The notes under the pieces: model-generated
Databases searched by the model: none
Told to the model about the DNA's origin: nothing
Seen by the model: the letters and a program-made list of their open reading frames with translations, nothing else
Assembly (NCBI GenBank): GCA_023382335.1
Contig: JAMCPM010000011.1
Location: 65,229-129,228, forward strand
Direction of reading: 5' to 3'
Length of the DNA: 64,000 nt
Source of the DNA: Actinomycetota bacterium
GTDB taxonomy: Bacteria; Actinomycetota; Thermoleophilia; BMS3ABIN01
Part shown: positions 1-64,000 of the stretch, in pieces
Position numbering within the stretch: position 1 is the first letter of the stretch
How the letters are laid out: each line of letters starts with the position of its first letter
Position numbers and translations under genes: made by a program

Positions 1-341
1 AATTCGCCGAGCCCGCGGCTGCCAATCACCAGCAGATCGGCCTGCTCGCGACCGGTGATGTCGATTATCGCCTCACCGATCTCTTCCACGGGATAATCCA
101 TCTCGACCACCGAACGGCTCCGGATGCCCCTGGAAGCCATCAAGGCAGTGGCGGCATCGACGATGCCAGCGGCCTTGTCACGGTTTTCGCCGTCGGGGTC
201 GAGCTCAGGGGTGCAAGCCGGGCATACATGGATGATCACTACTTCCTTGGCGCCGGTCGCATCCGCCAGGCTGGCGACGTGGTCAACCGCCGCTGTCGCG
301 ATCTCCGAGCCGTCCGTAGCTACGATGATTTTGTCGTACAT
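1..341 (-). CDS. Universal stress protein (UspA family), 5'-complete, 3' end beyond window start
   Basis: Minus-strand translation MYDKIIVATDGSEIATAAVDHVASLADATGAKEVVIIHVCPAC...LLVIGSRGLGEF matches the UspA fold; ATG at 341..339. Confidence 0.6.
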   Translation of the reverse strand, partial: MYDKIIVATDGSEIATAAVDHVASLADATGAKEVVIIHVCPACTPELDPDGENRDKAAGIVDAATALMASRGIRSRSVVEMDYPVEEIGEAIIDITGREQADLLVIGSRGLGE

Positions 342-437
342 GATCCCTCTTATACCCCCGTGAATTGGATTTGAATCTTCGCGCAAGATCTTGCGAGACT
401 CCCGGCAGATTCCCTGAATCGCCGCGGGCAGCGTTCC

Positions 438-3400
438 CTATTTGATGCTGCCAAGGCGGCGGATGGTGACGTCGGCCGTTTCACTTTCGAGCTTGACGGC
501 AGTGGTGGTTCCTTCGGACGGAGGCTCCGTATCGAAGGTCAGTTCGCGGCAAAGGGTCTCAGCCTTGAAGAAATCGGCGTAGTCGCGGGCTACCCCGGCC
601 AGCTCGCCGGCGCCGGAGATGTTGGCGGCGATGGTGTCCTCGATCTCAAAACCTGCGTCCTTGCGCAGGTTCTGGACTTTATGCACCAGCTCCCGCGCCA
701 GCCCCTCGCGGCGCAGGTCTTCGGTCACCAGGGTGCTGATGCCGACGGCCCGGCCTGCCTGGGCCTCGACCGAGAGTCCTTCCTTTTCGACTTCCTCAAC
801 CAGGATCTCGTCGCGTTGCAGGGTCTCATCGCGGCCGTCGACGGAGATGCCGATCTCGTCGTCAGTCTCGAGACGCGCCAGCGTGTGCTCCGGGTCCATT
901 GCGGCGATGGCGGCATCGACCTGCGGCCTTTTGGCGCCGAAGCGGGGGCCGAGTTTCTGCAGGTTCGGTTTGAGCACGATGCCGGCCAGCTCGCTGACCT
1001 CGCGCACGAAACGCAGATTTTTAACGTTGAGCTCGTCGAGCACCAGGTGCTCGAGCGCCTCGATCGCGGTCTGCTCCTTGGGGGTCGCCACCGCTACGGC
1101 CTCTGCCAGGGGCTGGCGGGTCTTGATGCCGGCCTTGTTGCGGGCGGCGCGGCCGAGGTTGATCACCCGGCGGACCATCTCCATTTCGAACAGCAGCACG
1201 GAGTCGATCAGGCTCTCGTCCCTCTCGGGGAAATCGCACAGGTGCACACTCTCGGGTGCCTCACTGTCGACCGAACAGACAAGATTACGGTGGATCTCCT
1301 CGGCCATGAAGGGAGTGTAGGGCGCCAGCAGCTTCGAGACCGTGACCAGGCATTCATACAGCGTCAGATAGGCGCTGACCTTGTCGGAATCCTCTTCGCT
1401 CTTCCAGAAGCGACGGCGGCTGCGACGGACGTACCAGTTGGAGAGGTCGTCGACGAACTCCTGGATCTGGCGGCCGCTGGCGGTGACTTCGTAATTATCC
1501 AGGCCGGCCCTGACCTCGCCGGCGAGCCTGTTGAGCGAGGAGAGTATCCAGCGGTCCAGCAGCGGCCTCTCGCTGACGGGCACCTGGTGCTCGAGCGGAT
1601 TGAAGCCGTCGATGTTGGCGTAGACGGTGAAGAAAGAATACGTGTTCCAGAGGGTCAGCAGGAATTTGCGGATGACCTCGTCGATGGCCTCGGGAAAGAA
1701 CCGCCGCGGGTACCAGGGCGAGCTGACCGTGAACAGGTACCAGCGGAAGGCGTCGGCGCCCTGCTTGTCGAGAACCTGCCAGGGCTCGACCACGTTGCCC
1801 TTGGACTTGCTCATCTTCTGGCCCTCGCGGTCGAGGATGTGCCCCAGGCAGACCACGTTCTTGTAGCTGGACTCGCCAAAGAGCAGAGTGCTCACAGCCA
1901 TCAGGCTGTAGAACCAGCCGCGGGTCTGGTCGATCGCCTCGCAGATGAAATCCGCCGGAAACCGGCTTCTGAAAGCCTCTTCATTTTCAAAGGGATAGTG
2001 CCACTGGGCCATCGGCATGCTGCCGGAGTCGAACCAGGCATCTATCACCTCGGTGACACGGGTCATCTCCTGGCCGCACTTCGGGCATTTGAGTTTCACC
2101 TCGTCGATAAAGGGTCGGTGCAGGTCGAGCCCGGCGCCCGGGTCCTTGATCGCCAGGGCATGCAGCTCCTCGAGGCTGCCGATGCAGTGGTCATGCCCGT
2201 TGTCGCAACGCCAGACCGGCAGGGGAGTGCCCCAGTAGCGCTCGCGCGACAGCGCCCAGTCGACGTTGTTCTCAAGCCAGTTTCCAAAGCGGCCGTGCTT
2301 GATATGCCCGGGGTACCAGGTGACCGATTCGTTCGCGGCCAGCAACTCGTCCTTGATGGCGGTGGTCTTGATGTACCAGCTGGCCTTGGCGTAGTAGATC
2401 AGCGGCGTGTCGCAGCGCCAGCAATGGGGGTAGGAATGCTCGTAGGGCACGTGCGCCCACAGCAGACCGCGTCCTTCGAGCTCGGAGACGATACCGGGGT
2501 CGGCGTCCTTGACGAATGTACCGGCCCAGGGCGTCACCCGCGGCTCGAAGACGCCTTCCTCGGTGACGGCGTTGATGACCGGCAGATCGTTCTGGCGTCC
2601 CACTATCAGGTCGTCGGCGCCGAAGGCCGGGGCGATATGGACGATGCCGGTGCCCTCGTCGGCGGAGACGAAGTCGGCCGTGACCACGAAATGAGCTTTC
2701 TTCTCCGGCGCGATGAAATCATAGGGAGCGATGTAGGACTTGCCTGCCAGCTCGCCGGCGCCGACTTCGCGTACGATCTCGGCATCCTCTCCTAAAACCT
2801 TTTCAACCAGTGCCTGTGCCATGATCAGGCGCTTTCCCCCTGATATTACTTCCACATAATCGATCGCGGGGCTGATGGCCGCGGCGACGTTGCTGATGAG
2901 CGTCCAGGGGGTGGTGGTCCAGACCAGCAGGGAGAGACCGGGGTCCTCGGCCAGCGGGAACCGGACATAGATCGAGGGATCCTCGACGGTCTTGTAGCCC
3001 TGGTCTACCTCGTGGCTGGAGAGGGCGGTGCCGCAACGGGCGCAGTAGGGCACCACCTTGTAATCGTGATACAGGAGGTCCTTGTTCCAGATCTCCTTGA
3101 GCAGCCACCAGACGCTCTCGATGTAATCATTGGTCAGCGTGTAATAGGCGTCGCCCGTGTCGATCCAGAAGGCGATGCGCTCGGTGAGCCGCTCCCATTC
3201 CTCCAGGTATTTATAGATGCTCTCACGGCAGAGCTCGTTGAAACGGGCGATGCCGATCTGCTCGATATCCTGCTTGCCGCTGATGCCCAGCTGTTTCTCC
3301 ACCTCGAGCTCCACCGGCAGGCCGTGCGTGTCCCAGCCGGCCTTTCGGGGTACGTGATAGCCGCACATGGTGCGGTAGCGGGGGAAGATATCCTTAAAGA

Positions 3401-3620
3401 TGCGCGAGAGCACGTGGTGGGAGCCGGGCTTGCCGTTGGCGGTCGGCGGCCCCTCGTAGAAAACGAATTCAGGGCCGCCTTCCCTGGCCTTGAGGCTCTT
3501 CTGGAAGATACCGTTCTCGCGCCAGAACGTGAGGATGCCCTCCTCGAGCGCCGGCAGGTCGACGCGCGGCGAGACCTTGCGATACAGATTGCCGTCTTGA
3601 TTTTCGTTATCTTGAGTCAC
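438..3620 (-). CDS. ileS: Isoleucyl-tRNA synthetase (1060 aa, type-2/eukaryote-like form with C-terminal Zn-binding extension)
   Basis: Full-length ORF with class I aaRS HIGH (PTANGKPGSHH) and KMSKS motifs, editing domain and C-terminal CPKCGQ zinc ribbon. Confidence 0.95.
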   Translation of the reverse strand: MTQDNENQDGNLYRKVSPRVDLPALEEGILTFWRENGIFQKSLKAREGGPEFVFYEGPPTANGKPGSHHVLSRIFKDIFPRYRTMCGYHVPRKAGWDTHGLPVELEVEKQLGISGKQDIEQIGIARFNELCRESIYKYLEEWERLTERIAFWIDTGDAYYTLTNDYIESVWWLLKEIWNKDLLYHDYKVVPYCARCGTALSSHEVDQGYKTVEDPSIYVRFPLAEDPGLSLLVWTTTPWTLISNVAAAISPAIDYVEVISGGKRLIMAQALVEKVLGEDAEIVREVGAGELAGKSYIAPYDFIAPEKKAHFVVTADFVSADEGTGIVHIAPAFGADDLIVGRQNDLPVINAVTEEGVFEPRVTPWAGTFVKDADPGIVSELEGRGLLWAHVPYEHSYPHCWRCDTPLIYYAKASWYIKTTAIKDELLAANESVTWYPGHIKHGRFGNWLENNVDWALSRERYWGTPLPVWRCDNGHDHCIGSLEELHALAIKDPGAGLDLHRPFIDEVKLKCPKCGQEMTRVTEVIDAWFDSGSMPMAQWHYPFENEEAFRSRFPADFICEAIDQTRGWFYSLMAVSTLLFGESSYKNVVCLGHILDREGQKMSKSKGNVVEPWQVLDKQGADAFRWYLFTVSSPWYPRRFFPEAIDEVIRKFLLTLWNTYSFFTVYANIDGFNPLEHQVPVSERPLLDRWILSSLNRLAGEVRAGLDNYEVTASGRQIQEFVDDLSNWYVRRSRRRFWKSEEDSDKVSAYLTLYECLVTVSKLLAPYTPFMAEEIHRNLVCSVDSEAPESVHLCDFPERDESLIDSVLLFEMEMVRRVINLGRAARNKAGIKTRQPLAEAVAVATPKEQTAIEALEHLVLDELNVKNLRFVREVSELAGIVLKPNLQKLGPRFGAKRPQVDAAIAAMDPEHTLARLETDDEIGISVDGRDETLQRDEILVEEVEKEGLSVEAQAGRAVGISTLVTEDLRREGLARELVHKVQNLRKDAGFEIEDTIAANISGAGELAGVARDYADFFKAETLCRELTFDTEPPSEGTTTAVKLESETADVTIRRLGSIK

Positions 3621-3797
3621 AGGTTAATCCGTGTTGGCGGTCCCAAAGCTTTGTTATTGCCTGAAAGACACTACAATATACGAAGACAGTGTGCACTTTT
3701 GCAACTTTGGGCAAGCGGCCTCCCGGCAGGGAAACAGCAACTTTGGCCGCGGAGCCCGAGGGTATATCATTACTGCTGATGGAAGGAAACAGCCCAA

Positions 3798-4278
3798 AGT
3801 GAGAGGCCGTAACAACATCGTGGTTTTTATCGCGGCGCTGGCGGGACTGCTGACGCTGCTGGGATTACTGACCTTCCTGATAGCAAGAAACAGTGGCGGG
3901 ACCGCGGGGGCTGACGGCGGCATCGAGGGGACCGGCGCCACGGGCCCCAGGGATCATTCCCCTCAGGATGCGCCGCAGGCGAAGTTTCTCAGCATCTTCG
4001 CGTCGAACGCGGATGGCAGCCTGGCCTCATACATGGTCGGGGGCAAGACTGAGGAGTTTGACGCTTTTGCCGCCGACGTGGCTTCAGCGCCGCCGGCAGA
4101 GGGGGTCAGCGACGAGAGCTTCAGCGACCTGCTGGTGTTTTCCTTTGGCGCCGGCGATACGCTGGAAGTCGCTTATTCGCGGAGCCGCAACCAGTTTATA
4201 CTTGGGGACAAGCTGTTCCAGCCCGCTGAAAACCTGGCGCCGATGATCTCCGACGTCGAGCAAAAATTCAACCAGTAG
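3798..4278 (+). CDS. Hypothetical membrane-anchored protein (single N-terminal TM helix, Gly/Ala/Thr-rich linker, extracytoplasmic domain)
   Basis: GTG start preceded by GGAAGGA; hydrophobic N-terminus IVVFIAALAGLLTLLGLLTFLIA; ends at TAG 4276-4278. Confidence 0.4.
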
Positions 4279-4308
4279 CTTCCCCGGACAGGAAGAGGAC
4301 TGATACAG

Positions 4309-5454
4309 ATCTCCATATATCTGGACAACGCCGCCAGCTCCTGCCCCAAACCGCCCGCTGTGATCGACGCCGTCGACCAGTGCCTGCGGGAGTGGTGCGC
4401 TAATCCCGGCCGCGGCGCTCACAAGACCGCTGTGGCCGCGGCCAGGGTCATATTTCATACACGTGAGAAAGCGGCGCGCCTGCTGAATGTCGCCGACAGC
4501 GCCAACATCATCTTCACGCAGAACGCGACCGATTCGCTCAACATGGCGATGAGGGGGCTGCTCTCGCCGGGCGACCACGTGGTCAGCACGACCGTTGAGC
4601 ACAACGCCGTGGTGCGCCCGCTCAGGGTGCTGACCGGCGAGGGGATCGAGGTGACACTGGTGCCCTCTGACGCAACCGGGCTCGTCGATGCCGATGCGGT
4701 GCTGGGGGCCGTCAGGGCTTCCACCAGGCTGGTCGTGCTGACGCACGCCTCGAACATCACCGGCGCCATCCAGCCTGTACCGGAACTCAGCCTCGCGCTC
4801 AGGGAGCGCGGGGTGCCGCTGCTGGTTGACGCCGCCCAGAGCGCCGGCACCATCGACCTCGATATGGAGGCGATGCCGGTTTCGATGCTAGCCTGCACCG
4901 GCCACAAGGGCCTGATGGGACCGCAGGGGATCGGGCTGCTTTACATCTCCCCCGACATCGAGTTGCGCTCAGCGCGTCAGGGAGGCACCGGCACCCATTC
5001 CGAGGAAGAACAGGATGCGCTGGCGCGCCCCGACCGCTACGAAGCGGGAACCATGAACACTCCGGGCATCGCCGGGTTGGGCGCCGGCATCGACTTCATC
5101 GAGTCTGAGGGCCTGGAAAATCTCAGGCGGCACAAGGAAGAGCTGACGCAGCTTCTCTATGAAGGCTTGCGCGGCATCCGTCCGGTCACCCTTTACGGCC
5201 CGCCGCCGGGGGCGCCAAGAGGGCCCCTGGTAGCCTTTAACGTGGGGGAGCTTCCATCATCCGAAGTGGCAGGAATTCTCGACAGCCGTTACGAAATAGC
5301 ATCACGGGCCGGCATCCATTGTGCCCCGGGAGCCCACCAGGCCATGGAAACCCTCAAGCGGGGGGCGGTACGCCTGAGCATCGGCCCGTTCAACACGCGG
5401 CAAGACATCGAGACAACCATCAACGCGGTCGCGGATATCGCACAAGGAGCCTGA
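4309..5454 (+). CDS. Cysteine desulfurase / selenocysteine lyase-like class V aminotransferase (SufS/CsdA-like); start codon uncertain (open frame from 4279, no in-frame ATG/GTG/TTG before conserved N-terminus)
   Basis: Conserved N-terminus IYLDNAASSCPKP begins at 4315, before any canonical start; SGHK PLP-lysine motif (ACTGHKGLMGPQGIGLLY); active-site Cys motif RAGIHCAPGAH near C-terminus. Confidence 0.75.
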   Translation: MSIYLDNAASSCPKPPAVIDAVDQCLREWCANPGRGAHKTAVAAARVIFHTREKAARLLNVADSANIIFTQNATDSLNMAMRGLLSPGDHVVSTTVEHNAVVRPLRVLTGEGIEVTLVPSDATGLVDADAVLGAVRASTRLVVLTHASNITGAIQPVPELSLALRERGVPLLVDAAQSAGTIDLDMEAMPVSMLACTGHKGLMGPQGIGLLYISPDIELRSARQGGTGTHSEEEQDALARPDRYEAGTMNTPGIAGLGAGIDFIESEGLENLRRHKEELTQLLYEGLRGIRPVTLYGPPPGAPRGPLVAFNVGELPSSEVAGILDSRYEIASRAGIHCAPGAHQAMETLKRGAVRLSIGPFNTRQDIETTINAVADIAQGA

Positions 5455-5458
5455 AAAT

Positions 5459-6499
5459 ATGACCGGCAACCTGCCTGAATGCACGACCCTCGCGGTAGGC
5501 ACCCTTCCCTATACGGATGCCGAGCTCGCGGTGGAGATGATGATACGGCACAATCCCGTCTGCCCCGGATGGCCGCAACTGCCCAGGATCGACTTCCGCG
5601 AGGGCATGTATATCCAGTTTTCCGAAGGGATGCCGGGTGCGGTGATCGAAGCCGACCGGCAGCGAATCTGGTTCGACCCGGAGCGCGCGCCCATGGAGAT
5701 GGCAGAATTCTACGGGCATTATCTGGCCGAGGATGTCGAATATTGCGCTATCTCAAGTGATTATGCCCGCGGCCTTGAGCCATTTCTCAAGCGGCTTCCG
5801 ATCGCCGGAGCGAAGTTCACCAAAGGACAGGTGACCGGTCCCGCAAGCCTTGGCCTGACGGTCACGGACGGCTCACAAAAGCCGGTTCTATATCATGACG
5901 ACCTGTTCGAAGCCCTGGTCAAGGCGCTTGCCTGCAAGGGCCGCTGGCAGGCTCAGAAGTTCCGTGAGGCAGCGCCCGATCAGGAACCGGTCATCTTCTT
6001 CGACGAGCCGTACCTGACGCAGGTGGGCTCGGCCATGATCAGCCTCTCGCCCGAACAGGTGAAGGGAAGCCTCAACGAGTGCTACGCCGCTGTCGACGGC
6101 TTGACCGGCACCCATGTTTGCGGCGGCACGGACTGGGGGATCCTTGCCGCCACCGATGTCGACATCCTGCATTTCGACGCCTTCGAACATATGCAGGAGC
6201 TGCTCATCTACGAGAAGGAGCTGGCGGCGTTCATGGAGCGGGGAGGAATGCTGGCATGGGGGATAGTGCCCACCGGCTCCGAATCGTTCGATGCCGGGGC
6301 GCGCGATCTGGCCGAACGGATAATGAAGGCCGCCGACAGGATAGCCGGTTTTGGTGGCGGTTTAGCTGCTGAAGACGTGCTGCGCAGGTCGTTCGTCTCA
6401 GAGTCATGCGGACTGGGCTCGCGGGACGAAAAGACCGCCGAACACTGCCTGGTTCTGGCCGGCGAGGTGTCAGATGCCTTGCAATCCCAAATATGTTAA
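5459..6499 (+). CDS. MetE-like (cobalamin-independent methionine synthase catalytic-domain family) putative Zn-dependent thiol methyltransferase
   Basis: ATG with AAGGAG RBS; N-terminal TLAVGTLPYTD resembles the MetE TTVVGSYPR motif; HVCGGTDW and SESCGLGSRDEKTAEHC resemble the MetE His/Cys Zn-binding segments. Confidence 0.5.
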   Translation: MTGNLPECTTLAVGTLPYTDAELAVEMMIRHNPVCPGWPQLPRIDFREGMYIQFSEGMPGAVIEADRQRIWFDPERAPMEMAEFYGHYLAEDVEYCAISSDYARGLEPFLKRLPIAGAKFTKGQVTGPASLGLTVTDGSQKPVLYHDDLFEALVKALACKGRWQAQKFREAAPDQEPVIFFDEPYLTQVGSAMISLSPEQVKGSLNECYAAVDGLTGTHVCGGTDWGILAATDVDILHFDAFEHMQELLIYEKELAAFMERGGMLAWGIVPTGSESFDAGARDLAERIMKAADRIAGFGGGLAAEDVLRRSFVSESCGLGSRDEKTAEHCLVLAGEVSDALQSQIC

Positions 6500-6581
6500 G
6501 CTTACTGGCGGTTCGGGTAGCGTTCCCCGTATGGGCGTGTGAAACAGAGGCCGGTCGGGGCGGTCCGGACGACAGAGTCAT

Positions 6582-7016
6582 ATGGATCTCAAGCTAGATA
6601 AAAACCTGCAAGCTCGCCTCAGAAGGGCTTTCGGGCAGTTTTGGAAATACTGCCTGGTCGGCGCCTCCGGTTTTATCATCAACCTCTTTGTGTTCTGGAT
6701 CATGGTCAACTATGCCGGAGCGCATTACCTCTTCGCGGCGACGGTTTCTTTCGCGGTTGCAGTCAGCAACAATTTCTTCCTCAACAAATACTGGACCTTC
6801 GGCAATCCCGCGGGCGACTTCTTTTCCCAGGCAGGGCGCTTTACCGTCATAAGCGTAACCAGTTGGGCGCTAAACCTTTTGATCCTGCGACTCCTCATCG
6901 AGGATGCCAACCTTGACAACCAGATCGTCGCCCAGGCCATCGCCATATCGCTGGTCACAGTACTCAACTTCTCCGGCAACAAACTGTGGAGTTTCCGGCA
7001 GACGACCGTCCGCTGA
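6582..7016 (+). CDS. GtrA-family polysaccharide-synthesis membrane protein
   Basis: 144 aa, four TM helices, FWKYCLVGASGFIINLFVFWIMVNYAG typical of the GtrA family. Confidence 0.7.
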   Translation: MDLKLDKNLQARLRRAFGQFWKYCLVGASGFIINLFVFWIMVNYAGAHYLFAATVSFAVAVSNNFFLNKYWTFGNPAGDFFSQAGRFTVISVTSWALNLLILRLLIEDANLDNQIVAQAIAISLVTVLNFSGNKLWSFRQTTVR

Positions 7017-8928
7017 GCAGCTGCGCCGGTCACAGTTTTTTCCGGTAAGAATCCTTCCGGTCATCGCCGGGGTCATCTTTCTAGCCTCTTGCTGGTTTGC
7101 GTTCCCCGGGACCGCGCTTGCCTCCGATCCCAGGCTGACCGAGCTGGAAGCCAAGCAGATCGCCGCTGCTTACGGCAGCGTCCAGAACGTCATCGCCAAA
7201 CACCCCGAACTCGAGCGCAGCGCCGCCTGGGACTCCAGCCGCGGCGTCTGGGACGTATTCTGGACCAATCCCGAGAACAGCCGCAAGCTCATCGACGTGC
7301 AGGTCGACGACGCCGCCTCGAAGGTGCTTACGGTTGACATCAAGACTGAAGCGTACGGCGACGTATTGCCGTTGATGACCGATAAGGAGGCGATAGCCGT
7401 TGCCCAGAGCGACGGCAGGGTAAGCGACTGGCTGGCCGGCAAGTCCGATGTCGATCCACAGGCCAGCCTCGGCGACAACCGCATCTGGACCGTCAGTTTC
7501 TATTCAGGTGGAAACAATATCGCCGAGGTGCTGATCGACGACACCACCGGGCTGATCACCGAGGTCAGGATCGGCCCGCAGGTTGCCTGGCAGATGGCCC
7601 GGGGCTACAATGGCGCTTTTGGCAGGATCATCAACGAGCCCTACATATGGCTGCCGCTATGCTTCCTGTTCCTGGCCCCTTTCGTCGACGTCCGCAATCC
7701 CTTCCGCCTGCTGCATCTCGATCTGCTGGCGCTGCTCTCGTTTACCGTTTCGCACTATTATTTCAACCAGGGCGACATCTTCACGTCGGTGCCTCTGACT
7801 TATCCGCCACTCGCATATATCTTCCTGAGGATGGGATACATGGCGCTCAGAAGGCCTTCCAGGGTGGAGGAGGGGGTGCCGGGCGGTGAAGGGTTGATGT
7901 CATCTACGCCGCGGCTGCATCTGAATTTCTCATCCAGGACCATCTTTATCGCCCTGATGCTGCTGCTGGTCTTCCGCATCACCATCAACGTGGCCGATTC
8001 CAATGTCGTCGACGTCGGCTACTCCGGGGTCATCGGCGCCCATCGCATCCTCGAGGGACAGACGCCCTACGGCAACATGCCGTCAGATGACAGCAACGGC
8101 GATACCTATGGCCCGCTCAACTACCTGGTCTACGTTCCCTTCGAAAGGGTGCTTCCCTGGTCGGGCTCGTGGGACGACCTGCCGGCGGCTCACGCAACGG
8201 CTATCTTTTTCGACCTGGCGGCCGTGGCCGGGATGTATTTTGCCGGCAGGCGCCTGGCGGCAAAAAATTCAGCCGGGCGCCGGCGCATCGGCCTGGCGCT
8301 TGCCTGGGGGTGGGCGGCCTTCCCTTACACGACCTTTGTGCTCAGCTGCAACGTCAACGACAGCATCGTCGCCGCTTTCCTGATCTGGGGTTTCGTCTTC
8401 CTCTCCAGCCTGCCCCTCGCGGGCGTGATGCTGGGCTTTGCAGCCTCGGTAAAATTCTTCCCCGCTATTCTGGGCCCACTGTGGGCTTCCTTCCCGCGGG
8501 CCCTCCGCGGCTGGGGTAAGCGGGCGCTGTTCGTGCTCGGGTTTATCCTGGCGGCGGCAGCGACAGTGCCGATCATCCTTTTGGGAAACGGCAGTTTCAC
8601 CACCTTCTGGGAGCGCTCGCTCAAGTGGCAGCTGGGGCGGGATTCGCCTTTCAGTATCTGGGGACAACATACTGATACGCTTGCGGGAGTGCAGCACGTG
8701 GGGCAATATGTTCTGATAGCGCTGGCGCTGGGGATATATTTCTGGCCGCCGCGAAAATCATACGTGCAAGTCGCGGCGGCGTCGGCGGCGCTGGTCACCG
8801 GTTTCGAGATCCTGTTGACACACTGGTTCTACCTTTACATACCCTGGTTCTTCCCGCTGGCGTTCATCGCTTTCCTGGGATGGACCATCAGAAGGCGCGA
8901 AAGGAGCGGCATTGCCGCCATGGTTTGA
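6904..8928 (+). CDS. Polytopic membrane protein with N-terminal periplasmic PepSY-like domains and GT87/DUF2029-like glycosyltransferase-type membrane core (start uncertain; 113-nt overlap with GtrA if ATG 6904 is used)
   Basis: RRSQFF signal-like N-region; two PepSY-like segments (AKQIAAAYGSVQNVI...; KEAIAVAQSDGRVSDW...); then more than 10 TM helices. Confidence 0.45.
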   Translation: MPTLTTRSSPRPSPYRWSQYSTSPATNCGVSGRRPSAEQLRRSQFFPVRILPVIAGVIFLASCWFAFPGTALASDPRLTELEAKQIAAAYGSVQNVIAKHPELERSAAWDSSRGVWDVFWTNPENSRKLIDVQVDDAASKVLTVDIKTEAYGDVLPLMTDKEAIAVAQSDGRVSDWLAGKSDVDPQASLGDNRIWTVSFYSGGNNIAEVLIDDTTGLITEVRIGPQVAWQMARGYNGAFGRIINEPYIWLPLCFLFLAPFVDVRNPFRLLHLDLLALLSFTVSHYYFNQGDIFTSVPLTYPPLAYIFLRMGYMALRRPSRVEEGVPGGEGLMSSTPRLHLNFSSRTIFIALMLLLVFRITINVADSNVVDVGYSGVIGAHRILEGQTPYGNMPSDDSNGDTYGPLNYLVYVPFERVLPWSGSWDDLPAAHATAIFFDLAAVAGMYFAGRRLAAKNSAGRRRIGLALAWGWAAFPYTTFVLSCNVNDSIVAAFLIWGFVFLSSLPLAGVMLGFAASVKFFPAILGPLWASFPRALRGWGKRALFVLGFILAAAATVPIILLGNGSFTTFWERSLKWQLGRDSPFSIWGQHTDTLAGVQHVGQYVLIALALGIYFWPPRKSYVQVAAASAALVTGFEILLTHWFYLYIPWFFPLAFIAFLGWTIRRRERSGIAAMV

Positions 8929-10222
8929 GACAATGAGGCAGAGGTTCGACAGTCTGCCCACCAGCAGGAAACGCTGGTTGATAACCGGCCTCTTCCTGCT
9001 GGCACAGCTGGTCATCTGGTCGGCGGTCTTCGAAGTATTCTGGTACGGCGACAGGTCGATCACCGATACGCCGGTCTACTATCAGTATGCCAGCAGGATC
9101 GCACAGGGCATGTTCCCTTACCGCGATTTTTCGCTGGAATACCCGCCGGTGGCTGTGCTGCTTTTCTCGCTGCCGCGGCTGATCTCCGGGCCGGACTATA
9201 CCTGGTTCGTCTTTGCTTTCGAGGCCGAGATGCTGGCCTTCAGCTGCGGCATCGTGGTGGTGCTCTCGATCATCGCATGGCGGCAGTGGCAGAGCATCGG
9301 CAAGCTGGCGGGAGTGCTGGGGACGTACACGATCTTTCTGCTCTGCCTGGGCTCCATCGTCGAGCTGCGTTTCGACCTGGCGGCGGCATTTCTCATCCTC
9401 GCCAGCGTCGCCTGCTTCATTACCGACCGGCGGCTGGCGGCGTGGCTGCTGCTGGGCGTCGGCATCATGACCAAGATCATCCCGGTGCTGATCGCGCCGA
9501 TCTTTCTCATCAGCCACTTCCGCCGGCGGCAGTACAATCAGATGATATCGGGGCCGGCGCTGATGCTGGTTGCCGCCCTCGCCATCGCCATTCCCTTCCT
9601 CATAGCCGCGCCGGAAGGTCTGGCGAACGCATTCCTCTATCACGTGGAAAGGCCGCTGCAGCTGGAGAGCACCTGGTCGACGCCGCTGCTGCTGATGGCG
9701 AAGTACAGCGGCTACAGCGTCTCGATCATGAACTCATACGGATCCCATAACGTTTTCTCCTCGTTGTCAAACACGCTGGCGATGCTGTCCGGCCCGGTGA
9801 CGATCCTGGTGATGCTTTTCAGTTACGGCGTCTACTGGAGGCGCAGCCGGGGAGACAGCCCCCTGCAGTGGGACAGTTCACAGGTGATCCGCTTCGCGGT
9901 CCTGACGATCGCGATTTTCATCTTCGGGGGGAAGGTCTTCTCGCCGCAGTTCCTGATCTGGCTATTGCCGCTGATCCCCCTGATCAAGGGCAGGGACCGC
10001 GGCCTGATCACGGGACTGTTCGCCGCAGTGCTGCTACTGACGCAGTGGGAATTCCCGGCACGGTACTGGGAGCTGTATCTGCTGCAGAAACAGATGGTTG
10101 TGGAAGTCGCGGCGCGGAACGTCCTCTTGGGCCTGCTGGTAGTGGTGCTGCTGGTCTCGACTGGAAGGCAGGGCCGGCTGGAGAGAGCTGAAGTCCCCGA
10201 AGCCGAGCGCGTGGCGGCCTGA
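8912..10222 (+). CDS. Polytopic membrane protein, GT87/DUF2029-like putative glycosyltransferase
   Basis: 436 aa, 10-12 predicted TM helices, paralogous in architecture to the preceding gene, which it overlaps by 17 nt. Confidence 0.45.
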   Translation: MPPWFETMRQRFDSLPTSRKRWLITGLFLLAQLVIWSAVFEVFWYGDRSITDTPVYYQYASRIAQGMFPYRDFSLEYPPVAVLLFSLPRLISGPDYTWFVFAFEAEMLAFSCGIVVVLSIIAWRQWQSIGKLAGVLGTYTIFLLCLGSIVELRFDLAAAFLILASVACFITDRRLAAWLLLGVGIMTKIIPVLIAPIFLISHFRRRQYNQMISGPALMLVAALAIAIPFLIAAPEGLANAFLYHVERPLQLESTWSTPLLLMAKYSGYSVSIMNSYGSHNVFSSLSNTLAMLSGPVTILVMLFSYGVYWRRSRGDSPLQWDSSQVIRFAVLTIAIFIFGGKVFSPQFLIWLLPLIPLIKGRDRGLITGLFAAVLLLTQWEFPARYWELYLLQKQMVVEVAARNVLLGLLVVVLLVSTGRQGRLERAEVPEAERVAA

Positions 10223-10267
10223 ATTGCCGGTCAGCGCAGCCTGATGCCGCGACGCGGGGTGCTGCTT

Positions 10268-11044
10268 TTAGTCCGCCGCGACCTGCAGCCGCTCGATCGA
10301 TGTCGCTCTGCCGTCATCGCCCGCGGAGATGAGGACCCCCTCGATCCAGACGTCATCCTGCGCGACCTCGAACTTGATCGGCATCTCGGTGATGAAACGC
10401 TGCAGGATGATCCTCTTGTCGACGCCGATAACTGAATTCCGGGGACCGGTCATGCCGGCGTCAGTGATGTAAGCCGTCCCTTTGGCAAGGATCTTCTCGT
10501 CTGCGGTCTGCACGTGGGTATGGGTGCCGATCACAGCCGTGACTCTGCCGTCGAGATAGTGCCCCATCGCCACCTTCTCGCTGGTCGCCTCGGCATGAAA
10601 ATCAAGCAGGATATGCTTGACCCCGGCCGGCAATCCTGCCAGCAGCGGCTCGATGGTCTGAAAGGCTCCGCGCGGAGCGCCGATGTAGAGGTTCCCCGAG
10701 AGATTAAGCACCCCCAGGCTGACGCCATTCTTCTCGACCACGGTCCAGCCGCGTCCCGGATTTTCGGGAAGGTAATTGGCCGGCCTGACGATGCGGTCGG
10801 AGCTGTCGAGGAAGGGAAAGACCTCCCGCTGCCGCCAGATATGGTTTCCGGTGGTGATGACATCGACGCCGCCGGAGAGGAGCTTCTCGGCGATCTTGCT
10901 GGTGATGCCGGCGCCGCTGGCGGTATTCTCGCCGTTGGCTACGACGAAATCGGCGCCGTGATCGTCGATCATTTGCGGCAGTCTCGCCAGCAGCGCCTCC
11001 CGCCCGGGCTTTCCGAATATGTCGCTGATGAACATGATTCGCAT
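10268..11044 (-). CDS. YmdB-like metallophosphoesterase (TIGR00282 family)
   Basis: MRIMFISDIFGKPGREAL...GNHIWRQRE...DFHAEATSEK are family hallmarks; start trimmed to conserved MRIMF. Confidence 0.7.
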   Translation of the reverse strand: MRIMFISDIFGKPGREALLARLPQMIDDHGADFVVANGENTASGAGITSKIAEKLLSGGVDVITTGNHIWRQREVFPFLDSSDRIVRPANYLPENPGRGWTVVEKNGVSLGVLNLSGNLYIGAPRGAFQTIEPLLAGLPAGVKHILLDFHAEATSEKVAMGHYLDGRVTAVIGTHTHVQTADEKILAKGTAYITDAGMTGPRNSVIGVDKRIILQRFITEMPIKFEVAQDDVWIEGVLISAGDDGRATSIERLQVAAD

Positions 11045-11159
11045 GAAGCCGAGTATACCAGATGTGGGCTGGGCGCCATCCGCCCGCCCGCCGCTTGGCA
11101 TCGTCTTTGCCCCTCCTATATCATCAATCCCGAAGTCAATTTTTTCCTGGAGAAATGAA

Positions 11160-12134
11160 ATGAAGATCATGATCACCGGCGGCGCCGGCTACATCGGCAG
11201 CATCGTCGCCGAAGCCTGCCTCGAGGCCGGCGACGAAGTCACCGTTTATGACAACCTGTCAACCGGCCACCGCGAGGCGGTGGCTGCAGGAGCCCGGCTG
11301 GTGGTCGGTGATGTCGCCGATGAGGAGCTGCTGCGGACCGAGCTGAGAAACAGCGGCATCGAGGCGGTCATCCACATGGCCGGATTCATCGAGGCGGGCG
11401 AATCGATGCAGGACCCTGGCAAATATTTCCGCAACAACACATGCAGGCCGGTGAGCCTGCTCGAGGCCATGGTGTCGGCGGATGTGAAACGGTTCCTGTT
11501 CTCATCCACGGCGGCAATCTATGGCGACCCGCAGACAGAAGTGCTCGCTGAAGACCATCCCCAGAATCCCACCAATGCCTATGGCGAATCCAAGCTCCTG
11601 TTCGAGCGCATTCTCGACTGGTACGACCGCATCCATGACATCAGGCATGCGGCGCTAAGATATTTCAATGCGGCCGGAGCGTCCGGTGAGAGGGGAGAGG
11701 ACCATCATCCCGAAAGTCATCTGATACCGCTGGTGCTGCAGGCGGCACTGGGCCAGCGCCCTCATGTCGAGATCTATGGCACCGACTATCCCACCGCTGA
11801 CGGGACCTGCGTGCGCGACTACATCCACGTCCGCGATCTGGCCGACGCCCACTTGCTGGCGCTGCGTCGTCTTGACGGCGAGAGCCTGCATTACAACCTC
11901 GGCAACGGCAGGGGATACTCCGTGCGCGAAGTGATCGAGACGGCCCGCGAGGTGACGGGAATCGACTTCGAGGTCAAGGAGGCCGGACGCCGCGAGGGCG
12001 ATCCGGTGGTTCTGGTTGCCGGCTCGGCGAAGATCGTGGATGAGCTCGGATGGCAGCCCCGCAATCCGTCGCTGGAGGCCATCGTTGCCAGTGCCTGGCA
12101 ATGGCACAGTTCTCATCCGGGCGGCTACAGCTAG
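11160..12134 (+). CDS. galE: UDP-glucose 4-epimerase
   Basis: MKIMITGGAGYIGS Rossmann motif, YxxxK catalytic pair; GGAGA RBS upstream of ATG 11160. Confidence 0.85.
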   Translation: MKIMITGGAGYIGSIVAEACLEAGDEVTVYDNLSTGHREAVAAGARLVVGDVADEELLRTELRNSGIEAVIHMAGFIEAGESMQDPGKYFRNNTCRPVSLLEAMVSADVKRFLFSSTAAIYGDPQTEVLAEDHPQNPTNAYGESKLLFERILDWYDRIHDIRHAALRYFNAAGASGERGEDHHPESHLIPLVLQAALGQRPHVEIYGTDYPTADGTCVRDYIHVRDLADAHLLALRRLDGESLHYNLGNGRGYSVREVIETAREVTGIDFEVKEAGRREGDPVVLVAGSAKIVDELGWQPRNPSLEAIVASAWQWHSSHPGGYS

Positions 12135-12176
12135 CCATCCTGTCTTTTTGAAAGAGGGCGCTCCCTGCGAGATATA

Positions 12177-12201
12177 AAGGGCGCCCCTGCGGGGCGCCCT
12201 T
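12177..12201 (+). terminator. Perfect hairpin AAGGGCGCCCC-TGC-GGGGCGCCCTT downstream of galE
   Basis: 10-bp GC-rich perfect inverted repeat 43 nt after the galE stop; no strong U-tract. Confidence 0.45.
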
Positions 12202-12564
12202 AAACAAACTATCCTGTTGACTTATTTGGGGGGAAGCAGCCTCTTTCCGGAATTTGGCGGAAGTAAGCCTGGACCAATTTCTCTGTGGATTTGGAGAACT
12301 ACCAACCGGATTATGCTAGTGGAGGCAAGGAAGGCGAGAATAATCAACGTTCCAGAGATGGACAGTCGGGCGAAGGTATTTACAGACAAACCGGCATGCG
12401 TCCAGCATCAACCGGACCATTGCGGCGGCTTGCCTTAAATCTCTACTCTTCAACCCAGATACCGAACTCTGAACTCTACGACAACTCGAACTCTCAACGC
12501 GAATAAAAAAACTTGGAAGTTTGTACTTGGAATGACTCCGAAAATGCTATTCAATTGTTGGTGC

Positions 12565-12723
12565 CTAATGTTCGCACACCAGCTTGCCGTGCTCGTACTC
12601 GCAGCGGGAACCATGATGGTTACCGGCACCACCGCCATATCCATCGCCGAAAGCTACGGCGCTGAAAGCCAGCGAGGCGGTGCAGATCAGCCAGACGGTG
12701 GCAAGTATTGCCCATTTCCTCAA
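12565..12723 (-). CDS. Candidate small secreted peptide (52 aa, TTG start): signal peptide plus Gly/His/Cys-rich C-terminus
   Basis: AGGAGG 7 nt upstream of TTG; LRKWAILATVWLICTASLAFSAVA|FGDGYGGGAGNHHGSRCEYEHGKLVCEH; GC3-rich codons matching genome bias; below the 60-aa cutoff of the ORF track. Confidence 0.35.
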   Translation of the reverse strand: MRKWAILATVWLICTASLAFSAVAFGDGYGGGAGNHHGSRCEYEHGKLVCEH

Positions 12724-12874
12724 ACATCCACCTCCTCTCGAACCTCAGCCTCAAGCGGCCGTTTGCGTCACCCGTGGATGTCTAGAATAGCGAAAAATCG
12801 CGGATCGGTCAATAGTTTATTTGGTTAGAAACGGCTTAAATAAGGCAAACTCATTACTCCCCGGGGGTAATAGC

Positions 12875-14932
12875 GTGAAATTCCCTCATACGCGGATGCT
12901 CGCCTGGCTGGGAACAGCCGGCATCCTGGCTATGCTGGCGTGGCTGGCGGCAGTCGACGGCGGCTATTTCTCGCGGGAATTCCTCACGGCCGCCGTAGCC
13001 GGGTGGGCTGTGGCCGGCCTGATCATCCTGGCCGGATGGGACCGGCTGGAGATCCCGCAGGGATCGGGCTGGCCGCTCATCATGCTGGCGGCGATATTCG
13101 CCTGGACCGGCCTGAGTACGATCTGGTCGATCGGCCCCGATTCTTCGCTGATGGAATTCGCGAGGGTGTCAATTTATCTGACCGGGTTCATGGCGGTGCT
13201 CTCGGGAGCCCGCAACCGCCGCAAGATATCGATCTCGGTAGCCTTTTTCGTAGCCCTGATGACGGCGCTTGCGGCTTTTGCGCTGCTGGCAAAGGTCAGT
13301 CCAGATTATTCACAGACTTATGCTTTTGCCGGCGGGCGGCTGATGGGATCGCTTGGCTACTGGAACGCGCTGGCGATTCTCATGGTTATGGGCATCCTGC
13401 CGTGCCTGTGGCTGTCGTCTTCGAGGGAAGTTTCCTGGGGCTGGAGGCCGGCGGCAACCGCTGCGCTCATGCTTATGGGGCTCACGCTCTTTTTCACCCT
13501 CTCACGCGGAGGCATTCTTGTCGGCGTGTTTGCGCTGCTCGTTTATTTGGCCGTGACGCCGCGGCGACTGGGGCTGATATTCACCCTCGCCGCCGCCTGG
13601 CTGCCGGCGGGCCTGATTGCCTGGCGTACCTACACGGCCCTGCCGACGCTGCATGCGGCGCCCGAAGGCTTCGCGATCGATCCGTCTGAAGGAAGGCAGT
13701 TTGCCTATTTATTGTTTGCCGGTCTCGTGGCTGCCGCGGCGCTCAAAGCCGTCACCCTGATTTTGCCTGACCGCATACCGCCCACCAGGGGCGCCATCGC
13801 CGCCACGGCGGCGGCGATGATTATCGCGCTCGTGGTTGTGGCGGGGATCGGCGTCAGCCAGCGCGACAGAATCTCCAGCGAGGTGGACAGCTTGAGAAAC
13901 GCGGCCCAGGTGCAGCCTGGATTCAGCGGCGTCGTATCGAGCGACGCCCGGGGCGTGGCCAGGCTGGCGAGCACCTCCGACCAGCGCACCGAGCTCTGGC
14001 AGATCGGCATGCAGAATTTCAGCGCGCATCCTGTCCTGGGGACCGGGGCGGCAACATACTATTTTGCGAATCTGAGGCTGGAGAGCGGCGTTGGCATGGC
14101 GAGGGACCCGCATTCCATCTGGGTGCGTTTCCTTTCCGACCAGGGGATCGTCGGTTTCACGCTGCTGCTCGGCTTCCTGGTGACCCTTGGCGTCGGCCTG
14201 ATCGCGCCTATGTGGCCCAACAGGGAACTGCGCCGCGACGGCCTCTACTTGAGTCTGGTGCTGGCGTCGGCCGCCTGGATCGCGGATTCCAGCCTCGAAT
14301 GGAATTGGGCGATGCCGGCAGTCGCCTTGACCTTTTTCCTGATAAACGGTCTTGCCTTGCGCCTGGCAAGCGTGGCGCCGCGAAGCGGCGCAGCCGGGAC
14401 CGGCGTGCAGCAGGCAGCCGATGGCGGCATCGATGAAAAACCTTTGCGGATACCGGTTTGGCTGCGCATGGCCGTGCTCATGTCCGGCATCACGCTGTCC
14501 ATTATTTTCATGGCGTTGCTGGTGTCTACTATCCTTGGCGACAGGGGGCGGGACCGGCTGCTGGCCGGGGACATCGACTCTGCCGCCGTCGCCGCCTCGA
14601 GGGCGCACAGGTTAGATCCTTTCGCGACCGGCCCGCTTGTGATCGAATCCCAGATTGCCGTCACGCGCGGCGATTATGCCGGCGCCAGGGATAGGCTGGT
14701 GGAGGCACTGAAGATCGAGCCGCAGCAGTCAGCGCTATACCGCAGGCTGGCAGTGATCGAATTCTATTACCTGGGAGCCACGAAAGCCGGCATAGACTCA
14801 CTCAGCCAGGCGATCGACCTCGATCCCCAGGAGCGCGGCCTGCATCTTCTCTTGCACCAGATGGTATATGACCAGGAAATCTACAACCGCACCGGGCGCA
14901 TGCCGCCGGTGCCAGAACAGGGTGATTCATGA
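12875..14932 (+). CDS. O-antigen ligase (Wzy_C) family polytopic membrane protein with C-terminal TPR domain
   Basis: FTLSRGGILVGVFALLVY Wzy_C-type motif, about 12 TM helices, C-terminal TPR-like repeats (AVAASRAHRLDP...ALKIEP...AIDLDP); GTG 12875 in frame. Confidence 0.6.
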   Translation: MKFPHTRMLAWLGTAGILAMLAWLAAVDGGYFSREFLTAAVAGWAVAGLIILAGWDRLEIPQGSGWPLIMLAAIFAWTGLSTIWSIGPDSSLMEFARVSIYLTGFMAVLSGARNRRKISISVAFFVALMTALAAFALLAKVSPDYSQTYAFAGGRLMGSLGYWNALAILMVMGILPCLWLSSSREVSWGWRPAATAALMLMGLTLFFTLSRGGILVGVFALLVYLAVTPRRLGLIFTLAAAWLPAGLIAWRTYTALPTLHAAPEGFAIDPSEGRQFAYLLFAGLVAAAALKAVTLILPDRIPPTRGAIAATAAAMIIALVVVAGIGVSQRDRISSEVDSLRNAAQVQPGFSGVVSSDARGVARLASTSDQRTELWQIGMQNFSAHPVLGTGAATYYFANLRLESGVGMARDPHSIWVRFLSDQGIVGFTLLLGFLVTLGVGLIAPMWPNRELRRDGLYLSLVLASAAWIADSSLEWNWAMPAVALTFFLINGLALRLASVAPRSGAAGTGVQQAADGGIDEKPLRIPVWLRMAVLMSGITLSIIFMALLVSTILGDRGRDRLLAGDIDSAAVAASRAHRLDPFATGPLVIESQIAVTRGDYAGARDRLVEALKIEPQQSALYRRLAVIEFYYLGATKAGIDSLSQAIDLDPQERGLHLLLHQMVYDQEIYNRTGRMPPVPEQGDS

Positions 14933-15819
14933 TGACAATTCGGCAAAGAGTTTATTGCACGGCATTATCGAAGCCTTTGATTGTAGCGATCATGCTCATG
15001 CTGGCCTTGATGGCCGCGGCCGGCTGTGGCGGCTCCTCAAACCAGGAAAATCCCTCCACGGCGACGCAGCCGGCTCAAACCGCCACGGCGCCGCCAAACA
15101 CGCCTGTTCTATACAAATTCGCGGTCTGCGGTGACAACCGTACTCTGGGAATAGACAACGGCGTGCTGCCGCGCATTCTCGATTCGGCAAAAGCCAGCGG
15201 CGCGCAGTTTATGGTCAATACCGGCGATGTGTCAAATGGCGGCACCACTGAGGAACTCCGGCGATACAAGGAGCTGATCGACGGATCGGGTCTGAAGGTC
15301 TATACGGCTCCCGGCAACCATGACATCGGCGCCGGCGGCAGGAGCGACGCTTACGCCAGCGTCATGGGCGACTATTATTTCAGCTTTGATTACCAGGCCG
15401 ATCATTTCATCGTGCTCGATAACGCCGACGACAAGACCGGCATCGACAACGCCCAGATGGACTGGTTCGAAGGCGACCTGGCCGTGAACGCAACCCGCCC
15501 GCATCAGTTCATCTTCACCCACGTTCCCGTGCCCGATCCCTCGCTGCCGTCCTCACATGTTGCCGGCGAGACCGGTCAGACGGGCCTGGAGTCAGGCAAA
15601 AGGCTGGTCGAGGATGCGAAGAAATATCCGGACGTCAGCGGCATCTTCTTCGGACATATCCACGCGTATTTCGCATACCAGCTCGACGGTATCAGCGCTT
15701 ACATAACCGGCGGCGCCGGCGCGCCCCTGTATTTTCCGGAAGGCTCAGGCGGATATTTCCACTACCTGCTGGTTAGCGTACGGGCGGAACGGGTCGATGT
15801 CGAGGTTGTCAGGGTCTAG
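14929..15819 (+). CDS. Calcineurin-like metallophosphoesterase lipoprotein
   Basis: Lipobox LMAAAGCGG; GDNR, TGD and GNHD metallophosphatase motifs. Confidence 0.7.
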   Translation: MMTIRQRVYCTALSKPLIVAIMLMLALMAAAGCGGSSNQENPSTATQPAQTATAPPNTPVLYKFAVCGDNRTLGIDNGVLPRILDSAKASGAQFMVNTGDVSNGGTTEELRRYKELIDGSGLKVYTAPGNHDIGAGGRSDAYASVMGDYYFSFDYQADHFIVLDNADDKTGIDNAQMDWFEGDLAVNATRPHQFIFTHVPVPDPSLPSSHVAGETGQTGLESGKRLVEDAKKYPDVSGIFFGHIHAYFAYQLDGISAYITGGAGAPLYFPEGSGGYFHYLLVSVRAERVDVEVVRV

Positions 15820-15825
15820 AGCGGC

Positions 15826-16152
15826 TTATTCCCGCTCGTAACCGAAAGCAACCGCCAGGCGGAAATGGCGGCGGGAGAGCAGCTCGTCCCCGAGTTTCTC
15901 ACCGCAGCGTCCCAGGCAGTAGTGGGCGTAACCGTTCGTGGGGTAACGGTCGACGACGAAGCGGAATTCTTCGGCAGCCCGGCCGTAGCGTCCGAAATTG
16001 TAATATGCGCGGCCAAGCGCCTCGCGGATGGAAGTTCGCTCCGGTTCCTGGTTGCGGGCGCGCTCAAGGATGATAGCGGCCTGGGCGGGATTGCCGCCTC
16101 TGAGGAAGCTCTCGCCGCGTTTGAGGAGTTCGTATGCAGTGTCGGCGCTCAA
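15826..16152 (-). CDS. Small TPR-repeat protein
   Basis: 108 aa with TPR-like helical repeats (AYYNFGRYGRAAEEFRFVVDRYPTNGYAHYCLGRC). Confidence 0.45.
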   Translation of the reverse strand: MSADTAYELLKRGESFLRGGNPAQAAIILERARNQEPERTSIREALGRAYYNFGRYGRAAEEFRFVVDRYPTNGYAHYCLGRCGEKLGDELLSRRHFRLAVAFGYERE

Positions 16153-16306
16153 GGATTTTCTCCCAAAATAGCTAATCTCATTGTAGACGCTTGCGGCCGG
16201 GTTCCAAAATGCAGGCCCGGCAAACTTTCAAGAGGAGCGCCGATTCGGTTAGACTTGGGCGGCGCGACGCCATACCGCGCTGGCGCAATCGATACAGGGA
16301 GATCAG

Positions 16307-17578
16307 ATGCTCGACATCAGGCGGCTCCGCAACGAGCCGGAAGATATAAAAAAAGCGCTCGCGCGCCGGGGGATCGAAGCCCCGCTGGACGAATTCGTCG
16401 AGCTGGACAAAAAACGGCGCGAGACGATTGTGGAGGCCGAGGAGAAGAAGGCGTTGCGCAATCAGGTGTCAGATGAGATCGCGATAGCTAAAAAAACTGG
16501 TGGAGAGGCCTCGGAGAAGATCCGGGCGATGAAAAAAGTGGGGGAAGAGATCAAGGCTCTCGACCTGGTGTTGAAGGATATCGAACTCAAGCTTGAAGAC
16601 ATCGTGCTCGAGCTTCCCAATACGCCCATGGAGGATGTGCCCGACGGCGCCGACGAAGCGGCGAACGTCACCGTGCGCACCTGGGGCGAGCCGCGGCAGT
16701 TCGACTTCGAGCCCAGGGCTCACTGGGACCTGGGGGCCGATCTCGGCATCATCGACGCAGAACGGGGCGCCAAGGTCGCCGAGTCGCGCTTCACACTGCT
16801 GCGGGGCATGGGGGCCAGGCTCGAGCGGTCGCTGATAAATTTCTTCCTCAACCTGCACACCAGGGAGCATGGCTACACCGAGCTCTTTCCGCCGATCCTG
16901 GTCAATAGCGACAGCATGCGCGGGACCGGTCAGCTCTCGAAATTCGCCCAGCAGGAGATGTACAAGCTGCGCGACGACGATCTCTATCTGAACCCCACCG
17001 CCGAGGTGCCGGTCACCAACATCTACCGTGACGAGATCCTCGCCGAAGAGGACCTGCCGATCCACGTCACCGCTTACCTGCCGAGCTTCCGCCGCGAAGC
17101 CGGGGCCGCCGGGCGCGACACGCGCGGGTTGATACGGCAACATCAATTCAACAAAATAGAGCTGGTCAAGTTCATGACGCCGGAGACTTCGGCGGCGGAA
17201 CTCGAGGCGCTGACGATGAACGCCGAGGAGGTCCTCAAACGCCTGGAACTGCCTTATCGCACCGTGGCGCTCTGCACCGGCGATCTGGGCTTCGCCTCGG
17301 CCAGGACTTATGACCTCGAGGTCTGGCTGCCCTCATACAACGATTTCAAGGAAATCTCCTCATGTTCGAACTATCTCGATTTCCAGGCCAGACGCCTGAA
17401 TATCCGCTACCGTCCCGCCGACGGCGGCAAGCCCCGTTTTTGCCATACCAACAATGGCAGCGGTCTTGCGGTTGGAAGGACTTTTGCGGCTGTGATCGAG
17501 AATTATCAGAATGAGGACGGCAGCATAACCGTGCCCGAGGCGTTACGCCATTACATGGGTGTGGACGTGATCGCCTAG
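16307..17578 (+). CDS. serS: Seryl-tRNA synthetase
   Basis: N-terminal coiled-coil arm plus class II aaRS core motifs (FRREAGAAGRDTRGLIRQHQFNKIE; GSGLAVGRTFAAVIE). Confidence 0.95.
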   Translation: MLDIRRLRNEPEDIKKALARRGIEAPLDEFVELDKKRRETIVEAEEKKALRNQVSDEIAIAKKTGGEASEKIRAMKKVGEEIKALDLVLKDIELKLEDIVLELPNTPMEDVPDGADEAANVTVRTWGEPRQFDFEPRAHWDLGADLGIIDAERGAKVAESRFTLLRGMGARLERSLINFFLNLHTREHGYTELFPPILVNSDSMRGTGQLSKFAQQEMYKLRDDDLYLNPTAEVPVTNIYRDEILAEEDLPIHVTAYLPSFRREAGAAGRDTRGLIRQHQFNKIELVKFMTPETSAAELEALTMNAEEVLKRLELPYRTVALCTGDLGFASARTYDLEVWLPSYNDFKEISSCSNYLDFQARRLNIRYRPADGGKPRFCHTNNGSGLAVGRTFAAVIENYQNEDGSITVPEALRHYMGVDVIA

Positions 17579-19170
17579 CAGTCGCAGGGTCGCTCCGGTG
17601 CGACGGCGCCGGCAGATGGCCCGGGCGGGGAGCCGAGCGTGAAATAAAAGGTTGCGCCTTTTTTTTCAGCAGCCTCGACCCATATCTTGCCGCCGTGCCG
17701 GCCGATGATCCTTTCGACCGTCGCCAGGCCGATGCCGGTGCCGGGAAACTCCGATTCGGTGTGTAGCCGCTGGAAAGGGCTGAAGAGATTGTCGGCGTAT
17801 TTCATGTCAAAACCGGCGCCGTCGTCACGTACGAAGCAGACCGGTCCGTCCAGGCCGGCGGCCCTGCCGAATTCGATCCGGGCGCTCTCATGCTTGCTGC
17901 TGAACTTCCAGGCATTGCCGAGTAGATTCTCCAGGACGATCGAAAGCAGGTGCTCGTCGGCCTCTGTGACCAGGCCGGGCTCGATCACGAAGTCGACCCG
18001 CCTGTCGGGCGCGGTCTGCCTGAGCGTCTCTGTGATGCGTGCGGCCAGCGCGCTTAAGTCCACCTGCTGCCGGGCCATCTCTTGCCTGCCGACGCGGGAC
18101 AGCATCAGCATGTCGTCTATCAGATCGTTCATGTGCAGGCTTGCTTTCTGGACCTGCTGAAGATCTTCCCTTCCTGCCTCCCCAAGCTTTTCGCCATGAT
18201 CCCTGAGCACGATCGTGCTGAATCCCTCGATCCTCCTGAGCGGCGCCCTCAGGTCATGGGAAACCGAATAGCAGAATGCCTCGAGCTCCCGGTTTGAATC
18301 TTCAAGGCCCCGCTTGGCGCGCGCCAGTTCCGCATTGCTCTGATTCAGCTCACGGAAGAGCAGGTTGAACGGACTGACGAGGGCGGTTCTGACTATGGCC
18401 AGATAAAAGAGGAAGAAAGCCGCTATCTTGAGCAGATGGCCGAGCATATTGGCAAAGTCAAAGACGCCGGCGTAGCTGGTGAATGCCAGCTCGGAGGCGA
18501 TCGTGACAGCGATGCTGGCGGCAAGCAGTAAAAAGACGACCCGGTCGAATGAGCGCCGTGAACGGTAAAGCAGATACAGTGAGCCCAGCAAGATAAGCGC
18601 GATTATATATTCGCTGACGATCTTGAAGGAAGTCAGGCCCTCGCCTTCGACAAAACTGGCGGGAAACCGCCGCGAAAAAATCAGGAAGAGAATCGCCGCG
18701 GTCACCGCCATGTAAACCGGCACCGCGATTTTGACATCCAGTTTGCGCGTGATGAAGATCGGCGCTATCAGCAGTGAGATGCTCTCCATGTATCTGGCGG
18801 CTATCCAGAGCTGGGTCGGCAGGTTGGAGTCATAGCCGGTGAAGACTCCCATCCCCTTGTAAGAGAGCATGTGGATCGTGTCGAGGAAGCTGAAGAAAAG
18901 GAAAGCTATGCCGATCAGCAGCAGGTAATGGATGGTCAGATACTTGCGGCTGTTCCAGGCTATGATGAATATTGCCCCGCCGATGACGATCGAGAACAGC
19001 TCGGCCAGAGCGTGGAAGAGCGGATAATCGTAAAGGCTGATGACGTAAAAAGCCGCCATAACGGCAACCGCGCAGACGGCATAGAATGCCGCCAGGGCAG
19101 AGGAGATGCCCGGCATGCGGCTTCGCCTGTTGCTGACGCCGGCCTCTATTTCCGGTGCAGTGATGTTCAA
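17575..19170 (-). CDS. Membrane sensor histidine kinase
   Basis: N-terminal multi-TM sensor region, HisKA H-box SHDLRAPLRRIEG, HATPase_c motifs (GNAWKFS, DDGAGF, GTGIGL); converges on the serS stop with 4-nt overlap. Confidence 0.8.
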   Translation of the reverse strand: MNITAPEIEAGVSNRRSRMPGISSALAAFYAVCAVAVMAAFYVISLYDYPLFHALAELFSIVIGGAIFIIAWNSRKYLTIHYLLLIGIAFLFFSFLDTIHMLSYKGMGVFTGYDSNLPTQLWIAARYMESISLLIAPIFITRKLDVKIAVPVYMAVTAAILFLIFSRRFPASFVEGEGLTSFKIVSEYIIALILLGSLYLLYRSRRSFDRVVFLLLAASIAVTIASELAFTSYAGVFDFANMLGHLLKIAAFFLFYLAIVRTALVSPFNLLFRELNQSNAELARAKRGLEDSNRELEAFCYSVSHDLRAPLRRIEGFSTIVLRDHGEKLGEAGREDLQQVQKASLHMNDLIDDMLMLSRVGRQEMARQQVDLSALAARITETLRQTAPDRRVDFVIEPGLVTEADEHLLSIVLENLLGNAWKFSSKHESARIEFGRAAGLDGPVCFVRDDGAGFDMKYADNLFSPFQRLHTESEFPGTGIGLATVERIIGRHGGKIWVEAAEKKGATFYFTLGSPPGPSAGAVAPERPCDC

Positions 19171-19228
19171 TTGGCAGGTCCTGATATACCGGCGCTTGAC
19201 AGCAGCCTGTGCTAAAATTTCATTTTCC

Positions 19229-19320
19229 GGAGGGGTGGCGGAGTCCGGCTGAACGCACCGGTCTTGAAAACCGGCAGGGGCGCAAGTCCCTCAAGGGTTC
19301 GAATCCCTTCCCCTCCGCCA
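19229..19320 (+). tRNA. tRNA-Ser (anticodon UGA), long variable arm, CCA encoded
   Basis: GGAGGGG acceptor stem, anticodon loop CUUGAAA, T-arm GGTTCGAATCC, 3' CCGCCA. Confidence 0.85.
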
Positions 19321-19326
19321 GATAAT

Positions 19327-19698
19327 CTAGTCCTCCTCCATCTCCGCTGCAAGGATCTCGTGCAGGCGCTCTCTCATCTCTTTCTTGTGCTTCCACATCT
19401 CTTTCTTCATCTTAATTTTTTCTTCAGCCATGTCAACCATTTCCTGCGCGACCGCGTCGAGCTTCTCACCCCAGCGGGCGTCGATCTTGGCCTTCATCTT
19501 TTCGATAAGAAGCTTCTTGGTGGCTTTTTTGAACAGCATGCTCGAGCCGATGCCGGCTTCCATGCCGTGCCCGCCCTTACCCCCGTGGGGCATGCCGCAG
19601 ATCGGACAGGCGTGATGACCTTTTTCCCCACCACAGGAACTGCCGTGCTCGCGGCAGCCGTGCCCGTGACCGTGTCCGTGTTCCATGCCGTAGCCCAT
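19327..19698 (-). CDS. Hypothetical His/Gly/Cys-rich putative metal-binding protein with Lys/Glu-rich helical C-terminus
   Basis: MGYGMEHGHGHGHGCREHGSSCGGEKGHHACPICGMPHGGKGGHGME...; C-terminal KKEMWKHKKEMRERLHEILAAEMEED. Confidence 0.5.
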   Translation of the reverse strand: MGYGMEHGHGHGHGCREHGSSCGGEKGHHACPICGMPHGGKGGHGMEAGIGSSMLFKKATKKLLIEKMKAKIDARWGEKLDAVAQEMVDMAEEKIKMKKEMWKHKKEMRERLHEILAAEMEED

Positions 19699-19779
19699 GA
19701 TCGCACCTCCAGGTAAACGTTTATCTGTAATAGCGGAGCCTTCCCGGGGGCGTGAAGAGTGAAACCTTGTGAGGTGAAG

Positions 19780-21400
19780 TTACTTCTTTATCGTTATGGC
19801 AAGGATGGCGATGTCATCCGACAGCCGGCATCCGGTAAAATCCGAAACGGCGTCATAGATGCCGGAGGGGAGATCGCTTGCCGGCAGCCCCCGCAGGTCC
19901 TGCACACGACCGATGAGCCGACGTTCGCCGAACAGCTCGTCTTTTTTCCTTGCTTCGATAACGTCGTCCGTATACAGGACCAGGGTCTCGCCCGCCAGCA
20001 GGGTCTGCTGGTGCCCGGTAAAGGCGAAGTCGTCGAAAGCGCCGACCGGAGGCGATCCATCGCTCAGTACCCGAGCGGTGGACGTGCCGGTGATAATGGG
20101 GGCTGAATGGCCCGCGCGGCACCAGGTCAACGTTCTCGTGCCGACATCGCTCGAACAGATCGTAGAAATCTCCACCCACCTCCATCGTCTCAGTCGCCGA
20201 GCGGTAAAGATGACCGATATCGATGCCGGGCATCGCTGCCGGCAGCGTCAGGATCGCTTCCTGCAGGGTATGGGCGATGTTGCCTTCGATCTCATAAAGC
20301 CGCGCGTTCTCGATCGCCAGGGAGATAGCGGCGGCGGTCTTGACGGCAAAATCGAGTTGCGCCTGGCTGAAAGCCGCAGGTTTTGACAGGGAAGCAAAAG
20401 CTATGTCGCCGATGACTTCCTTTTTCACGATCAGCGGTACTGAAAGCGGCGAGCGGATCCCCAGCTTCCCGGCCAGCTCCGGGTCGATCCTTTCATCCGT
20501 CCGCGCATCCAGGACCACCACCGGCTTGCGTGTCTGGCTTATCAGATTGAGGTGCATGGCGTTCCGGCCGGCCACGACCGGCCCGTTGAATTCCTCAGGA
20601 AAGCCGAACGTGTATCGCATCACCCAATGGTCGCCGTCGCGCAGCGAGATCGCCATTGCCTCACAGCCCATCTCCAGCGCCGCCTCCTTTTTACCGGCTG
20701 CATTATCTCTTCGAATTCGAGGGTGGAATGGATGATCTCGTTGATGTCATCGAGGGCATCGCTCAGCGCCTCGGCCTCCTTGCGCTCGCTGATGTCCTGG
20801 AATACCGAAACGACCGCCAAAACCCGGTCGTTCTGAAGGCTCTGCGTGGCTATGAAAGCGGTCGGAAAGATGACGCCGTCCTTTCTGACAAAGACGTCGG
20901 CGTCAGACCTGTAAGGCCTTCGCGTCCGGAACACACCCAGAGTCGGGCAGTCTGCTGCCGGATAAGGTGTGCCGTCGGCATGCTTGCCGTGAACAAGTTC
21001 GTGTACGTTCCTGCCCCCGAAGCACTTTTTCGTTTCAGCCCCAAAGCCGCTCGGCGGCGGGATTCATGAAAATAAGACGGGCTTTATCGTCGAGCACATA
21101 TACACCGTCACCCATCGCCGCCGTTATCTCACGCATCTGTTTTTCACTAGTTCTGAGAGCTTCCCTGGTCTGCTGTACCCTCTTGAGCATAAACAGGGCC
21201 GACAGCGAATAGATTGCGAGGATCGATATGACAAAGGCTCGTTCATATATCTTGTAGGCCTCGGGATGGAATGCCTCCTCGATCAGACTTATGCCTTCTG
21301 AATCAAAAAATAAGTATCGACCAGGATATCAACGATGAAATACAGGACGCCGAGCCCGATTCCTAGCAACAGGATCCTTGCCGATGTCAGACAGCTTCAT
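19780..21400 (-). pseudogene. Decayed sensor phosphatase gene: 2-TM N-terminus, PAS, GAF and PP2C/SpoIIE domains split across three reading frames by at least four frameshifts
   Basis: Domain segments are contiguous but in different frames; shifts near 21305-21310 (A6 run), about 21045, about 20690 and about 20110-20175. Confidence 0.55.
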
Positions 21401-21559
21401 CAAGCGTGACGTCCCTCGGTGTGTTTCCGGGCCTCCGTCATACCGCTTCAACCCTTACCAGTAAGAACGGACTCCCGGAGACACAGCTGAAGTGCGGCAG
21501 GCGCCGCGTGTTGTCCGGCTGTTGACAGTGACAACGCTTATGATGGAAGGTATGAAATC

Positions 21560-22255
21560 ATGAACAGTGGTTCCTACATCGTGATAATCGCCATCGTCGC
21601 CGCTGCTGCCGGCGCCGCATCGCTGATGAGCAAGAGGATGAAACAAAGGCGCAGTGAGGCGCTCAGGAAGGATGCCACGCTGCTCGGCCTGGATTTCACC
21701 GCGGAGCCGGAGCGCAGCAGCGTCGCGCAGATCGCTTCTGGCTTCGAGCTCTTCCAGAAGGGGAGCCGCAAGGGAGACCCACTGAACCTGTTGGAGGGGG
21801 AGGCCTCCGGCTTACGGGTGCACTGCTTCGACTATTCGTATTTCAACGAGACTTCGAGCTACTCGGGCGGAAATTACCATCACAATGAATCCGCACAGCG
21901 GCTGACGGTGGCAATCTTCGAACTGGGCCCCGTCACCCTGCCGGCTTTTTTACTCAAGAAAGCGGGGATGGCAGACCGCATCAAGGACAAGCTCGGCATG
22001 CACGATATCGACATCCCCGGCTTTGTGCAGTTCTCGGACGAGTACTGGTTGCAGGGCGACGACCCGTCGCGGTTGCAGACGTTCTTCGGAGAGGATCTCG
22101 CCGGTGCCATCGCCGGGCACGGCCTGGAGAAGGGTGAAGCGCTGGAAGGCCGCGATAGCAGGCTGATGTTCTACGCACGCCAGACCGACGCCTTTACCGC
22201 ATTCATTCGCAGGGCCGGCGAGTTCGCACAGATGTTCGCATCTTCCGCCAGCTGA
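21560..22255 (+). CDS. Hypothetical membrane-anchored protein
   Basis: 231-aa ORF, N-terminal TM anchor IVIIAIVAAAAGAASL, no recognisable domain. Confidence 0.4.
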   Translation: MNSGSYIVIIAIVAAAAGAASLMSKRMKQRRSEALRKDATLLGLDFTAEPERSSVAQIASGFELFQKGSRKGDPLNLLEGEASGLRVHCFDYSYFNETSSYSGGNYHHNESAQRLTVAIFELGPVTLPAFLLKKAGMADRIKDKLGMHDIDIPGFVQFSDEYWLQGDDPSRLQTFFGEDLAGAIAGHGLEKGEALEGRDSRLMFYARQTDAFTAFIRRAGEFAQMFASSAS

Positions 22256-22334
22256 ACGCCGCAGTTTATTTTCCGTCAAGCCGGGTACCAATCTCATGAT
22301 CTGTCTTCCGCACAAGGAGCATCGCGTGACAACC

Positions 22335-23258
22335 ATGAGAGCCATAAGGATCCACTCGTTCGGCGGCCCGCAGGTCCTGACTTACGAAGAGGCGCCGGTG
22401 CCCGAGCCGGCTGCCGGCGAGGTGCTCATAAGGGTGCGTGCCGCAGGCGTGAACCCTATCGACTGGAAGGTGCGCCAGGGGATGTTCGGGGAGCGCCGGT
22501 TGCCGCTGATCCCGGGATGGGATGTGTCCGGCGTCATCGAGAAAGCCGGTGAGGGAGTCACCGGGTTCTCGCCCGGCGACGAAGTCTACTCGCTGCTCGA
22601 CCGCGGCCGTGACGGGTGCTATGCACAGTTCGCCGCCAGCGATGCCGCGATCATTGCCGCCAAGCCTGTTTCAATCGATCACATCCATGCAGCAGCCGTG
22701 CCGCTGGCGGGCCTGGCCGCCTGGCAATCGCTCTTCGATCTGGGCGGGCTTTCTCCGGGCCAGAGGATCCTGATACATGGCTCTGCCGGGGGCCTGGGTC
22801 ATTATGCTGTGCAGTACGCCAAATGGAAGGGCGCATACGTGATCGGCACCGCGTCCGCAGCTGACGCTGCTTTCGTCAAGAGCCTGGGCGCAGATGAGGT
22901 CATCGATTATCAGGCAACACGCTTCGAGGATGTTGTCAAAGAAACGGATGTGGTCTTCGATGTCATCGGCGGCGATACCCAGGAGCGGTCATGGCAGGTG
23001 CTCAGGAAGGGCGGCGTGCTGGTATCGACTCTGGGCATCGCTTCCCCGGAAAAGGCCGAGCAGCTGGGAGTGGAGGCCAAAGGACTGATGGTGCAGTCTG
23101 ACACCGCCCAGCTGACGGAGATCGCCGGTCTCATCGACGCCGGTATCGTCAGGCCCCGGGTTCAGTCGGTGATGCCTCTGGCCGACGCCGCCGAAGCTCA
23201 CGAGCTGGTGCAGGCCGGCAAGGTGCACGGCAAGCTCGTGCTCGAGGTCGAGGACTGA
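22335..23258 (+). CDS. Zn-independent medium-chain dehydrogenase/reductase (quinone oxidoreductase-like)
   Basis: MRAIRIHSFGGPQVLTYEE start, GSAGGLGHYAVQYAK NAD(P)-binding motif. Confidence 0.8.
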   Translation: MRAIRIHSFGGPQVLTYEEAPVPEPAAGEVLIRVRAAGVNPIDWKVRQGMFGERRLPLIPGWDVSGVIEKAGEGVTGFSPGDEVYSLLDRGRDGCYAQFAASDAAIIAAKPVSIDHIHAAAVPLAGLAAWQSLFDLGGLSPGQRILIHGSAGGLGHYAVQYAKWKGAYVIGTASAADAAFVKSLGADEVIDYQATRFEDVVKETDVVFDVIGGDTQERSWQVLRKGGVLVSTLGIASPEKAEQLGVEAKGLMVQSDTAQLTEIAGLIDAGIVRPRVQSVMPLADAAEAHELVQAGKVHGKLVLEVED

Positions 23259-23327
23259 AAAAAGTTTTGGCCTTCCACGTCGAGGGGTATATGTAGCCCA
23301 ACTCTTGACCGCAACAGGGAGGGCAAT

Positions 23328-24464
23328 GTGGCAACCGGAAATCAAACTCGCCTTTATCGTATTTTCATTGCTATTACGCTGCTGTCGCTACTGCTGGCCT
23401 CGGCCGGCTGCGGCACGTCGGCTTCCAATCAGACCACGGTAGTCACAAGCGCCGCCGGCGACGAAATAGAGGCGGTGACGGGTGACTTCGAGCACGCCAT
23501 CAGCGTCGTCTCCCAACAGGTCAAGCCCGCGGTCGTGCAGATAACAGGCCAGCAGACCCAGTCAGGGCAGTTCAACCAGCCGTTCACAGTGCCGACCGGT
23601 GTCGGCTCCGGGATCATCTATGACAAGAGCGGCCTGGTTCTGACCAATAACCACGTGGTGCAGGGCGCGCAGAGCCTGCTGGTCTCGCTTCCCGATGGGC
23701 GCTCCTTCCAGGGCCAGCTTGTGGGCGGCGACGCCCAGACGGATATCGCCGTGGTCAAGCTCCAGGGCGACAACCTCAACCTGCCGGTAGCGCCCCTGGG
23801 AGATTCCAACAACCTGCAGGTGGGCGACTGGGTGGTCGCCATCGGCAACGCCCTGGCGCTATCGGGCGGACCGACCGTGACCAAGGGAGTGATCAGCGCT
23901 CTGGGCAGGGCGGTCCAGGAACCTGGCGACACGTCAACAACACAGGGTCCCTTCCTGTTCAACGTTATTCAGACTGATGCTCCCATCAACCCGGGCAATT
24001 CCGGCGGACCGCTGGTTTCGCTCAACGGGGAAGTGATGGGTATCAATACCCTGGTGGCGGGTTCTGATGCCTCCGGAGCCACGACCCAGGGCATCGGCTT
24101 TGCCATCTCGACGGCGACCGCCAAGCCGATCGCCGATCAGCTGGTCGCCAGCGGGAAGGTAGTCCATCCATATGTGGGGATAAGCTATACGCCGCTCGAC
24201 GCCTTCACCGCTTCACACCTCGGCATAACCGGAACCACGGACGGCGCCCTGGTCACGCAGGTTGCCGCGGGTTCGCCCGCCGATGGCGCTGGCATTCAGG
24301 CCCGCGACGTCATCACAGCGGTCGACGGCACTGCCATAGTGGGGGATTCGGCCTTTGCGCAGATAATCTCATCGCACAAACCAGGGGATACGGTGTCGAT
24401 GACCGTGCTGAGGGGTACGGACAAACTCACCATGCAGGTGACGCTAGCCACCATGCCGGGGTAG
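23328..24464 (+). CDS. HtrA/DegP-family S1C serine protease lipoprotein with C-terminal PDZ domain
   Basis: Lipobox LASAGCG; catalytic triad context (TNNHVV, DIAVVKL, GNSGGPL); PDZ GALVTQVAAGSPADGAGIQARDVITAVDG. Confidence 0.85.
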   Translation: MATGNQTRLYRIFIAITLLSLLLASAGCGTSASNQTTVVTSAAGDEIEAVTGDFEHAISVVSQQVKPAVVQITGQQTQSGQFNQPFTVPTGVGSGIIYDKSGLVLTNNHVVQGAQSLLVSLPDGRSFQGQLVGGDAQTDIAVVKLQGDNLNLPVAPLGDSNNLQVGDWVVAIGNALALSGGPTVTKGVISALGRAVQEPGDTSTTQGPFLFNVIQTDAPINPGNSGGPLVSLNGEVMGINTLVAGSDASGATTQGIGFAISTATAKPIADQLVASGKVVHPYVGISYTPLDAFTASHLGITGTTDGALVTQVAAGSPADGAGIQARDVITAVDGTAIVGDSAFAQIISSHKPGDTVSMTVLRGTDKLTMQVTLATMPG

Positions 24465-24499
24465 GCCCAGCGCCACCACCAGCCGAGACGCTGCCGTGG

Positions 24500-24870
24500 G
24501 CGATGCCCTCTACGGGGAACGAGACGCGTTCGCCTCGCTGCATCGAGCCCAGGAAGTCCATCAGCGGCCAGTAGTGGTCGGGTGTGGGTATCGAGAGCAG
24601 GGCGCAGGGCGGCCCCGCCAAGTCTTTCGTATTCGATCAGGCTCTGGTGATCCCCGGCCTCGATGAGCCCGCGGGCGATGCCGTCGAACTCGCGGGCCCA
24701 GTCAAAAGGCTCGGCCTCGCGGTCGTAGCGGATGCGCCCGAGATTGTGCACGATGTTTCCGCTTGCCATGATGAGCACTCGCCGCTCGCGCAGACTCGAG
24801 AGCTCGCCGCCGGCCGGGGCAACTGCTCGTCCAGCCGCGCCCAGGCGCGCACATAGGCATCCTTGCTCTT
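24500..24870 (-). pseudogene. Remnant of a LigB-type class III extradiol dioxygenase (C-terminal third only, internally frameshifted)
   Basis: Frame 1 VLIMASGNIVHNLGRIRYD...EYERLGGAALRPALDTH; adjacent frame DAYVRAWARLDEQLP; N-terminal catalytic half absent; 3' part of the ORF is antisense to htrA. Confidence 0.4.
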
Positions 24871-25080
24871 GGCTCTCGCTCAATACGGATGCTATTTCCC
24901 GCTTATTGCCAAATTAACCATTTGCGCGTACTCTTAAATAACGTAGGTAGACGCAAAAGTAGTGTTAGCGGTTTGAAATCCGATTCGATCTCCGTTGTAC
25001 ATTGTGAGTCCCCAGCTCACGCTCTCGTTCTTCGGATCGGCGATCTTGTTCCCCGCTTTTATCCTGAGGAAAGATCCAGC

Positions 25081-26196
25081 ATGCAGGATTCACGCAGGAC
25101 GACATCCCAGATCAAGGGGTTGGCAATCGTCGTGGTAGTGTTCGCCCACTTCTCGAGCCTCTATGCCATGGATTTCTACAGCCGATGGTTCACCGAATAC
25201 GCCTCGGCCATCGTCGCCTTCTTCTTCGTCCTCAGCGGTTATGGCATCTTCTTCTCCCTGGAGCGCGGCTTCGAACAGGCGCCATCAGCCTGGAGGGCTT
25301 CTTTTTCATTCGCCTACAGGCGCCTGGTGCGCATCTATCCGCTCTACTGGCTGGCGCTGGTCACCATCCCGCTCTTCTACATGCCGGACCAGGCCCATTA
25401 CGACGCGATGTATCATTCCGGCTTCAGATCGGTCCTGATCTGGATGGGGTTTCCGCTTATCAGGAATGACGAGCTCTGGTTCATCACAGCCATCCTGCAG
25501 TGTTACTGGGTGGCGCCGCTGATATACGTGATGATGCGCCGGCTGGGGACGATGAAGTCGCTGGTCATGGTGGCGGCCGGTCTCGCCGGGGCCTTCCTGG
25601 TGTCGGCATTCTTTTACCTGCAGGAATACAGCCTGCTGCATCTTCCCTACGTCGAGCCCTCGACGGTCGTCTTCTACCGGAATTTCTTCCTGGGGAATAT
25701 CGTCCTGTTCTCCACGGGAATGGCGATCGCGCCGCTGTCGCGAAGGCGGACGCCGCTGCTGGCGAACAGGCCCGCGCTGGCGCTGCTTGCCGGCGCTACG
25801 CTGCTGCTGCTCTATTCGATCAGGGTCCCCGACAAGTTCTTCCAGCATTCGGAGCTATACCTGATGCCGTTCCTATATATAGCGCTGGTCCTGTTCTGCC
25901 TGGCGGCGATCGTCAACCGCTTGAGCGTGCCGCCGTTTCGCGCATGGAAGTTTCTGGGGGATCATTCCTATACCGTCTACCTTTTCCATTACCAGCTGAT
26001 CTGGCTGCTGTGGAATCTGGGGCTCAGCGAAATGTCCCTGCCCTGGAGGGTGACGATCGTTCTGGCGGTCATGCCGCCTTTCCTTCTGCTTTGCCTGGGC
26101 ATCGAAAAGGGAGCGGCTTATCCCAGGAAGAGGCTGGAGAGGCTATTCCGGCCCCGCCGGCCTATCGAAGCTGAGGCTCCGGCAATCGAAGCCTGA
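25081..26196 (+). CDS. Acyltransferase family 3 membrane protein
   Basis: 10 TM helices, N-terminal KGLAIVVVVFAHF motif typical of acyltransferase_3. Confidence 0.75.
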   Translation: MQDSRRTTSQIKGLAIVVVVFAHFSSLYAMDFYSRWFTEYASAIVAFFFVLSGYGIFFSLERGFEQAPSAWRASFSFAYRRLVRIYPLYWLALVTIPLFYMPDQAHYDAMYHSGFRSVLIWMGFPLIRNDELWFITAILQCYWVAPLIYVMMRRLGTMKSLVMVAAGLAGAFLVSAFFYLQEYSLLHLPYVEPSTVVFYRNFFLGNIVLFSTGMAIAPLSRRRTPLLANRPALALLAGATLLLLYSIRVPDKFFQHSELYLMPFLYIALVLFCLAAIVNRLSVPPFRAWKFLGDHSYTVYLFHYQLIWLLWNLGLSEMSLPWRVTIVLAVMPPFLLLCLGIEKGAAYPRKRLERLFRPRRPIEAEAPAIEA

Positions 26197-26208
26197 GGCG
26201 TCGGCCGG

Positions 26209-26706
26209 CTAGCGAAAGGCCGAGACCCGCTCCATGAAGGCGGCGATGGCTGGAGCGTCTTCAAGCCCGGTCTCTTCCGCGACGGGCAGTTCCGGGAAGG
26301 CCGACTGAATGAGCCGTGCGAAGATGCCGGCGGTCGTGCCGGGGCCATCAGCGGCCAGGCTGACGGCCAGGCCGCAGTTGGGCGAGCGGCTTTTGAAAAC
26401 AAAACCCCTTGGCCCCTCACCGGCAAGTTCGCCTATACGGAGCCGGGCCCAGTCTTCCATCCTTGCCGTATGGTCTTTGCCGCTGTATATGCATTTGAGC
26501 CTCAGACCATCGGGTGATTCCGTCAGTGACATCTCTTCCCTGGGAACCGGGAGGCCGCATTCGACCTCCGGGCAGACCGGCAGCCACCGGACCGCCTCGC
26601 CCAGCTCCTCGATGAGCCGGGCCTGCAGTCTGTTGCCGCCGTCGTAGCGAAGGTTCTCGCCCAGGAGACAGGCGCTGATGCCGATTTTTATTTTTTGCAT
26701 TGCCAA
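26209..26706 (-). CDS. DUF523-family protein (TudS-like putative Fe-S desulfidase family)
   Basis: MQKIKIGISACLLGENLRYDGG...WLPVCPEVECGLPVP conserved Cys pattern of DUF523. Confidence 0.55.
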   Translation of the reverse strand: MAMQKIKIGISACLLGENLRYDGGNRLQARLIEELGEAVRWLPVCPEVECGLPVPREEMSLTESPDGLRLKCIYSGKDHTARMEDWARLRIGELAGEGPRGFVFKSRSPNCGLAVSLAADGPGTTAGIFARLIQSAFPELPVAEETGLEDAPAIAAFMERVSAFR

Positions 26707-27539
26707 AAGCGGTCCTCCAGTATCATTATATTGCCGTGGACAAGCTATTACATTCCGGTGAAGACTTAGTGACGCGAAACCAGGAGCCGCTTCCGTTGGC
26801 GCCGCTGACCCTGTTTCCCGACGAACCGGGGCCCGGCTATACCATCCGTGAGAGCAGGCGCGCCCGCAACATCAGGCTGAACATGACTCCCCGCGACGGC
26901 CTGGTGGTGGTCGTGCCCGCCGGCTACAACCTAAAGCGCATCCCGGAATTCCTCAGGGAAAAACAGTCCTGGATCGAGAAAGCCCGGGTCTGGGCCGACG
27001 AACAGCGGCAGATCATGGCGCTGCGGCCGGTGGCCTGCATCCCTGAGTCGATCGAGCTGCGGGCGGTGGGGGAGACCTGGGAGGTGTCTGCGCGCCAGAG
27101 CTCTTCGGGCAGGGCGGTCGCCCGCGAACACGGCGGCCGCCAGCTGGTCCTTTCGGGTCCGCTCGGCGATACGGCGGCCTGCCTGGCGGCGCTCAACCGC
27201 TGGACCGGCCGGCAGGCCCGCATCCAGTTCGTTCCCTGGCTTGACCGGCTCAGCCGCGAGACCGGGATCGAATACGCCAGCCTGAGCATCGGCAATCAGC
27301 GCTCGCGCTGGGGCAGCTGCTCGCCTCAGGGAAAGATCAGCCTAAACCGCAAACTGCTGTTCCTGCCCGAAAGGGTGGTGAGGTATGTGCTGATTCACGA
27401 GTTATGTCACCTGGTTCATATGAATCATTCCAAGCGATTCTGGTCCCGGGTGCGCCGCCATGAGCCGGCCTGCAAGGAGCTTCGCAGGGAGCTCGGAGAT
27501 TCGTGGCATCTGATACCAACATGGATCGAACGAACCTGA
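26700..27539 (+). CDS. YgjP/DUF45-family zinc metallohydrolase (M48-like HExxH), start uncertain
   Basis: LIHELCHLVHMNHSKRFW metal-binding motif near C-terminus. Confidence 0.7.
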   Translation: MPKAVLQYHYIAVDKLLHSGEDLVTRNQEPLPLAPLTLFPDEPGPGYTIRESRRARNIRLNMTPRDGLVVVVPAGYNLKRIPEFLREKQSWIEKARVWADEQRQIMALRPVACIPESIELRAVGETWEVSARQSSSGRAVAREHGGRQLVLSGPLGDTAACLAALNRWTGRQARIQFVPWLDRLSRETGIEYASLSIGNQRSRWGSCSPQGKISLNRKLLFLPERVVRYVLIHELCHLVHMNHSKRFWSRVRRHEPACKELRRELGDSWHLIPTWIERT

Positions 27540-27856
27540 AAAAGTGGAGCAAAAGGGCCTGATAAGCCTGATAAGAAAGACTAATAAAAACGCCTCGTTT
27601 GCTTCTTGAAACGAATACTCCCATCGGTATACAATACCCTCCGCGCGGTAAATTCAGCGTCGAGCCCTGCAGTCTTCCGCGTTTCATTCACGAGCAACAC
27701 CCGAATTTATAAGCCGTTTCCAAGCGACCGGAGATTTCGTCGCTTCAGGTCCTGCCAGCTTTACTGATTTTTACTGTCTTTATATATGCAAGGTTGACCG
27801 GAATTATTTTCTGTTCCCGTCAACGCAATTACTGTGCCATCTAAATGGAGGCGAGT

Positions 27857-28501
27857 GTGAGACTAGTATTATTGGGAGCACCAGGGGCGGGTAAAGGTAC
27901 GCAGGCAAAGAAGCTTATCGAGAAATACAACATGCCGCAGATCTCCACAGGCGATCTCCTGCGCGCGGCAGTCGGTGAGGGTACCGACCTCGGCAAGGAA
28001 GCAAAGTCTTTTATGGACAAGGGCGAGCTCGTGCCCGACAGCGTCGTGCTCGGTATGGTGGAGGAGCGCCTGCAGAAGGACGACGCCAGGAACGGTTTCA
28101 TCCTCGACGGCTTCCCGCGCAACACCGCTCAGGCCGAAGCTCTCGACGCGATGCTGGAGAAGCTGGGCATGCCGCTCGATGCCGCCCTCAGCGTCGACGT
28201 TCCCCTCGAAGACCTGATGAAGCGCTTGACCGGCCGCCGGACCTGCAAGGGTTGCGGTCAGATGTACAACATCTATTTCAGCGCCCCGGCGACTGAAGAC
28301 GAGTGCGAGAAGTGCGGCGGAGAACTCTACCAGCGCGACGACGACCAGGAAGCCACCATCCAGAAGCGCCTGGAAGTCTACCAGGAGCAGACGGCGCCGC
28401 TCATCGACTATTATGGCAGCAAGGGCATCCTCAAATCTGTCAGCGGCACCGGCAACATCGACGAGATATTCAACAACGTCGTCTCGACGCTCGGACTGTA
28501 A
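27857..28501 (+). CDS. adk: Adenylate kinase (long form with Cys4 zinc-binding lid)
   Basis: GTG start after GGAGG; VRLVLLGAPGAGKGTQA P-loop; lid CKGCG...CEKCGG. Confidence 0.9.
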   Translation: MRLVLLGAPGAGKGTQAKKLIEKYNMPQISTGDLLRAAVGEGTDLGKEAKSFMDKGELVPDSVVLGMVEERLQKDDARNGFILDGFPRNTAQAEALDAMLEKLGMPLDAALSVDVPLEDLMKRLTGRRTCKGCGQMYNIYFSAPATEDECEKCGGELYQRDDDQEATIQKRLEVYQEQTAPLIDYYGSKGILKSVSGTGNIDEIFNNVVSTLGL

Positions 28502-28558
28502 AGCAGGAGTCCGCACGATCAATGTTAAGGAACAAATCCTAACAGGAGGGTTACGCGT

Positions 28559-29773
28559 ATGGCTTTGGTAAATCCACACGGCAAGGAAAAGAAGTTGATG
28601 CCACTATTACTGACGGGCGCCGAGCTGGCGGCGGAGCAGGAGAAGGCCAAGAGCCTGACCAAGGTTCGCATCTCCTCGCGCGAAGTGGGCGACCTGATCA
28701 TGATGGGCATCGGCGGCTTCACGCCGCTGACCGGCTTCATGACCAAGGCTGACTGGCAGGGCGTTTGCGAAAACTTCACCATGGCTGACGGCACTTTCTG
28801 GCCCATCCCCGTCACCGTTTCAACCACAGAGGGCCAGGCCAACGAGATCAAGGAAGGCGAAGAAGTCGCCCTGGTCTCCGAGGAGTCCGGCGAGGCCATG
28901 GCCACAATGACCGTCACCGAGAAGTACACCATCGACAAGGAACACGAGTGCCAGACCGTCTACACGACCACCGACATGGAGCATCCGGGCGTGGCAATGG
29001 TCATGAACCAGGAAGCAGTCAACCTGGCCGGCCCCGTGAAGGTCCTCTCGCAGGCGAACTTCCCCTCAGAGTATCCCGAGATCTACCTGACGCCGGCCCA
29101 GTCGCGCGCCATCTTCGAGGAAAAGGGCTGGAACACCGTGGCTGCTTTCCAGACCCGTAACCCGATGCACCGCTCCCACGAGTATCTGGCCAAGATCGCC
29201 ATCGAGACCTGCGACGGCGTCTTCATCCACATGCTGCTGGGCAAGCTCAAACCGGGCGACATCCCTTCAGACGTCCGCCAGCACGCCATCGACACCCTGA
29301 TCGAGGACTACTTCGTCAAGGACACCTGCGCCGTCGGCGGCTATCCGCTCGACATGCGTTATGCCGGCCCCAGGGAAGCGCTGCTGCACGCGCTCTTCCG
29401 CCAGAACTATGGATGCAGCCATCTGATCGTCGGCCGCGACCACGCCGGTGTCGGTGATTACTATGGGCCCTTCGATGCCCACCACATCTTCGATCAAATC
29501 CCGGCCGGCTCACTCGAGACCCAGCCGCTGAAGATCGACTGGACGTTTTACTGCACCAAATGCGACGGCATGGCCTCGATGCGCACCTGCCCGCACGGCA
29601 AGGAAGACCGCATGCTTCTCAGCGGCACCAAGCTGCGCAAGATGCTCTCCGAGGGCGACGATGTGCCCGATCACTTCAGCCGTCCTGAAGTCCTGACAAT
29701 CCTGCGCGAATACTACGAGGGTCTCACCGAGAAGGTCGAGATCAAGACGCATAAGTATTCGGAAGGTGTGTAA
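28559..29773 (+). CDS. sat: Sulfate adenylyltransferase (ATP sulfurylase)
   Basis: [11 protein letters not shown] and GRDHAGVG catalytic motifs; 404 aa. Confidence 0.9.
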
Positions 29774-29906
29774 AGCGGCGAGCAGCCGGAAAGAGTCTGG
29801 CCGCCAGCCTGTTAAATCTAGTCCCAGGAGAGGGGGTGCTGGATAGCAAAGCAGAAAAGAATCGATTTATGCAGCAATACCAATGTCAAGGAGGTTGGAA
29901 AACGAT

Positions 29907-30320
29907 ATGCCTAGTTTCGTGATTACAGAAAAGTGCGATGGCTGCAAGGGTCAGGACAAGACCGCTTGCATGTACATCTGCCCGCACGACCTGATGGTTC
30001 TCGATAAAGATAGAATGAAAGGCTACAACCAGGAACCGGAGCAGTGCTGGGAATGCTACAACTGCGTGAAGATCTGCCCGCAGCAGGCGATCGAGGTTCG
30101 CGGTTACGCTGACTTCGCTCCGCTTGGCGCTTCCGTTATTCCGATGCGGGGAACTGATTCCATCATGTGGACCCTCAAGTTCCGCAACGGTACGCTCAAG
30201 CGCTTCAAGTTCCCCATCAACCTGCGCCCTGAGGGCGTCAACGATCCCTATGCCGGAATGCCGGAGCCGAATTTCGACGACATCAAGAAGCCCGGCTTCT
30301 TCAATTTCGCGATCGACTGA
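29907..30320 (+). CDS. aprB: Adenylylsulfate reductase beta subunit
   Basis: MPSFVITEKCDGCKG...CMYICPHDLM...CWECYNCVKICP two [4Fe-4S] ferredoxin motifs followed by the AprB-specific tail. Confidence 0.9.
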   Translation: MPSFVITEKCDGCKGQDKTACMYICPHDLMVLDKDRMKGYNQEPEQCWECYNCVKICPQQAIEVRGYADFAPLGASVIPMRGTDSIMWTLKFRNGTLKRFKFPINLRPEGVNDPYAGMPEPNFDDIKKPGFFNFAID

Positions 30321-30346
30321 CAATTAGGCAGATAAGGAGATAGAGC

Positions 30347-32347
30347 ATGGAGAAAGAAACAAACAGCTTCCAGTTCGTTGAGAAGCCGGCAGTGGAAGAG
30401 GTGGCTTGCGATATCCTCATCCTCGGTGGCGGCATGTCCGGCGCCGGCGCTGCATTTGAAGCCTGCCGCTGGGCTACGCCCAAGGGCCAGAAGATAGTCA
30501 TGGTCGACAAGGCCGCGGTCGAGCGCTCAGGCGCCGTCGCCCAGGGTCTTTCCGCCATCAACACCTACATTGGCGAAAACGATCCGCAGGACTACGCCCG
30601 CATGGTCCGTTCCGACCTTATGGGCATCACCCGCGAGGACCTCACCCTGGACCTCGCCCGCCACGTCGACGACTCAGTGCATCTCTTCGAGGATTGGGGA
30701 CTCCCGATCTGGAAGAAAGATGACGAGGGTCATTCCATGGACGGAATCCAGGCCCGCGACGCCGGCAAGCCGAAACTGAAAGACGGCGGCACGCCCGTCC
30801 GTTCAGGCAAGTGGCAGATCATGATCAACGGCGAGTCCTACAAGGCCATCGTCGGCGAGGTAGCCAAGAAAGCCCTCGAGCAGAACGCCGCGGCCACCGG
30901 CCAGGCGCAGAACCTCTACGAGCGCGTTTTCTGCACCAGGCTCCTCATGGACTCCAACGAGCCCAATCGCGTCGCTGGCGCCATCGGCTTCAGCGTCCGC
31001 GAAAACAAGGTGTTCGTCTTCAAGGCCAACGCAGTGCTCAACGGCTCAGGCGGCGCCGTCAACGTCTTCCGGCCGCGGTCGGTTGGCGAGGGTCTCGGCC
31101 GCGCCTGGTTCCCGGTATGGAACTCCGGTTCCGGTTATGCCATGGGCATCCAGGCTGGCGCCGAGCTGACCCTGATGGAAAACCGCTTCGTCCCAATGCG
31201 GTTCAAGGATGGTTACGGGCCGGTTGGCGCCTGGTTCCTGTTCTTCAAGGCACAGGCCACCAACGCGCTGGGCGAGGACTACTGCGCCAAGCACGCCGAT
31301 TCCATCCACGAGATGTTCGCTCCGTACGACGAGCCCATGGGCACCAACCTGCGTAACCACGCGGCCATGATCGAGATGAAGGCCGGTCTCGGCCCCATCA
31401 TGATGCACACCGACAAGGCCATGGCCAAGCTGGCTGAGACCATGGACGAGAAGGCCCTCAAGCACCTCGAGGCTGAGGCTTGGGAAGACTTCCTCGACAT
31501 GACCATCGGCCAGGCCGGCCTCTGGGCTGCTCAGGACGTCGAGCCTGACAAGGTGCCGTCTGAGCTCATGCCCTCCGAGCCGTATCTGCTTGGCTCACAC
31601 GCCGGCTGTGCCGGCTTCTGGGTGAGCGGCCCTGGCGACATCGCCGGCGCCCCCGCCGAGTGGTCATGGGGTTATAACCGCATGTCAACCGTGAACGGCC
31701 TGTTCATGTCCGGCGACGTAGTCGGCGCTTCCGGCCACAAGTTCTCCTCCGGCTCACACGCCGAAGGCAGGATCGCCGGCAAGAACATGGTCTCATGGGT
31801 GCTCGATCACGCCGACTACAGCCCGACCGTCAAGGAGAGCGTCGACGATCTGGTGGCCGAGATGTACGCGCCGCTGGAGCTCTACGCCAAGTACAACTCC
31901 TATACGACCGCGCCGAAGGCTGTCGACGTCAACCCGAACTACATCGGCCCACGCTCGCTGCAGTTCCGCCTGATGAAGATCATGGATGAGTATGTCGGCG
32001 GTGTTTCGACCTACTACACCACCAGCGCCACGCTGCTGGCTGAGGGCCTCAAGAAGCTCGACATCCTCAAGGAGGATGCTGCCCGGATGGCCGCCGCAGA
32101 TCTGCACGAACTGCTGCGCTGCTGGGAGAACTACCACCGCATCTGGGCCGCTGAGGCTCATGCCCGTCACATCCAGTTCCGCGAAGAGACCCGCTACCCC
32201 GGTTACTACTACCGCGGTGACTTCCCGGTCGTCGATGACGAGAACTGGAAGTGCTTCACGAACTCAAAGTACAGCATTGAGAGCAACACGTGGGAGCACA
32301 AGAAGGTCCCGTACGTCGAGCTGGTAGCAGCCCCGACCCCGGCCTAG
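30347..32347 (+). CDS. aprA: Adenylylsulfate reductase alpha subunit (FAD flavoprotein)
   Basis: 666 aa, DILILGGGMSGAGAA FAD-binding motif, fumarate-reductase-type flavoprotein fold. Confidence 0.9.
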   Translation: MEKETNSFQFVEKPAVEEVACDILILGGGMSGAGAAFEACRWATPKGQKIVMVDKAAVERSGAVAQGLSAINTYIGENDPQDYARMVRSDLMGITREDLTLDLARHVDDSVHLFEDWGLPIWKKDDEGHSMDGIQARDAGKPKLKDGGTPVRSGKWQIMINGESYKAIVGEVAKKALEQNAAATGQAQNLYERVFCTRLLMDSNEPNRVAGAIGFSVRENKVFVFKANAVLNGSGGAVNVFRPRSVGEGLGRAWFPVWNSGSGYAMGIQAGAELTLMENRFVPMRFKDGYGPVGAWFLFFKAQATNALGEDYCAKHADSIHEMFAPYDEPMGTNLRNHAAMIEMKAGLGPIMMHTDKAMAKLAETMDEKALKHLEAEAWEDFLDMTIGQAGLWAAQDVEPDKVPSELMPSEPYLLGSHAGCAGFWVSGPGDIAGAPAEWSWGYNRMSTVNGLFMSGDVVGASGHKFSSGSHAEGRIAGKNMVSWVLDHADYSPTVKESVDDLVAEMYAPLELYAKYNSYTTAPKAVDVNPNYIGPRSLQFRLMKIMDEYVGGVSTYYTTSATLLAEGLKKLDILKEDAARMAAADLHELLRCWENYHRIWAAEAHARHIQFREETRYPGYYYRGDFPVVDDENWKCFTNSKYSIESNTWEHKKVPYVELVAAPTPA

Positions 32348-32380
32348 TACCGGTCGTCTCGGTCAGCGCCTGAGTTCATA

Positions 32381-32412
32381 GGGCGGGATAAGCCATCCGG
32401 CTTATCCCGCCC
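32381..32412 (+). promoter_or_regulatory. Perfect 14-bp stem hairpin GGGCGGGATAAGCC-ATCC-GGCTTATCCCGCCC between aprA and qmoA
   Basis: Direct inspection; no U-tract, so it looks like an intra-operon attenuator or processing/stabiliser hairpin rather than a full terminator. Confidence 0.5.
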
Positions 32413-32507
32413 TCAAAACGCCGTGATGCGTTATGAGCAGTGGTTTCGCTGCCCATCACGGATCACGGACGCGACTTTGCGTTTAGAGTCTCACGAGGAG
32501 GGACGTT

Positions 32508-33794
32508 ATGGCAGACAAAGTCTTAATAGTAGGTGGAGGCATGAGCGGCATCAGTACCGCGATTGAGGCCGCCGAAGCGGGCCTGGAAGCCGTCATTATC
32601 GAGAAGAATCCGTATCTTGGCGGCCGGGTGGCGCAGCTTCACAAATATTTCCCAAAACTCTGCCCTCCGTATTGCGGGTTGGAGATCAACTTCAAACGGA
32701 TCAAGCAGAACCCGATGATCAGCTTTTATACGCTCGCAGAGGTTACTAATATCTCCGGCAGCGAGGGAGACTTCAATGTGACGGTCCAGGTCAATCCCCG
32801 TTATGTGAACGAAAAATGCACCGCATGCAACGAATGCATCGAGCAGTGTGGAGCTTCCCGCCCCAATGACTTCAACTATGGCATGGATTCCACCAGGGCG
32901 ATCTACCTTCCCCACGAGATGGCCTTCCCGTTCCGCTACGTAGTCGACAAGAGCGCCTGCGACGGCGGTTGCCAGAAGTGTGTCGAGGCCTGCAAATTCG
33001 ACGCGATCGACCTGAACATGCAGCCTCAGTCGGTAGAGATCAACGCCAGCAACATCGTCTTCGCGACCGGCTGGAATCCGTATGACGCTTCCAAGATCGA
33101 GAATATCAACTTCGCCACTTCACAGAATGTGATCACCAACGTGATGATGGAGCGTCTGGCGGCCCCCAACGGTCCCACCAAGGGCAAACTGGTCAGGCCC
33201 TCCGACGGCAAGGAAGTAAAGAACATCGCCTTCGTGCAGTGCGCTGGCAGCCGGGATGAGAACAATCTCGATTACTGCTCCGCTATCTGTTGCATGGCCT
33301 CGCTCAAGCAGGCAACTTACGTCAGGGACGCTTATCCGGAAGACAGCAAGGTCACGATCTTCTACATCGACCTTCGCGCCGCCGGCAAGTATGAGGACTT
33401 CCTGCAAAAACTGCAGGCGGATGAAAACGTCACCATGACCAAGGGCAAGGTGGCCAAGATCGAGGAAGGCGCCTCAGGAGATCCCACCGTCACCGTCGAA
33501 GATATCCTCGGCGGCGGCAAGATAGAGGCGACTTTTGACATGGTGGTGCTGGCTGCGGGCATGGAGCCTGCCGCCAAGGGCGCCAATATTCCAGCGAATA
33601 TCACGTACGAAGCCAACGGCTTCATGGATGCCGAGAACATGGCCCCGGGCCAGACTGCCTGTGGAGTGGCCCGCAGGCCCGACGATGTCGCCGCCTCTGT
33701 CCAGGATGGAACCTGCGCGGCGCTCAAGAGCCTTCAAAGCAGAGCGGGTTCGACCAAGCCCCTTGAGGCAGTCGAGACGTCGGGAGGTAACTGA
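32508..33794 (+). CDS. qmoA: Quinone-interacting membrane-bound oxidoreductase subunit A (HdrA-like flavoprotein)
   Basis: VLIVGGGMSGISTAIEAAEAG FAD motif, Cys clusters of the HdrA type, 428 aa. Confidence 0.85.
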   Translation: MADKVLIVGGGMSGISTAIEAAEAGLEAVIIEKNPYLGGRVAQLHKYFPKLCPPYCGLEINFKRIKQNPMISFYTLAEVTNISGSEGDFNVTVQVNPRYVNEKCTACNECIEQCGASRPNDFNYGMDSTRAIYLPHEMAFPFRYVVDKSACDGGCQKCVEACKFDAIDLNMQPQSVEINASNIVFATGWNPYDASKIENINFATSQNVITNVMMERLAAPNGPTKGKLVRPSDGKEVKNIAFVQCAGSRDENNLDYCSAICCMASLKQATYVRDAYPEDSKVTIFYIDLRAAGKYEDFLQKLQADENVTMTKGKVAKIEEGASGDPTVTVEDILGGGKIEATFDMVVLAAGMEPAAKGANIPANITYEANGFMDAENMAPGQTACGVARRPDDVAASVQDGTCAALKSLQSRAGSTKPLEAVETSGGN

Positions 33795-33796
33795 TA

Positions 33797-36145
33797 ATGG
33801 CTGATCCAAAACTGGGAGTATACATCTGCACTGACTGCGGCATCGGCGGAGCCCTCAACATCGAGCAGCTCGAGAATGTCGCCAAGAATCAGTACCGTGT
33901 CGAGAACGTTAAATCGGTTCCGTTCCTCTGCAGTCAGGAAGGAACGCAGCTGATCAAGGACGATATCAACAACGAGGGAGTCAACAAGATCGTCATCGCC
34001 GCCTGCTCGGCGCGCGTCCATACCGACGTCTTCGATTTCGACCCCCATCAGTACATCACCGAGCGGGTCAATTTAAGGGAACACATCGTCTGGAGCCAGA
34101 TGGGCGGGGAAGAGGAAGCCGCCGAGGCTTCGGCCGAAGAAGCGGCTGCTGAAGCCCCGGCGGAAGCCGCTGCGCCTGCTACCGAAGAACCGGCGGCTCC
34201 CGCGGTCAACGAGAATACGCAGGAAATGGCCGAGGATCATCTGCGCATGGGCATCGTCCGTGCGCAGAAATCAGAGCCGCCCGAACCGGTCATCAGGGAA
34301 GTCGAGAGGACCGTCCTGGTTCTCGGCGGCGGCGCTACCGGACTGACCGCCGCTCTGGAATCCGCCAAGGCCGGCTACAAGGTCATCCTGGTGGAGAAAG
34401 AGGATTACCTCGGCGGCTGGGCCACCCGGATGTACAAGATCCTGCCGGACAAGGCGCCTTTCGAGGATATCAAAGCCTCGAACATCGACGAAAAGATAAG
34501 CGCCGTCCAGAGCAACGAAAACATCACCGTACTGACCGGCGCCCACGTCGACAAGATCGAGGGCATGCCCGGAGAGTACGACGTCACCATCAGTCATAAC
34601 GGCAGCACCGACACGAATCGCATCGGCTCGGTTGTCTTCGCCATCGGCTGGAAGCCATACGACGCCAATAAGCTCGACAACCTTGGCTACGGCAAGTTTA
34701 AAAATGTCGTCACTAACGTCGAGATGGAAGAGCTGGCGGTAGCCGGAAGCGGCAACGTCAGCAGGCCGTCAGACGGCAAGCAGGCAAAGCGGGTCGCCTT
34801 CCTGCAGTGCGCCGGCCAGCGTGACCCCGAGCATCTGCCTTATTGCTCCTCGGTCTGCTGCATGACCTCGCTCAAGCAGGCTCTCTATGTAACCGAGAGC
34901 GACGCTGACGCCAACGCCTTCATCATCTACAAGGACATGCGTACGCCCGGCCTCTACGAGAATTTCTACAAGGCCGCCCAGAACAACCCCGGCGTCATGC
35001 TGACCAAGGGTGAGGTCACGAGCATCACTGAGGATGGCTCGGGCAACATCATCCTGGAGATCGACAACACCATCCTCGGCGAGAAAGTCCGCGTCGAGGT
35101 CGACATGCTGGTCCTGGCGACCGGCATGGTGACCAACATGCTGCCGGAAGGCGTCGAGAAGGTCACCGAAATGACGCCGGAATACATCGGCCAGTGGAAA
35201 GAGACCGAGACGCAGGACGGCATCATCAAGGAAGTGATCGCCGATCCCGTCGCGCTCAACCTGGCTTACAGGCAGGGCCCGGAACTTCCGTACCTCAAGT
35301 ATGGTTTCCCGGATTCGCACTTCGTATGTTTCCCTTACGAGACCAGGCGCACCGGAATCTACGCGGCCGGAGCCGTGCGGGCGCCGATGACGGCGCTGCA
35401 GTCTGCCACAGACGCGACCGGCGCCGCGCTCAAGGCGATCCAGAGCGTCGAGCTGGCCGCGCAGGGCAAGTCGGTCCATCCGAGATCGGGCGATGAGTCC
35501 TTCCCGGAGATCAATTTCACCAACTGCACCCAGTGCCGCCGTTGCACGGTTGAATGTCCGTTCGGCGTTCTGGATGAGGAAGAGAACGGCACGCCCAAGA
35601 CAAACACCAGCCGTTGCCGCCGTTGCGGCACCTGCATGGGGGCCTGCCCGCAGAGGATCATCTCCTTCAAGAACTACGGCGTCGGCATGATCGCCGACCA
35701 GATGAAGGCGATCAAGGTCCCCGAGGAAGACAGCAAGCCGAGGATCATCGCGCTGATTTGCGAGAACGACGCCTACCCCGCGCTCGATATAGCGGGTCTC
35801 AACCGGATCAAGACCAATCCCTTCTACAGGTTCATCACCATGAGATGCCTGGGCGGGACCAACCTGGTCTGGATCGCAGACGCGCTTTCGGCCGGCATCG
35901 AGGGCTTCCTGCTGATAGGCTGCCGTTACGATGACGATTACCAGTGCCATTTCATCAAGGGAAGCAAGGCGGCCAACGAGCGTCTCGGCAAAGTGCAGGA
36001 GACACTCAGCAGGCTGATGCTCGAATCAGAGCGAGTGACCCAGGTCCAGCTCGCCATGAATGAATGGGACCAGCTGCCCAAGATCATGGATGATTTCGCT
36101 GAGCAGCTGAAAGGATTCGGACCAAATCCATTCAAGGGATTCTAG
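33797..36145 (+). CDS. qmoB: Quinone-interacting membrane-bound oxidoreductase subunit B (HdrA-like plus MvhD-like C-terminus)
   Basis: 782 aa; second FAD motif VLVLGGGATGLTAALESAKAG; ferredoxin CxxCxxCxxxC motifs; Ala/Glu-rich low-complexity insert near residues 100-145. Confidence 0.85.
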   Translation: MADPKLGVYICTDCGIGGALNIEQLENVAKNQYRVENVKSVPFLCSQEGTQLIKDDINNEGVNKIVIAACSARVHTDVFDFDPHQYITERVNLREHIVWSQMGGEEEAAEASAEEAAAEAPAEAAAPATEEPAAPAVNENTQEMAEDHLRMGIVRAQKSEPPEPVIREVERTVLVLGGGATGLTAALESAKAGYKVILVEKEDYLGGWATRMYKILPDKAPFEDIKASNIDEKISAVQSNENITVLTGAHVDKIEGMPGEYDVTISHNGSTDTNRIGSVVFAIGWKPYDANKLDNLGYGKFKNVVTNVEMEELAVAGSGNVSRPSDGKQAKRVAFLQCAGQRDPEHLPYCSSVCCMTSLKQALYVTESDADANAFIIYKDMRTPGLYENFYKAAQNNPGVMLTKGEVTSITEDGSGNIILEIDNTILGEKVRVEVDMLVLATGMVTNMLPEGVEKVTEMTPEYIGQWKETETQDGIIKEVIADPVALNLAYRQGPELPYLKYGFPDSHFVCFPYETRRTGIYAAGAVRAPMTALQSATDATGAALKAIQSVELAAQGKSVHPRSGDESFPEINFTNCTQCRRCTVECPFGVLDEEENGTPKTNTSRCRRCGTCMGACPQRIISFKNYGVGMIADQMKAIKVPEEDSKPRIIALICENDAYPALDIAGLNRIKTNPFYRFITMRCLGGTNLVWIADALSAGIEGFLLIGCRYDDDYQCHFIKGSKAANERLGKVQETLSRLMLESERVTQVQLAMNEWDQLPKIMDDFAEQLKGFGPNPFKGF

Positions 36146-36154
36146 GAGGATAGC

Positions 36155-37543
36155 ATGGCGGACGAAACCGTTGACACAACTGAAGAAAACGTGGGTCCCG
36201 GAGATGAAGCAGCAGCCGGGGCGACAGCAGAAGAGACAGCAGTAACCACGGCTGAAGCATCGGATGCCGCAGGCGAGTCCTCCGAGACAGCTGAAGGGGC
36301 TGCCGCGGCTGGAGAAGCGGGCGCGGCGGAAGGCACAGAGTCGGAAGCAGCGGCTGCGGCGGCAAGAGAGGCCGTCGCCATCACGCCGGATGTCAGCTTC
36401 GTCAAGGAGCTTATCGCCAGTGGCGGCTCTGATTTAAAGAAGTGTTACCAGTGCGCGACCTGTTCGGTGGCCTGCAACCTGACTCCGGACGCGAGCCCCT
36501 TCCCCCGCAAGGAGATGATGTGGGCGCAGTGGGGTCTGAAGGAAAAGCTCATGGGCAACCCGGACATCTGGCTCTGCCATCAGTGCAACGACTGCACGGC
36601 TCAGTGCCCCCGCGGCGCCAAACCGGGCACGGTTATGAATGCCGTCGCCAAGATGACCATAAGCAGATTCTCGAAGCCGGGCTTCCTGACCAAGGGAGTC
36701 GGTAATCCGTCAGCTCTTATTTTGATGATGGCCATTCCCATCGCCATTCTTGCCGTTGCTATCGGAATCTTCGGAAGCTACAGCCCGACTCGCGGCGAGA
36801 TGGTAGACGGCAAGCTCCAGCATGCCGGCGATATCGTCTATGGCCAGTTCCTTGGCCACTGGCCCATCGTCGGTGTCTTCACTTCCTTCTTTGTGCTGTC
36901 GATCATCGTCTTCGCGCTAGGCATACGCAGTTACTGGGGCGCCCTTAAGGCGCACGCGGCGGATGAAGGACAACCGATTGCAGGTTCCGGCTTTGGCAAG
37001 CTGGGCCCGGTGTTCGGTGAGATCCTGACACACAAGCGCTTCGGGAAGTGTGATGAGACCGAGGACAGGAAGACCTCGCATATGTTCATCTTCTATGCCT
37101 TTGCCCTGCTGTTCGGCGCCACGATCGTCTCTACTCTGCTGACGGACGGTCCACTGCTCTGGGGCGGAGAAGGCGTACTTTCGCCTTATCCAACGATCAG
37201 CGTGGTCAAGCTATTTGCTTATCCCGGCGCCATCGCCGGCGTTATCGGCATCGGCCTGATCACGATCAATCGCTTCAAACATCAGGAAAAGCTTGGCGTC
37301 GGCAGCTACTTCGACTGGCTGCTGATCAGCGTTATCATCCTGCTGATGGTAACCGGCATCCTGACCGTCCTCTTCAGGCTCGGCAATATTGGCGTGCTGG
37401 CTTATCCAACCTACTTCGTGCACCTTTCGACGGTGCTGTTCCTGTTCATATACGCCCCGTTCTCGAAGATGGCCCACATGGTCTACCGGACCACGGCCCT
37501 TGCTTTCGCCAGGGTGTCCGGCAGGGACGTCGGCGTAGACTGA
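36155..37543 (+). CDS. qmoC: Quinone-interacting membrane-bound oxidoreductase subunit C (HdrC/E-like Fe-S plus membrane heme-b domain) with about 75-aa acidic N-terminal extension
   Basis: CYQCATCSVACNL and CHQCNDCTAQCP Fe-S motifs followed by 6 TM helices; N-terminus rich in E/A/T/G. Confidence 0.85.
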   Translation: MADETVDTTEENVGPGDEAAAGATAEETAVTTAEASDAAGESSETAEGAAAAGEAGAAEGTESEAAAAAAREAVAITPDVSFVKELIASGGSDLKKCYQCATCSVACNLTPDASPFPRKEMMWAQWGLKEKLMGNPDIWLCHQCNDCTAQCPRGAKPGTVMNAVAKMTISRFSKPGFLTKGVGNPSALILMMAIPIAILAVAIGIFGSYSPTRGEMVDGKLQHAGDIVYGQFLGHWPIVGVFTSFFVLSIIVFALGIRSYWGALKAHAADEGQPIAGSGFGKLGPVFGEILTHKRFGKCDETEDRKTSHMFIFYAFALLFGATIVSTLLTDGPLLWGGEGVLSPYPTISVVKLFAYPGAIAGVIGIGLITINRFKHQEKLGVGSYFDWLLISVIILLMVTGILTVLFRLGNIGVLAYPTYFVHLSTVLFLFIYAPFSKMAHMVYRTTALAFARVSGRDVGVD

Positions 37544-37559
37544 TCAAAATCGCATCTCA

Positions 37560-37597
37560 ACGCGGGCGCTTGCCTGGCAGGCGCCCGCGTTTTTTTG
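37560..37597 (+). terminator. Rho-independent terminator after qmoC
   Basis: CGCGGGCGC-TTGCCTGGCA-GGCGCCCGCG followed by TTTTTTTG. Confidence 0.8.
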
Positions 37598-37632
37598 TTC
37601 ATGCAGCAACAATTCGATTACAATAGGAAACA

Positions 37633-38412
37633 ATGGCCACACTGAACAACAAAGCAGTAGTCCCTACGAAGTTTGAGCTAGACTCGAAGATCCAGTTCCG
37701 CTGTCATAAGGAAATCGCCTGTTTCACGCGCTGTTGCCGCAATATCGATATCCTGCTGACGCCCTACGACGTCATCCGCATGAAGCACCGCCTGAAACTG
37801 TCAAGCACCGAGGTCCTGGCGCGTTATACCCGCTTTGAAGTCGATGACAAGACCACGCATCCGCTGCTGTTCCTGCGCATGAACGAGGATGAGGACCGCA
37901 ACTGTCCCTTCGTCAAGCCCAAAGAAGGATGCACCATCTACAGCGACCGGCCGGCTGCCTGCCGTTACTATCCCGTCGGTCAGGCGACTCACCGGCGCTA
38001 TGCCGACGACGACAAGACTCCGATCCACGATGAATGGTATGTCGTCGTCAAGGAAGATCACTGCCAGGGCTTTCAGGAGAAGAAGGCCTGGACCATCGCC
38101 GAGTGGCGCGATGACCAGGAGGCGGCGCTCTACGACGACATGAACCGTGAGTGGAAGAACATCATGATGAAGCAGGACATCCCCAAGGACAAGATCGACG
38201 AGAAGCGTCAGCAGATGTTCTACATGGCCAGTTACGACATGGACAGCTTCAGGCGCTTTGTCTTTGAAAGCAGGTTCCTGGAAGTGGCCGAGATCGATCC
38301 TGATTCACTGGAGAAGATGAAAGCCGATGACGTCGAGCTGATGAAGTTCGGCTTCGATTACCTCAAGTATCTCTTCGGCATCAGCAAGACCATCCGCGTC
38401 AAGCCCGAGTAG
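37633..38412 (+). CDS. YkgJ/UPF0153-family putative Fe/Zn-chelating cysteine-cluster protein
   Basis: CHKEIACFTRCCRNIDI CxxCxxCC signature. Confidence 0.6.
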   Translation: MATLNNKAVVPTKFELDSKIQFRCHKEIACFTRCCRNIDILLTPYDVIRMKHRLKLSSTEVLARYTRFEVDDKTTHPLLFLRMNEDEDRNCPFVKPKEGCTIYSDRPAACRYYPVGQATHRRYADDDKTPIHDEWYVVVKEDHCQGFQEKKAWTIAEWRDDQEAALYDDMNREWKNIMMKQDIPKDKIDEKRQQMFYMASYDMDSFRRFVFESRFLEVAEIDPDSLEKMKADDVELMKFGFDYLKYLFGISKTIRVKPE

Positions 38413-38854
38413 CAACCTTAATTGTCCTGCCGCGGCTGACCGCGGCAACGATCGCCAGTACCGTTATCGCCGTCACGATCAGCAGTGAAATCACGCACAG
38501 GGGGCATACCGCCCCCAGCACGAAGACTTCGATGTAGGTCAGCGCCAGCGAGATCGCCAGAGCCACCAGCGCCAGCATCACAAGCCCCTGTCCCATTATG
38601 CCCTGCGGTCCCTTGCCCGCGAGCATCAGGCCCGCCACGGCCCCCATGACCATGTATCCTGCCACGCCCAGACCGGCGACGGGGATGCCAGCCACCTCCG
38701 AAAACTGGCTCTGATTCACAGCGGTGCAGCTGACGGTTGCGTTGAAATCGCAGGATGAAGATTCCGCTGTTGAATAATGCCGCTGCAGCGCGTAGCCCGA
38801 ATCGATAATTCCAGCCAGCGTCAGGATGATGATGATAGTGAGGATTGCTTTCAA
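38399..38854 (-). CDS. VKOR (vitamin K epoxide reductase)-family membrane thiol oxidoreductase
   Basis: 4-5 TM helices, Cys pair SSSCDFNATVSC in a loop and CPLC active-site motif. Confidence 0.6.
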   Translation of the reverse strand: MKAILTIIIILTLAGIIDSGYALQRHYSTAESSSCDFNATVSCTAVNQSQFSEVAGIPVAGLGVAGYMVMGAVAGLMLAGKGPQGIMGQGLVMLALVALAISLALTYIEVFVLGAVCPLCVISLLIVTAITVLAIVAAVSRGRTIKVATRA

Positions 38855-38995
38855 GGTTAGCCCCCTCGTGCCCTAAATCAAAGCCATATATATTATCGGC
38901 CGCTGGCTTTCCACAAGCAAACTCTTTAAAATCTTCAAGGTGTCTGTAGCGCCTGTTGTCCGGCCGGCCTGGCCGGAAACGGCGTTAACGTCGGG

Positions 38996-39091
38996 GGAGA
39001 GGTGGCCGAGTCGGCTGAAGGCGATCGCCTGCTAAGCGATTAAGGGGGTTTTAAGCCTCCTTCGAGGGTTCGAATCCCTCCCTCTCCGCCA
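38996..39091 (+). tRNA. tRNA-Ser (anticodon GCU), long variable arm, CCA encoded
   Basis: GGAGAGG acceptor, anticodon loop CUGCUAA, T-arm GGTTCGAATCC. Confidence 0.85.
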
Positions 39092-39094
39092 ATA

Positions 39095-39574
39095 TCAAGA
39101 ACCTCGCGATATGAAGGATGTTCTGCCGCATGTGTCGACACTGATCGGATGTACCGATCGCTGCTGGGTGGCCGGACCGACCTCGACCGTGCAGTTCATG
39201 CAACGCTTGGCTACCTTGGGAATCTCTGACATGCATTCAGGGTATTTGCGCATCGTCTCGTCGGCTGGCTCTTCCTTCTTCATTCTTTCCATCAGCGCGT
39301 TCACGGGCTTGATCACCAGGAAGAAGACAGCCGCGGCTATGATAACGAAAGCAATAATCGCATTGATGAAGTGCCCGTACAGGAACTGGCTGTTGTTGAT
39401 GGTGAAAGTAAGTCCGGAAAAGTCGGGTTTGCCGCCGATTGCAGCGATGACTGGAGTGATGATGTCGGCGACAAGAGCAGTTATCATCGCGCCGAATGCG
39501 GCCCCGATCACGACGGCGACCGCGAGGTCCAGCATGTTGCCCCTCATAAGAAATTCTTTGAACTCCTTGATCAT
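39095..39574 (-). CDS. mscL: Large-conductance mechanosensitive channel with Cys-containing C-terminal extension
   Basis: MIKEFKEFLMRGNMLDLAVAVVIGAAFG... canonical MscL N-terminus and TM1/TM2; C-terminal CMSEIPKVAKRCMNC. Confidence 0.8.
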   Translation of the reverse strand: MIKEFKEFLMRGNMLDLAVAVVIGAAFGAMITALVADIITPVIAAIGGKPDFSGLTFTINNSQFLYGHFINAIIAFVIIAAAVFFLVIKPVNALMERMKKEEPADETMRKYPECMSEIPKVAKRCMNCTVEVGPATQQRSVHPISVDTCGRTSFISRGS

Positions 39575-39800
39575 GGCTTCCTCCTGCCGTCCAGTGTTTG
39601 TCAGTTCAGCACTCACTGAGTTCTATGCCGGAAATTTTTTACCTCCAAAGACGGGATTTCATGCGCGGCCAGCTTCTGTGATCCATCTTTCCAGGTAACC
39701 TGCCGCGCGGGCGCTTCGATATGCAGGAGCTTTCAGGTATACTGTCCCTTGGCTTTTTCGAGAAGTATCGCCCAAGGGCATTGCCATTCTACTTCCATAC

Positions 39801-39877
39801 GCGCCCGTAGCTCAGTTGGATAGAGTGCTTGACTACGAATCAAGAGGTCACAGGTTCGAATCCTGTCGGGCGCACCA
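39801..39877 (+). tRNA. tRNA-Arg (anticodon ACG)
   Basis: GCGCCCG acceptor, anticodon loop CUACGAA, 3' GGGCGCACCA. Confidence 0.9.
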
Positions 39878-39960
39878 CTTTTTTGTTCCGCGGAGAGTTC
39901 CTTCCTGGTAAAAAACATCTCCGTCTCGCTTTATTCCCGCTTTGTGTTAGTCTTGCCTCC

Positions 39961-40410
39961 ATGAGCGATTACGAGCATTTCATGCATATAGCCCTGAGTG
40001 AGGCACGCATGGCCGCAGAGAGCGGCGAGGTGCCTGTAGGAGCGGTCATAGAGCGCGGGGGAGAAGTGATCGCCGCTGCCGGCAACGAGCGCGAGGAGCG
40101 CAGGGATCCTACCGCCCACGCCGAGATCCTCGCCATCCGCGAGGCGGCAAAACAGCTGGGGGGCTGGCGGCTGCCGGGTTGCACCATCTACGTGACCGTC
40201 GAGCCTTGTCCGATGTGCGCCGGAGCCATCTATCAGGCGCGTATCGAGCGGCTGGTTTTTGGAGCCGTCGACGAGAAAGCGGGGGCCGCCGGCACACTCA
40301 TGGATATCACCCGCGATTCCCGTCTCAATCACCAGACCGAAGTCGTCGCCGGAGTCCTGGCCGAAGAGAGCGCCGCCATCCTCCGGGAATTCTTTTCGCG
40401 GCGCCGCTGA
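39961..40410 (+). CDS. tadA: tRNA-specific adenosine deaminase
   Basis: HAEILAIREAA...VTVEPCPMCAGAI CDA zinc-binding motifs; start trimmed to MSDYEH (longer ORF would overlap the tRNA). Confidence 0.85.
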   Translation: MSDYEHFMHIALSEARMAAESGEVPVGAVIERGGEVIAAAGNEREERRDPTAHAEILAIREAAKQLGGWRLPGCTIYVTVEPCPMCAGAIYQARIERLVFGAVDEKAGAAGTLMDITRDSRLNHQTEVVAGVLAEESAAILREFFSRRR

Positions 40411-40458
40411 TGCCGGTTTCACCTTATGCCCTGCATTGGATAAACTATCATCTGCAGC

Positions 40459-41288
<830 letters not shown>

Positions 41289-41323
41289 ACCCGGGGCGAT
41301 TCAAACAGCGTGTTAAGGTGAAG

Positions 41324-41611
41324 ATGTTACGCCAATGGGGTGATTATATCGTAGATGAGGTCATCTATGTAACTTTCGGTGATACGATGTTGGAGTTTAT
41401 CGGAGTTACCAATCCGTCATCCACAAAGCATGATACGTGGGGCGTAGGTTATAGGATGATCGCCCTCGAAGTTGATGATATGGATGCCGCGGTTACTTAC
41501 TTAAAGAGCAAAGGTATTGAACTGACAACCGGTCCGGCAGTATTGGGTACATCAAAGCGTGCTGAAATAGTTGACCCAGATGGCCTACCAATCGAACTGC
41601 GGCAGTGGTAG
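41324..41611 (+). pseudogene. Glyoxalase/VOC-family fragment (C-terminal module only), probably truncated
   Basis: GDTMLEFIGV...YRMIALEVDDMDAAVTYLKSKGIELTTGP...KRAEIVDPDGLPIELRQW; only ~96 aa; low GC. Confidence 0.45.
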
Positions 41612-41670
41612 AAACATAATAGGAATTTTATTCTCGATCGAACAAATTAACAAAAAGGAGGTGAAAAATT

Positions 41671-42039
41671 ATGAATATGACGAATATTTCGGGACCTGAC
41701 TTTATCACATTACTTGTCAGTGATTTGGAAACGTCATACAACTTCTACAAAGAAAAAATCGGTTTGAGTGAATCGTCCGAAAAACAACCTAATGCGCGTG
41801 CTTTCGCTACAAAACCGTGCGGGTTAGCAATAAGGCAGTCTCCTGATAAGAGCAAGATGGATAATCCGAGTCAAGGAATTGTTATTTGGTTGCGCACTTC
41901 TGACGCAACCGTTCTATACAACGATTTGAAGAAACGGGGAGTTCCTATCGTCGAGGAACTCCGGAAGAGTCCTTTCGGCATGACCTTTTCATTTAAGGAT
42001 CCCGATGGGTACATCATGGCCGTGCATGAAGGTGGCTAA
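41671..42039 (+). CDS. Glyoxalase/bleomycin-resistance (VOC) family protein
   Basis: 122 aa, AGGAGG RBS, markedly AT-richer than flanks. Confidence 0.6.
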   Translation: MNMTNISGPDFITLLVSDLETSYNFYKEKIGLSESSEKQPNARAFATKPCGLAIRQSPDKSKMDNPSQGIVIWLRTSDATVLYNDLKKRGVPIVEELRKSPFGMTFSFKDPDGYIMAVHEGG

Positions 42040-42317
42040 CACAAATAAAGTATTGCGGTCTAACAAGTCACTCCGGTCAATCCTCTGTCCGTCCGTTCGC
42101 CAGTTTGCGGCTCCGGTCGAGTAGCTGAATGGAAATAGAATTTACCGCCAAAGAAAAACTTGAAATCGTCCTTTCCGCTCCGGTTCAAGGCGAGGCGGGC
42201 GGAAGGGGGGTGTGGGGGGAATTCCGCCCCGCCGAGCCCAGAGAGTTCCGTTCGGATATTTTCAAACAGACACCGCCATTGACCCCCCGGACCGGATGTC
42301 CTTCATGGAGTAAACAC

Positions 42318-43103
42318 ATGCAACGTGTCACCTTCACCAACTCCAGAAATCTCACCCTGGTCGGCAACCTCTATCCGTCGACAGCGAAATCAATCGTCAT
42401 CCTGTCCCATGGTTTTACGTCGGATAAATCCTCCCGCGGCCGGCACGAGCTCCTGGCCGGCTCCCTGGTGCGCTCCGGCTTTTCGGCCTTGGCCTTCGAC
42501 TTCAGCGGCAGCGGCGAGAGCGATGACGACCTGCTGACCATCGAGAACCAGGTGGATGACCTGAACTCGGCGGTTGGTTTTGCCGAGTCTGAAGGCTATC
42601 AGGACATCGCCCTTCAGGGGCACAGCCTTGGCGGCCTCATCAGCCTGATGTCGTACTCACCACTTATCATTACCATGGTCCTTACCGGCCCGGTCACAGG
42701 ACCCGTCAATTATTTATGGGAAGAATATTACTCGCGCGACCGTCTCGACGAGCTGAGAAAAAACGGACGGCTCGAGGTCGAAGTGGAATCGCGGTGGCGG
42801 CAGCAGGTTACCGTCGGCAGCCTGCTGCTCGAGACCTTCGCCACGATCGACCAGGAGCGCCTGCTGACGGGCGTGAAATGCCCGCTGCTCATCATCCACG
42901 GCAACAGCAAGGAAGACGAAGAAGAAAGGATGTTACTGGCAACGACCAGGCGGGGAATAAAATACCTGCCTGAAGGCTCGCGGCTGGATGTCATTGAGGA
43001 GGCCGGCCACAGCTTCACCGGCCATATGGATGAAGTTGTCGACAAGACCGTGGACTGGTACACAAATCATTTACCTGACGGAGGAAACCATGAACGTGAG
43101 TGA
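42318..43103 (+). CDS. Alpha/beta-fold hydrolase
   Basis: GHSLGG nucleophile elbow, HGNSKEDEE and GHSF motifs. Confidence 0.7.
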   Translation: MQRVTFTNSRNLTLVGNLYPSTAKSIVILSHGFTSDKSSRGRHELLAGSLVRSGFSALAFDFSGSGESDDDLLTIENQVDDLNSAVGFAESEGYQDIALQGHSLGGLISLMSYSPLIITMVLTGPVTGPVNYLWEEYYSRDRLDELRKNGRLEVEVESRWRQQVTVGSLLLETFATIDQERLLTGVKCPLLIIHGNSKEDEEERMLLATTRRGIKYLPEGSRLDVIEEAGHSFTGHMDEVVDKTVDWYTNHLPDGGNHERE

Positions 43104-43755
43104 GGCGCTTGCATCCCGCTACACCTGCCGGGATTATCAGGCCAAACCGGTCGCCAGGGAAACCCTGAACGCGATCTTCGCGGCTGCCACGCGGGCGCCG
43201 TCATGGGCCAACACGCAGCCTTGGGAGATATATGTAGCCGGAGGAGACACGCTTGAGGGCTTGCGCCAGGCTTGTCTGCAGAACTTCCTGAACGGGGTTT
43301 CCGGAAGCTCCGAGCTTGCCCGTCCGGACAAGTGGCCGGCCGCCATGCAGGAGCGCATGCACAGCCTGGGAGCGGCGCGATTTGAATCCCTGGGGATCGA
43401 GCGCGGCGATGAAGAGGCAAGGAAGGCGATGTCAGAGAACAACAACCGCTTTTTCGGAGCTCCGGCGGTCGCCTATATCTGCATGGACCGCTCGCTGACA
43501 CCCTGGTCTATCTTCGACCTGGGCATGTTGGCCCAGAGCATCATGTTGGCGGCGGAAGAACTGGGCGTGGCGACCTCGATAGCCTACAACCTGGTGATCT
43601 ATCCCGATCTGATCAGAGAGGCGCTGGAAATCCCGGCAGGCCAGATCATCCTCATCGGCATCGCTCTCGGCTACGCCAAGACGGAATCGGTGCAAAACCG
43701 CTTTCGCAGTCCGCGCAGGCCGCTTGAGGAAGCGGTCAGCTTCCACGGTTTCTAA
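43090..43755 (+). CDS. Nitroreductase-family FMN oxidoreductase
   Basis: MNVSEALASRYTCRDYQAKPV...RAPSWANTQPW nitroreductase N-terminal signature. Confidence 0.75.
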   Translation: MNVSEALASRYTCRDYQAKPVARETLNAIFAAATRAPSWANTQPWEIYVAGGDTLEGLRQACLQNFLNGVSGSSELARPDKWPAAMQERMHSLGAARFESLGIERGDEEARKAMSENNNRFFGAPAVAYICMDRSLTPWSIFDLGMLAQSIMLAAEELGVATSIAYNLVIYPDLIREALEIPAGQIILIGIALGYAKTESVQNRFRSPRRPLEEAVSFHGF

Positions 43756-43799
43756 AGTAGCTTTCTGGCGAGCCGCTCTCCGCCCCAACGGTTCGGAGC

Positions 43800-45536
43800 T
43801 TACGTTTGCTCCGCCGCCGGCCGGGCGCCGCGCGCGTCATCATCGGTCGTGCCCCGCTCGGCTTCCGCCACGACCAGCTCGGGCTCGTGCCCGGGATCGA
43901 TATTGGCAAGTTCCGCTTCCAGTTCCATGCCGCTCTCGGTGAGAGCCGGCGCATTGGAACGCCTCAGCCTGATCTCGGGTATCAGGCAGGTCACAAGAAA
44001 TGCTAGCACCATGATGACCGTGCTGGCTATGAATAAGGTGGCGATCGAGGAGCTGAAAGCAACTTTCAGGGTATCGATGAAGTGGTCGAAAGAGCCCAGG
44101 ATCTGGGACTGTGAATCTGCCGGCGCCTGCGCGACTATGGCTGCCTTGATCTGTGCCTGTCCCTCAGGCGTAAGGAAAGTCTGCAGAGTGTTGGAATCGA
44201 TCTTGCTCACGGCATCCGGATTCAATTTGCTCATTGCCTGAACGAAGTTGTCGCTCGACAGGCCGCTCAGCTTGTCTGCCAGCTGGCTGTTCAGCATTCC
44301 GCCGAGGATAGCGCTGCCGACCGTGCTGCCAATGCTTCTGAAGAGCTGTGTGGACGCTGTCACCTGGCCGAGTTGGGAATGGCCGAAGGCGCTTTGGACA
44401 GCGATCATGAAGATAGGCATGGTCATGCCCAGTCCCAGGCCGGTGACAACCATGTTCAGCCGCAATGTGCCGCTGGTTGTGTCAACGCCCATTCGCGACA
44501 TCATGAACAGTCCGACACAGCTGATCGCCATGCCGGTGATTCCTATGATCTTGTATTTGCCTGTACGCGAGACGATCTGGCCGGTGATGACCGACGCTAC
44601 GATCAGGCCGCCCATCAGCGGCGTCAGGATCAGCCCCGAATTCGTCGCCGAGACGCCGACCACACCCTGCGCGAACAGGGGGATGAAAATTATGGCGCCG
44701 AACAACCCCATCGACGAAAGGAAGGTCGCCGCCACCGAAACGCTAAAAACGCGGTTGCGGAAAAGCGACAGCGGCAGGATCGGTTCCTTGGCCTTCATCT
44801 CGGCAACGCCAAAGGCGATAAGCGAAGCCGCCGAAAGCGTGAACAGGCCGATGATGACATCGGAGGTCCACGCATATTCGCTGCCGCCCCAGACGAAGGC
44901 GAGGAGCATCGGTATCAGGCCTGCGGCCAGCAAAAAAGCCCCGGCATAGTCCAGCGCCCGCTGCTTGACGTCAGGCCTGATCCTGGGGAAGCCCAGGCCT
45001 ATGACCGCCAGGGCGAACAGGCCCAGCGGGATATTGATGAAAAAGATCCAGCGCCAGGTGCTGTTGTCGGTGATCCAGCCGCCCATCAGAGGGCCGGCGA
45101 CGCTGGCGAGGCCGAAGGCGCCGCCGATCAGGCCCTGCCATTTGCCACGCTCTGCCGGCGGGAATATGTCTCCTACGGCGGCGACCGAAAGAACCATCAG
45201 CGCGCCGCCGCCGATGCCCTGGAAGCTGCGGAAGGCGATCAGCTGCCCCATGCTCTGGGCAAAACCGCACATCACCGAGCCGGCCAGGAAGATCGTGATC
45301 GCCGCCAGGAAGAAGCTGCGGCGTCCGTAGATGTCGGAGAGTTTGCCGTAGATGGGAACGGTGATGGCGGAGACCAGCATGTAAGCGGTAAAGACCCAGC
45401 TGAAGTGGTCGAGGCCGTTGAGGTCCTGAACTATTTTTGGCATCGCGGTGGCTACGATGGTCGAATCCAGCGCCGCCAATAACATGGCCAGCATCACGCC
45501 GGCCATTACCATGAACTTGCTATTTCTGCTCAACAT
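43800..45536 (-). CDS. MFS transporter, 14-TM DHA2 (EmrB/QacA) drug:H+ antiporter family
   Basis: 578 aa, 14 TM helices, MFS motifs [10 protein letters not shown] and [13 protein letters not shown]. Confidence 0.85.
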
Positions 45537-45543
45537 CTTCTGA

Positions 45544-45789
45544 TCAGGCCTCCGTTTCAGCTATAATCTTACGAATGGAATCGAGCCGGTCGGAAAGGTG
45601 CGTGGCGAACTGTTCCAGCTCGGAAAGTTTGACCATTGCCACCATGTTGTCGCCGAAGCCGAACGTCAGCAGCTTGTCGCCCTTCTCGATGCGCATGCTC
45701 TGGCGCGCCTCGGCCGGGATCACGACCTGGCCTTTTTCCCCTACGGTGGTAGTGCCATAGAAGTGCTCTTCGGCAAGTTTCTTCTTCAT
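45544..45789 (-). CDS. AbrB/MazE/SpoVT-family DNA-binding protein
   Basis: [27 protein letters not shown] swapped-hairpin motif; no adjacent toxin gene. Confidence 0.65.
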
Positions 45790-45929
45790 TCCCGCGTCTT
45801 TCGTAGATTCCTACATGTAGGAAAAGTATAACAATAATTTCTCACCACAGGCAACGCCTTCAGTTGCCGCGGCAGACGCCGTTTGTCTATTGACCCCCTG
45901 ATGTTGGATAATTTCATGTCTGGAGCGGG

Positions 45930-46025
<96 letters not shown>

Positions 46026-46064
46026 TTGGAACATTGGCTTTCCATTGCTTCCAAATGTTTACAC

Positions 46065-46141
<77 letters not shown>

Positions 46142-46181
46142 ATTCTTGCGGCGGATTAAGCTATCAAAAAAGGGAGTGCTT

Positions 46182-46661
46182 GTGGAACGTCCCTTATGGG
46201 CGCCCTGGAGAATTTCATACATCCTGGGGGAGAAGGAAGAGACCTGCCTTTTCTGCCGCGTGCTGGAAGAGGACCGGGACGTCGATAACCTGGTCCTGTA
46301 CCGCGGCCGGCTCGCCTTCGTCATCATGAATCTTTACCCCTACAACCCCGGTCACCTGATGGTGGCTCCCAATCGCCATGTATCCGAGCTGGAGCTGCTC
46401 GAAGCCGATGAGGCGCACGAGATCATGGACCTGACCCAGAAATGCGTTTCCGTGCTCAAGCAGACGATGCACCCCCATGCCCTTAATTCCGGCTTCAACC
46501 AGGGCGAGATCGCCGGCTCGAGCATCAAGGAGCACCTGCACCTGCACATCGTGCCCCGCTGGCAGGGGGATAATAACTTCATGCCGGTGCTGGCCGACAT
46601 CCATGTGGTCCCCCAGGCTCTCGAAGAAACTTACAGGATGCTCGTCCCGCTTTTTTCCTAG
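46182..46661 (+). CDS. HIT (histidine triad) family nucleotide hydrolase/transferase
   Basis: HLHLHIVPR histidine triad; GTG start 5 nt after AGGGAG. Confidence 0.7.
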   Translation: MERPLWAPWRISYILGEKEETCLFCRVLEEDRDVDNLVLYRGRLAFVIMNLYPYNPGHLMVAPNRHVSELELLEADEAHEIMDLTQKCVSVLKQTMHPHALNSGFNQGEIAGSSIKEHLHLHIVPRWQGDNNFMPVLADIHVVPQALEETYRMLVPLFS

Positions 46662-46860
46662 AGCGCTCTCTATCTCTGAGACAAGGGTGCTTGTCAGCCC
46701 TGGGACAGGGCTTCCCCAAGGTTTGACACCCCGCTTCACCTCCATTAAAGTGAACTAAGCTAATCATCTTCAACTAATACATTCAGCTTTACATTTTCCA
46801 GGACATTTTTGCGGAAGATCTCGACGGTCGGGGGCTTGATGGAAAGTTCATGGAGGCTCA

Positions 46861-47301
46861 ATGGAGATAAGCAGACAGGCGGATTACGCCATCAGGGCGA
46901 TACTCGACCTTTCCAGGTTCCCGGCCGGGGAGCTCGCCCAGACTCGCGACATTGCCAGGCGCCAGGGGATTCCTGAAAAATATCTGCCGACCATCGTGCG
47001 CACGCTCGCCCGCTCGGGGCTCCTCAGGACCTTGAGAGGCAGTCACGGAGGCATCACGCTCGCGCGGCCTCCGGCGCAGATAACATTGCGCGATGTCGTC
47101 GAAGCCATTGACGGCCCGGTGCTGCTTAACCGGTGCCTGCTGCGCCCGGGGGAGTGCACGGTGGGGGCAAGCGGTTACTGTTCACTGCATTTCTTCTGGG
47201 AGCGGATGGTGGAAGAGATCGAGCAGAAGCTGGAGGAGATAAACTTCGGGGATCTTCTCGACGGCAAAGCAGTAGATTTCGGTCTGCCGGATAACGGCTG
47301 A
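46861..47301 (+). CDS. Rrf2-family transcriptional regulator (three-Cys, IscR/NsrR-like)
   Basis: MEISRQADYAIRAILDLS wHTH; Cys cluster CLLRPGECTVGASGYCSLH. Confidence 0.8.
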   Translation: MEISRQADYAIRAILDLSRFPAGELAQTRDIARRQGIPEKYLPTIVRTLARSGLLRTLRGSHGGITLARPPAQITLRDVVEAIDGPVLLNRCLLRPGECTVGASGYCSLHFFWERMVEEIEQKLEEINFGDLLDGKAVDFGLPDNG

Positions 47302-47349
47302 CCGGTAAGGCGCCCGCCTCCCGACGGCGCCCCGGCCAGAGCTCTCAGG

Positions 47350-47802
47350 CTATCTCGCCAGGAGATTATCCAGGTTCTGTTGCAGCGTCGGTTGATCCTG
47401 GAAAGAATCGGTGACCTGGACCCGGTTTCCGTTCTTGTCTATGAACAGCATTCCCGGGATATGCGTGATGCCGTAGCGCTGGTACTCGCAATAACCCTCA
47501 GGGGTCGCCAGATCGTAGCGGAGAAATTCTATTCTGTCCTGATACGCTTTCTGTAGCTCATCAACGATGGGCTTCTCCTTCTGGCACACCGGTCAGGTGT
47601 CGCGGAAGAAGTAGACGTGTTGAGGCTTGCCGCTGGGTGGGGGGATGATGCTGGGTGCGTCTGCCTTGCACTGTGGTGCGGTAGCGGCCGCCGTGGTCGT
47701 TGAATCACCGCCGCATCCGGCCAAAAGCACTGCAAGCAGCAGGGCTGAAGCAAAACCGAGAATCAAAAGGATATAATTTTTGCGCTTCATAATGCCCAAC
47801 AT
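47350..47802 (-). CDS. Candidate selenoprotein: thioredoxin-fold lipoprotein with in-frame TGA (plus coords 47593-47595) giving a U-P-V-C redox motif
   Basis: Two minus-strand ORFs in the same frame separated only by TGA; upstream part has lipoprotein signal MKRKNYILLILGFASALLLAVLLAGC and beta-strand HVYFF; downstream part completes the thioredoxin fold. Confidence 0.5.
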
Positions 47803-47910
47803 TCTAGCTCAATCCTTTCTTAAAAGGAAAGCAATGTATGGAAATGGCCGGGTGCATGTTTCCCTTTTAAACAGCACCTATGCCCCGAAGGCCATTGTTA
47901 TAATCATTTA

Positions 47911-48975
47911 ATGAAGATCCTTGCTGCCGACATCGGCCACGGTACCGCTGACTTACTGGTTTTTGACTCCGATCTGGAGATCGAGAACTGCGCCAAAATG
48001 GTCGTGCCCTCAAGGACGCAGATGGTCGCCCGCCGGATCACCGAAGCCACGGGCAGGGGCCTTCCTGTTTCAATGAGCGGGCCCGTGATGGGTGGCGGTC
48101 CCTGCGGGGCGGCGCTGAAAAAACATCTGGAAGCAGGGCTGCTGTTCTTCGCCGACCCTACGGCAGCCTTGACATTTCACGACGACATCAGCAAGGTTGA
48201 GGGCTGGGGCGTGACCGTCATCGACGACCCCGAAGCAGCCTTGCCGGCCGGCGGCATCATCATTAAAAGCGGAGACCTGGACCCGGGGTCGCTGTCGCGT
48301 GCATTCAGCGAGCTCGGGATCGGCTTCCGATTCGACGGCGTCGCCATCGCCGTGCAGGACCATGGTTATTCACCTGGGGCCAGCAACCGCAGGCGCCGTT
48401 TTTCGCTGTGGCGCGGTCTTCTGGCCGATAATGCCGATCTTGCGAGTCTGGCCTTCCCCGCGGAATCTATTCCTCAAAGCTATACGCGCATGAAGTCGGC
48501 GGCTTCGATCTTCGCCGGTTTCGAGCGGGTGCTGCTGATGGACACCGGTCCGGCGGCGCTGCTCGGCGCTACCCTGGCGGCGCAACCGGGCGCCGGGGCG
48601 CGCCTGGTCGCGAACATCGGCAACGGGCATTCGCTGGCGGCGATCGTCACCGGCGGCTGCATCGACGGACTGTTCGAACACCATACGGGCATGCTCGAAC
48701 GCGAGAGCTTCGATTCATACATGAGGCGCTTCCTGGAGGGAGGACTCAGCGATGATGAAGTCTTCGACGGGGGCGGCCATGGCTGCATCCCGCCTTCACG
48801 CGCTTACTCTCTGGAAGAGCTGGGACCGCTGCTGGTTACGGGGCCGCGGCGCGAGATCGTCGCCGGCGGCAGTCTGCAGCTGGAGATGGCTGCGCCCTTC
48901 GGGGATATGATGTTGACGGGATGCTTCGGTCTGGTCGCGGCCTGGCGGCTGGCTAGCCGAGATCGCGCTTTCTGA
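47911..48975 (+). CDS. DUF1786-like ASKHA-fold (actin/sugar-kinase-like ATPase) hypothetical protein
   Basis: MKILAADIGHGTADLLVF N-terminal phosphate-1-like motif; 354 aa. Confidence 0.45.
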   Translation: MKILAADIGHGTADLLVFDSDLEIENCAKMVVPSRTQMVARRITEATGRGLPVSMSGPVMGGGPCGAALKKHLEAGLLFFADPTAALTFHDDISKVEGWGVTVIDDPEAALPAGGIIIKSGDLDPGSLSRAFSELGIGFRFDGVAIAVQDHGYSPGASNRRRRFSLWRGLLADNADLASLAFPAESIPQSYTRMKSAASIFAGFERVLLMDTGPAALLGATLAAQPGAGARLVANIGNGHSLAAIVTGGCIDGLFEHHTGMLERESFDSYMRRFLEGGLSDDEVFDGGGHGCIPPSRAYSLEELGPLLVTGPRREIVAGGSLQLEMAAPFGDMMLTGCFGLVAAWRLASRDRAF

Positions 48976-49780
48976 AAATCCAGGAAGCCAGAAGGATGGC
49001 TCCGCCGATATACAAGGCTTCATAGCCGAACGACCATCCCCGGGGAGCGAACGTCGCCGTTTCGGTGCCGGCCAGCTCGGCTGCCCGTGATTGCCCCATG
49101 AGCACCATGCTCGCCAGATCGCTCACCTCGCTTACCGGCAACAGCATCCTCAATATGTTCGCCAGCGACACGACGAAGACGTTGTCGGAAGTCTGGCCGA
49201 TGGCGTTGATGACGCGCAGATTTGAGGTAAAGATAAAAAGCAGGAAGACAAAGATGGCGTTGGCGATCACCGGCAGAAAGGTCGAGAACAGCAGTGTCAG
49301 GCTGACCATGGTCACCACGTTGAGGGTAACCAGGCCGATCGCGGGCAGGAAGCGCCAGATGAAAACCCCCGAGCCCATCGAGACCGTCGCCCACAGGACC
49401 AGACCCATGATCAACACATAGCCCGCCATCAGCAGCGCGTGGCCCAGCCATTTTCCGAAGATGACCTGCCAGCGGTGCACGGGCTTGGTGATCACGGCCA
49501 GGATGGTTCCCTTGTCGACCTCGGTGAAAATGGCTCCCAGGGTCGTGAAGATGGCCATGCTCATGCCGATGAAATTGAGTCCGCCCATGGCAAAGCTGAG
49601 GAAGTCGCGGCCGGCGGCGGTCTTCATCTCCATGTCGCCGACGACGGCGCTGCCGCCGGACGATGAGCTGAGCACCGGCACCATCGCCAGGTAGAGGAAA
49701 CTTATTACCAGCCCGACGATCATGGTCCTGCTGCGGATCGTCTGCCGCAGGGTGAAGGAGGCCAGCGTCCAGGTCTTCAC
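48953..49780 (-). CDS. ABC-2-type transporter permease
   Basis: 275 aa, 6 TM helices; overlaps the ATPase gene by 4 nt. Confidence 0.7.
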   Translation of the reverse strand: MKTWTLASFTLRQTIRSRTMIVGLVISFLYLAMVPVLSSSSGGSAVVGDMEMKTAAGRDFLSFAMGGLNFIGMSMAIFTTLGAIFTEVDKGTILAVITKPVHRWQVIFGKWLGHALLMAGYVLIMGLVLWATVSMGSGVFIWRFLPAIGLVTLNVVTMVSLTLLFSTFLPVIANAIFVFLLFIFTSNLRVINAIGQTSDNVFVVSLANILRMLLPVSEVSDLASMVLMGQSRAAELAGTETATFAPRGWSFGYEALYIGGAILLASWIFRKRDLG

Positions 49781-50709
49781 GCGCCGCTCTCCTCGATCGA
49801 CTGCACGAAGACCTCTTCCAGCTGCTGGCTGCGCGGGGTGAATTCCCGCAGGACGGCGCCGCTGTCCATGATCATTCTTGCCAGCAGCGGCACCTGCTCT
49901 TCATCCTCGAGAGTGACGGTCATGTCACCGTTGTTGGTCTCGATGTTGGTGGCCATCCGCCGTATCTTCTCAAGGGTCTCTTCCGGCAGTCCCTCGACGC
50001 GGATGTCAACGCAATGGGTCGTCTGGATCAGCGACTGTATGTCGCCGACCCGGATGAGTTTACCCTTGTTGAGGATGCCTATCTGGGAACAGGTCATCTC
50101 GACTTCGGACAGCAGATGCGAATTGAGAAAGACGGTGGTGCCCCCGTCGCGAAGGCTCAGGATCAGATCGCGGACGTCCCGCCGGCCCAGTGGGTCGAGC
50201 GCCGACGTCGGCTCGTCGAGAAACAGCAGTTCCGGCTTGTTGATGATCGCCTGGCCGATGCCGATCCGCTGCAACATTCCTTTGGAGAAAGTGCGTATGC
50301 GCGACCTGGCCGCTTCCTTCAGGCCCACCAGTTCGAGGACTTCCTCGATGCGGCGCTTGCGATCGGCTGCGGGCATGCCGTACAGGCGGGCGTGAAAATC
50401 GAGGAATTCCTCGGCGCGAAGAAAGTCATGGAACTGAAACAGCTCGGGCAGATAGCCGATTTTTTCCCTGGCGGCGATGTCGCCGATGGGGCTGCCCAGC
50501 AGACTGGCCCGCCCCGAGGAGGGGAAGATGATCTGCATCAGCATCTGCACAGTGGTGGTCTTGCCGGCGCCATTGGGCCCCAGAAAACCAAACACTTCAC
50601 CCGGGCCTACGCTCAGTTCGAGACTGTCGACGGCTTTAACTTCCTCGTCTCCAAACCCGTAGACCTTCGTGAGCCCTTCGATCTCGATGGCAGCAGACAT
50701 CGGCCTCAC
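49777..50709 (-). CDS. ABC transporter ATP-binding protein
   Basis: Walker A GPNGAGKTT, signature LSGGMQQR-like (FSKGMLQRIGIGQA), Walker B LLFLDEPTSALD. Confidence 0.85.
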   Translation of the reverse strand: MRPMSAAIEIEGLTKVYGFGDEEVKAVDSLELSVGPGEVFGFLGPNGAGKTTTVQMLMQIIFPSSGRASLLGSPIGDIAAREKIGYLPELFQFHDFLRAEEFLDFHARLYGMPAADRKRRIEEVLELVGLKEAARSRIRTFSKGMLQRIGIGQAIINKPELLFLDEPTSALDPLGRRDVRDLILSLRDGGTTVFLNSHLLSEVEMTCSQIGILNKGKLIRVGDIQSLIQTTHCVDIRVEGLPEETLEKIRRMATNIETNNGDMTVTLEDEEQVPLLARMIMDSGAVLREFTPRSQQLEEVFVQSIEESGA

Positions 50710-51249
50710 CCAAATTCGACTTTTTGAGGATCATTCCCTTTCAAAGGAGGCTTTGCCGCCATCAAACTCGACAACCGGCATCCGCACCAACCGCTCTCGA
50801 ATACTGTAATTTAAAGCCCCCCGGAGGGAAAGATTCCGTCGCTCGCCGCCGGAAGGCGGAGAAGTTCAATAATTATAGTCACAGTGGCCTTAATTGCGCA
50901 ATAATTTATGCTGATAGCCCCGCCGCAAACGGCATTTTTCCGGCAACGCCCAGGCGTATGAAATCGTGGCCGATCGGTGGCATAATTAAGGATAGGCTCC
51001 GGCGTCTGCTTGTTCCCTCTGCGACCGAACCATTCATTGCTGGAAAACATCGCGCCGTGATATCGTAGATACCTGAAGAAGCCCCGGCGGGCCTACCGGC
51101 TGGATCACACCAGCCGCCATTCCCGCGCGGAGGAAGGGGGGGGTTGGGGTGATTGGGAAGCATTTTTAGTAAAATGTTGGTCGCGGTTTGAATCCCCAGG
51201 CCGCAGTCCGACGTCAAATGGACGAAATATTGTCCAAAGGAGGAGGAAA

Positions 51250-51498
51250 ATGAGCGAAGGAATCGATGTAAAGGCTGATTCTGTCCTCGATGTGCAGGGC
51301 CTTTGTTGCCCGATGCCGGTCGTCAAGGCCAAGAAGGCAATGGACGCCATCGAAGTGGGACAGGTGCTCGAGATCATCGGCACCGACCCCGGTTCGAAAG
51401 GTGACATGCCGGCTTGGGCCAATCGCGCCGGACACGAGTTTCTAGGCTCGACCGAGGAAGGAGAAGTGTTCCATTTTTGGGTTAAGAAAGGAAAGTGA
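51250..51498 (+). CDS. tusA: TusA-like sulfurtransferase
   Basis: GLCCPMPVVKAKKAM CPxP active-site motif; 82 aa. Confidence 0.75.
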   Translation: MSEGIDVKADSVLDVQGLCCPMPVVKAKKAMDAIEVGQVLEIIGTDPGSKGDMPAWANRAGHEFLGSTEEGEVFHFWVKKGK

Positions 51499-51506
51499 AT
51501 TTCTAA

Positions 51507-51974
51507 ATGGCAGACCGTTTAGCCATCATCGCATCGAAGGGCACGCTCGATATGGCCTATCCGCCTCTGATTCTGGCGAGCACGGCCGCGGCCATGGACA
51601 TGGAATGCGCGATATTCTTCACCTTCTACGGTCTGGATATCGTCAATAAGAAAAAGTACGCGAACCTCAAGGTCGCGCCCGTAGGCAATCCTGCCATGCC
51701 GATGCCGGTTCCCAATATCGTCGGCATGATCCCCGGAATGACCGCGGTGGCAAGCAAGATGATGAAAGACATGATGAAGAAGGCCAAACAACCGACCATC
51801 CCCGAGATGGTCAAACTTTGCGCCGAGACAGGCGTAAAATTGTGGCCTTGTGAACTGACATTGCAGGTTATGAGCATCAAACCTGAAGACCTCATTCCAG
51901 AGGTCGACAAGACCTGCGGTGCGGCGGCATTTCTGGATTATGCCGCAGAAGCCAACATCAGTCTGTTCATCTAA
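51507..51974 (+). CDS. DsrE2/DsrE-family (peroxiredoxin-like fold) putative sulfur-relay protein
   Basis: DsrE/DsrF-like architecture; 9 nt downstream of tusA. Confidence 0.55.
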   Translation: MADRLAIIASKGTLDMAYPPLILASTAAAMDMECAIFFTFYGLDIVNKKKYANLKVAPVGNPAMPMPVPNIVGMIPGMTAVASKMMKDMMKKAKQPTIPEMVKLCAETGVKLWPCELTLQVMSIKPEDLIPEVDKTCGAAAFLDYAAEANISLFI

Positions 51975-52002
51975 GCATCAATCGCATGACTGCAAGTTAC
52001 TA

Positions 52003-52033
52003 GAGGCGGGCCCCGTGCCCGCCTCTTTCTATT
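52003..52033 (+). terminator. Rho-independent terminator after the tusA-dsrE2 pair
   Basis: GAGGCGGGC-CCCGT-GCCCGCCTC followed by TTTCTATT. Confidence 0.75.
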
Positions 52034-52093
52034 GACATCAAACGCATTGATGGTAGAGTAGCCCCCGCCGAGCATGAAAGCATCGTCTATGGC

Positions 52094-55000
52094 TTGGTTC
52101 GACCTGGGTGGCTGCATTTGGCGTCAGACAAATCGAAATGGCCGAGTTCCACGATCCTTAAAGTATGTCTGGCTGCGTCCTGGCTTTTGATCATGACAGG
52201 CGCCCTTTATCTCGCCGACTCCCCTCAAGCGTCAGGCGATACATCGCTCCCGGTCCCGGCGGACATCCCTCGGCCGGAAAACGTCGGCGCCGGCTTCTTC
52301 GGCATCAACGCCGAGAGGCCGCATGAGGATGTCTACAACAGCGACATCCTTGCGGCTCCCGATCAGTACGGTTCCGATTACACCATTGAAGCCACGGTCA
52401 GGATCAACGAGACTTCGACCGCCAATGGCACAGCCGGCCTGATCGTCCGCTACGGCGGCGATGACGAGAACTTCTACTACTTTGGCATCTATCCCAATGA
52501 AGACAAGTGGAAGCTGTACAAACCCGGCTTTGCCGATCCGGTGGAGGGCTACTGCAGCGTCGGCCTTGCCCCGCAAGCCTTCGATCTCAAGGTCAGCGTA
52601 ACCGGCAGCAACATCATCGCCTTCATCAATGGCGCGCCCGTCGGCTCGATGGAAGACACATTGCTGCCAGGTGGTGGCGGCGGCCTGCGCCTGCGCAGCT
52701 CTGACACCGTATTCACGGGAGTCAAGATCGACGGCGTCGACCAGAACCTCGCCGCCTGGAGCGCCAGCCATGCCGTTGCCTGGACGGCGGCTTCAGGCAG
52801 CACCGTACACGGGAACGTCCTACTCGATCCCGCGCTGCTGGCAAGCCCGGAGCTGTCGCCCGAGCTGGATGAGCGCTTCCACATGATGTCGGCGATGGGC
52901 GCCAGCCAGGTCCGGTTCATGCTCTCCTGGGCGGAGATCCAGCCCCAGAGCTCCAGTCAGCCGTATGTCTGGCGCTACGCCGACGCCTTCGCCATCGCCG
53001 CCCACAGGTATAATCTCGAGATCGCACCGGTCGCGCTTTTTGCCCCCAGGTGGGCGGTGCGGCCCGAATACCGCGACAGTGTTTTCTATCACGCCTATCC
53101 TCCAGTTGATAACAGTGGTAGTTTTGATACTTCGCGTTTCGCGCAGTTTGCCGCCGCCGGCGCCGGCCGATACCGGCGCGGCGGGCAACTCGCTACTCAG
53201 ATGGGTTGGGGCGCGGAAACCTGCGGTCAGGCGGCCAGCTTCGAGATCGGAGCAGAATTCAACCTGGGAATCGTCTACGAGAAGAGGAGCGGCCGGTGGC
53301 AGGCTACCGGCGCGGGATGGCTCGGCAGCCTCACCCAGTTCGTTGACCTGTTGAAGGCCGGCCATGATGCGGTAAAAGGGGCATGCCCCGATTGCATCGT
53401 CCTTAATGGCGCTCCCGCGGATGACGTCATCACCAATTATGACATCAACGACGACCCCGGCCGCCACGACAGCTATGTCCCTTATCTGGATTCAGACCGG
53501 CTGATGAATCCCGACGGCACTCCCGCCTGGAGACAGACCGTCTGGCAGGGCGTCAACGATCTCTACAGCGAGATCGAGCGCCGCGCCGCGCCGGATAATC
53601 TTCCGGCAAGATATTTCGACGTCCTCAATGTGCACACGTTCATGTGGAAAGGCTACACCGCCGACTGGCCGCCCACGGCTGACGGATATGTCGACTGCTC
53701 CTACTATTCCGATGACTGCTGGAAGCTATGGTATAGCGAGAGGCTGGGGCGGGTGGTGCAGACAATGCGCGACCATAACGATTCCAGGCAGATCTGGTTG
53801 AGCGAGACCGGATTTCCCAGCGCCAGGCCGCCCAACGATAATGAGGGTTTCCTTGGTTTCCTATCTGAGGAAAAGCAGGCGCGGGCGCTGGAATCCGCGT
53901 TCGCCGAGACGGCGAAATTCCCCGAGGTCAAAAAAGTCTTCTGGTGGCAGGGCTACGATTGCCATTATTCCGGGAATCTGGGACTGGTGAGAGCCGACCT
54001 TTCAGCAAAGCCATCATACGCAGCCTATGCCTGGATGGCGGGCAAGAACCAGGCCTTCAGATCGCGCTTTTCGTTTTCCTGGTATGACAACATCGAGGCC
54101 GCCAACTGGGTGCTCATGGCTAATCCCGCATCCGCTACAGGCACGGCGAAGTTCGATCTTGCCGTCGGCGGGCGGCAGCTGGCTGTGCCGTCGCTTACCG
54201 GCGGTCTTGCCGGGGAGGTCCCGCCCGGGCAAGTCCTGTACGCGCGATATCCCGGCCTCATCGGCGGACCGGTTCATGCAGGTTACGAGGCAGGCTCGGG
54301 GGCCATCGCCAGCGAGAGGACGCTCTGGGCGGGCAACTCCCTCGAGGAGGTGGTGGGCACGGAGAGTTCAAGGCTCTCTGACCATTTCTTCTGGACCTGG
54401 TACGACGAACGATCGGCGGGTTATAAAGACTGGATCCTGATCGCCAATCCAGCCTCGACCCCGGTTTACTACAGCGTCAGGGTAGCCGGCGACGGCGGCG
54501 CCACCGGCCGGATCGCACCGGGCGAGATCGTCACGCAGCGCTTTCCCGGCATCATGGGAGGGCCGGTCGAGGTCCAGGCCTGGGCCGACGGCATCGGCGG
54601 CGATCTGCCGGCTGAAGTCATGGCCTCACAGCGAGTGCTGTCCAATGGGGACAAGGCCTTCAACGAGGTGCCGGGCATACCCGCCGCCGAGCTTGGCAGT
54701 GATTACTTGTGGACCTGGTATGACATGCAGAGCACCGGCGCCAGGGACTGGCTGCTGATCGCCAATCCCGCCGGAGCTGCGCCCATCTATTACGAGATAA
54801 GCATCGGCGGCGCTCCGGTCGCAAGTGGCGGCCCCATCTATTCCGGGCAGAGCGTATCGCCGGCGTTCCCCGGAACCATGGCGGGGCCGGTCGAGGTCAA
54901 GACCTTTGCCGACCCCGGGCATCAGGCCGCCGCCAGTTCAATCGCCACCCAACGGGTCATCTGGGATCCCTCATTCGAGGAAGTCCCTGGCTTCCCCAAG

Positions 55001-55321
55001 GCGGAGCTGTCGAATGAGTATCACTGGACCTGGTATGACATGCAGAGCACCGGCGCCCGCAACTGGGTCATCGTCGCAAATCCCCCCGGCGCCGCTCCCA
55101 TCTATTACAAGGTCTGGATGGGTGGGAGGCAGGTCCAGAGTGGGGGGCCCATCGATGGTGGGCAGAACCAGGCCGTTGTCTTCCCGGGATACATGGGCGG
55201 CCCGGTGGAGGTCAGGACTTACAACGACGCCGCATTCACCGTCGCGGCGGGCTCCCTGACCTCCCAGAGGGTCTTATGGAATGGCTACCTCAACGAGGTT
55301 TCTGGCACAAAACTGGATTGA
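52094..55321 (+). CDS. Large secreted/membrane-anchored multidomain protein: N-terminal TM anchor, concanavalin/DUF1080-like domain, TIM-barrel glycoside-hydrolase-like domain, four C-terminal ~106-aa tandem repeat modules
   Basis: 1075-aa ORF (TTG start); repeats share W-T-W-Y-D...L-I-A-N-P...Y-Y...F-P-G-x-M-G-G-P-V-E-V...S-Q-R-V consensus. Confidence 0.6.
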   Translation: MVRPGWLHLASDKSKWPSSTILKVCLAASWLLIMTGALYLADSPQASGDTSLPVPADIPRPENVGAGFFGINAERPHEDVYNSDILAAPDQYGSDYTIEATVRINETSTANGTAGLIVRYGGDDENFYYFGIYPNEDKWKLYKPGFADPVEGYCSVGLAPQAFDLKVSVTGSNIIAFINGAPVGSMEDTLLPGGGGGLRLRSSDTVFTGVKIDGVDQNLAAWSASHAVAWTAASGSTVHGNVLLDPALLASPELSPELDERFHMMSAMGASQVRFMLSWAEIQPQSSSQPYVWRYADAFAIAAHRYNLEIAPVALFAPRWAVRPEYRDSVFYHAYPPVDNSGSFDTSRFAQFAAAGAGRYRRGGQLATQMGWGAETCGQAASFEIGAEFNLGIVYEKRSGRWQATGAGWLGSLTQFVDLLKAGHDAVKGACPDCIVLNGAPADDVITNYDINDDPGRHDSYVPYLDSDRLMNPDGTPAWRQTVWQGVNDLYSEIERRAAPDNLPARYFDVLNVHTFMWKGYTADWPPTADGYVDCSYYSDDCWKLWYSERLGRVVQTMRDHNDSRQIWLSETGFPSARPPNDNEGFLGFLSEEKQARALESAFAETAKFPEVKKVFWWQGYDCHYSGNLGLVRADLSAKPSYAAYAWMAGKNQAFRSRFSFSWYDNIEAANWVLMANPASATGTAKFDLAVGGRQLAVPSLTGGLAGEVPPGQVLYARYPGLIGGPVHAGYEAGSGAIASERTLWAGNSLEEVVGTESSRLSDHFFWTWYDERSAGYKDWILIANPASTPVYYSVRVAGDGGATGRIAPGEIVTQRFPGIMGGPVEVQAWADGIGGDLPAEVMASQRVLSNGDKAFNEVPGIPAAELGSDYLWTWYDMQSTGARDWLLIANPAGAAPIYYEISIGGAPVASGGPIYSGQSVSPAFPGTMAGPVEVKTFADPGHQAAASSIATQRVIWDPSFEEVPGFPKAELSNEYHWTWYDMQSTGARNWVIVANPPGAAPIYYKVWMGGRQVQSGGPIDGGQNQAVVFPGYMGGPVEVRTYNDAAFTVAAGSLTSQRVLWNGYLNEVSGTKLD
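54060..55321 (+). repeat. Four tandem ~318-bp coding repeats (units near 54070, 54387, 54704, 55019)
   Basis: The last two units are near-identical at nucleotide level over ~60 nt (CTGGACCTGGTATGACATGCAGAGCACCGGCGCC...). Confidence 0.7.
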
Positions 55322-55330
55322 CGTCAAGCG

Positions 55331-56611
55331 TCAGGCACGGCGCAGCGAACACTGGTCGCCGCACATGCTGCAGCCATCGGGATCGTCCAGCGGCCTGGCT
55401 TCACGGACAGAGCGCGCGCGCCCGGGATCGAGCGCCAGCGCAAACTGGGCTTCCCAGTCCAGGCTTCTCCTGGCCTCGCCCATGGCCAGATCGCGGTTGC
55501 GTCGTCCCAGCCTGATCATGTCGCCGACGTGGACAGCCAGCCTGGCCGCGATCACGCCTTCGCGCACATCCTCCTTGAAGGGAAGCCCCAGATGCTCCGC
55601 GGGCGTGACGTAACAGATGAAATCAGTGCCGTAGGCGACCGCCCAGGCTGAGCCTATGGCTGCGGTGATGTGGTCATAACCCGGTGCGATGTCGGTAGTG
55701 ATCGGCCCCAGCATGTAGAAAGGCTTGCCTCGGCTCATCTTCTTCTGCAGGACCACATTTGCCTCGATCTCATCGATGGGTATATGGCCGGGCCCCTCGA
55801 GCATCGCCTGAACGCCCGCATCCCTGGCGCGATCCGCCAGGGCGCAGTTGACCAGGAGCTCCTGGATCTGGGCCTGATCGGTTGAATCGGCGGTGGCGCC
55901 GGCCCGCATGCCGTTGCCCAGGCTGAGCACGACTTCATATTCCCGCAATATTTCCAGCAGCCGGTCGAACTCTTCAAACAGCGGATTCTCACGGCCGTTT
56001 TTTTCCATCCATGAGATCATGAAAGCACCGCCGCGGCTGACCAGTCCGCCGTTCCGTCTGCCCTGGCTTTGCAGGACATCGACGGTCTGGCGGTTGACAC
56101 CGCAATGGATGGCCATGAAGCCGATGCCGTCTGCGGCCTGCCGCTCGATTATCTCGAATAGCATCTCTTCGCTCATGTCGACCGCGGCTCCCAGCCTCTC
56201 CGAAGCCTCGGCTCCGGCCTGGTAGAGGGGCACGCTGCCGACGGGCATGCCGGCGGCGCCGACGATGCTCCGGCGGATGTCATCCAGGTCGCCGGCGGTG
56301 CTGAGCTCCATCAGCGTATCGGCGCCGTACTCACGGGCCACTGATGCTTTCTCCAGCTCCATGTCGAGATCGATGATGTCCGACGAGGTGCCGATGCTGG
56401 CGTTGACCTTGGCGCGCAGCCCTTTGCCGATGCCTACCGCGGCAGCCGGCTTGCCGTCGCCAGTGAGGACGACGATGTTCCCTTTTTCGATTCCCCGGCG
56501 GATGAACTCCGGCTCGACTCCCTCAGCGGCGGCGACGCTGCGCATCTCATCCGTGATCTCACCGTCGCGTGCGCGGTCCAGCATGGTTCTTTTTCGCATC
56601 CCTGACTGCAT
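55331..56611 (-). CDS. thiC: Phosphomethylpyrimidine synthase
   Basis: ThiC conserved segments (GVNRQT, radical-SAM-related C-terminal CxxCxxxxC: CSMCGDQC); start set to MQSGMRK preceded by GGGAGAAGAG. Confidence 0.9.
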   Translation of the reverse strand: MQSGMRKRTMLDRARDGEITDEMRSVAAAEGVEPEFIRRGIEKGNIVVLTGDGKPAAAVGIGKGLRAKVNASIGTSSDIIDLDMELEKASVAREYGADTLMELSTAGDLDDIRRSIVGAAGMPVGSVPLYQAGAEASERLGAAVDMSEEMLFEIIERQAADGIGFMAIHCGVNRQTVDVLQSQGRRNGGLVSRGGAFMISWMEKNGRENPLFEEFDRLLEILREYEVVLSLGNGMRAGATADSTDQAQIQELLVNCALADRARDAGVQAMLEGPGHIPIDEIEANVVLQKKMSRGKPFYMLGPITTDIAPGYDHITAAIGSAWAVAYGTDFICYVTPAEHLGLPFKEDVREGVIAARLAVHVGDMIRLGRRNRDLAMGEARRSLDWEAQFALALDPGRARSVREARPLDDPDGCSMCGDQCSLRRA

Positions 56612-56640
56612 CTCTTCTCCCTGTTCGTGCCGTTCCCATA

Positions 56641-56680
56641 AAAACGAGAAAACCCCAGCCGTGGGGCTTGGGGTTTTTGG
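56641..56680 (-). terminator. Intrinsic terminator/attenuator immediately upstream of the thiC RBS (riboswitch expression platform)
   Basis: Minus-strand CCCCAAGCC-CCAC-GGCUGGGG followed by UUUUCUCGUUUUU. Confidence 0.65.
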
Positions 56681-56699
56681 CAGACTCACGTCCAGCCTT

Positions 56700-56880
56700 C
56701 TCGATTCCCCGAAGAACGGCTTTCATTAATGAGTCAGGCAGGTCTTCTGGCTTCCGGATGGATTCCCGTCTCCGCCCTTCCCGGGCGATATGCCCAGTGG
56801 TTGGAAACATCAAGCTGATATCCGGTTACAGCGGCGGGCCCGCGCCGGTATCTCACCGGCTTCCCTATTCTCCCTTTCAG
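56700..56880 (-). promoter_or_regulatory. Probable TPP (THI-box) riboswitch aptamer in the thiC 5' leader
   Basis: ~280-nt structured leader; segments GGGAAGCC-GGUGAGAUACC (cf. GGGGUGCC...CUGAGA.AUACC), AACCGGAU, CCCGGGAAGG (cf. GGGAAG); terminator directly downstream. Confidence 0.5.
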
Positions 56881-56970
56881 GCACCTGACCAAGATATGTG
56901 TCCAGGCGAAAAGATATGCTTCCCGGCGGCGGATTTCAACCAGGCGGCATTTGCCGCGGCCATGGCCTCA

Positions 56971-57567
56971 TCAGGCTTCCAGCAGCTCCAGCCACTTGTC
57001 GATATCAATTTTCCCGACGGCCATCAACTCGATCTTCTCCATCCACAGGTCCTGAAATCTGGCCCTCTGCCCGTCACTGGCGGCGCCGTGAACGACAAGT
57101 TTCATCAAATCAGCCAGAATCTGGCCCTTCTCCTCCGGGAAGGGGATCAGCCCGGGGCGGAACCTGGTCTGCACACTGCGGCCCGTGTCGATCCGCTCGA
57201 ACCGCAGGCACACTCCGCCGCAGCCTTCATCCGCAGGCGCAAACCGGAGAAGGTCTTTTCTTTTGAAAAGAGGGCCCAGTCCCTTGAACCCTGTCCCGGG
57301 AGCGGCGCCGGTGATAAACGTGCAGACCTGGGCCATGACGCCAAGCGCTCCTTCATCAGGTTCACCGTAGACGGTCACACGGATATCGCCGCGCACCGGC
57401 GTGTCATCACCATAGAGGGCTGAGAGCGCCAGCTGGCAGCTCAGATATGCGCCGGTAACCGAAGGACAGGCGTGGCCTGCCAGCTTGACGGCGTCGATGA
57501 ATGAATATTCCATCACGGCATCTTCCTCTCTGAATGCTCCCAGCGTCTCCGCAAGCGGTTCTCTCAT
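56971..57567 (-). CDS. FmdE/FwdE-family protein (GHxCP motif)
   Basis: AGHACPSVTGAY FmdE-domain signature; start ambiguous (M at 57567 or 57513). Confidence 0.55.
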   Translation of the reverse strand: MREPLAETLGAFREEDAVMEYSFIDAVKLAGHACPSVTGAYLSCQLALSALYGDDTPVRGDIRVTVYGEPDEGALGVMAQVCTFITGAAPGTGFKGLGPLFKRKDLLRFAPADEGCGGVCLRFERIDTGRSVQTRFRPGLIPFPEEKGQILADLMKLVVHGAASDGQRARFQDLWMEKIELMAVGKIDIDKWLELLEA

Positions 57568-57785
57568 GCATATGGGCTCCACCTGATTGAAAAAATCCCT
57601 GAATCCGTTCTCTCGGTCCATGAGTTCACAACACCTTTCTGATAAACAAGACAATCTGAAGTTACCCGGTTTGCGTCAAAAAAATATGATTATCATCACG
57701 CCACCGGGTATTGGTTCGCGCCCCCGGCCGTTGAAAATTGACAGGCGGCATACCGGAGTTATAGATTCAGGCCAGGGTCACAGAT

Positions 57786-58166
57786 ATGCCGGAAGAAGAA
57801 AAGAAAAAGCTGCTCATCCTCCAGACCAGCGGCATCAGGGAGCCGAGGAGGACCTACGCACCCCTGTATATCGCCACCACCGCCGCCGTCATGGACCTTG
57901 ACGTCACAATCTGGTTTACCATGGAGGGTGTCTCGCAACTCAAGAAGGGCGCCGCCGAGAAGATCGAACTGGTGCCTGGCACCGGCGTCACCCTGCAGAC
58001 ATGGCTCGACCGGGCCCGCAAGGCCGGCGTCAAATTCATGTCCTGCGCCCAGGCGATGGAAGCGGAGGGCCTGACTGTCGAGGATCTGGTCGAGGGCTGC
58101 GAAATGGCTGGGGCGGCAGGGATCATTGAGCTGTCGTTCGAGGCCGACCAGGTCATGTATTTCTAG
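57786..58166 (+). CDS. DsrE/DsrF-like family protein
   Basis: 126 aa; KKLLILQTSG...YAPLYIATTAAVMDLDVTIWFTMEGV pattern of the DsrE fold. Confidence 0.55.
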   Translation: MPEEEKKKLLILQTSGIREPRRTYAPLYIATTAAVMDLDVTIWFTMEGVSQLKKGAAEKIELVPGTGVTLQTWLDRARKAGVKFMSCAQAMEAEGLTVEDLVEGCEMAGAAGIIELSFEADQVMYF

Positions 58167-58267
58167 TCGCACCCACCGCTCTTCCATCCCGTTCCCATCC
58201 CGACCTTCCCATGCTGATCGATTGTTCGCGAGGTTCCCAAATCACGGTTTTATAAGCGATCCTTATC

Positions 58268-58317
58268 TTGACGCGGCCCACTTTCGCGTATAACATATCG
58301 GTGTTCACCGATATAAT
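58268..58317 (+). promoter_or_regulatory. arsR promoter with perfect palindromic operator ATATCGGTG-TT-CACCGATAT
   Basis: TTGACG (-35), 17 nt, TAACAT (-10); palindrome 58295-58314 overlaps a second TATAAT. Confidence 0.55.
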
Positions 58318-58386
58318 AATTTTCTCGGGAATAATGCATCGTCGTATCACGATATATTCATTCCTGCGGCATCATAAGGGAAATCA

Positions 58387-58740
58387 ATGACTCTCACGGA
58401 TTACGAAGAGGTCCTCAAAGCGGCAGCGGATCCAGTCCGTGCCCGCATGCTTAAACTGCTGGAGGGCCGCGAGCTCTGTGTCTGTGAAATGATGGAGGTC
58501 CTGGGGCTGGGCCAATCGACCATATCGGGACATTTGGCCTTGCTTAAAAAGGCTTGTCTGGTGACCGCGCGCAAGGATGGCCGCTGGGTCCATTATTCGC
58601 TCAGCGCCAGCAAGAGCAATCAGTACGCCCGGCCTCTGCTGGCCCTGATGCTGGGCTGGCTGGAAGACGACGCCAGGGTGAGAGCGGACCGCCGGCGCCT
58701 GGCGGCAATCCTCGAGAAGGCGTCCGATAAATGCAGCTAG
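58387..58740 (+). CDS. arsR: ArsR/SmtB-family metalloregulator
   Basis: ELCVCEMM metal-binding motif in the wHTH. Confidence 0.8.
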   Translation: MTLTDYEEVLKAAADPVRARMLKLLEGRELCVCEMMEVLGLGQSTISGHLALLKKACLVTARKDGRWVHYSLSASKSNQYARPLLALMLGWLEDDARVRADRRRLAAILEKASDKCS

Positions 58741-58792
58741 CCTACCGGACGGCTATTGATTTCCAGGCCGGCTGCGCACACGCGAGCATCGC

Positions 58793-59860
58793 ATGAGACT
58801 TTCATTCCTCGACCGCTATCTTACGCTCTGGATCTTCCTTACCATGGCCGCTGCCGTCGCCGCCGGCAAACTCTTCCCGGGCGTCCCCGACATGATCACC
58901 CGTTTCTCATGGGGCACGACTTCGATCCCTATCGCCATCGGGCTCATCGTGATGATGTACCCGCCGCTGGCAAAAGTCAGGTACGAGGAGCTGGGACGGG
59001 TCTTCCGTAATTTCCGCATCCTGGGCACCTCGCTGGTGCTCAACTGGGTGATCGGCCCGATTTTGATGTTCGCTCTGGCAGCGCTGCTTTTAAGCGACAA
59101 ACCTGAATACATGCAGGGGGTCATCATGATCGGGCTGGCCCGTTGCATAGCCATGGTCATCGTCTGGAACGAGCTGGCCATGGGTGACTCTGAGTATGCA
59201 GCCGGGCTGGTGGCCTTCAACTCGGTCTTCCAGGTGCTTTTCTACTCGGTCTACGCTTACGTTTTCATCTCTTACCTGCCGGCGAAGGTGGGTCTGGAAG
59301 GCACACTGGTGCAGGTTTCGATAGGGCAGATCGCCCGAAGCGTCTTCTTTTACCTGGGCATCCCGTTCCTCGCCGGTTTCACCACCAGGTTCGTGCTGAC
59401 CCGGCTGAAGGGGAAATCCTGGTACCAGCAGCGTTTTATCCCCCGGATCAGCCCGCTGACGCTGATAGCGCTGCTGTTCACGATATTCGTGATGTTCTCA
59501 CTCAAGGGGGCGGTCATCCTTGAGCTGCCGTTTGACGTTCTGCGTGTGGCGATACCTCTGCTGATCTACTTCGTGGCCATGTTCTTCATCAGTTTCTGGA
59601 TAGGTAAGCGTGTAGGCGCCGGCTATGCCCGCAGCGCTTCGCTGTCATTCACCGCCGCCTCCAACAATTTCGAGCTGGCGATCGCCGTTTCCGTGGGAGT
59701 CTTCGGACTGGGCTCGGCCCAGGCTTTTGCCGCCGTTATCGGCCCACTTGTGGAGGTACCGGTTCTCATCAGCCTGGTCAACGTAGCCCTATGTTTCCGG
59801 GGAAGATACTTTTCAGAGCCGCCGGAGCCCGCGTTTGACAAGCTTTCGGGGCTGAATTAG
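58793..59860 (+). CDS. acr3: Arsenite efflux transporter, ACR3 family
   Basis: 355 aa, 10 TM helices, conserved Cys in TM4 region ([12 protein letters not shown]). Confidence 0.85.
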
Positions 59861-59895
59861 AATTCGCCGACACGCGAGGCTGACTGGAGCTTTCC

Positions 59896-60351
59896 ATGAC
59901 TGAGATCCAGGGATGTAACTTTCCCGAAGAGGGCATCTCCTACGATGTCGAGAACCAGATGTGGGTGCGGTTCGATGACGACGGTTCGATCACCTCCGGC
60001 CTGACCGACATCGGCCAGCACATCGCCGGGCATATCCTCTATGTCCGGCCCCGCAAGGTGGGCGAAGACGTGCGAAAAGGCAAACGCGCCGCCATCATCG
60101 AGAGCGGCAAATACGTCGGCCCGATCAATGCTCCCCTGAGCGGGAAGATAATCGAGGTCAATCCTAAGGTCCTTGCAAACGCGGGCATCATCAACGACGA
60201 GCCGTATGGGGAAGGATGGGTCTTCAGGCTCAAGCCGTCCGACCTGGAAAAGGAAGAAAGCGGCTTGCTGTCAGGCGACGCCGCCATGGAAGCCATAAAG
60301 GACAAGCTGGAGCGCGAGTCCTGGGACTGCTCTTCCGGCCGGGGAGACTAG
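59896..60351 (+). CDS. Glycine-cleavage H-protein-like lipoyl-domain protein (GcvH/LbpA-like)
   Basis: IESGKYVGPINAPLSGKIIEVN aligns to GcvH [22 protein letters not shown]; Lys retained at lipoylation position. Confidence 0.6.
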   Translation: MTEIQGCNFPEEGISYDVENQMWVRFDDDGSITSGLTDIGQHIAGHILYVRPRKVGEDVRKGKRAAIIESGKYVGPINAPLSGKIIEVNPKVLANAGIINDEPYGEGWVFRLKPSDLEKEESGLLSGDAAMEAIKDKLERESWDCSSGRGD

Positions 60352-60380
60352 CTTCCGACCTGACTTACCGGAAACGCCCT

Positions 60381-62585
<2,205 letters not shown>

Positions 62586-62605
62586 TTACTTATTCAGTTC
62601 GTGGT

Positions 62606-63193
62606 TCAGGAGGTGGTGCCCAGCAAATAGCCGACGATGCCGATGACGATACCCGCCGTCACCATCTTCAGGCCCGAGAAAATGATCCGCTCGCGGGAGA
62701 TCGACCCGAGAAACACGCCAAGCCCGAACAGCTCCGCGAAGACCAGCGCGAACGAAATGTAGAAAGCGTCCTCGATCGCCAGCGAGCTTCCCAGGAAGAA
62801 TGGCGACACGGCGATCACAGCGGCGGCGAAGGGGGAAAAGCCGTCGACCAGGGCCACGAAAATACTGGCATAGACCGACGCATGGCCGATATCGGTGTCC
62901 TTGAGATCGGTAAGCGTCGACTCCTCGAGCTCCGCCAGCGACCGGCTGCGCTCAGCCCGCTCGATCATGTATGTGCCGTAGAAACCGGAAACGCCCATGG
63001 CGAACGACGCCGCCATGCCCAGGGTCACGATGGCTCCGGCGTCCCGCACGTGGCCGAAGAACCCGCCGACCAGGACACCGAGTATGGTCAGCACGCCATC
63101 GAATGCGTTCATGGCAAAGTAGCGCCGCGCGATCTCGCCAACATGCGAGATGCGATGGTACCTGCGGAGGGTGCGGATACTGGGAATCTTCAA
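62606..63193 (-). CDS. VIT1/CCC1-family (DUF125) membrane protein, putative Fe/Mn transporter
   Basis: 195 aa, 5 TM helices. Confidence 0.55.
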   Translation of the reverse strand: MKIPSIRTLRRYHRISHVGEIARRYFAMNAFDGVLTILGVLVGGFFGHVRDAGAIVTLGMAASFAMGVSGFYGTYMIERAERSRSLAELEESTLTDLKDTDIGHASVYASIFVALVDGFSPFAAAVIAVSPFFLGSSLAIEDAFYISFALVFAELFGLGVFLGSISRERIIFSGLKMVTAGIVIGIVGYLLGTTS

Positions 63194-63215
63194 GGAGCGG
63201 GGAGGGCCCCCTTGC

Positions 63216-63524
63216 TCACCTCATCCAGCGCGCTGTGATATCCTGCGGGGTGTTGGCCTCCTCGATGAGCTCCTTGCCTGTCGAGACCTTGTCGATACTG
63301 TGGATGCTGCCCCCGCTTTCCTGGATCACTGCGGCTACTTCATCAAAATTGATATAAGGCCCTTCCAGGGTGATCTTGATGTTCTCGACCTTGTTATCGA
63401 TCTCGTTGAGGACCAGGTCGGTTCCTTCGACCCCTTCCAGATCACCAAGCTTGACCGCCAGGTCAAGGATGGTAGGCTGATGGGGTTTCAATACGTCAAG
63501 TACAAGCCTGCGCACTTTACTCAA
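63216..63524 (-). CDS. DUF211-family small protein
   Basis: RRLVLDVLKPHQPTILDLAVKLGDLEGVEG signature. Confidence 0.5.
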   Translation of the reverse strand: MSKVRRLVLDVLKPHQPTILDLAVKLGDLEGVEGTDLVLNEIDNKVENIKITLEGPYINFDEVAAVIQESGGSIHSIDKVSTGKELIEEANTPQDITARWMR

Positions 63525-63586
63525 GTCTGCTCACTCTCCATTGCTCGCTTTATTAAAAGTTCCGGACTTCCCGGAAATAATATCAT

Positions 63587-64000
63587 CTAGATTCCCGAAC
63601 CGCGGTAATAATCAAACACGCGATCGAGCTCACGCTCGCCTTCTTCCTGCGCTTTTTCAATTTCTTCCCGCTTTTCCGGAAAAGCCGACTTGAATTCATT
63701 CTCCAGCTCGACCAGCCGGCGTACCAGTGATTGCATGGCGTCGGCCACGGGATCTGGCAGATGGGTCCAGTCGACGTCTGCGGCGCCTACCTTGCGGCCG
63801 CGTTCACGCACCGGCCTGCCCGGATTGCCGACCACGGTCGAATCGGGGGGCACGTCGTGGATGACGATGCTGCCGGCGCCGATCTTGGCGTTCTCACCGA
63901 CAGTGACCGATCCCAGCACCTTGGCGCCGGCGCCCACGGTCACGTTGTCCATGAGCGTTGGGTGGCGCTTGCCGGTCTCTTTGCCGGTCCCTCCCAGGGT
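63587..64000 (-). CDS. Hexapeptide-repeat acetyltransferase, serine O-acetyltransferase (CysE)-like, N-terminus beyond window end
   Basis: Left-handed beta-helix repeats VTVGAGAKVLGSVTVGENAKIGAGSIVIHDVPPDSTVVGNPG with a C-terminal helical tail. Confidence 0.55.
   Translation of the reverse strand, partial: TLGGTGKETGKRHPTLMDNVTVGAGAKVLGSVTVGENAKIGAGSIVIHDVPPDSTVVGNPGRPVRERGRKVGAADVDWTHLPDPVADAMQSLVRRLVELENEFKSAFPEKREEIEKAQEEGERELDRVFDYYRGSGI

What the first reader, a model, noticed from the sequence alone, without database searches (positions are those of the whole stretch)
6582..15819. Cell-envelope glycosylation locus: GtrA, two PepSY/GT87-like polytopic proteins, YmdB, GalE, Wzy_C-TPR fusion, lipoprotein phosphoesterase
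The Wzy_C (O-antigen ligase) superfamily includes the bacterial O-oligosaccharyltransferases, and the C-terminal TPR array fused here (12875..14932) is a typical protein-substrate recognition module. Together with a GtrA-type flippase-associated protein, a UDP-hexose epimerase and two large GT87/DUF2029-like membrane glycosyltransferases (the first with periplasmic PepSY domains), this looks like a candidate general protein/S-layer O-glycosylation or unusual surface-glycan system rather than a classical LPS locus. The specific combination is not one I recognise as described.
Basis: inference. Interest (0 to 1): 0.6.

Follow-up and report, generated by a model that had tools for sequence, protein, structure and literature searches.

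The report
Two envelope-glycan modules, not one system
The genes are real and mostly correctly named, but they form two separable cell-envelope sugar-transfer modules in a conserved chromosome block of an uncultured actinobacterium, and the idea that the TPR-tailed ligase-like enzyme glycosylates proteins is plausible but untested.

Summary
All the genes exist and carry the named domains. Four corrections apply:
- ymdB lies on the opposite strand.
- PepSY is sub-threshold by sequence and rests on homologues and the model.
- Two small conserved genes were missed.
- The GT87a start is ambiguous.

The "locus" is part of a fully syntenic ileS-to-serS block in an uncultured Actinomycetota clade. 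Synteny within this clade therefore says nothing about function.

Comparison with more distant genomes splits the region into two modules.
- **Module A** is gtrA, PepSY-GT87 and optionally a second GT87, with ymdB convergent. It recurs in distant Thermoleophilia without any Wzy_C or galE.
- **Module B** is Wzy_C-TPR, followed in this clade by a lipoprotein phosphoesterase. It recurs elsewhere without GtrA or GT87, three times near a GalE-like epimerase.

No GT2, GT4, initiating transferase or Wzx is detected in the 64 kb.

The Wzy_C protein has a WaaL fold, an invariant Arg/Arg/His set and an outward-facing TPR. The architecture is widespread but I found no study of it. An O-oligosaccharyltransferase role is my favoured reading. 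Ligase or polymerase roles are not excluded.

Interest is modest.

The parts
6582..7016 (+). gtrA: small 4-TM GtrA-family protein, the proposed translocator of polyprenyl-phosphate-sugar. First gene of module A.
   Evidence: PF04138, E 1.7e-26. Orthologues sit next to the PepSY-GT87 gene in every related locus, including distant ones at 41-44% identity.
6904..8928 (+). GT87a: an N-terminal membrane anchor, then two extracytoplasmic PepSY-like modules (about 7141-7341 and 7381-7572), then a GT-C/GT87-like polytopic domain (about 7573-8892). This is the most conserved piece of module A. The start codon is uncertain: ATG 6904 is the only canonical in-frame start.
   Evidence: The C-terminal half scores GT87 at 28.3 bits. 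There are 6608 homologues, many carrying PF09594 or PF03413. 87 columns are invariant across 30 sequences, including N319-x-x-D322-V-G-Y. AF2 gives pLDDT 85.3. Foldseek matches PIGU, PimE, ALG3, ArnT and YpmB. Start-codon check.
8912..10222 (+). GT87b: a second GT-C/GT87 membrane glycosyltransferase. It overlaps the GT87a stop by 17 nt and has an AAGGAG ribosome-binding site, which suggests translational coupling.
   Evidence: GT87 at 30.1 bits against a cut-off of 25, plus a weak ALG3 match. DNA. It is not detectably similar to GT87a by BLASTP. A homologue at 33% identity follows GT87a in L007.
10268..11044 (-). ymdB: a TIGR00282-family cytoplasmic metallophosphoesterase, convergent with GT87b. 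It is a conserved neighbour, not an operon member, and is probably housekeeping.
   Evidence: PF13277 E 3e-99; TIGR00282 at 269.6 bits against 254. It is convergent to the GT87 gene even in distant loci L006-L008.
11160..12134 (+). galE: UDP-glucose 4-epimerase, its own transcription unit, followed by a GC hairpin at about 12180-12205.
   Evidence: TIGR01179 at 399 bits against 262. Sequence. GalE-like epimerases also lie next to or near distant Wzy_C-TPR genes in L009, L032 and L033.
12565..12723 (-). Small secreted peptide, 52 aa: a signal peptide followed by a tail of about 25 aa rich in His, Asp and Gly, containing two Cys. It is conserved at this position across the clade, sometimes in two copies. 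Its function is unknown and it is probably unrelated to glycosylation.
12875..14932 (+). Wzy_C-TPR, 685 aa. A 14-TM WaaL-fold core (Pfam Wzy_C about 13736-14170) is followed by one extra TM helix (about 14456-14524). Then come three extracytoplasmic TPR repeats with a capping helix (about 14567-14893). The probable start is GTG 12875, which has a GGGGG Shine-Dalgarno sequence; the TTG at 12821 has none.
   Evidence: Wzy_C E 1.7e-14. AF2 pLDDT 89.5, pTM 0.89. Foldseek finds WaaL 7tpg at E 4e-8, and TPR proteins at TM-score 0.8-0.9. The family profile against PDB finds 7tpg at 5.7e-14. R211, G389, G391, H413 and W478 are invariant; R371 is invariant in A1 and at least 90% conserved in A4. Topology was read from the helices and the positive-inside loops.
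14929..15819 (+). Extracytoplasmic metallophosphoesterase lipoprotein. Its start overlaps the Wzy_C stop (ATGA). A linker rich in Ser, Thr, Ala and Pro follows the lipobox cysteine. It is an accessory gene, absent from one subclade.
   Evidence: PF00149 E 1.2e-12. DNA. Linker conservation. Absent in L004, L016 and L018.
15826..16152 (-). Small 108-aa TPR protein without a signal peptide. It is conserved between the Wzy_C unit and serS. Its role is unknown.
   Evidence: TPR_16 E 3.8e-15. Orthologues at 63-74% identity in all clade loci. No hydrophobic segment.

Best explanation
The region is a stretch of a conserved chromosomal block (ileS to serS) in an uncultured Actinomycetota lineage that also carries sat-apr-qmo-like genes. 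Two separable extracytoplasmic glycan-transfer modules happen to lie side by side in it.

**Module A: gtrA, GT87a and GT87b, a probable operon.**
- It looks like a Gtr-type "three-component" module whose cytoplasmic GT2 partner is encoded elsewhere.
- A polyprenyl-monophosphate hexose would be brought to the outer face, with GtrA as the proposed translocator.
- Two unrelated GT-C enzymes would then each add single sugars to an envelope glycoconjugate. Mannose is the guess, by analogy with GT87.
- GT87a carries two outward PepSY-like modules. It is so conserved across Thermoleophilia-like genomes that its substrate is probably a core envelope component.

**Module B: Wzy_C-TPR plus the translationally coupled lipoprotein phosphoesterase, with galE as a recurrent neighbour.**
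- The enzyme has a WaaL fold and keeps the Arg/Arg/His set that WaaL and PglL share.
- It should therefore take a polyprenyl-diphosphate-linked glycan made elsewhere and transfer it en bloc at the outer face of the membrane.
- One extra TM helix puts three TPR repeats outside the cell.

**My favoured reading, which is inferred.** The TPR recruits protein acceptors, making this an O-oligosaccharyltransferase. The linker of the adjacent lipoprotein is a candidate substrate.

**Shown versus inferred.** Domain identities, folds, topology logic and genomic separability are shown. Donor, acceptor, sugar identity and any cooperation between modules A and B are inferred. ymdB, the small peptide and the small TPR protein are neighbours only.
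For: **Domains and folds**
-.

**Operon structure**
- GT87a and GT87b overlap by 17 nt. Wzy_C and the phosphoesterase overlap as ATGA. The galE-Wzy_C gap is about 740 nt and holds an opposite-strand gene.

**Separability of the two modules**
- PepSY-GT87 homologues at 46% identity keep GtrA and a convergent YmdB, and in L007 also GT87b. They have no Wzy_C or GalE within 10 kb.
- Wzy_C(-TPR) homologues at 25-31% identity have no GtrA or GT87 within 8-10 kb.

**Recurrent epimerase link**
- L009: a GalE at 54% identity lies immediately downstream.
- L032: an epimerase lies two genes away, with LytR_C and GT2 genes nearby.
- L033: the gene sits inside a cluster of GT4s, epimerases and a Bac_transf initiating transferase.

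**Catalytic set and topology**
- R211, H413, G389 and G391 are invariant; R371 is at least 90% conserved across 61 diverse representatives.
- This matches the R215/R288/H338 triad shared by WaaL and PglL (PMC3643930).
- The cytoplasmic loops RNRRK, TPRR, DRIPPTR and NRELRRD alternate correctly, which places the TPR outside.

**The architecture is a widespread family**
- 2236 cluster representatives at E<=1e-10. 122 of the top 150 are at least 600 aa long.
- Wzy_C is found in 61 of 61 scanned representatives, and TPR in at least 38 of 61.

**Published paradigms**
- The three-component GtrA/GtrB/GT-C scheme: PMC11127046, PMC5836110, PMC7389260.
- pglL genes often sit next to their target proteins: PMC3643930.
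- The adjacent lipoprotein has a conserved Ser/Thr/Ala/Pro-rich linker.
Against: - No GtrB/Ppm1-type GT2, initiating transferase, Wzx or cytoplasmic glycosyltransferase is detected in the 64 kb. Both donors are therefore hypothetical.
- Separability at large distances does not exclude cooperation in this clade. Gtr systems do decorate Und-PP-linked glycans before WaaL ligation (PMC11127046).
- Nothing tested here separates an O-OTase from a ligase or a polymerase.
- No PglL-specific family was hit. TfpM scored 26.6 bits against a cut-off of 600.
- Ser/Thr/Pro-rich linkers are common in lipoproteins generally, and the phosphoesterase is missing in one subclade.
- To my knowledge, en bloc O-OTases have not been described in Actinomycetota. 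Their known protein O-glycosylation uses PMT enzymes.
- TPR domains also scaffold polysaccharide export machines. An outward TPR is therefore not specific for protein substrates.
Confidence: 0.5

Rival explanations
1. All the genes form one dedicated general protein or S-layer O-glycosylation pathway. An Und-PP-linked glycan containing Gal (supplied by GalE) is decorated at the outer face by GT87a and GT87b, using GtrA-delivered polyprenyl-P-sugars. Wzy_C-TPR then transfers it to proteins.
For: The scheme is mechanistically coherent. Gtr-type GT-C enzymes modify Und-PP-linked glycans before a Wzy_C-family ligase acts (PMC11127046). All the genes are adjacent and conserved in every clade member. 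The TPR faces outward. The adjacent lipoprotein has an acceptor-like linker.
Against: The whole ileS-serS block, housekeeping genes included, is equally conserved, so adjacency is uninformative. The two modules occur independently in more distant genomes. ymdB is convergent on the opposite strand. There are at least four transcription units. No glycan assembly genes were detected in the window.
Confidence: 0.2
2. Wzy_C-TPR is a lipid- or wall-directed ligase, like TacL or WaaL. It would transfer a polyprenyl-PP-linked glycopolymer onto a membrane glycolipid anchor or hand it to wall-attachment enzymes. The TPR would dock partner proteins, not substrates.
For: The only solved-structure match to the membrane core (residues before the TPR) in the fold search is WaaL. 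In Gram-positive bacteria a Wzy_C protein, TacL, ligates teichoic acid chains to a glycolipid (PMC5727136). The gene is an orphan, single and lineage-conserved, like ligases. A LytR_C-domain gene neighbours the homologue in L032.
Against: Neither WaaL nor TacL as described carries or needs a TPR (7tpg chain 403-413 aa; TacL 397 aa, PMC5727136). No glycolipid-anchor or polymer synthesis genes lie nearby. From my knowledge, every characterised TPR-glycosyltransferase fusion (OGT, TMTC) uses the TPR for protein acceptors or adaptors.
Confidence: 0.25
3. Wzy_C-TPR is a Wzy-type polymerase of an exopolysaccharide or wall polysaccharide. The TPR would act as a built-in scaffold or chain-length module.
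For: A 30%-identical homologue in a Solirubrobacterales MAG (L019) sits beside Wzc-like (GNVR/AAA_31), acetyltransferase and Wzx (Polysacc_synt) genes. L033 places a TPR-bearing homologue in a GT4/PGT cluster. TPR scaffolds are common in polysaccharide secretion systems (from my knowledge).
Against: The L019 homologue aligned only over query residues 70-507, so no TPR was matched. In the window clade, and in L009, L010, L011 and L032, the gene is not in a Wzx/Wzc cluster. From my knowledge, Wzy polymerases are normally hypervariable and cluster-embedded. This gene is a conserved single orthologue at a fixed position.
Confidence: 0.15

Closest known systems
WaaL O-antigen ligase (Cupriavidus metallidurans, PDB 7TPG)
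   Same: Same Wzy_C domain and GT-C_B-type fold (Foldseek E 4e-8; profile E 5.7e-14). The conserved Arg/Arg/His set lies in outward loops, which implies a polyprenyl-PP-glycan donor.
   Different: There is no LPS context and the host is an actinobacterium. The protein is about 280 residues longer, with two more core TM helices, a 15th TM helix and an outward TPR domain. Identity is only 16%.
PglL / PilO / TfpM-type O-oligosaccharyltransferases
   Same: Same Wzy_C superfamily and the same catalytic triad. The gene is an orphan next to a possible acceptor protein, as for many pglL genes (PMC3643930).
   Different: No PglL-specific Pfam family was hit. TfpM scored 26.6 bits against a cut-off of 600. 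Known O-OTases have no TPR and come from Gram-negative bacteria. Activity was not tested.
TacL, the lipoteichoic acid ligase of Streptococcus pneumoniae
   Same: A Wzy_C-family enzyme of a monoderm bacterium, encoded as an orphan gene, that transfers an Und-PP-linked polymer to an acceptor outside the membrane (PMC5727136).
   Different: TacL is 397 aa with no TPR. Its acceptor is a glycolipid. No teichoic acid genes are present here.
Gtr / CsbB-GtcA-YfhO three-component extracytoplasmic glycosylation systems
   Same: A GtrA-family protein is encoded next to GT-C glycosyltransferases, the hallmark of polyprenyl-P-sugar-dependent modification outside the membrane (PMC11127046, PMC5836110, PMC7389260).
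   Different: The GT2 polyprenyl-P-sugar synthase is not encoded in the window. There are two GT-C enzymes of different families. One carries PepSY-like modules. The target glycan is unknown.
PimE and other mycobacterial GT87 polyprenyl-P-mannose mannosyltransferases (PDB 9DM5)
   Same: Pfam GT87 matches above threshold. The GT-C_A fold matches PimE (E 1.3e-3, TM-score 0.52 on the target). An invariant Asp lies in the first outward loop region.
   Different: Identity is 13-14%, so there is no orthology. No PIM, LM or LAM genes are nearby. The N-terminal PepSY-like modules are absent from PimE. Donor and acceptor were not tested.
TMTC1-4 and OGT (TPR-fused glycosyltransferases of eukaryotes)
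   Same: A glycosyltransferase is fused to a TPR array on the side of the membrane where catalysis occurs. In those enzymes the TPR selects protein acceptors (from my knowledge).
   Different: The catalytic families are unrelated (GT105 / GT41), with different donors and no homology. This is an analogy only.

Membership tests
Wzy_C / O-antigen ligase superfamily (PF04932) | Pfam Wzy_C match above the gathering score | tested here: met
   54.3 bits against a cut-off of 31.7, E 1.7e-14. 61 of 61 family representatives also match.
Wzy_C / O-antigen ligase superfamily (PF04932) | WaaL-like polytopic fold | tested here: met
   AF2 pLDDT 89.5. The best PDB match is WaaL 7tpg_B, E 4.1e-8.
Wzy_C / O-antigen ligase superfamily (PF04932) | Conserved Arg, Arg and His in outward loops (E. 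coli WaaL R215/R288/H338; PglL R224/R298/H349) | tested here: met
   R211 (SRGG) and H413 (RDPHS) are invariant. R371 is invariant in A1 and at least 90% conserved in A4. The correspondence was inferred from order and spacing, not from a superposition.
PglL-type O-oligosaccharyltransferase | PglL-specific flanking motifs (PglL_A / PglL_B of PMC3643930; a Pfam PglL_A model exists, from my knowledge) | tested here: not met
   No such family appears among the Pfam hits at E<=0.01 for this protein, or for any of 61 relatives. NCBIfam TfpM scored 26.6 bits against 600.
PglL-type O-oligosaccharyltransferase | Transfer of an Und-PP-linked glycan to Ser/Thr of proteins | not testable with these tools
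   This needs heterologous expression or glycoproteomics.
PglL-type O-oligosaccharyltransferase | Adjacent gene for an acceptor protein (frequent, not obligatory) | tested here: inconclusive
   The co-transcribed lipoprotein has a conserved Ser/Thr/Ala/Pro-rich linker. Such linkers are common, and the gene is absent from one subclade.
WaaL lipid A-core ligase | Location in an LPS core (waa) cluster of a diderm with lipid A | tested here: not met
   No waa, lpx or other LPS genes were detected in the 64 kb. The source is annotated as an Actinobacteria MAG.
Wzy polymerase of a Wzx/Wzy-dependent pathway | Embedded in a glycan cluster with Wzx, a co-polymerase (Wzz/Wzc) and glycosyltransferases | tested here: not met
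   None of these were detected in the window. A distant homologue without a matched TPR does have this context (L019).
Gtr-type three-component glycosylation system | GtrA-family small membrane protein | tested here: met
   PF04138, E 1.7e-26.
Gtr-type three-component glycosylation system | GT-C fold transferase encoded alongside | tested here: met
   GT87a and GT87b.
Gtr-type three-component glycosylation system | GtrB/Ppm1-type GT2 polyprenyl-phosphate sugar synthase | tested here: not met
   No GT2 domain was detected in the ORFs scanned across the window. It may be encoded elsewhere in the genome.
CAZy GT87 (PF09594) | Pfam GT87 match above the gathering score | tested here: met
   GT87b scores 30.1 bits against 25. 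The GT87a C-terminal half scores 28.3 bits against 25, but full-length GT87a gave no hit.
CAZy GT87 (PF09594) | Polyprenyl-phosphate-mannose donor and alpha-mannosyl transfer | not testable with these tools
   Only fold similarity to PimE 9dm5 is available (E 1.3e-3, 14% identity).
PepSY domain (PF03413) | Pfam match above the gathering score | tested here: not met
   15.3 bits against 24, E 0.026.
PepSY domain (PF03413) | Helix plus four-stranded sheet fold; homologues carry the domain | tested here: inconclusive
   The AF2 model shows two helix plus four-strand modules. Foldseek matches YpmB 9a5z and 2gu3 at E 0.04-0.18. Several homologues have precomputed PF03413.
TPR repeat | Paired-helix repeats recognised by sequence and by structure | tested here: met
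   TPR_11 scores 28 bits against 26.8 on the C-terminal fragment. Six helices span residues 567-673. Foldseek TM-score is 0.8-0.9 to 3-repeat TPR proteins.

The most novel reading that the evidence does not exclude
Wzy_C-TPR is the first en bloc protein O-oligosaccharyltransferase of Actinomycetota. It would also be the first Wzy_C enzyme whose acceptor selection is delegated to a fused extracytoplasmic TPR domain, a bacterial analogue of TMTC and OGT logic. It would glycosylate lipoprotein linkers such as that of the co-transcribed phosphoesterase. In this clade its glycan would be pre-decorated by the neighbouring GtrA/GT87 module.
Probability: 0.2. Interest if true: 0.6.

Novelty: new variant of a known kind. 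Interest (0 to 1): 0.35.

Why it matters
If the TPR-tailed Wzy_C enzymes glycosylate proteins, a large family would gain a function. The family has about 2,200 sequence clusters at E<=1e-10, mostly from uncultured Actinomycetota and relatives. En bloc protein O-glycosylation would then extend to monoderm Actinomycetota. A naturally modular O-OTase, with a catalytic core plus a swappable recognition domain, would interest people who engineer glycoconjugates.

The PepSY-GT87 protein matters separately. It is unusually conserved, with 87 invariant columns across proteins only 43-70% identical to it. It is always paired with GtrA. This points to an unstudied core envelope glycoconjugate in Thermoleophilia-like bacteria.

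As it stands, the locus is an annotated, plausible and untested example. It is not a surprise.

Tried and rejected
**Searches that led nowhere**
- A genome-contig scan with the single Wzy_C-TPR protein found no relative.
- The diverse alignment A1 had no stretch conserved enough to scan with. The closer alignment A3 worked.
- PDB sequence searches found nothing for either GT87 protein.
- PADLOC gave no defence-system hits.
- Rfam found nothing in the galE-Wzy_C spacer.
- Literature searches found no study of a Wzy_C+TPR or PepSY+GT87 protein.
- The consensus promoter and terminator scan was uninformative.

**Ideas considered and rejected**
- The small secreted peptide as the glycosylation acceptor. 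It has no conserved Ser or Thr across orthologues, and its tail is rich in His, Asp and Cys.
- GT87a and GT87b as recent duplicates. They show no BLASTP similarity.
- The lipoprotein phosphoesterase as a YmdB paralogue. They show no significant similarity.
- The upstream 346-aa protein and the class-V aminotransferase as glycan genes. Neither hits a glycosyltransferase family (the 346-aa protein has no Pfam hit; the other matches only aminotransferase families), both are cytoplasmic, and neither is linked to GtrA outside this clade.

**A note on coordinates**
- I first used 7048 as the GT87a start. The DNA shows AGA there, not a start codon. The 7048-8928 translations were used only as trimmed queries.

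Full report
**What is there**

- GtrA, 6582-7016 (+): PF04138, E 1.7e-26.
- GT87a, a 674-aa polytopic protein, 6904-8928 (+).
- GT87b, 8912-10222 (+): GT87 at 30.1 bits against a cut-off of 25.
- YmdB, 10268-11044, on the minus strand: PF13277 E 3e-99, TIGR00282 above its cut-off.
- GalE, 11160-12134 (+): TIGR01179 at 399 bits against 262.
- A Wzy_C protein with C-terminal TPRs, 12875-14932 (+): Wzy_C at 54.3 bits against 31.7.
- A metallophosphoesterase lipoprotein, 14929-15819 (+).

- A 52-aa secreted peptide rich in His, Asp and Cys, on the minus strand at 12565-12723.
- A 108-aa TPR protein without a signal peptide, on the minus strand at 15826-16152.

The sequence belongs to a MAG labelled "Actinobacteria bacterium". 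The Wzy_C protein is 100% identical to a deposited protein from a 397-kb contig.

**The two large membrane proteins**

GT87a gives no Pfam hit when scanned full length. Several other lines identify it.
- Its C-terminal half scores GT87 above threshold (28.3 bits).
- Its 6608 detected homologues are frequently annotated GT87/DUF2029, and some carry PF03413, the PepSY domain.
- An AF2 model built on 30 homologues has pLDDT 85.3. It shows a membrane anchor, two helix plus four-strand modules and a polytopic body.
- The body matches PIGU (E 8.6e-4) and mycobacterial PimE (E 1.3e-3), and then ALG3, ArnT and AftB more weakly. The N-terminal modules match YpmB weakly.

PepSY itself is sub-threshold by sequence here (15.3 bits against 24). 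I rate it likely, not shown.

GT87a is strikingly conserved. 87 columns are invariant among 30 sequences that are 43-70% identical to it. They include an N-x-x-D-V-G-Y motif that I infer holds the GT-C catalytic Asp, D322.

GT87a and GT87b are not detectably similar by BLASTP. They are two different GT-C enzymes, not duplicates.

The GT87a start is a detail to flag. The codon where homologues start is GTA/AGA here. The only canonical in-frame start is ATG 6904, which overlaps gtrA by 113 nt.

**The Wzy_C-TPR protein**

An AF2 model built on 47 homologues is confident, with pLDDT 89.5 and pTM 0.89.
- The only solved structure matching the membrane core (residues before the TPR) is the WaaL O-antigen ligase 7TPG. 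Foldseek gives E 4e-8, and the family profile against PDB gives 5.7e-14.
- The last 120 or so residues match three-repeat TPR proteins at TM-score 0.8-0.9.
- R211 (SRGG), G389, G391, H413 (RDPHS) and W478 are invariant across 47 and 61 diverse relatives. R371 is invariant or at least 90% conserved.
- This corresponds in order and spacing to the R215/R288/H338 triad that WaaL shares with PglL (PMC3643930).

I therefore infer a polyprenyl-diphosphate-linked glycan donor.

I read the topology from the model's helices and the sequence.
- The short loops RNRRK, TPRR, DRIPPTR and NRELRRD alternate as cytoplasmic loops.
- The large conserved loop at 329-414 falls outside.
- One extra helix, 528-550, carries the chain out again.
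- The TPR domain is therefore extracytoplasmic. This is an inference, not an experiment.

**Is it one locus?**

Within the clade where the Wzy_C orthologue is 45-77% identical, the gene order is identical in every contig recovered.
- The order is ileS, a 160-aa membrane protein, a class-V aminotransferase, a 346-aa protein, gtrA, GT87a, GT87b, ymdB(-), galE, peptide(-), Wzy_C-TPR, (phosphoesterase), TPR(-), serS.
- Collinearity continues beyond serS (one search compared).
- Because housekeeping genes are just as fixed, this synteny is not evidence of shared function.

Transcription is also split into separate units.
- GT87a and GT87b overlap by 17 nt.
- Wzy_C and the phosphoesterase overlap as ATGA.
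- ymdB is convergent on the other strand.
- About 740 nt separate galE from Wzy_C. This spacer holds a hairpin and the opposite-strand peptide gene.

**What larger distances show**

Module A travels without module B.
- GT87a homologues at about 46% identity, from soil Thermoleophilia-type contigs, still have gtrA immediately upstream and ymdB convergent downstream.
- In one case a GT87b homologue is present too.
- None has a Wzy_C or galE within 10 kb.

Module B travels without module A. Wzy_C(-TPR) homologues at 25-31% identity never have GtrA or GT87 neighbours. Their contexts vary.
- L010 and L011: an orphan gene among housekeeping genes.
- L009: a 54%-identical GalE follows directly.
- L032: an epimerase, a LytR_C protein and a GT2 lie nearby.
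- L033: the gene sits inside a cluster of GT4s, epimerases and a Bac_transf initiating transferase.
- L019, a shorter homologue with no matched TPR: it sits in a Wzx/Wzc-type cluster.

So there are two modules. The one association that recurs independently for Wzy_C-TPR is with a GalE-like epimerase.

The rest of the 64-kb window shows no GT2, GT4, initiating transferase or Wzx among the ORFs scanned.

**How it most likely works**

Module A fits the published three-component scheme (PMC11127046, PMC5836110, PMC7389260).
- A GT2 makes a polyprenyl-P-sugar.
- A GtrA-family protein is proposed to move it outward.
- A GT-C enzyme transfers it.
- Here the GT2 is not in cis and there are two GT-C enzymes.
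- The sugar (mannose, by GT87 analogy) and the target are inferred. The target may be a core lipoglycan or wall glycoconjugate, judging from GT87a's conservation.

Module B should transfer a preassembled polyprenyl-PP-glycan at the outer face. Which acceptor it uses cannot be read from sequence, because PglL and WaaL needed experiments to tell apart (PMC3643930).

I favour a protein acceptor, that is an O-OTase, at roughly 0.35-0.4. Four reasons support this.
- The gene is a conserved orphan, not part of a variable polymer cluster.
- The TPR faces outward.
- From my knowledge, the characterised TPR-glycosyltransferase fusions use the TPR for protein acceptors.
- The translationally coupled lipoprotein carries a conserved linker rich in Ser, Thr, Ala and Pro.

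Four points count against it.
- No PglL-specific family is hit.
- Such linkers are common, and the lipoprotein is missing from one subclade.
- TacL shows that Wzy_C enzymes of monoderm bacteria can be lipid-directed ligases (PMC5727136).
- The L019 and L033 contexts keep a polymerase role open.

Cooperation between modules A and B in this clade is mechanistically possible. Gtr enzymes decorate Und-PP-glycans before ligation. It is not required by the genomic evidence.

**Novelty and score**

The Wzy_C plus extra TM plus TPR architecture is common.
- An exhaustive search gave 4886 cluster representatives at E<=1e-3, 2236 at E<=1e-10 and 73 at E<=1e-30.
- 122 of the best 150 are at least 600 aa long.
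- Of 61 diverse representatives, all have Wzy_C and at least 38 have Pfam-detectable TPRs.
- Databases already label these proteins "O-antigen ligase family protein".
- I found no paper studying a Wzy_C+TPR or PepSY+GT87 protein.

My verdict is that the region holds uncharacterised variants of known kinds. The "unrecognised combination" is a lineage-specific juxtaposition.

Interest is 0.35. The hypothesis is reasonable and testable. The locus itself is neither surprising nor decisive for an open question.

Noticed in passing
window 12565-12723 (-); orthologues in L001 9556-9720, L003 9747-9914, L004 8997-9182 and 9714-9878, L014-L018: A conserved 47-61-aa secreted peptide. It has a near-identical signal peptide (MRKWAIL..LAFGAVAF) followed by a tail of about 25 aa rich in Asp, His and Gly, with two Cys (the CEY..G.LVC motif). 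It always lies between galE and Wzy_C-TPR, sometimes in two copies. It might bind metal. It has no conserved Ser or Thr.
   Followed up: partly
window 12446-12503 (+): A conserved non-coding element with three or four GAACTC(T) repeats. A 32-nt core is identical in L001, although the flanking proteins are only 54-78% identical. It has no Rfam match, and its RNA folds less stably than shuffled sequence. A protein-binding DNA site or an unstructured RNA seems more likely than a structured RNA.
   Followed up: partly
window 28559-37543 (+): A dissimilatory sulfur cluster in an Actinomycetota MAG. It comprises ATP sulfurylase (28559-29773), an AprA-like flavoprotein (30347-32347), and QmoA/B/C-like genes (32508-33794, 33797-36145 with an FlpD domain, 36155-37543). 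The same cluster follows serS in the related contigs L001 and L003.
   Followed up: partly
window 6904-7050: GT87a lacks a canonical start codon where its homologues start; the codons there are GTA and AGA. The only in-frame ATG/GTG/TTG is at 6904, which gives a 113-nt overlap with gtrA. Gene callers disagree, giving 671-674 aa or 543 aa.
   Followed up: yes
window 10268-11044 (-) and L006-L008: ymdB is convergent to the PepSY-GT87 gene (or to GT87b) in this clade. The same holds in Thermoleophilia-type contigs whose GT87a is only about 46% identical. This is an unexplained, long-lived adjacency of a cytoplasmic phosphoesterase with an envelope glycosyltransferase operon.
   Followed up: partly
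window 52094-55321 (+): A 1075-aa ORF with no Pfam match at E<=1e-5.
   Followed up: no
window 38996-46141: A cluster of tRNA genes (three tRNA-Ser and two tRNA-Arg here, with a fourth tRNA-Ser at 19229). An rve-family integrase ORF (40482-41288) begins inside or abuts tRNA-Ser(cga) at 40459-40552. GC content dips to 0.53-0.55 around 38-42 kb. This may be an integrated element.
   Followed up: no
window 24889-26196 (+): An Acyl_transf_3 membrane acyltransferase, of the OafA-like glycan O-acyltransferase family. In L001 its orthologue lies directly after serS. In the window it is displaced by an inserted segment carrying a MASE3 histidine kinase and a GAF protein (17575-24464).
   Followed up: no

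What the first reader, a model, noticed from the sequence alone, without database searches (positions are those of the whole stretch)
12135..12892. 750-bp low-coding intergenic region with an unannotated 52-aa signal-peptide peptide gene and heptamer repeats
Between the galE terminator and the Wzy_C-TPR gene lies an unusually long, AT-richer gap. On the minus strand (12565..12723) there is an ORF below the 60-aa cutoff with AGGAGG 7 nt upstream and a TTG start. It encodes a textbook signal peptide (RKWAILATVWLICTASLAFSAVA) and a mature part GDGYGGGAGNHHGSRCEYEHGKLVCEH rich in Gly, His and two Cys, with genome-typical GC3 codons. Downstream of it (12441-12500) are imperfect GAACTCT heptamer repeats.
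Basis: seen in the sequence. Interest (0 to 1): 0.55.

Follow-up and report, generated by a model that had tools for sequence, protein, structure and literature searches.

The report
Conserved exported microprotein gene with 3′ hairpin
The small ORF is a real, strongly conserved gene for a 52-residue exported peptide found only in a narrow group of uncultured Actinomycetota, and the "heptamer repeats" behind it are part of a conserved, long RNA hairpin attached to that gene; both are undescribed and of unknown function.

Summary
ORF 12565..12723(-) has a TTG start, with AGGAGG 7 nt upstream. It lies in a 740-nt gap of 51% GC in a 60% GC window.

It is a real gene. About 30 small homologues exist. 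They come only from Thermoleophilia/Actinomycetota MAGs and always lie between the Wzy_C gene and galE. Third codon positions vary at 24 of 26 N-terminal codons while the residues stay fixed.

Two points need correcting:
- **Not strictly unannotated.** The identical protein is called in GCA_054640975.1. A 98% variant is named "hypothetical protein".
- **Not a variable repeat tract.** The heptamers do not vary in length between strains. They sit in a 60-80 nt G/U-rich core that is nearly invariant where neutral sites are saturated. The core forms the 5′ arm of a ~270-nt imperfect hairpin starting at the stop codon.

The N-terminal signal/anchor helix is 85% identical between clades, more than GalE (72%) or Wzy_C (47%). 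The Asp/His/Gly-rich tail varies and usually ends in a Cys-Cys β-hairpin. Relatives carry 2-3 tandem copies.

No Pfam, NCBIfam or Rfam family matches.

My best guess at function is an extracytoplasmic metal-binding or metal-sensing microprotein with a structured regulatory 3′UTR. That is inference only.

The parts
12784..12812 (-). Sigma-70-like promoter of the peptide gene: TTGACC, 17-nt spacer, TATTCT
   Evidence: Consensus scan. The same TTGACC-17/18-TAT(T/C)CT is kept at the same distance in L012 and L005 while the surrounding 5' region is only ~41% identical. Not experimentally mapped.
12724..12772 (-). 5'UTR inverted repeat: ACAUCCAC (12772->12765) can pair with GUGGAUGU (12731->12724), which overlaps the last G of the SD and the SD-start spacer
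   Evidence: Read from the sequence and the alignment. L012 keeps 6 bp and L005 keeps 5 bp with a different sequence. This is inference only.
12731..12736 (-). Shine-Dalgarno AGGAGG, 7 nt before the TTG start
   Evidence: Every orthologue has GGAGGTG, AGAGGTG or GGGGGTG 5-8 nt before its start codon (ATG in most, TTG in this clade).
12565..12723 (-). CDS of the 52-aa exported microprotein (stop TAG at 12565-12567)
   Evidence: ORF list. Homologues. Codon-position analysis gives 6/4/24 variable sites per codon position over 26 N-terminal codons, with 19 columns synonymous-only.
12652..12723 (-). Residues 1-24: n-region MRK, hydrophobic helix, AVA motif (signal peptide or signal-anchor)
   Evidence: Alignment A1. 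23/27 residues are identical between clades, against GalE 72% and Wzy_C 47%. AlphaFold2 predicts a helix at residues 3-24.
12568..12651 (-). Residues 25-52: flexible Gly/His/Asp tail plus a Cys41...Cys50 beta-hairpin (CEYEHGKLVC)
   Evidence: Alignment A1 and further family members. AlphaFold2 gives strands 41-44 and 47-50, with residues 25-40 at low confidence.
12297..12567 (-). About 270-nt imperfect hairpin (structured 3'UTR) whose basal helix starts at the stop codon
   Evidence: RNAalifold on clade A (-50 kcal/mol). Single-sequence folds of 7 homologues all give the same rod shape. A covariance model built from clade B aligns over its full length to window 12326-12503 (32.8 bits, E about 1e-5). 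The window's own z-score is only -0.8.
12426..12508 (-). Conserved G/U-rich core (…UUCGCGUUGAGAGUUCGAGUUGUCGUAGAGUUCAGAGUUCGGUAUCUGGGUUGAAGAGUAG…), the 5' arm of the hairpin
   Evidence: nhmmer finds one hit per locus, always ~50-65 nt after the first peptide copy. There are 35 invariant columns across 9 sequences. Identity to L012 and L005 is 97% and 88%, where 4-fold sites are 56% and 46% identical.
12464..12494 (+). The three exact GAACTCT heptamers (12464, 12471, 12488), i.e. AGAGUUC on the peptide strand, inside the core
   Evidence: No length variation among the window, L001, L011 and L012. Clade B has GAGUUA(Y)GAGUG at this position.
12385..12435 (-). Apical part of the hairpin (GGCAAGCCG…CCGG-UUGAUGCUGGACGCAUG-CCGG…UUUGUCU)
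   Evidence: Its inner stem was picked up as 'terminator-like' by the consensus scan.
12205..12296 (-). Further constrained non-coding stretch distal to the hairpin, including the small stem CUUCCG…CGGAAG and a C6 run
   Evidence: 70-88% identical to L005 and L012. No conserved ORF and no 3-nt periodicity. Function not addressed.
12176..12201 (.). Bidirectional intrinsic terminator (9-bp GC stem GGGCGCCCC/GGGGCGCCC, 3-nt loop) shared by galE and, probably, the peptide transcript
   Evidence: Read. Conserved with compensatory loop and stem changes in L011, L012 and L005. On the minus strand it is followed by UUUAUAU.

Best explanation
Window 12565-12723(-) is a genuine, expressed gene for a 52-residue exported microprotein. 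It belongs to a previously undescribed family restricted to a few uncultured Thermoleophilia-like Actinomycetota.

Shown:
- The ORF, its ribosome-binding site and its position between the Wzy_C-TPR gene and galE are conserved.
- The protein is under strong purifying selection.
- The most constrained part is the N-terminal hydrophobic helix with its AVA-FGD junction.
- The tail is a variable-length Asp/His/Gly-rich linker that usually ends in a two-cysteine loop.
- The gene is followed by constrained non-coding sequence. Its 60-80 nt G/U-rich core contains the 'heptamers'.
- The core forms the 5' arm of a ~270-nt imperfect hairpin, specific to the peptide strand, that begins at or just after the stop codon.

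Inferred:
- The N-terminus inserts through Sec/SRP. It is either cleaved after AVA, giving a 28-residue secreted peptide, or retained as an N-in/C-out anchor.
- The His/Asp-rich tail and the disulfide-stapled beta-hairpin lie outside the membrane. There they bind or sense a divalent metal, or contact an envelope partner.
- The hairpin is a structured 3'UTR that controls the stability, processing or translation-coupled fate of this mRNA. A ribosome terminating at the stop codon would have to open its basal helix in this clade.
For: Gene reality:
- Homologues: 7 clusters, 6 in the exhaustive search of 1.84 billion representatives, and 26 clusters.
- All have SD sequences.
- Variable sites per codon position are 6/4/24.
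- Synteny is shown.

Constraint on the N-terminus: 23/27 residues identical between clades, against GalE 0.72 and Wzy_C 0.47.

Fold: AlphaFold2 gives helix 3-24 and a beta-hairpin at 41-50.

Constraint on the 3' region:
- Identity to L005 is 62-88% where 4-fold sites are 46% identical and the 5'UTR is ~41%.
- There is no conserved ORF and no 3-nt periodicity.
- The core is found once per locus, behind the first peptide copy, in three clades.

Hairpin:
- Independent folds give the same architecture.
- Alifold gives -74 kcal/mol for clade B and -50 for clade A.
- Sense z-scores are below antisense z-scores in all 7 sequences. L015 is -4.7 against 0.0.
- The clade A pair GUUC:GAAC corresponds to GUUA:UAAC in clade B.
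- On the model-fitted alignment, 88.9% of cells are paired against 31-47% when partners are slid. Nine pairs show double changes.
Against: - No expression data of any kind were available.
- The window's own hairpin is not more stable than shuffled sequence (z = -0.8; L012 +0.2). Two of the three clade C sequences do not show the sense-below-antisense asymmetry.
- The pair statistics come from few sequences, and partly from an alignment fitted to the structure.
- A sequence-only alignment of both clades gives no common structure.
- The element is absent after the peptide gene in L007, and reduced in L014 and L017. It is therefore dispensable for the peptide.
- Metal binding, export and cleavage are inferred from composition only.
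- No metal-homeostasis gene is adjacent. The neighbourhood is envelope-glycan biosynthesis.
Confidence: 0.6

Rival explanations
1. Uncleaved single-pass membrane microprotein that works through its transmembrane helix. It would be a small subunit or regulator of a membrane protein, such as the divergently transcribed 12-TM Wzy_C-TPR protein or a sensor kinase, in the manner of MgrB, AcrZ or KdpF.
For: - The hydrophobic segment is 22 residues long and is the best conserved part of the protein. It is 85% identical between clades where Wzy_C is 47%.
- It contains small-xxx-small spacings (S17xxxG/S21, A22xxxG26).
- It is always adjacent to Wzy_C.
- It carries two extracytoplasmic cysteines, as MgrB does.
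Against: - The AVA|FGD junction is invariant and fits signal peptidase I.
- The whole 20-kb region is syntenic, so adjacency to Wzy_C is not specific.
- One paralogue sits after serS, away from Wzy_C.
- There is no Pfam hit to MgrB or any other small-protein family.
Confidence: 0.2
2. Type I toxin-antitoxin-like module. The peptide would be a small membrane toxin whose long, folded mRNA keeps it untranslated, with an antisense RNA made from the 3' region.
For: - The peptide is about 50 aa, with one TM helix and a Cys-containing external tail, as in Hok/Gef.
- The mRNA is long and highly structured.
- A possible 5'UTR pairing occludes the SD-start spacer.
- Relatives carry tandem duplications of the unit.
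Against: - No Pfam hit to Hok, Ldr, Fst, TisB or similar families.
- No positionally conserved antisense promoter.
- G-U pairs and z-scores favour structure on the sense strand only.
- The tail is acidic.
- The orthologous position is kept across lineages whose neutral sites are saturated, which is unusual for type I loci.
Confidence: 0.1
3. CutF-like translational sensor. Co-translational export of the metal-binding nascent peptide would modulate the downstream stem-loop and so the expression of what follows. Ancestrally that would be the second peptide copy.
For: - CutF is a small Sec-exported protein with a Cys/His metal motif. It is followed by an mRNA stem-loop that it controls (PMC9973294).
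- Here the hairpin starts at the stop codon.
- Several relatives have a second copy downstream on the same strand.
Against: - No proline-rich motif in the last 15 residues.
- No same-strand downstream gene in the window, because galE is convergent.
- In relatives the second copy lies ~450 nt beyond the core and has its own duplicated promoter.
- No DUF2946 hit.
- 52 codons are too few for the signal peptide to emerge fully before termination, unless translation stalls.
Confidence: 0.08
4. Secreted bioactive peptide: a bacteriocin, pheromone or RiPP-like precursor with a conserved leader and a diversifying core, amplified in tandem.
For: - Conserved N-terminus, hypervariable tail, and 1-3 tandem copies per genome.
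- A disulfide loop in most members.
Against: - No maturase, ABC exporter, immunity or receptor kinase gene among the neighbours within about 10 kb.
- No NCBIfam or Pfam precursor model hit.
- The 'leader' is a plain hydrophobic Sec signal.
Confidence: 0.08
5. The long hairpin is a selfish or structural imperfect-palindrome element (MITE/ERIC-like) that happened to insert behind the gene, not a functional part of it.
For: - A ~270-nt imperfect palindrome with ~14-28 nt terminal inverted repeats in clade B.
- Presence is variable: absent in L007 and partial in L014.
Against: - One copy per locus, and no other copy in the 64-kb window or in any of the loci fetched.
- The orthologous position and a near-invariant core are kept across three clades with saturated neutral sites.
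- The stability asymmetry is strand-specific.
Confidence: 0.07

Closest known systems
CutF-like exported sensor peptides (DUF2946; Rhodobacter capsulatus cutFOG; PMC9973294)
   Same: A small protein with a Sec signal peptide and a Cys/His-rich putative metal motif exposed outside. The gene is followed directly by an mRNA stem-loop.
   Different: No C-terminal proline-rich stalling motif. No same-strand downstream gene in the window. No DUF2946 similarity. The hairpin is ~270 nt rather than a short RBS-shielding stem-loop.
MgrB-type small membrane regulators (about 47 aa, N-in TM helix, two periplasmic Cys)
   Same: Size, predicted topology, two extracytoplasmic cysteines, and a highly constrained hydrophobic helix.
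   Different: No sequence similarity. An invariant AXA cleavage motif. An acidic, His-rich low-complexity tail. No adjacent sensor kinase.
Hok/Gef and other type I toxins with fold-back mRNAs
   Same: A peptide of about 50 aa with a TM helix and an external Cys-containing tail. A long structured mRNA. Tandem duplication of the unit in some genomes.
   Different: No family hit. No antisense promoter found. Acidic tail. Stable synteny across deep lineages.
Dual-function RNAs and 3'UTR-derived sRNAs (RNAIII/hld, SgrS/SgrT, CpxQ)
   Same: A short ORF on a transcript whose much longer, conserved, structured non-coding part carries a conserved single-strand-like sequence core.
   Different: No target, processing site or transcript boundary is known here. 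The core is G/U-rich and mostly paired in the predicted fold.
ERIC/MITE-type imperfect palindromes in transcribed intergenic regions
   Same: A long imperfect palindrome between convergent genes that can fold in the RNA.
   Different: Single copy in all sequence examined. Orthologous position. The core is conserved well beyond what pairing alone requires.

Membership tests
Sec-type (signal peptidase I) signal peptide | Positively charged n-region, hydrophobic h-region of at least ~10 residues, small residues at -3 and -1 (AXA) | tested here: met
   MRK / WAILATVWLICTASLAF / (S/G)AVA|FGD. The AVA-FG(D) junction is invariant in A1 and kept in nearly all further members.
Sec-type (signal peptidase I) signal peptide | Score from a trained predictor, and actual cleavage and export | not testable with these tools
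   No signal-peptide predictor or experiment was available. The 22-residue hydrophobic run and its unusual conservation leave an uncleaved signal-anchor open.
CutF-like proteins (PMC9973294 criteria) | Under 150 aa, N-terminal signal peptide, Cys/His metal motif | tested here: met
   52 aa. Signal-like N-terminus. NHH…C-x8-C here, and H-C-[EQ]-Y plus D/H runs in relatives.
CutF-like proteins (PMC9973294 criteria) | [quoted passage not shown] | tested here: not met
   There is no proline in the tail of the window peptide. Most listed members also lack one, and the two with a tail proline (P0021, P0022) have a single P, not a PP motif.
CutF-like proteins (PMC9973294 criteria) | [quoted passage not shown] | tested here: not met
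   The next gene, galE, is convergent. There is no Pfam hit at E<=10. Only relatives with a second peptide copy have a same-strand neighbour.
Type I toxin-antitoxin | Small (<60 aa) hydrophobic single-TM peptide in an intergenic region, often tandemly duplicated | tested here: met
   52 aa, with a helix at residues 3-24. Relatives carry 2-3 copies.
Type I toxin-antitoxin | Similarity to a known toxin family (Hok/Gef, Ldr, Fst, TisB, Ibs, TxpA…) | tested here: not met
   Pfam and NCBIfam scans of 8 members gave no family.
Type I toxin-antitoxin | Antisense or divergent sRNA antitoxin gene | tested here: inconclusive
   A consensus scan of 7 loci found no positionally conserved antisense promoter. 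The structure signal is on the sense strand. No RNA-seq was available.
Type I toxin-antitoxin | Toxicity on overexpression | not testable with these tools
   This needs an experiment.
RiPP or bacteriocin precursor | Adjacent maturase, transporter or immunity genes; a recognised precursor model | tested here: not met
   The neighbours are Wzy_C, metallophosphoesterases, a TPR protein, GalE, YmdB, GT87, GtrA and an aminotransferase. There were no NCBIfam or Pfam hits.
Any Rfam RNA family | Covariance-model match | tested here: not met
   cmscan of 11500-13500 at E<=10 gave only two chance-level hits: mir-1306 at 16 bits and an EIAV frameshift site at 13 bits. No tRNA or tmRNA was found.
Tandem or phase-variable repeat tract | Head-to-tail array that varies in copy number between strains | tested here: not met
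   TRF finds nothing at score >=30. The tract is identical in the window, L001, L011 and L012.
MITE/ERIC-like palindromic element | Many dispersed copies per genome | tested here: inconclusive
   Only the syntenic copy was found in the 64-kb window and in the loci fetched.

The most novel reading that the evidence does not exclude
The locus may encode a dual-function RNA unit: an mRNA for an exported metal-sensing microprotein, physically coupled through its stop codon to a conserved ~270-nt hairpin. The near-invariant G/U-rich core of that hairpin would be released or processed according to translation or export of the peptide. That would link extracytoplasmic conditions to an RNA regulator. 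This would be a new RNA motif and a new microprotein family that duplicated together as one module.
Probability: 0.15. Interest if true: 0.65.

Novelty: new member of a known kind. Interest (0 to 1): 0.4.

Why it matters
The finding adds a well-supported microprotein family to the small-protein catalogue of deep-branching, uncultured Actinomycetota. The family has about 30 sequence clusters, strong purifying selection, and no Pfam, NCBIfam or Rfam counterpart.

It also shows an unusual pattern. The signal-peptide-like helix is more conserved than a housekeeping enzyme, while the exposed tail diversifies and the gene amplifies in tandem.

The attached conserved 3' hairpin is a candidate new structured RNA motif. 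If peptide and RNA act together, the locus would be a compact example of coupling between export or metal sensing and RNA-level control. If not, it is simply a lineage-specific hypothetical gene with a stabilising 3'UTR.

The family's narrow distribution and the absence of cultured hosts limit its immediate impact.

Tried and rejected
- **Rfam and ARAGORN** on the region found nothing meaningful.
- **Tandem Repeats Finder** found no array.
- **Pfam and NCBIfam** on 8 family members found nothing. One member gave a chance-level 0.045 hit to a porin model.
- **Coding explanations for the downstream conservation.** All six frames were compared in the window, L012 and L005. ORFs are not kept in frame, there is no 3-nt periodicity, and the antisense frame through the core is broken by a 1-nt indel and by stops in clade B. 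A 12-codon ORF over the core exists only in clade C. Rejected.
- **Short local RNA structure within the core alone.** The consensus energy is -0.56 kcal/mol. Rejected; the core pairs with a distant 3' arm instead.
- **A common structure from a sequence-only alignment of clades A and B.** This failed because the 3' arms do not align. A covariance model was used instead.
- **Antisense promoter for a type I antitoxin.** None was conserved.
- **LexA/Cheo box, DnaA box, T-loop and TRAP-like (G/U)AG repeat readings of the core.** These were considered by eye. They were dropped because the half-sites are direct rather than inverted, or the spacings do not fit.
- **Trans targets.** A search of the window for sequence complementary to the core found only chance-level matches.
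- **Literature searches** for comparable small proteins, and for type I systems in Actinobacteria or Thermoleophilia, found nothing on this family.
- **Fold search of the 52-residue model.** Not attempted, because it would be uninformative at pLDDT 68.
Full report
**1. Observation**

The sequence and the mechanical ORF list confirm a 52-codon ORF at 12565..12723 on the minus strand. It reads MRKWAILATVWLICTASLAFSAVAFGDGYGGGAGNHHGSRCEYEHGKLVCEH. It starts with TTG, and AGGAGG lies at 12731-12736, followed by a 7-nt spacer.

The ORF lies in the gap between the galE stop (12132-12134) and the Wzy_C-TPR start. That start is GTG at 12875, by correspondence with the public gene call. The gap is 740 nt with 51% GC, against 59.5% for the window and 63% for the two flanking genes.

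GAACTCT occurs exactly at 12464, 12471 and 12488. That is three of only eight occurrences on both strands of the 64 kb. Tandem Repeats Finder sees no array.

ORF GC3 is 0.66, higher than in the other two frames but below the 0.77 of its neighbours.

**2. The ORF is a real gene and is already called in public records**

The identical protein is a called gene in NCBI assembly GCA_054640975.1. A 98% variant is deposited as [quoted passage not shown]. The window is about 98% identical to both assemblies, so these are three strains of one species.

Searches of increasing depth found only small proteins of 46-84 residues:
- 7 clusters in a first search.
- 6 clusters at 50% identity in an exhaustive HMM search of 1.84 billion representatives.
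- 26 clusters with a profile built from the distant members.

Almost all named sources are Thermoleophilia, Actinomycetota or Actinomycetes MAGs.

Every orthologue has a GGAGGTG, AGAGGTG or GGGGGTG box 5-8 nt before its start codon.

Over the 26 N-terminal codons of eight orthologues, the variable sites per codon position are 6, 4 and 24. Nineteen columns change only synonymously. That is the signature of selection on the protein, not on an RNA or DNA element.

**3. Anatomy of the protein**

Alignment A1 and the further members show three parts:
- **N-terminal block.** M-R-K-x-A-I-L/I-A-S/T-V/I-W-L-x-x-T-x-S/T-L-A/G-F-x-A-V-A-F-G-D is nearly invariant.
- **Linker.** A variable-length, low-complexity stretch rich in Asp, His and Gly.
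- **Cys loop.** In most members, a two-cysteine loop introduced by (H/R/D/K)-C-(E/Q)-Y. The Cys spacing varies: C-x3-C, C-x5-C, C-x6-C, C-x8-C or C-x13-C. One paralogue type has no cysteines.

AlphaFold2 with the family alignment gives a helix at residues 3-24, a low-confidence linker at 25-40, and a beta-hairpin at 41-44/47-50 with the two cysteines at its ends. Mean pLDDT is 68.

The N-terminus has every sequence feature of a Sec signal peptide: MRK, a hydrophobic run, and AVA|F. But it is the most conserved part of the protein. It is 23/27 identical between the two main clades. Between the same clades GalE is 72% identical, Wzy_C is 47%, and 4-fold degenerate sites are saturated at 34-39% identity.

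Ordinary signal peptides are not conserved to this degree. Either the junction and helix are under special constraint, for example on the mode of targeting, or the helix is retained in the membrane and is itself functional.

The exhaustive profile search found this N-terminus on no larger protein. It is therefore not a general sorting signal.

**4. Genomic context**

In every locus with enough sequence, the gene lies between the divergently transcribed Wzy_C(-TPR) gene and the convergent galE. This sits inside a 20-kb syntenic block: serS, a TPR protein, a metallophosphoesterase, Wzy_C | peptide | galE, ymdB, GT87, gtrA, an aminotransferase, ileS. Because the whole block is syntenic, adjacency to Wzy_C is not specific evidence of a functional link.

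Copy number varies:
- One copy in the window's clade.
- Two tandem copies in L002/L003/L004, L010+L009, L020/L021 and L024.
- A third copy after serS in L022/L023.

**5. The heptamers are part of a conserved non-coding element**

The distance from the peptide stop to the galE stop ranges from 33 nt (L007) to 899 nt (L002).

Within this stretch, a core is almost invariant ~50-65 nt after the stop of the first copy. It reads TTCGCGTTGAGAGTTCGAG-N-GT-N-GAGTT-N-GGTA-N-GGGTTGAAGAGT. It is present in clades A, B and C, with 35 invariant columns in 9 sequences.

An HMM of the core finds exactly one hit per locus, including window 12426-12508(-). It finds no hit elsewhere in the window or in any locus fetched (pattern search).

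The tandem GAACTCT-GAACTCT form exists only in the window's clade. Clade B reads GAGTTA(Y)GAGTG at this position. The tract is identical in the three conspecific strains and in L012. The proposed strain-to-strain length variation is therefore refuted.

The constraint extends over the whole 350 nt downstream of the ORF:
- The window is 62-88% identical to L005 there.
- 4-fold sites in galE are 46% identical.
- The peptide's own 5'UTR is ~41% identical.

Substitutions show no 3-nt periodicity. No ORF is kept in frame in any of the six frames. The region is therefore constrained non-coding sequence.

**6. A long hairpin on the peptide strand**

Each homologue, folded alone, gives the same rod-like shape:
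- A basal helix starts at the stop codon in clade A, or ~16-19 nt after it in clade B.
- The G/U-rich core forms the 5' arm.
- There is an apical stem-loop.
- A C/U-rich 3' arm pairs back to the core. For example, GAAGAG pairs with CUUC in every sequence.

RNAalifold gives -74 kcal/mol for clade B and -50 kcal/mol for clade A.

The sense strand always folds better, relative to dinucleotide shuffles, than the antisense strand across the 7 sequences:

| Locus | Sense z | Antisense z |
|---|---|---|
| L015 | -4.7 | 0.0 |
| L016 | -2.8 | -1.7 |
| L009 | -2.0 | -1.0 |
| L002 | -1.4 | +0.9 |
| L005 | -1.2 | +0.9 |
| window | -0.8 | +0.9 |
| L012 | +0.2 | +1.3 |

This fits the many G-U pairs in the model. 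For the window itself, however, the fold is not significantly more stable than chance. In clade C only L024 keeps the asymmetry (+0.47 against +1.87). L020 (-0.52 against -1.55) and L022 (-0.60 against -0.34) do not.

Between clades there are compensatory differences. GUUC:GAAC in clade A corresponds to GUUA:UAAC in clade B.

A covariance model built from four clade B sequences aligns over its full length to the clade A elements. The window hit is 12326-12503, 32.8 bits, E about 1e-5.

On that alignment:
- 88.9% of cells are standard pairs, against 31-47% when partners are slid by 1-3 columns.
- Nine pairs show double changes.
- No shuffle out of 500 reaches the observed values.

Three caveats apply. 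There are few sequences, the alignment is fitted to the model, and a sequence-only alignment of both clades yields no common structure.

Second copies carry their own shorter closing helix. L008 has GGCAGGGAAC/GUUCCCUGCC. L002 copy 2 has a closing helix with a degenerate core. The third copy in L022 keeps the GGGTAT…GGGGCTGAAGAGT half of the core.

So ORF plus 3' element behaves as one duplicating unit. The element is missing after the peptide in L007 and is truncated in L014 and L017. It is therefore not indispensable.

**7. Other signals**

- A sigma-70-like promoter (TTGACC-17-TATTCT, 12812..12784) is conserved in clade A.
- Clade B has TTGCAT-17-TATCCT preceded by CTTGTGAAAT, read.
- In the window's 5'UTR, ACAUCCAC can pair with GUGGAUGU, which overlaps the SD-start spacer (12765-12772 and 12724-12731). 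This pairing is only partly kept in L012 and L005.
- A 9-bp GC hairpin at 12179-12199 is a bidirectional terminator. It is probably where the peptide transcript ends, which would give a 3'UTR of about 390 nt.
- No conserved antisense promoter was found.

**8. What it most likely is and does**

Shown:
- A conserved, translated microprotein gene whose product has a hydrophobic N-terminal helix and a short polar tail.
- A constrained non-coding 3' region with a sequence core and a long-hairpin architecture on the same strand.

Inferred:
- The positive-inside rule (MRK) and the AXA motif place the tail outside the membrane.
- The two cysteines at the ends of a predicted beta-hairpin would form a disulfide there.
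- The Asp/His-rich composition and the conserved His before the first Cys suggest divalent-metal binding or sensing.
- The hairpin is a 3'UTR that stabilises, processes or otherwise controls the mRNA. In the window's clade, a terminating ribosome must melt its base.

I put about 0.9 on "real gene plus conserved 3' RNA element". I put about 0.25 on the metal-binding function specifically. The overall figure of 0.6 reflects that mixture.

Rivals, detailed in the structured fields:
- An uncleaved TM micro-subunit or regulator (0.2).
- A type I toxin-like module (0.1).
- A CutF-like translational sensor (0.08).
- A secreted bioactive or RiPP-like peptide (0.08).
- A selfish palindromic element (0.07).

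**9. Comparison with known systems**

The closest mechanistic analogue is CutF (PMC9973294). Its published criteria require a C-terminal PP motif and a same-strand downstream gene. Neither is met here, and there is no DUF2946 similarity.

MgrB-like regulators and Hok/Gef toxins share size and topology but no sequence similarity. No antitoxin signal was found.

No Rfam family matches the RNA.

**10. Verdict**

The gene is already called as a hypothetical protein. The heptamers are a conserved core, not a variable repeat.

It is a new family of a known kind: an exported microprotein with a structured 3'UTR. It is narrowly distributed in uncultured organisms, and no function has been demonstrated. 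Interest is moderate, at 0.4.

Noticed in passing
L002 10001-10156 and 10669-10827; L020 4915-5079 and 5624-5821; L024 7321-7464 and 8001-8186; L022 2720-2878(-), 1996-2175(-) and 8001-8147: Relatives carry 2-3 paralogous copies of the peptide gene. They are in tandem between Wzy_C and galE, and in L022/L023 a third copy sits after serS. One paralogue type (MRKWAIIASIWLVAATTLAF…) has a long His/Gly/Asp tail with no cysteines.
   Followed up: partly
window 12724-12731 and 12765-12772: A perfect 8-bp inverted repeat lies in the peptide 5'UTR (ACAUCCAC / GUGGAUGU). It would occlude the last SD base and the SD-start spacer. L012 keeps 6 bp and L005 keeps 5 bp of a different sequence.
   Followed up: partly
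window 12205-12296: The stretch distal to the hairpin, up to the terminator, is also 70-88% identical to L012 and L005. It contains a small stem CUUCCG…CGGAAG, a C6 run and an ATCCACA motif. It may be a remnant of a lost second copy's region or a further RNA domain.
   Followed up: no
window 12176-12201: A 9-bp all-GC hairpin with a 3-nt loop lies between the convergent galE and peptide transcripts. It looks like a bidirectional terminator. The consensus terminator scan missed it, probably because flanking A-T pairs extend the stem and shorten the T run.
   Followed up: partly
L017 400-470: In this relative the core element lies directly against the 3' end of galE, with only 110 nt between the two stop codons. 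There is no room for the 3' arm outside the galE coding sequence. The core sequence is therefore retained without the full hairpin.
   Followed up: no
L020 about 5125-5165; L024 about 7515-7555: In clade C, a 12-codon ORF (MNKVRVDSSSGL / MNKVRVPRSGGF) starts at a conserved AGCAUGAAUAAAG and overlaps the start of the core. It ends at the same UAG in both. It is absent from clades A and B.
   Followed up: partly
L015/L016 about 4185-4215 and 4435-4462; L009 about 93-125 and 345-372: Clade B has ~14-28 nt terminal inverted repeats (UUGGCA(R)GGGAG…GGAACGCC / GGCGUU…CUCCCUUGCCAG) that close the hairpin. The same post-stop motif follows second copies as well. In L014 only the distal arm remains.
   Followed up: partly
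P0009: One family member is deposited under 'MAG: Pseudomonadota bacterium' (AB1760_16900) on a 3.5-kb contig. Given the otherwise strictly actinobacterial distribution, this is probably a mis-binned contig.
   Followed up: no
L002 1-2900; L022 11132-16147; L024 454-1695: The syntenic neighbourhood in relatives carries dissimilatory sulfur genes: Sat, AprAB and DsrE/DsrH/TusA-like genes. This suggests sulfate- or sulfur-metabolising Thermoleophilia-like organisms.
   Followed up: no
window 8912-16000: The surrounding block is an envelope-glycan cluster: GT87 glycosyltransferase, GtrA-like protein, DegT-type aminotransferase, GalE, a Wzy_C protein with C-terminal TPRs, and two metallophosphoesterases including a YmdB-type. 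Its order is conserved across all the clades examined.
   Followed up: partly

What the first reader, a model, noticed from the sequence alone, without database searches (positions are those of the whole stretch)
47350..47802. Candidate selenoprotein: thioredoxin-fold lipoprotein with a UxxC motif encoded by an in-frame TGA
On the minus strand, ORFs 47593..47802 and 47350..47589 share a frame and are separated only by TGA (plus 47593-47595). The upstream piece alone is a lipoprotein signal peptide plus one beta-strand (HVYFF). The downstream piece alone would start at GTG as MCQKEK and lack the first strand of the thioredoxin fold. Reading TGA as Sec gives a coherent ~150-aa lipoprotein with ...HVYFFRDT-U-PVC-QKEKPIVDEL..., placing Sec exactly where thioredoxin-like proteins have the first Cys of CxxC. 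By eye I found only a short hairpin (CCCAUC-GUU-GAUG) about 25-35 nt downstream, which is not a convincing SECIS.
Basis: partly seen in the sequence, partly recalled or inferred. Interest (0 to 1): 0.7.

Follow-up and report, generated by a model that had tools for sequence, protein, structure and literature searches.

The report
Unannotated selenocysteine thioredoxin lipoprotein gene
The in-frame TGA is almost certainly read as selenocysteine in a small membrane-anchored thioredoxin that public databases currently split into two 'hypothetical proteins'; this is a real but fairly ordinary addition to the many known thioredoxin-type selenoproteins.

Summary
On the minus strand, 47350..47802 is one reading frame interrupted only by TGA at 47593-47595, giving lipoprotein signal, linker, then a thioredoxin fold with U-P-V-C.

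The selenoprotein reading is strongly supported:
- TGA is identical in 5 independent assemblies and kept at this column in all 32 distinct relatives examined (about 30-98% identical), with purifying selection on both sides.
- Relatives with Cys at this column exist (P0008, CPSC).
- TGA is an ordinary stop elsewhere in the window (20 of 44 long ORFs).
Its codons are frozen only in TGA forms, the loop base is free, G31/U32 are invariant, it lies 27 nt from the UGA, and distant members show compensatory changes (pair 28:36 is A-U, G-C or C-G, never broken).

Not shown: selA/B/C/D could not be searched (only about 300 kb held, none found), and the core hairpin alone (-5.9 kcal/mol) misses the -7.5 kcal/mol criterion.

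Likely function: an extracytoplasmic thiol/selenol-disulfide oxidoreductase, direction unknown. NCBI annotates the two halves as separate hypothetical proteins. Novelty: a new member of a known kind.

The parts
47350..47802 (-). Complete coding sequence of the seleno-thioredoxin lipoprotein precursor (150 aa from ATG 47802, or 146 aa from the conserved ATG at 47790; stop TAG 47350-47352)
   Evidence: frame and translation; orthologues conserved across the whole length; dN/dS about 0.07-0.1 upstream of the TGA and far below 1 downstream
47713..47802 (-). Signal peptide with lipobox L-L-A-G|C; the lipid-modified Cys30 is 47713-47715
   Evidence: Read directly from the sequence. [LVIF][ATS][GA]C lipoboxes are present in the orthologues (LAGC, VTGC, LSGC, FAGC, VAGC, ITGC, SAC). 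No dedicated lipoprotein predictor was run.
47593..47595 (-). In-frame TGA, the predicted selenocysteine codon (residue 70)
   Evidence: conserved in 32 of 32 distinct family sequences; Cys codon in homologues
47584..47595 (-). Redox motif U-P-V-C (TGA CCG GTG TGC)
   Evidence: It aligns to CGPC of thioredoxins. In the P0008 model the equivalent C107-x-x-C110 sits at the N-terminus of helix 1.
47555..47573 (-). SECIS hairpin AGC-C-CAUC-[GUU]-GAUG-A-GCU. Pairs are 23:41, 24:40, 25:39, (26x38 C-A mismatch), 27:37, 28:36, 29:35, 30:34. The loop G31 U32 U33 is 47563-47565.
   Evidence: alifold finds it. It is the local MFE structure in 25 of 25 TGA forms but not in Cys forms. Codons +7..+12 are frozen only in TGA forms. 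Covariation is shown.
47368..47619 (-). Thioredoxin-fold domain (Pfam PF00085 match, residues 62-145), including the cis-Pro loop H-I-P-G (Pro116 = 47455-47457)
   Evidence: structure model of the Cys homologue and Foldseek hits to classical thioredoxins
47668..47670 (-). Conserved extra cysteine Cys45 in the segment preceding strand 1
   Evidence: Present in all seven full-length members aligned, and in most of the lipoprotein-clade translations
47488..47490 (-). Invariant extra cysteine Cys105 (motif EGYCEY, helix 2), a possible disulfide partner of Cys45
   Evidence: Invariant in all 16 sequences of alignment A4. The pairing with Cys45 is inference only.
48953..50709 (-). ABC ATPase (49777-50709) and ABC-2 permease (48953-49780), upstream on the same strand. 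In most orthologous loci they directly precede the seleno-Trx gene; here DUF1786 (47911-48975, + strand) is inserted between them.
   Evidence: Association only; co-transcription is not shown.
46861..47301 (+). Convergent Rrf2-family regulator, a conserved neighbour in the main clade
   Evidence: A functional link is not shown.
38399..38854 (-). Stand-alone VKOR homologue (no fused Trx domain), a candidate quinone-linked redox partner. It is 8.5 kb away here and 2.4 kb away in L006.
   Evidence: The partner role is hypothesis only.

Best explanation
47350..47802 (minus strand) is a single gene for a selenoprotein. A Sec-type signal peptide with a lipobox sends the precursor across the cytoplasmic membrane, where Cys30 is lipidated. 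A Ser/Thr/Ala-rich linker then tethers a classical thioredoxin-fold domain to the outer face of the membrane. The domain's active site is U70-P-V-C73, with selenocysteine in the position of the nucleophilic first Cys of CxxC. During translation, UGA70 is recoded by SelB carrying Sec-tRNA(Sec). SelB is recruited by a minimal 19-nt hairpin that starts 19 nt after the UGA (stem 23-30/34-41 with one C-A mismatch; apical G31-U32-N33). The hairpin is built from the codons of the thioredoxin helix-1 motif K-P-I-V-D-E-L: CCC AUC pairs with GAU GAG, and the Val codon GUN supplies the loop GU. The mature protein acts as an extracytoplasmic thiol/selenol-disulfide oxidoreductase that cycles between a selenolate/thiol and a selenenylsulfide. 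Steps shown here: a single conserved frame, Sec/Cys homology, the RNA element and its constraint, and the thioredoxin fold. Steps inferred: SelB dependence, lipidation, and the redox role. Direction (oxidant versus reductant) and partners (the nearby VKOR, the upstream ABC-2 exporter, or cytochrome-c maturation) are open.
For: (1) The TGA is identical in 5 independent assemblies. It is retained in orthologues at 88/67/66% identity, in 14 further close metagenomic members plus 4 more distant ones, in stubs at 39-54% identity, and in distant members at about 30-40% identity. That is 32 of 32 distinct sequences.
(2) Purifying selection acts in this frame on both sides. Upstream dN/dS is about 0.07-0.10 with dS of 1.0-1.3; downstream synonymous sites are saturated with dN of 0.15-0.35.
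(3) Cys homologues exist: P0008 reads ...PSGKPQFVYFYDES-C-PSC-QQLQPIVDEL, and further CxxC relatives appear. A Sec/Cys-pair scan of all held sequence singles out only this family.
(4) TGA is a normal stop for 20 of 44 long ORFs in the window, so there is no code reassignment.
(5) SECIS evidence. Identical synonymous codons number 11 of 12 in codons +1..+16 against 9 of 42 further on (p=1.7e-5). For the same peptide KPIVDEL, TGA forms use CCC 25/25, GAG 25/25, GAT 18/18 and ATC 24/25, whereas Cys forms use 1/9, 2/9, 4/8 and 5/9 (p from 5e-7 to 0.012). The loop third base varies freely (T10, C9, G6). The hairpin is the local MFE structure in 25 of 25 TGA forms. G31 and U32 are invariant in 32 of 32. 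On the 32-sequence alignment 83.6% of cells pair, against 19-34% for slid controls; 3 pairs show double changes; pair 28:36 is AU27/GC4/CG1 with none broken; 0 of 500 shuffles reach the covariation score. The loop, stem length and 27-nt spacing meet the published bSECIS model (PMC13188914).
(6) Fold. Pfam Thioredoxin passes its threshold. The AlphaFold model of the Cys homologue has pLDDT above 94 over a b-a-b-a-b-b-a domain. Its best Foldseek hits are classical thioredoxins and the periplasmic TrxP.
(7) Indirect support for Sec use in the lineage: a tRNA-Sec-like gene of the selC* type lies 2.2 kb from the orthologue in L006. The isolate genomes carrying selC* all had selABCD (PMC5389517).
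Against: No selA, selB or selD, and no tRNA-Sec with a UCA anticodon, was found. However, only the 64-kb window and about 240 kb of related loci could be searched, so this is absence of data rather than of genes. The core hairpin alone folds at only -5.9 kcal/mol (-3.1 to -6.4 across members), short of the -7.5 kcal/mol criterion of the bSECIS model, and no conserved lower stem exists. The single-sequence MFE fold of the region prefers a different, non-conserved hairpin, with an unremarkable z-score of -1.34. No Rfam family matches the region. No other selenoprotein gene was seen in the window. There is no experimental evidence of selenium incorporation. The function rests on fold and motif only, and the neighbours differ between clades.
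Confidence: 0.87

Rival explanations
1. UGA70 is recoded, but to cysteine (or another standard residue) rather than selenocysteine. This could happen through a tRNA-Sec-like tRNA-Cys with a UCA anticodon delivered by a SelB paralogue, as described for selC*/SelB*/CysRS* systems, using the same hairpin.
For: A selC*-type tRNA (tRNA-Sec fold, U73 discriminator) exists in a related genome, L006. PMC5389517 shows that selC* tRNA-Cys(UCA) can translate UGA as Cys. The hairpin and the conservation would look the same under this reading.
Against: The L006 tRNA has the anticodon GCA, which reads UGC/UGU and not UGA. It is absent from the window and from every other locus. No selB* or cysS* gene is next to it; VKOR is. 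Keeping a costly UGA plus hairpin across 32 diverged genes only to insert Cys, while Cys-codon homologues exist, is hard to rationalise.
Confidence: 0.05
2. The TGA is a genuine stop. The locus holds a decaying pseudogene or two separate small genes (a 69-aa lipopeptide and a 79-aa truncated thioredoxin), as currently annotated in NCBI.
For: Public annotation calls two hypothetical proteins (MCL5882573.1 and MCL5882572.1, and others). TGA is the commonest stop in the window. Sec machinery is not demonstrated.
Against: The same TGA is kept in 32 of 32 distinct relatives down to about 30% identity, with no frameshift or second stop, and with dN/dS far below 1 on both sides in one frame. The downstream piece lacks strand 1 and the first active-site residue. 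The start codons of the called stubs differ between members (GTG at +2, ATG at +6/+7 or +10), which is what truncation artefacts look like. Nucleotide-level constraint and covariation lie just 3' of the TGA.
Confidence: 0.03
3. The frozen block after the TGA is not a SECIS but some other constraint on the thioredoxin helix-1 codons (codon bias, an sRNA target, or a translational pause site), and UGA read-through happens by another route.
For: The hairpin is small and, taken alone, below the energy cut-off of the bSECIS model. Its peptide, KPIVDEL, is also conserved in Cys forms. No SelB is in hand.
Against: The constraint is specific to TGA forms and is absent from Cys forms that encode the identical peptide. 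The only free base is the predicted loop base. Distant members change stem bases in a compensatory way and keep GU at +31/+32. Position and loop match the bSECIS model.
Confidence: 0.04

Closest known systems
Selenoprotein thioredoxin (Trx, PF00085, UxxC), e.g. Treponema denticola Trx, as listed in the 2026 inventory of prokaryotic selenoproteins (PMC13188914)
   Same: Classical thioredoxin fold. Sec replaces the first, nucleophilic Cys of CxxC. UGA is followed by a coding-region SECIS. This protein passes the PF00085 threshold.
   Different: This protein is an exported lipoprotein with a linker rather than a roughly 105-aa cytosolic protein (the cytosolic nature of the T. denticola protein is from my own knowledge). 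Its motif is RDT-U-P-[VA]-C-Q rather than W-U-G-P-C. It has two extra conserved cysteines (Cys45, Cys105). It lacks the N-terminal strand/helix of long thioredoxins. It comes from Actinomycetota-labelled MAGs. I could not obtain the T. denticola sequence for a direct comparison.
Predicted selenoprotein family 'thiol:disulfide interchange protein' (PF13098 Thioredoxin_2, UxxC) and related exported Trx-like selenoproteins (DsbG-like, thiol-disulfide isomerase-like, redoxin family) in the same inventory
   Same: Exported or membrane-anchored Trx-fold proteins with UxxC. The distant TGA-containing relatives found here (L042-L047) carry precomputed PF13098 hits and share the hairpin architecture.
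   Different: The window protein scores 22.3 bits on PF13098, below the gathering score of 27. It reaches no NCBIfam cut-off for any curated Trx-like (seleno)protein model.
Bacteroides fragilis TrxP, a periplasmic thioredoxin (PDB 3hxs/3hyp)
   Same: Among the top structural matches of the Cys-homologue model (ranks 5, 9, 11), and also found by sequence. It is a classical Trx fold working outside the cytoplasm.
   Different: TrxP has CxxC and no selenocysteine. Sequence identity is only about 26-30%. Its physiological role is not established as the same.
SaoT, the thioredoxin-like (seleno)protein of the SAO ABC-transport system (NF040730; Haft and Gwadz, bioRxiv 10.1101/2022.07.06.499078)
   Same: A small Trx-like protein with UxxC forms, genetically associated with an ABC transporter, and truncated in databases at the Sec codon.
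   Different: It scores 19.5 bits against a cut-off of 65, so it is not a member. SaoT is about 85 aa without a lipoprotein signal and belongs to a nine-gene system that is absent here. The ABC system here is a generic DrrA-type ATPase plus an ABC-2 permease.
Consensus bacterial SECIS (bSECISearch model) and the E. coli fdhF SECIS
   Same: A hairpin in the coding region just 3' of the UGA. The apical loop starts with G followed by U. The spacing is 27 nt (allowed range 16-37). The upper stem has at least 4 bp. An unpaired position interrupts the stem (criteria from PMC13188914; the fdhF comparison is from my own knowledge).
   Different: It is very short (7 pairs plus one C-A mismatch, 3-5 nt loop), at -5.9 kcal/mol alone, with no conserved lower stem. 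Its sequence, and not just its shape, is nearly invariant across proteins as little as about 35% identical.
VKOR-thioredoxin systems (bacterial VKOR homologues fused to, or encoded next to, a Trx-like or DsbA-like partner)
   Same: A stand-alone VKOR gene lies in conserved synteny with this exported Trx-like gene (window, L001, L006, L016). Knowledge of the VKOR/Trx partnership is from my own memory of the literature and was not checked here.
   Different: The two genes are 2.4-8.5 kb apart and separated by tRNA and other genes, so they are not an operon. No selenoprotein partner of VKOR is known to me. The link is untested.

Membership tests
Bacterial selenoprotein gene (UGA decoded as Sec) | An in-frame UGA conserved among orthologues, with the coding frame conserved on both sides | tested here: met
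   32 of 32 distinct sequences keep TGA. dN/dS is about 0.07-0.1 upstream and far below 1 downstream.
Bacterial selenoprotein gene (UGA decoded as Sec) | Homologues carrying Cys at the position of the UGA | tested here: met
   P0008 (CPSC) aligns Cys to the TGA column within the conserved PSGKPQxVYFY...PIVDEL context. Nine distinct Cys forms appear.
Bacterial selenoprotein gene (UGA decoded as Sec) | [quoted passage not shown] | tested here: met
   The loop is G31 U32 N33 (or C-GUG-A / G-GUC-G), with G31 and U32 invariant. The stem has 7 pairs with one mismatch. Criteria are from PMC13188914.
Bacterial selenoprotein gene (UGA decoded as Sec) | bSECIS: 16-37 nt between the UGA and the apical loop | tested here: met
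   27 nt (positions 4-30) in every member.
Bacterial selenoprotein gene (UGA decoded as Sec) | bSECIS: minimum free energy of -7.5 kcal/mol or lower | tested here: not met
   The core hairpin alone is -5.9 kcal/mol in the window (range -3.1 to -6.4). The 4-sequence consensus over 69 nt gives -7.78, but this includes a non-conserved 5' helix.
Bacterial selenoprotein gene (UGA decoded as Sec) | selA, selB, selC (tRNA-Sec UCA) and selD in the same genome | not testable with these tools
   None is present in the window or in about 240 kb of related loci. The rest of the MAGs could not be fetched.
Bacterial selenoprotein gene (UGA decoded as Sec) | Selenium demonstrated in the polypeptide (75Se labelling or mass spectrometry) | not testable with these tools
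   This needs an experiment.
Thioredoxin family (Pfam PF00085) | Score at or above the Pfam gathering threshold | tested here: met
   32.9 bits against 23.5, residues 62-145, with U replaced by C.
Thioredoxin family (Pfam PF00085) | Thioredoxin fold with the CxxC at the N-terminus of helix 1 and a cis-Pro loop | tested here: met
   The model of Cys homologue P0008 has pLDDT above 94 and a b-a-b-a-b-b-a fold, with C107xxC110 before helix 108-123. Top Foldseek hits are thioredoxins, with TM-score to target about 0.8. The H-I-P-G segment aligns to the thioredoxin I-P-x loop. The window protein itself could not be modelled because the tool refuses the U-to-C sequence.
Thioredoxin_2 (PF13098), the Pfam family under which the review lists the 'thiol:disulfide interchange protein' selenoproteins | Score at or above the Pfam gathering threshold | tested here: not met
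   22.3 bits against 27. More distant TGA relatives do carry PF13098 hits.
Curated NCBIfam Trx-like (seleno)protein families (SaoT NF040730, TUGYCR NF053656, PDO_seleno_TRX TIGR02187) | Score at or above the curated cut-off | tested here: not met
   19.5 against 65, 11.7 against 100, and 20.6 against 185.
Bacterial lipoprotein | A positively charged n-region, a hydrophobic h-region, and a lipobox [LVI][ASTVI][GAS]-C | tested here: met
   MKRKNY / ILLILGFASALLLAVL / LAG-C, read from the sequence. Equivalent lipoboxes occur in the orthologues. No dedicated predictor was run and lipidation is not shown.
DsbA-type oxidase | A helical domain inserted into the thioredoxin fold | tested here: not met
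   The domain is about 95 aa with a minimal fold and no insertion. No DsbA structure is among the 50 listed Foldseek hits, nearly all of which are classical thioredoxins.
TlpA/ResA/CcmG-type reductases (Redoxin, AhpC-TSA, Thioredoxin_8) | Score at or above the family thresholds | tested here: not met
   Redoxin 14.5 against 26.6, AhpC-TSA 12.8 against 26, Thioredoxin_8 19.6 against 27, ResA NF002854 22.9 against 170. A similar role is not excluded.

The most novel reading that the evidence does not exclude
This protein and its stand-alone VKOR neighbour form a selenium-based extracytoplasmic disulfide relay in sulfate-reducing Actinomycetota. It would be a quinone-linked DsbA/DsbB analogue whose thioredoxin-like carrier uses a selenenylsulfide. 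Its minimal SECIS also shows how such carriers arise: the universal thioredoxin helix-1 motif P-I-V-D-E is nearly self-complementary at the RNA level, so a few synonymous changes plus a Cys-to-UGA change are enough to convert a thioredoxin into a selenoprotein.
Probability: 0.12. Interest if true: 0.6.

Novelty: new member of a known kind. Interest (0 to 1): 0.4.

Why it matters
It corrects an annotation error that recurs in public databases. This gene and dozens of relatives are stored as pairs of 'hypothetical proteins' or as 71-79 aa stubs. It adds an exported, lipid-anchored seleno-thioredoxin to the selenoproteome of MAGs labelled Actinomycetota or Thermoleophilia that carry a sulfate-reduction gene set. 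It also provides an unusually clean natural example of a minimal bacterial SECIS: 19 nt, overlaid on a conserved protein motif, with a built-in control (Cys forms encoding the same peptide with unconstrained codons) and with compensatory changes. Such cases are useful for improving SECIS models, which the recent literature says still miss a share of real selenoprotein genes. It does not open a new kind of biology: UxxC thioredoxin-fold selenoproteins are the commonest kind known.

Tried and rejected
- The word-index protein search with the full U-to-C protein found nothing at E<=1e-3. The profile version found only 9 stubs.
- The exhaustive HMMER search and the structure tool refuse the U-to-C sequence and any reference spanning the TGA. 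I therefore searched with the 80-aa C-terminal piece and modelled the Cys homologue P0008 instead.
- The 16-sequence alignment A4 was too diverse for the metagenome scan. The 5-sequence A5 worked.
- The single-sequence fold of the 76 nt after the TGA gave a different hairpin (UGAUGAGCU...AGCGUAUCA) with z=-1.34. I rejected it because its 3' arm is not conserved in L006/L007.
- Rfam showed nothing in the gene at gathering or E-value thresholds.
- I looked for a conserved lower stem or pairing that involves the UGA and found none.
- I looked for selA/B/D with E. coli queries by tblastn over 303 kb, and for tRNA-Sec with ARAGORN and Rfam. None was found, apart from the GCA-anticodon selC*-type gene in L006.
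- I scanned the window and all loci for other TGA-interrupted genes. Only this family survives; the other hits are off-frame noise in GC-rich DNA.
- Sigma-70 promoter and intrinsic terminator scans of 47200-48000 found nothing.
- I considered DsbA-like, ResA/TlpA-like and SaoT membership. None meets its threshold.
- I considered genome-wide UGA reassignment and rejected it, because TGA ends 20 of 44 long ORFs.
- I ran no further search on SelA/SelB. The output cannot be filtered by genome, so it would be dominated by unrelated taxa.
Full report
**Observation.**
On the minus strand, 47593..47802 and 47350..47589 are in one frame, separated only by TGA (47593-47595) and a Pro codon. Read through, the product is a 150-aa precursor with these parts:
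- a signal peptide with the lipobox LLAG|C
- a Ser/Thr/Ala-rich linker
- ...PSGKPQHVYFFRDT-U-PVC-QKEKPIVDEL... and the rest of a thioredoxin domain

With U written as C it passes Pfam Thioredoxin (32.9 bits against 23.5). Alignment to solved thioredoxins puts the TGA column on the first Cys of WCGPC. The Met conserved in orthologues is the second ATG (47790), so the true start is probably there.

**Not an error and not a decaying gene.**
The exact 79-aa and 69-aa pieces occur on contigs from four other independent samples. The DNA around the TGA is identical in all five, which fall into two haplotypes about 1.5% apart.

A scan of one genome per species found three orthologues at 88, 67 and 66% identity, in MAGs labelled Actinomycetes or Thermoleophilia. 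All have TGA at the same column.

Against L006/L007, the 20 codons upstream of the TGA have dN/dS of about 0.07-0.10 at dS of 1.0-1.3. The downstream part has saturated synonymous sites with dN of 0.15-0.35. Both halves are therefore translated in this frame. TGA is the commonest ordinary stop in the window (20 of 44 long ORFs), so the code is not reassigned.

**Wider family.**
An exhaustive HMMER search with the C-terminal 80 aa gave 111 hits. Many are 71-79 aa 'proteins' that begin 6-10 residues after the Sec column. P0008 (194 aa) is full-length and reads ...PSGKPQFVYFYDES-C-PSC-QQLQPIVDEL, which makes it a Cys homologue.

Every stub I traced to its contig has a TGA-terminated ORF with a lipoprotein or membrane anchor immediately upstream, in frame.

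A metagenome scan added 27 loci. Fourteen close relatives, three more distant ones (L025, L026, L028) and L031 have TGA; more distant thioredoxins have Cys. In total, 32 distinct sequences have TGA at this column.

A Sec/Cys-pair scan over all the sequence I held singles out this family only. NCBI records the two halves as separate hypothetical proteins (for example MCL5882573.1 and MCL5882572.1).

**The SECIS.**
Comparative data say otherwise.
- **Synonymous codons.** In four orthologues, synonymous codons are identical in 11 of 12 cases in codons +1..+16 but in only 9 of 42 further on (p=1.7e-5).
- **Bounds of the block.** Across 25 distinct TGA forms the frozen block is sharply bounded to codons +7..+12, AAG CCC ATC GTN GAT GAG. 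Only the Val third base varies freely.
- **Control.** Nine Cys-form relatives encode the same peptide, KPIVDEL, and were picked up by a peptide pattern blind to codon choice.

| Codon | TGA forms | Cys forms |
|---|---|---|
| Pro CCC | 25/25 | 1/9 |
| Glu GAG | 25/25 | 2/9 |
| Asp GAT | 18/18 | 4/8 |
| Ile ATC | 24/25 | 5/9 |

These contrasts give p values from 5e-7 to 0.012.

- **Structure.** The block folds as A23-U41, G24-C40, C25-G39, (C26xA38), C27-G37, A28-U36, U29-A35, C30-G34, with loop G31 U32 N33. In window coordinates this is 47555-47573. RNAalifold finds it. It is the local MFE structure in 25 of 25 TGA forms, and the Cys forms do not form it.
- **Covariation.** Close orthologues give none because the stem never varies, but distant members do. 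On the 32-sequence alignment:
  - Pair 28:36 is A-U in 27, G-C in 4 and C-G in 1, and is never broken.
  - Pair 27:37 is C-G, U-A or U-G.
  - Pair 24:40 is G-C, G-U or U-A.
  - The C-A mismatch becomes C-G in six sequences.
  - 83.6% of cells pair, against 19-34% when the partner is slid.
  - 0 of 500 shuffles reach the covariation score.

  The U/C choice at position 36 is a synonymous third base of Asp/Asn, so this covariation is at the RNA level.

**Comparison with the published bSECIS model.**
The criteria are from PMC13188914.

| Criterion | Result |
|---|---|
| Apical loop of 3-9 nt | Met: 3-5 nt |
| G[G\|U] at the start of the loop | Met: G31 and U32 are invariant |
| Upper stem of 4-16 bp | Met: 7 pairs with one mismatch |
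| 16-37 nt from the UGA to the loop | Met: 27 nt |
| MFE of -7.5 kcal/mol or lower | Not met by the core alone (-5.9 kcal/mol); no conserved lower stem |

**What could not be shown.**
No selA, selB, selD or UCA-type tRNA-Sec is present in the window or in the related loci, about 303 kb in all. The rest of the genomes was out of reach.

The only related evidence is indirect. In L006, 2.2 kb from the orthologue, there is a 98-nt gene that matches Rfam tRNA-Sec over the full model (46.6 bits against a gathering score of 47). It has:
- an 8-bp acceptor stem
- a 6-bp anticodon stem
- a long variable arm
- discriminator U73
- anticodon GCA

This fits the published selC* tRNA-Cys class, and the isolate genomes carrying selC* all had selABCD (PMC5389517; PMC7609411). 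With a GCA anticodon it cannot itself read UGA.

**Fold and likely role.**
The AlphaFold model of the Cys homologue has pLDDT above 94 over a minimal b-a-b-a-b-b-a thioredoxin domain, with the CxxC at the start of helix 1. Its best solved neighbours are classical thioredoxins and the periplasmic TrxP of B. fragilis, not DsbA.

Two further cysteines stand out. Cys105 (EGYCEY) is invariant in all 16 sequences aligned, and Cys45 is present in all seven full-length members. They may form a structural disulfide, as expected for an exported protein; this is inference.

I therefore read the protein as a lipid-anchored extracytoplasmic thiol/selenol-disulfide oxidoreductase. The direction of electron flow is open. 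The context gives three hints:
- **ABC exporter.** In the main clade the gene directly follows a DrrA-type ABC ATPase and an ABC-2 permease on the same strand (gap of about 55 nt in L006). A convergent Rrf2 regulator comes after it. In the window a DUF1786 gene is inserted between the permease and this gene.
- **VKOR.** A stand-alone VKOR homologue lies in conserved synteny, 2.4-8.5 kb away.
- **Cytochrome.** In a distant clade, two Sec paralogues flank a CxxCH multihaem cytochrome-like gene.

None of these links is universal.

**Comparison with what is known.**
Thioredoxin-fold UxxC proteins are the commonest kind of bacterial selenoprotein. The 2026 inventory lists Trx (PF00085), a thiol:disulfide interchange protein (PF13098), DsbG-like, DsbA-like, redoxin, SaoT and others.

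The window protein passes PF00085. It misses PF13098 (22.3 against 27) and every curated NCBIfam (seleno)protein model. I could not obtain the reference sequences of the published families or query BSepDB, so I cannot say whether this clade is already catalogued there. In the sequence databases I searched, every member I traced is recorded as separate truncated ORFs, and those that carry a name are called hypothetical proteins.

**Verdict.**
The novelty is a new member of a known kind, and the interest is moderate. The most useful by-product is a compact, well-controlled example of a minimal SECIS carved from the thioredoxin helix-1 codons.

Noticed in passing
L006:12662-12759 (+), between tRNA-Ser(gct) and the VKOR gene (L006 12818-13258): A 98-nt tRNA-Sec-like gene. 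It scores 46.6 bits on Rfam RF01852 (gathering score 47, E=1.3e-7). It has an 8-bp acceptor stem, a 6-bp anticodon stem, a long variable arm and a 5-bp T stem, but anticodon GCA and discriminator U73. This fits the 'selC* tRNA-Cys' class, reported so far from Firmicutes, Thermodesulfobacteria, Nitrospirae and Proteobacteria. Here it sits in a MAG labelled Thermoleophilia, with no selB*/cysS* beside it. It is absent from the window and from all other loci.
   Followed up: partly
window 28559-38412 (+) and 51250-51974 (+): A dissimilatory sulfur module: sulfate adenylyltransferase (28559-29773), AprA (30347-32347), QmoA (32508-33794), QmoB (33797-36145), QmoC (36155-37543), a CxxCxxCC protein (37633-38412), and DsrE2 (51507-51974) with TusA beside it. 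All lie on a contig whose public records are labelled Actinomycetota or Thermoleophilia. This suggests a sulfate-reducing or sulfur-oxidising actinobacterial lineage.
   Followed up: partly
L011:1442-2026 and L011:2154-2594 (+): Tandem paralogues on one contig. The first is a Cys form (P0008, CPSC, with an N-terminal zinc-ribbon-like CxxC...CxxC and a membrane anchor). The second, about 130 nt downstream, is a Sec form (lipoprotein, RDT-U-PGC) with the standard hairpin.
   Followed up: partly
L026:4042-5900 (also L025:1757 and 3549): Two Sec-containing paralogues (SAT-U-PIC and SPA-U-PTC) flank a 386-aa CxxCH-containing protein. That protein is weakly similar to the multihaem cytochrome (seleno)protein ExtKL model (43 bits against a cut-off of 250). 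This hints at a cytochrome-maturation or electron-transfer role in that clade.
   Followed up: no
L045:943-1722 (+): A membrane-anchored rhodanese domain continues in frame through TGA into a thioredoxin domain (…YEFYSDG-U-QYC…). This is a rhodanese-thioredoxin fusion selenoprotein with the same hairpin register.
   Followed up: partly
L042:1-1290 (+): Three consecutive TGA-interrupted redox genes: a peroxiredoxin with T-P-V-U (TGA at about 160-162), then two thioredoxin-like genes (ADW-U-EVC and SPT-U-PFC). This is a small selenoprotein cluster in an unrelated MAG, GCA_040960625.1.
   Followed up: partly
window 56720-56903 (-): A cobalamin riboswitch (Rfam RF00174, 111.9 bits) lies immediately upstream of a ThiC-family gene (55331-56689, -). 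That gene scores almost as well on the B12 lower-ligand ThiC-like BzaB model as on ThiC itself, so it is a likely BzaB-type gene under B12 control.
   Followed up: no
window 38996-46141 (+) and 19229-19320 (+): Four tRNA-Ser genes (tga, gct, cga, gga) and two tRNA-Arg genes (acg, ccg) lie in the window. Their order is conserved next to the seleno-Trx locus in many related contigs. The intervening genes (MFS transporter, nitroreductase, hydrolase, deaminase, MscL) are present in the window but absent from L006, so this tRNA cluster looks like an insertion hotspot.
   Followed up: no
window 52094-55321 (+): A 1075-aa ORF next to DsrE2/TusA has no Pfam or NCBIfam match. It is conserved at the same place in the near-identical strains L001 and L002 and in L005.
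   Followed up: no
window 47911-48975 (+): A DUF1786 gene is inserted between the ABC-2 permease and the seleno-Trx gene, on the opposite strand. This occurs only in the window's closest relatives (L001-L005, L023); other clade members have the permease directly upstream.
   Followed up: partly
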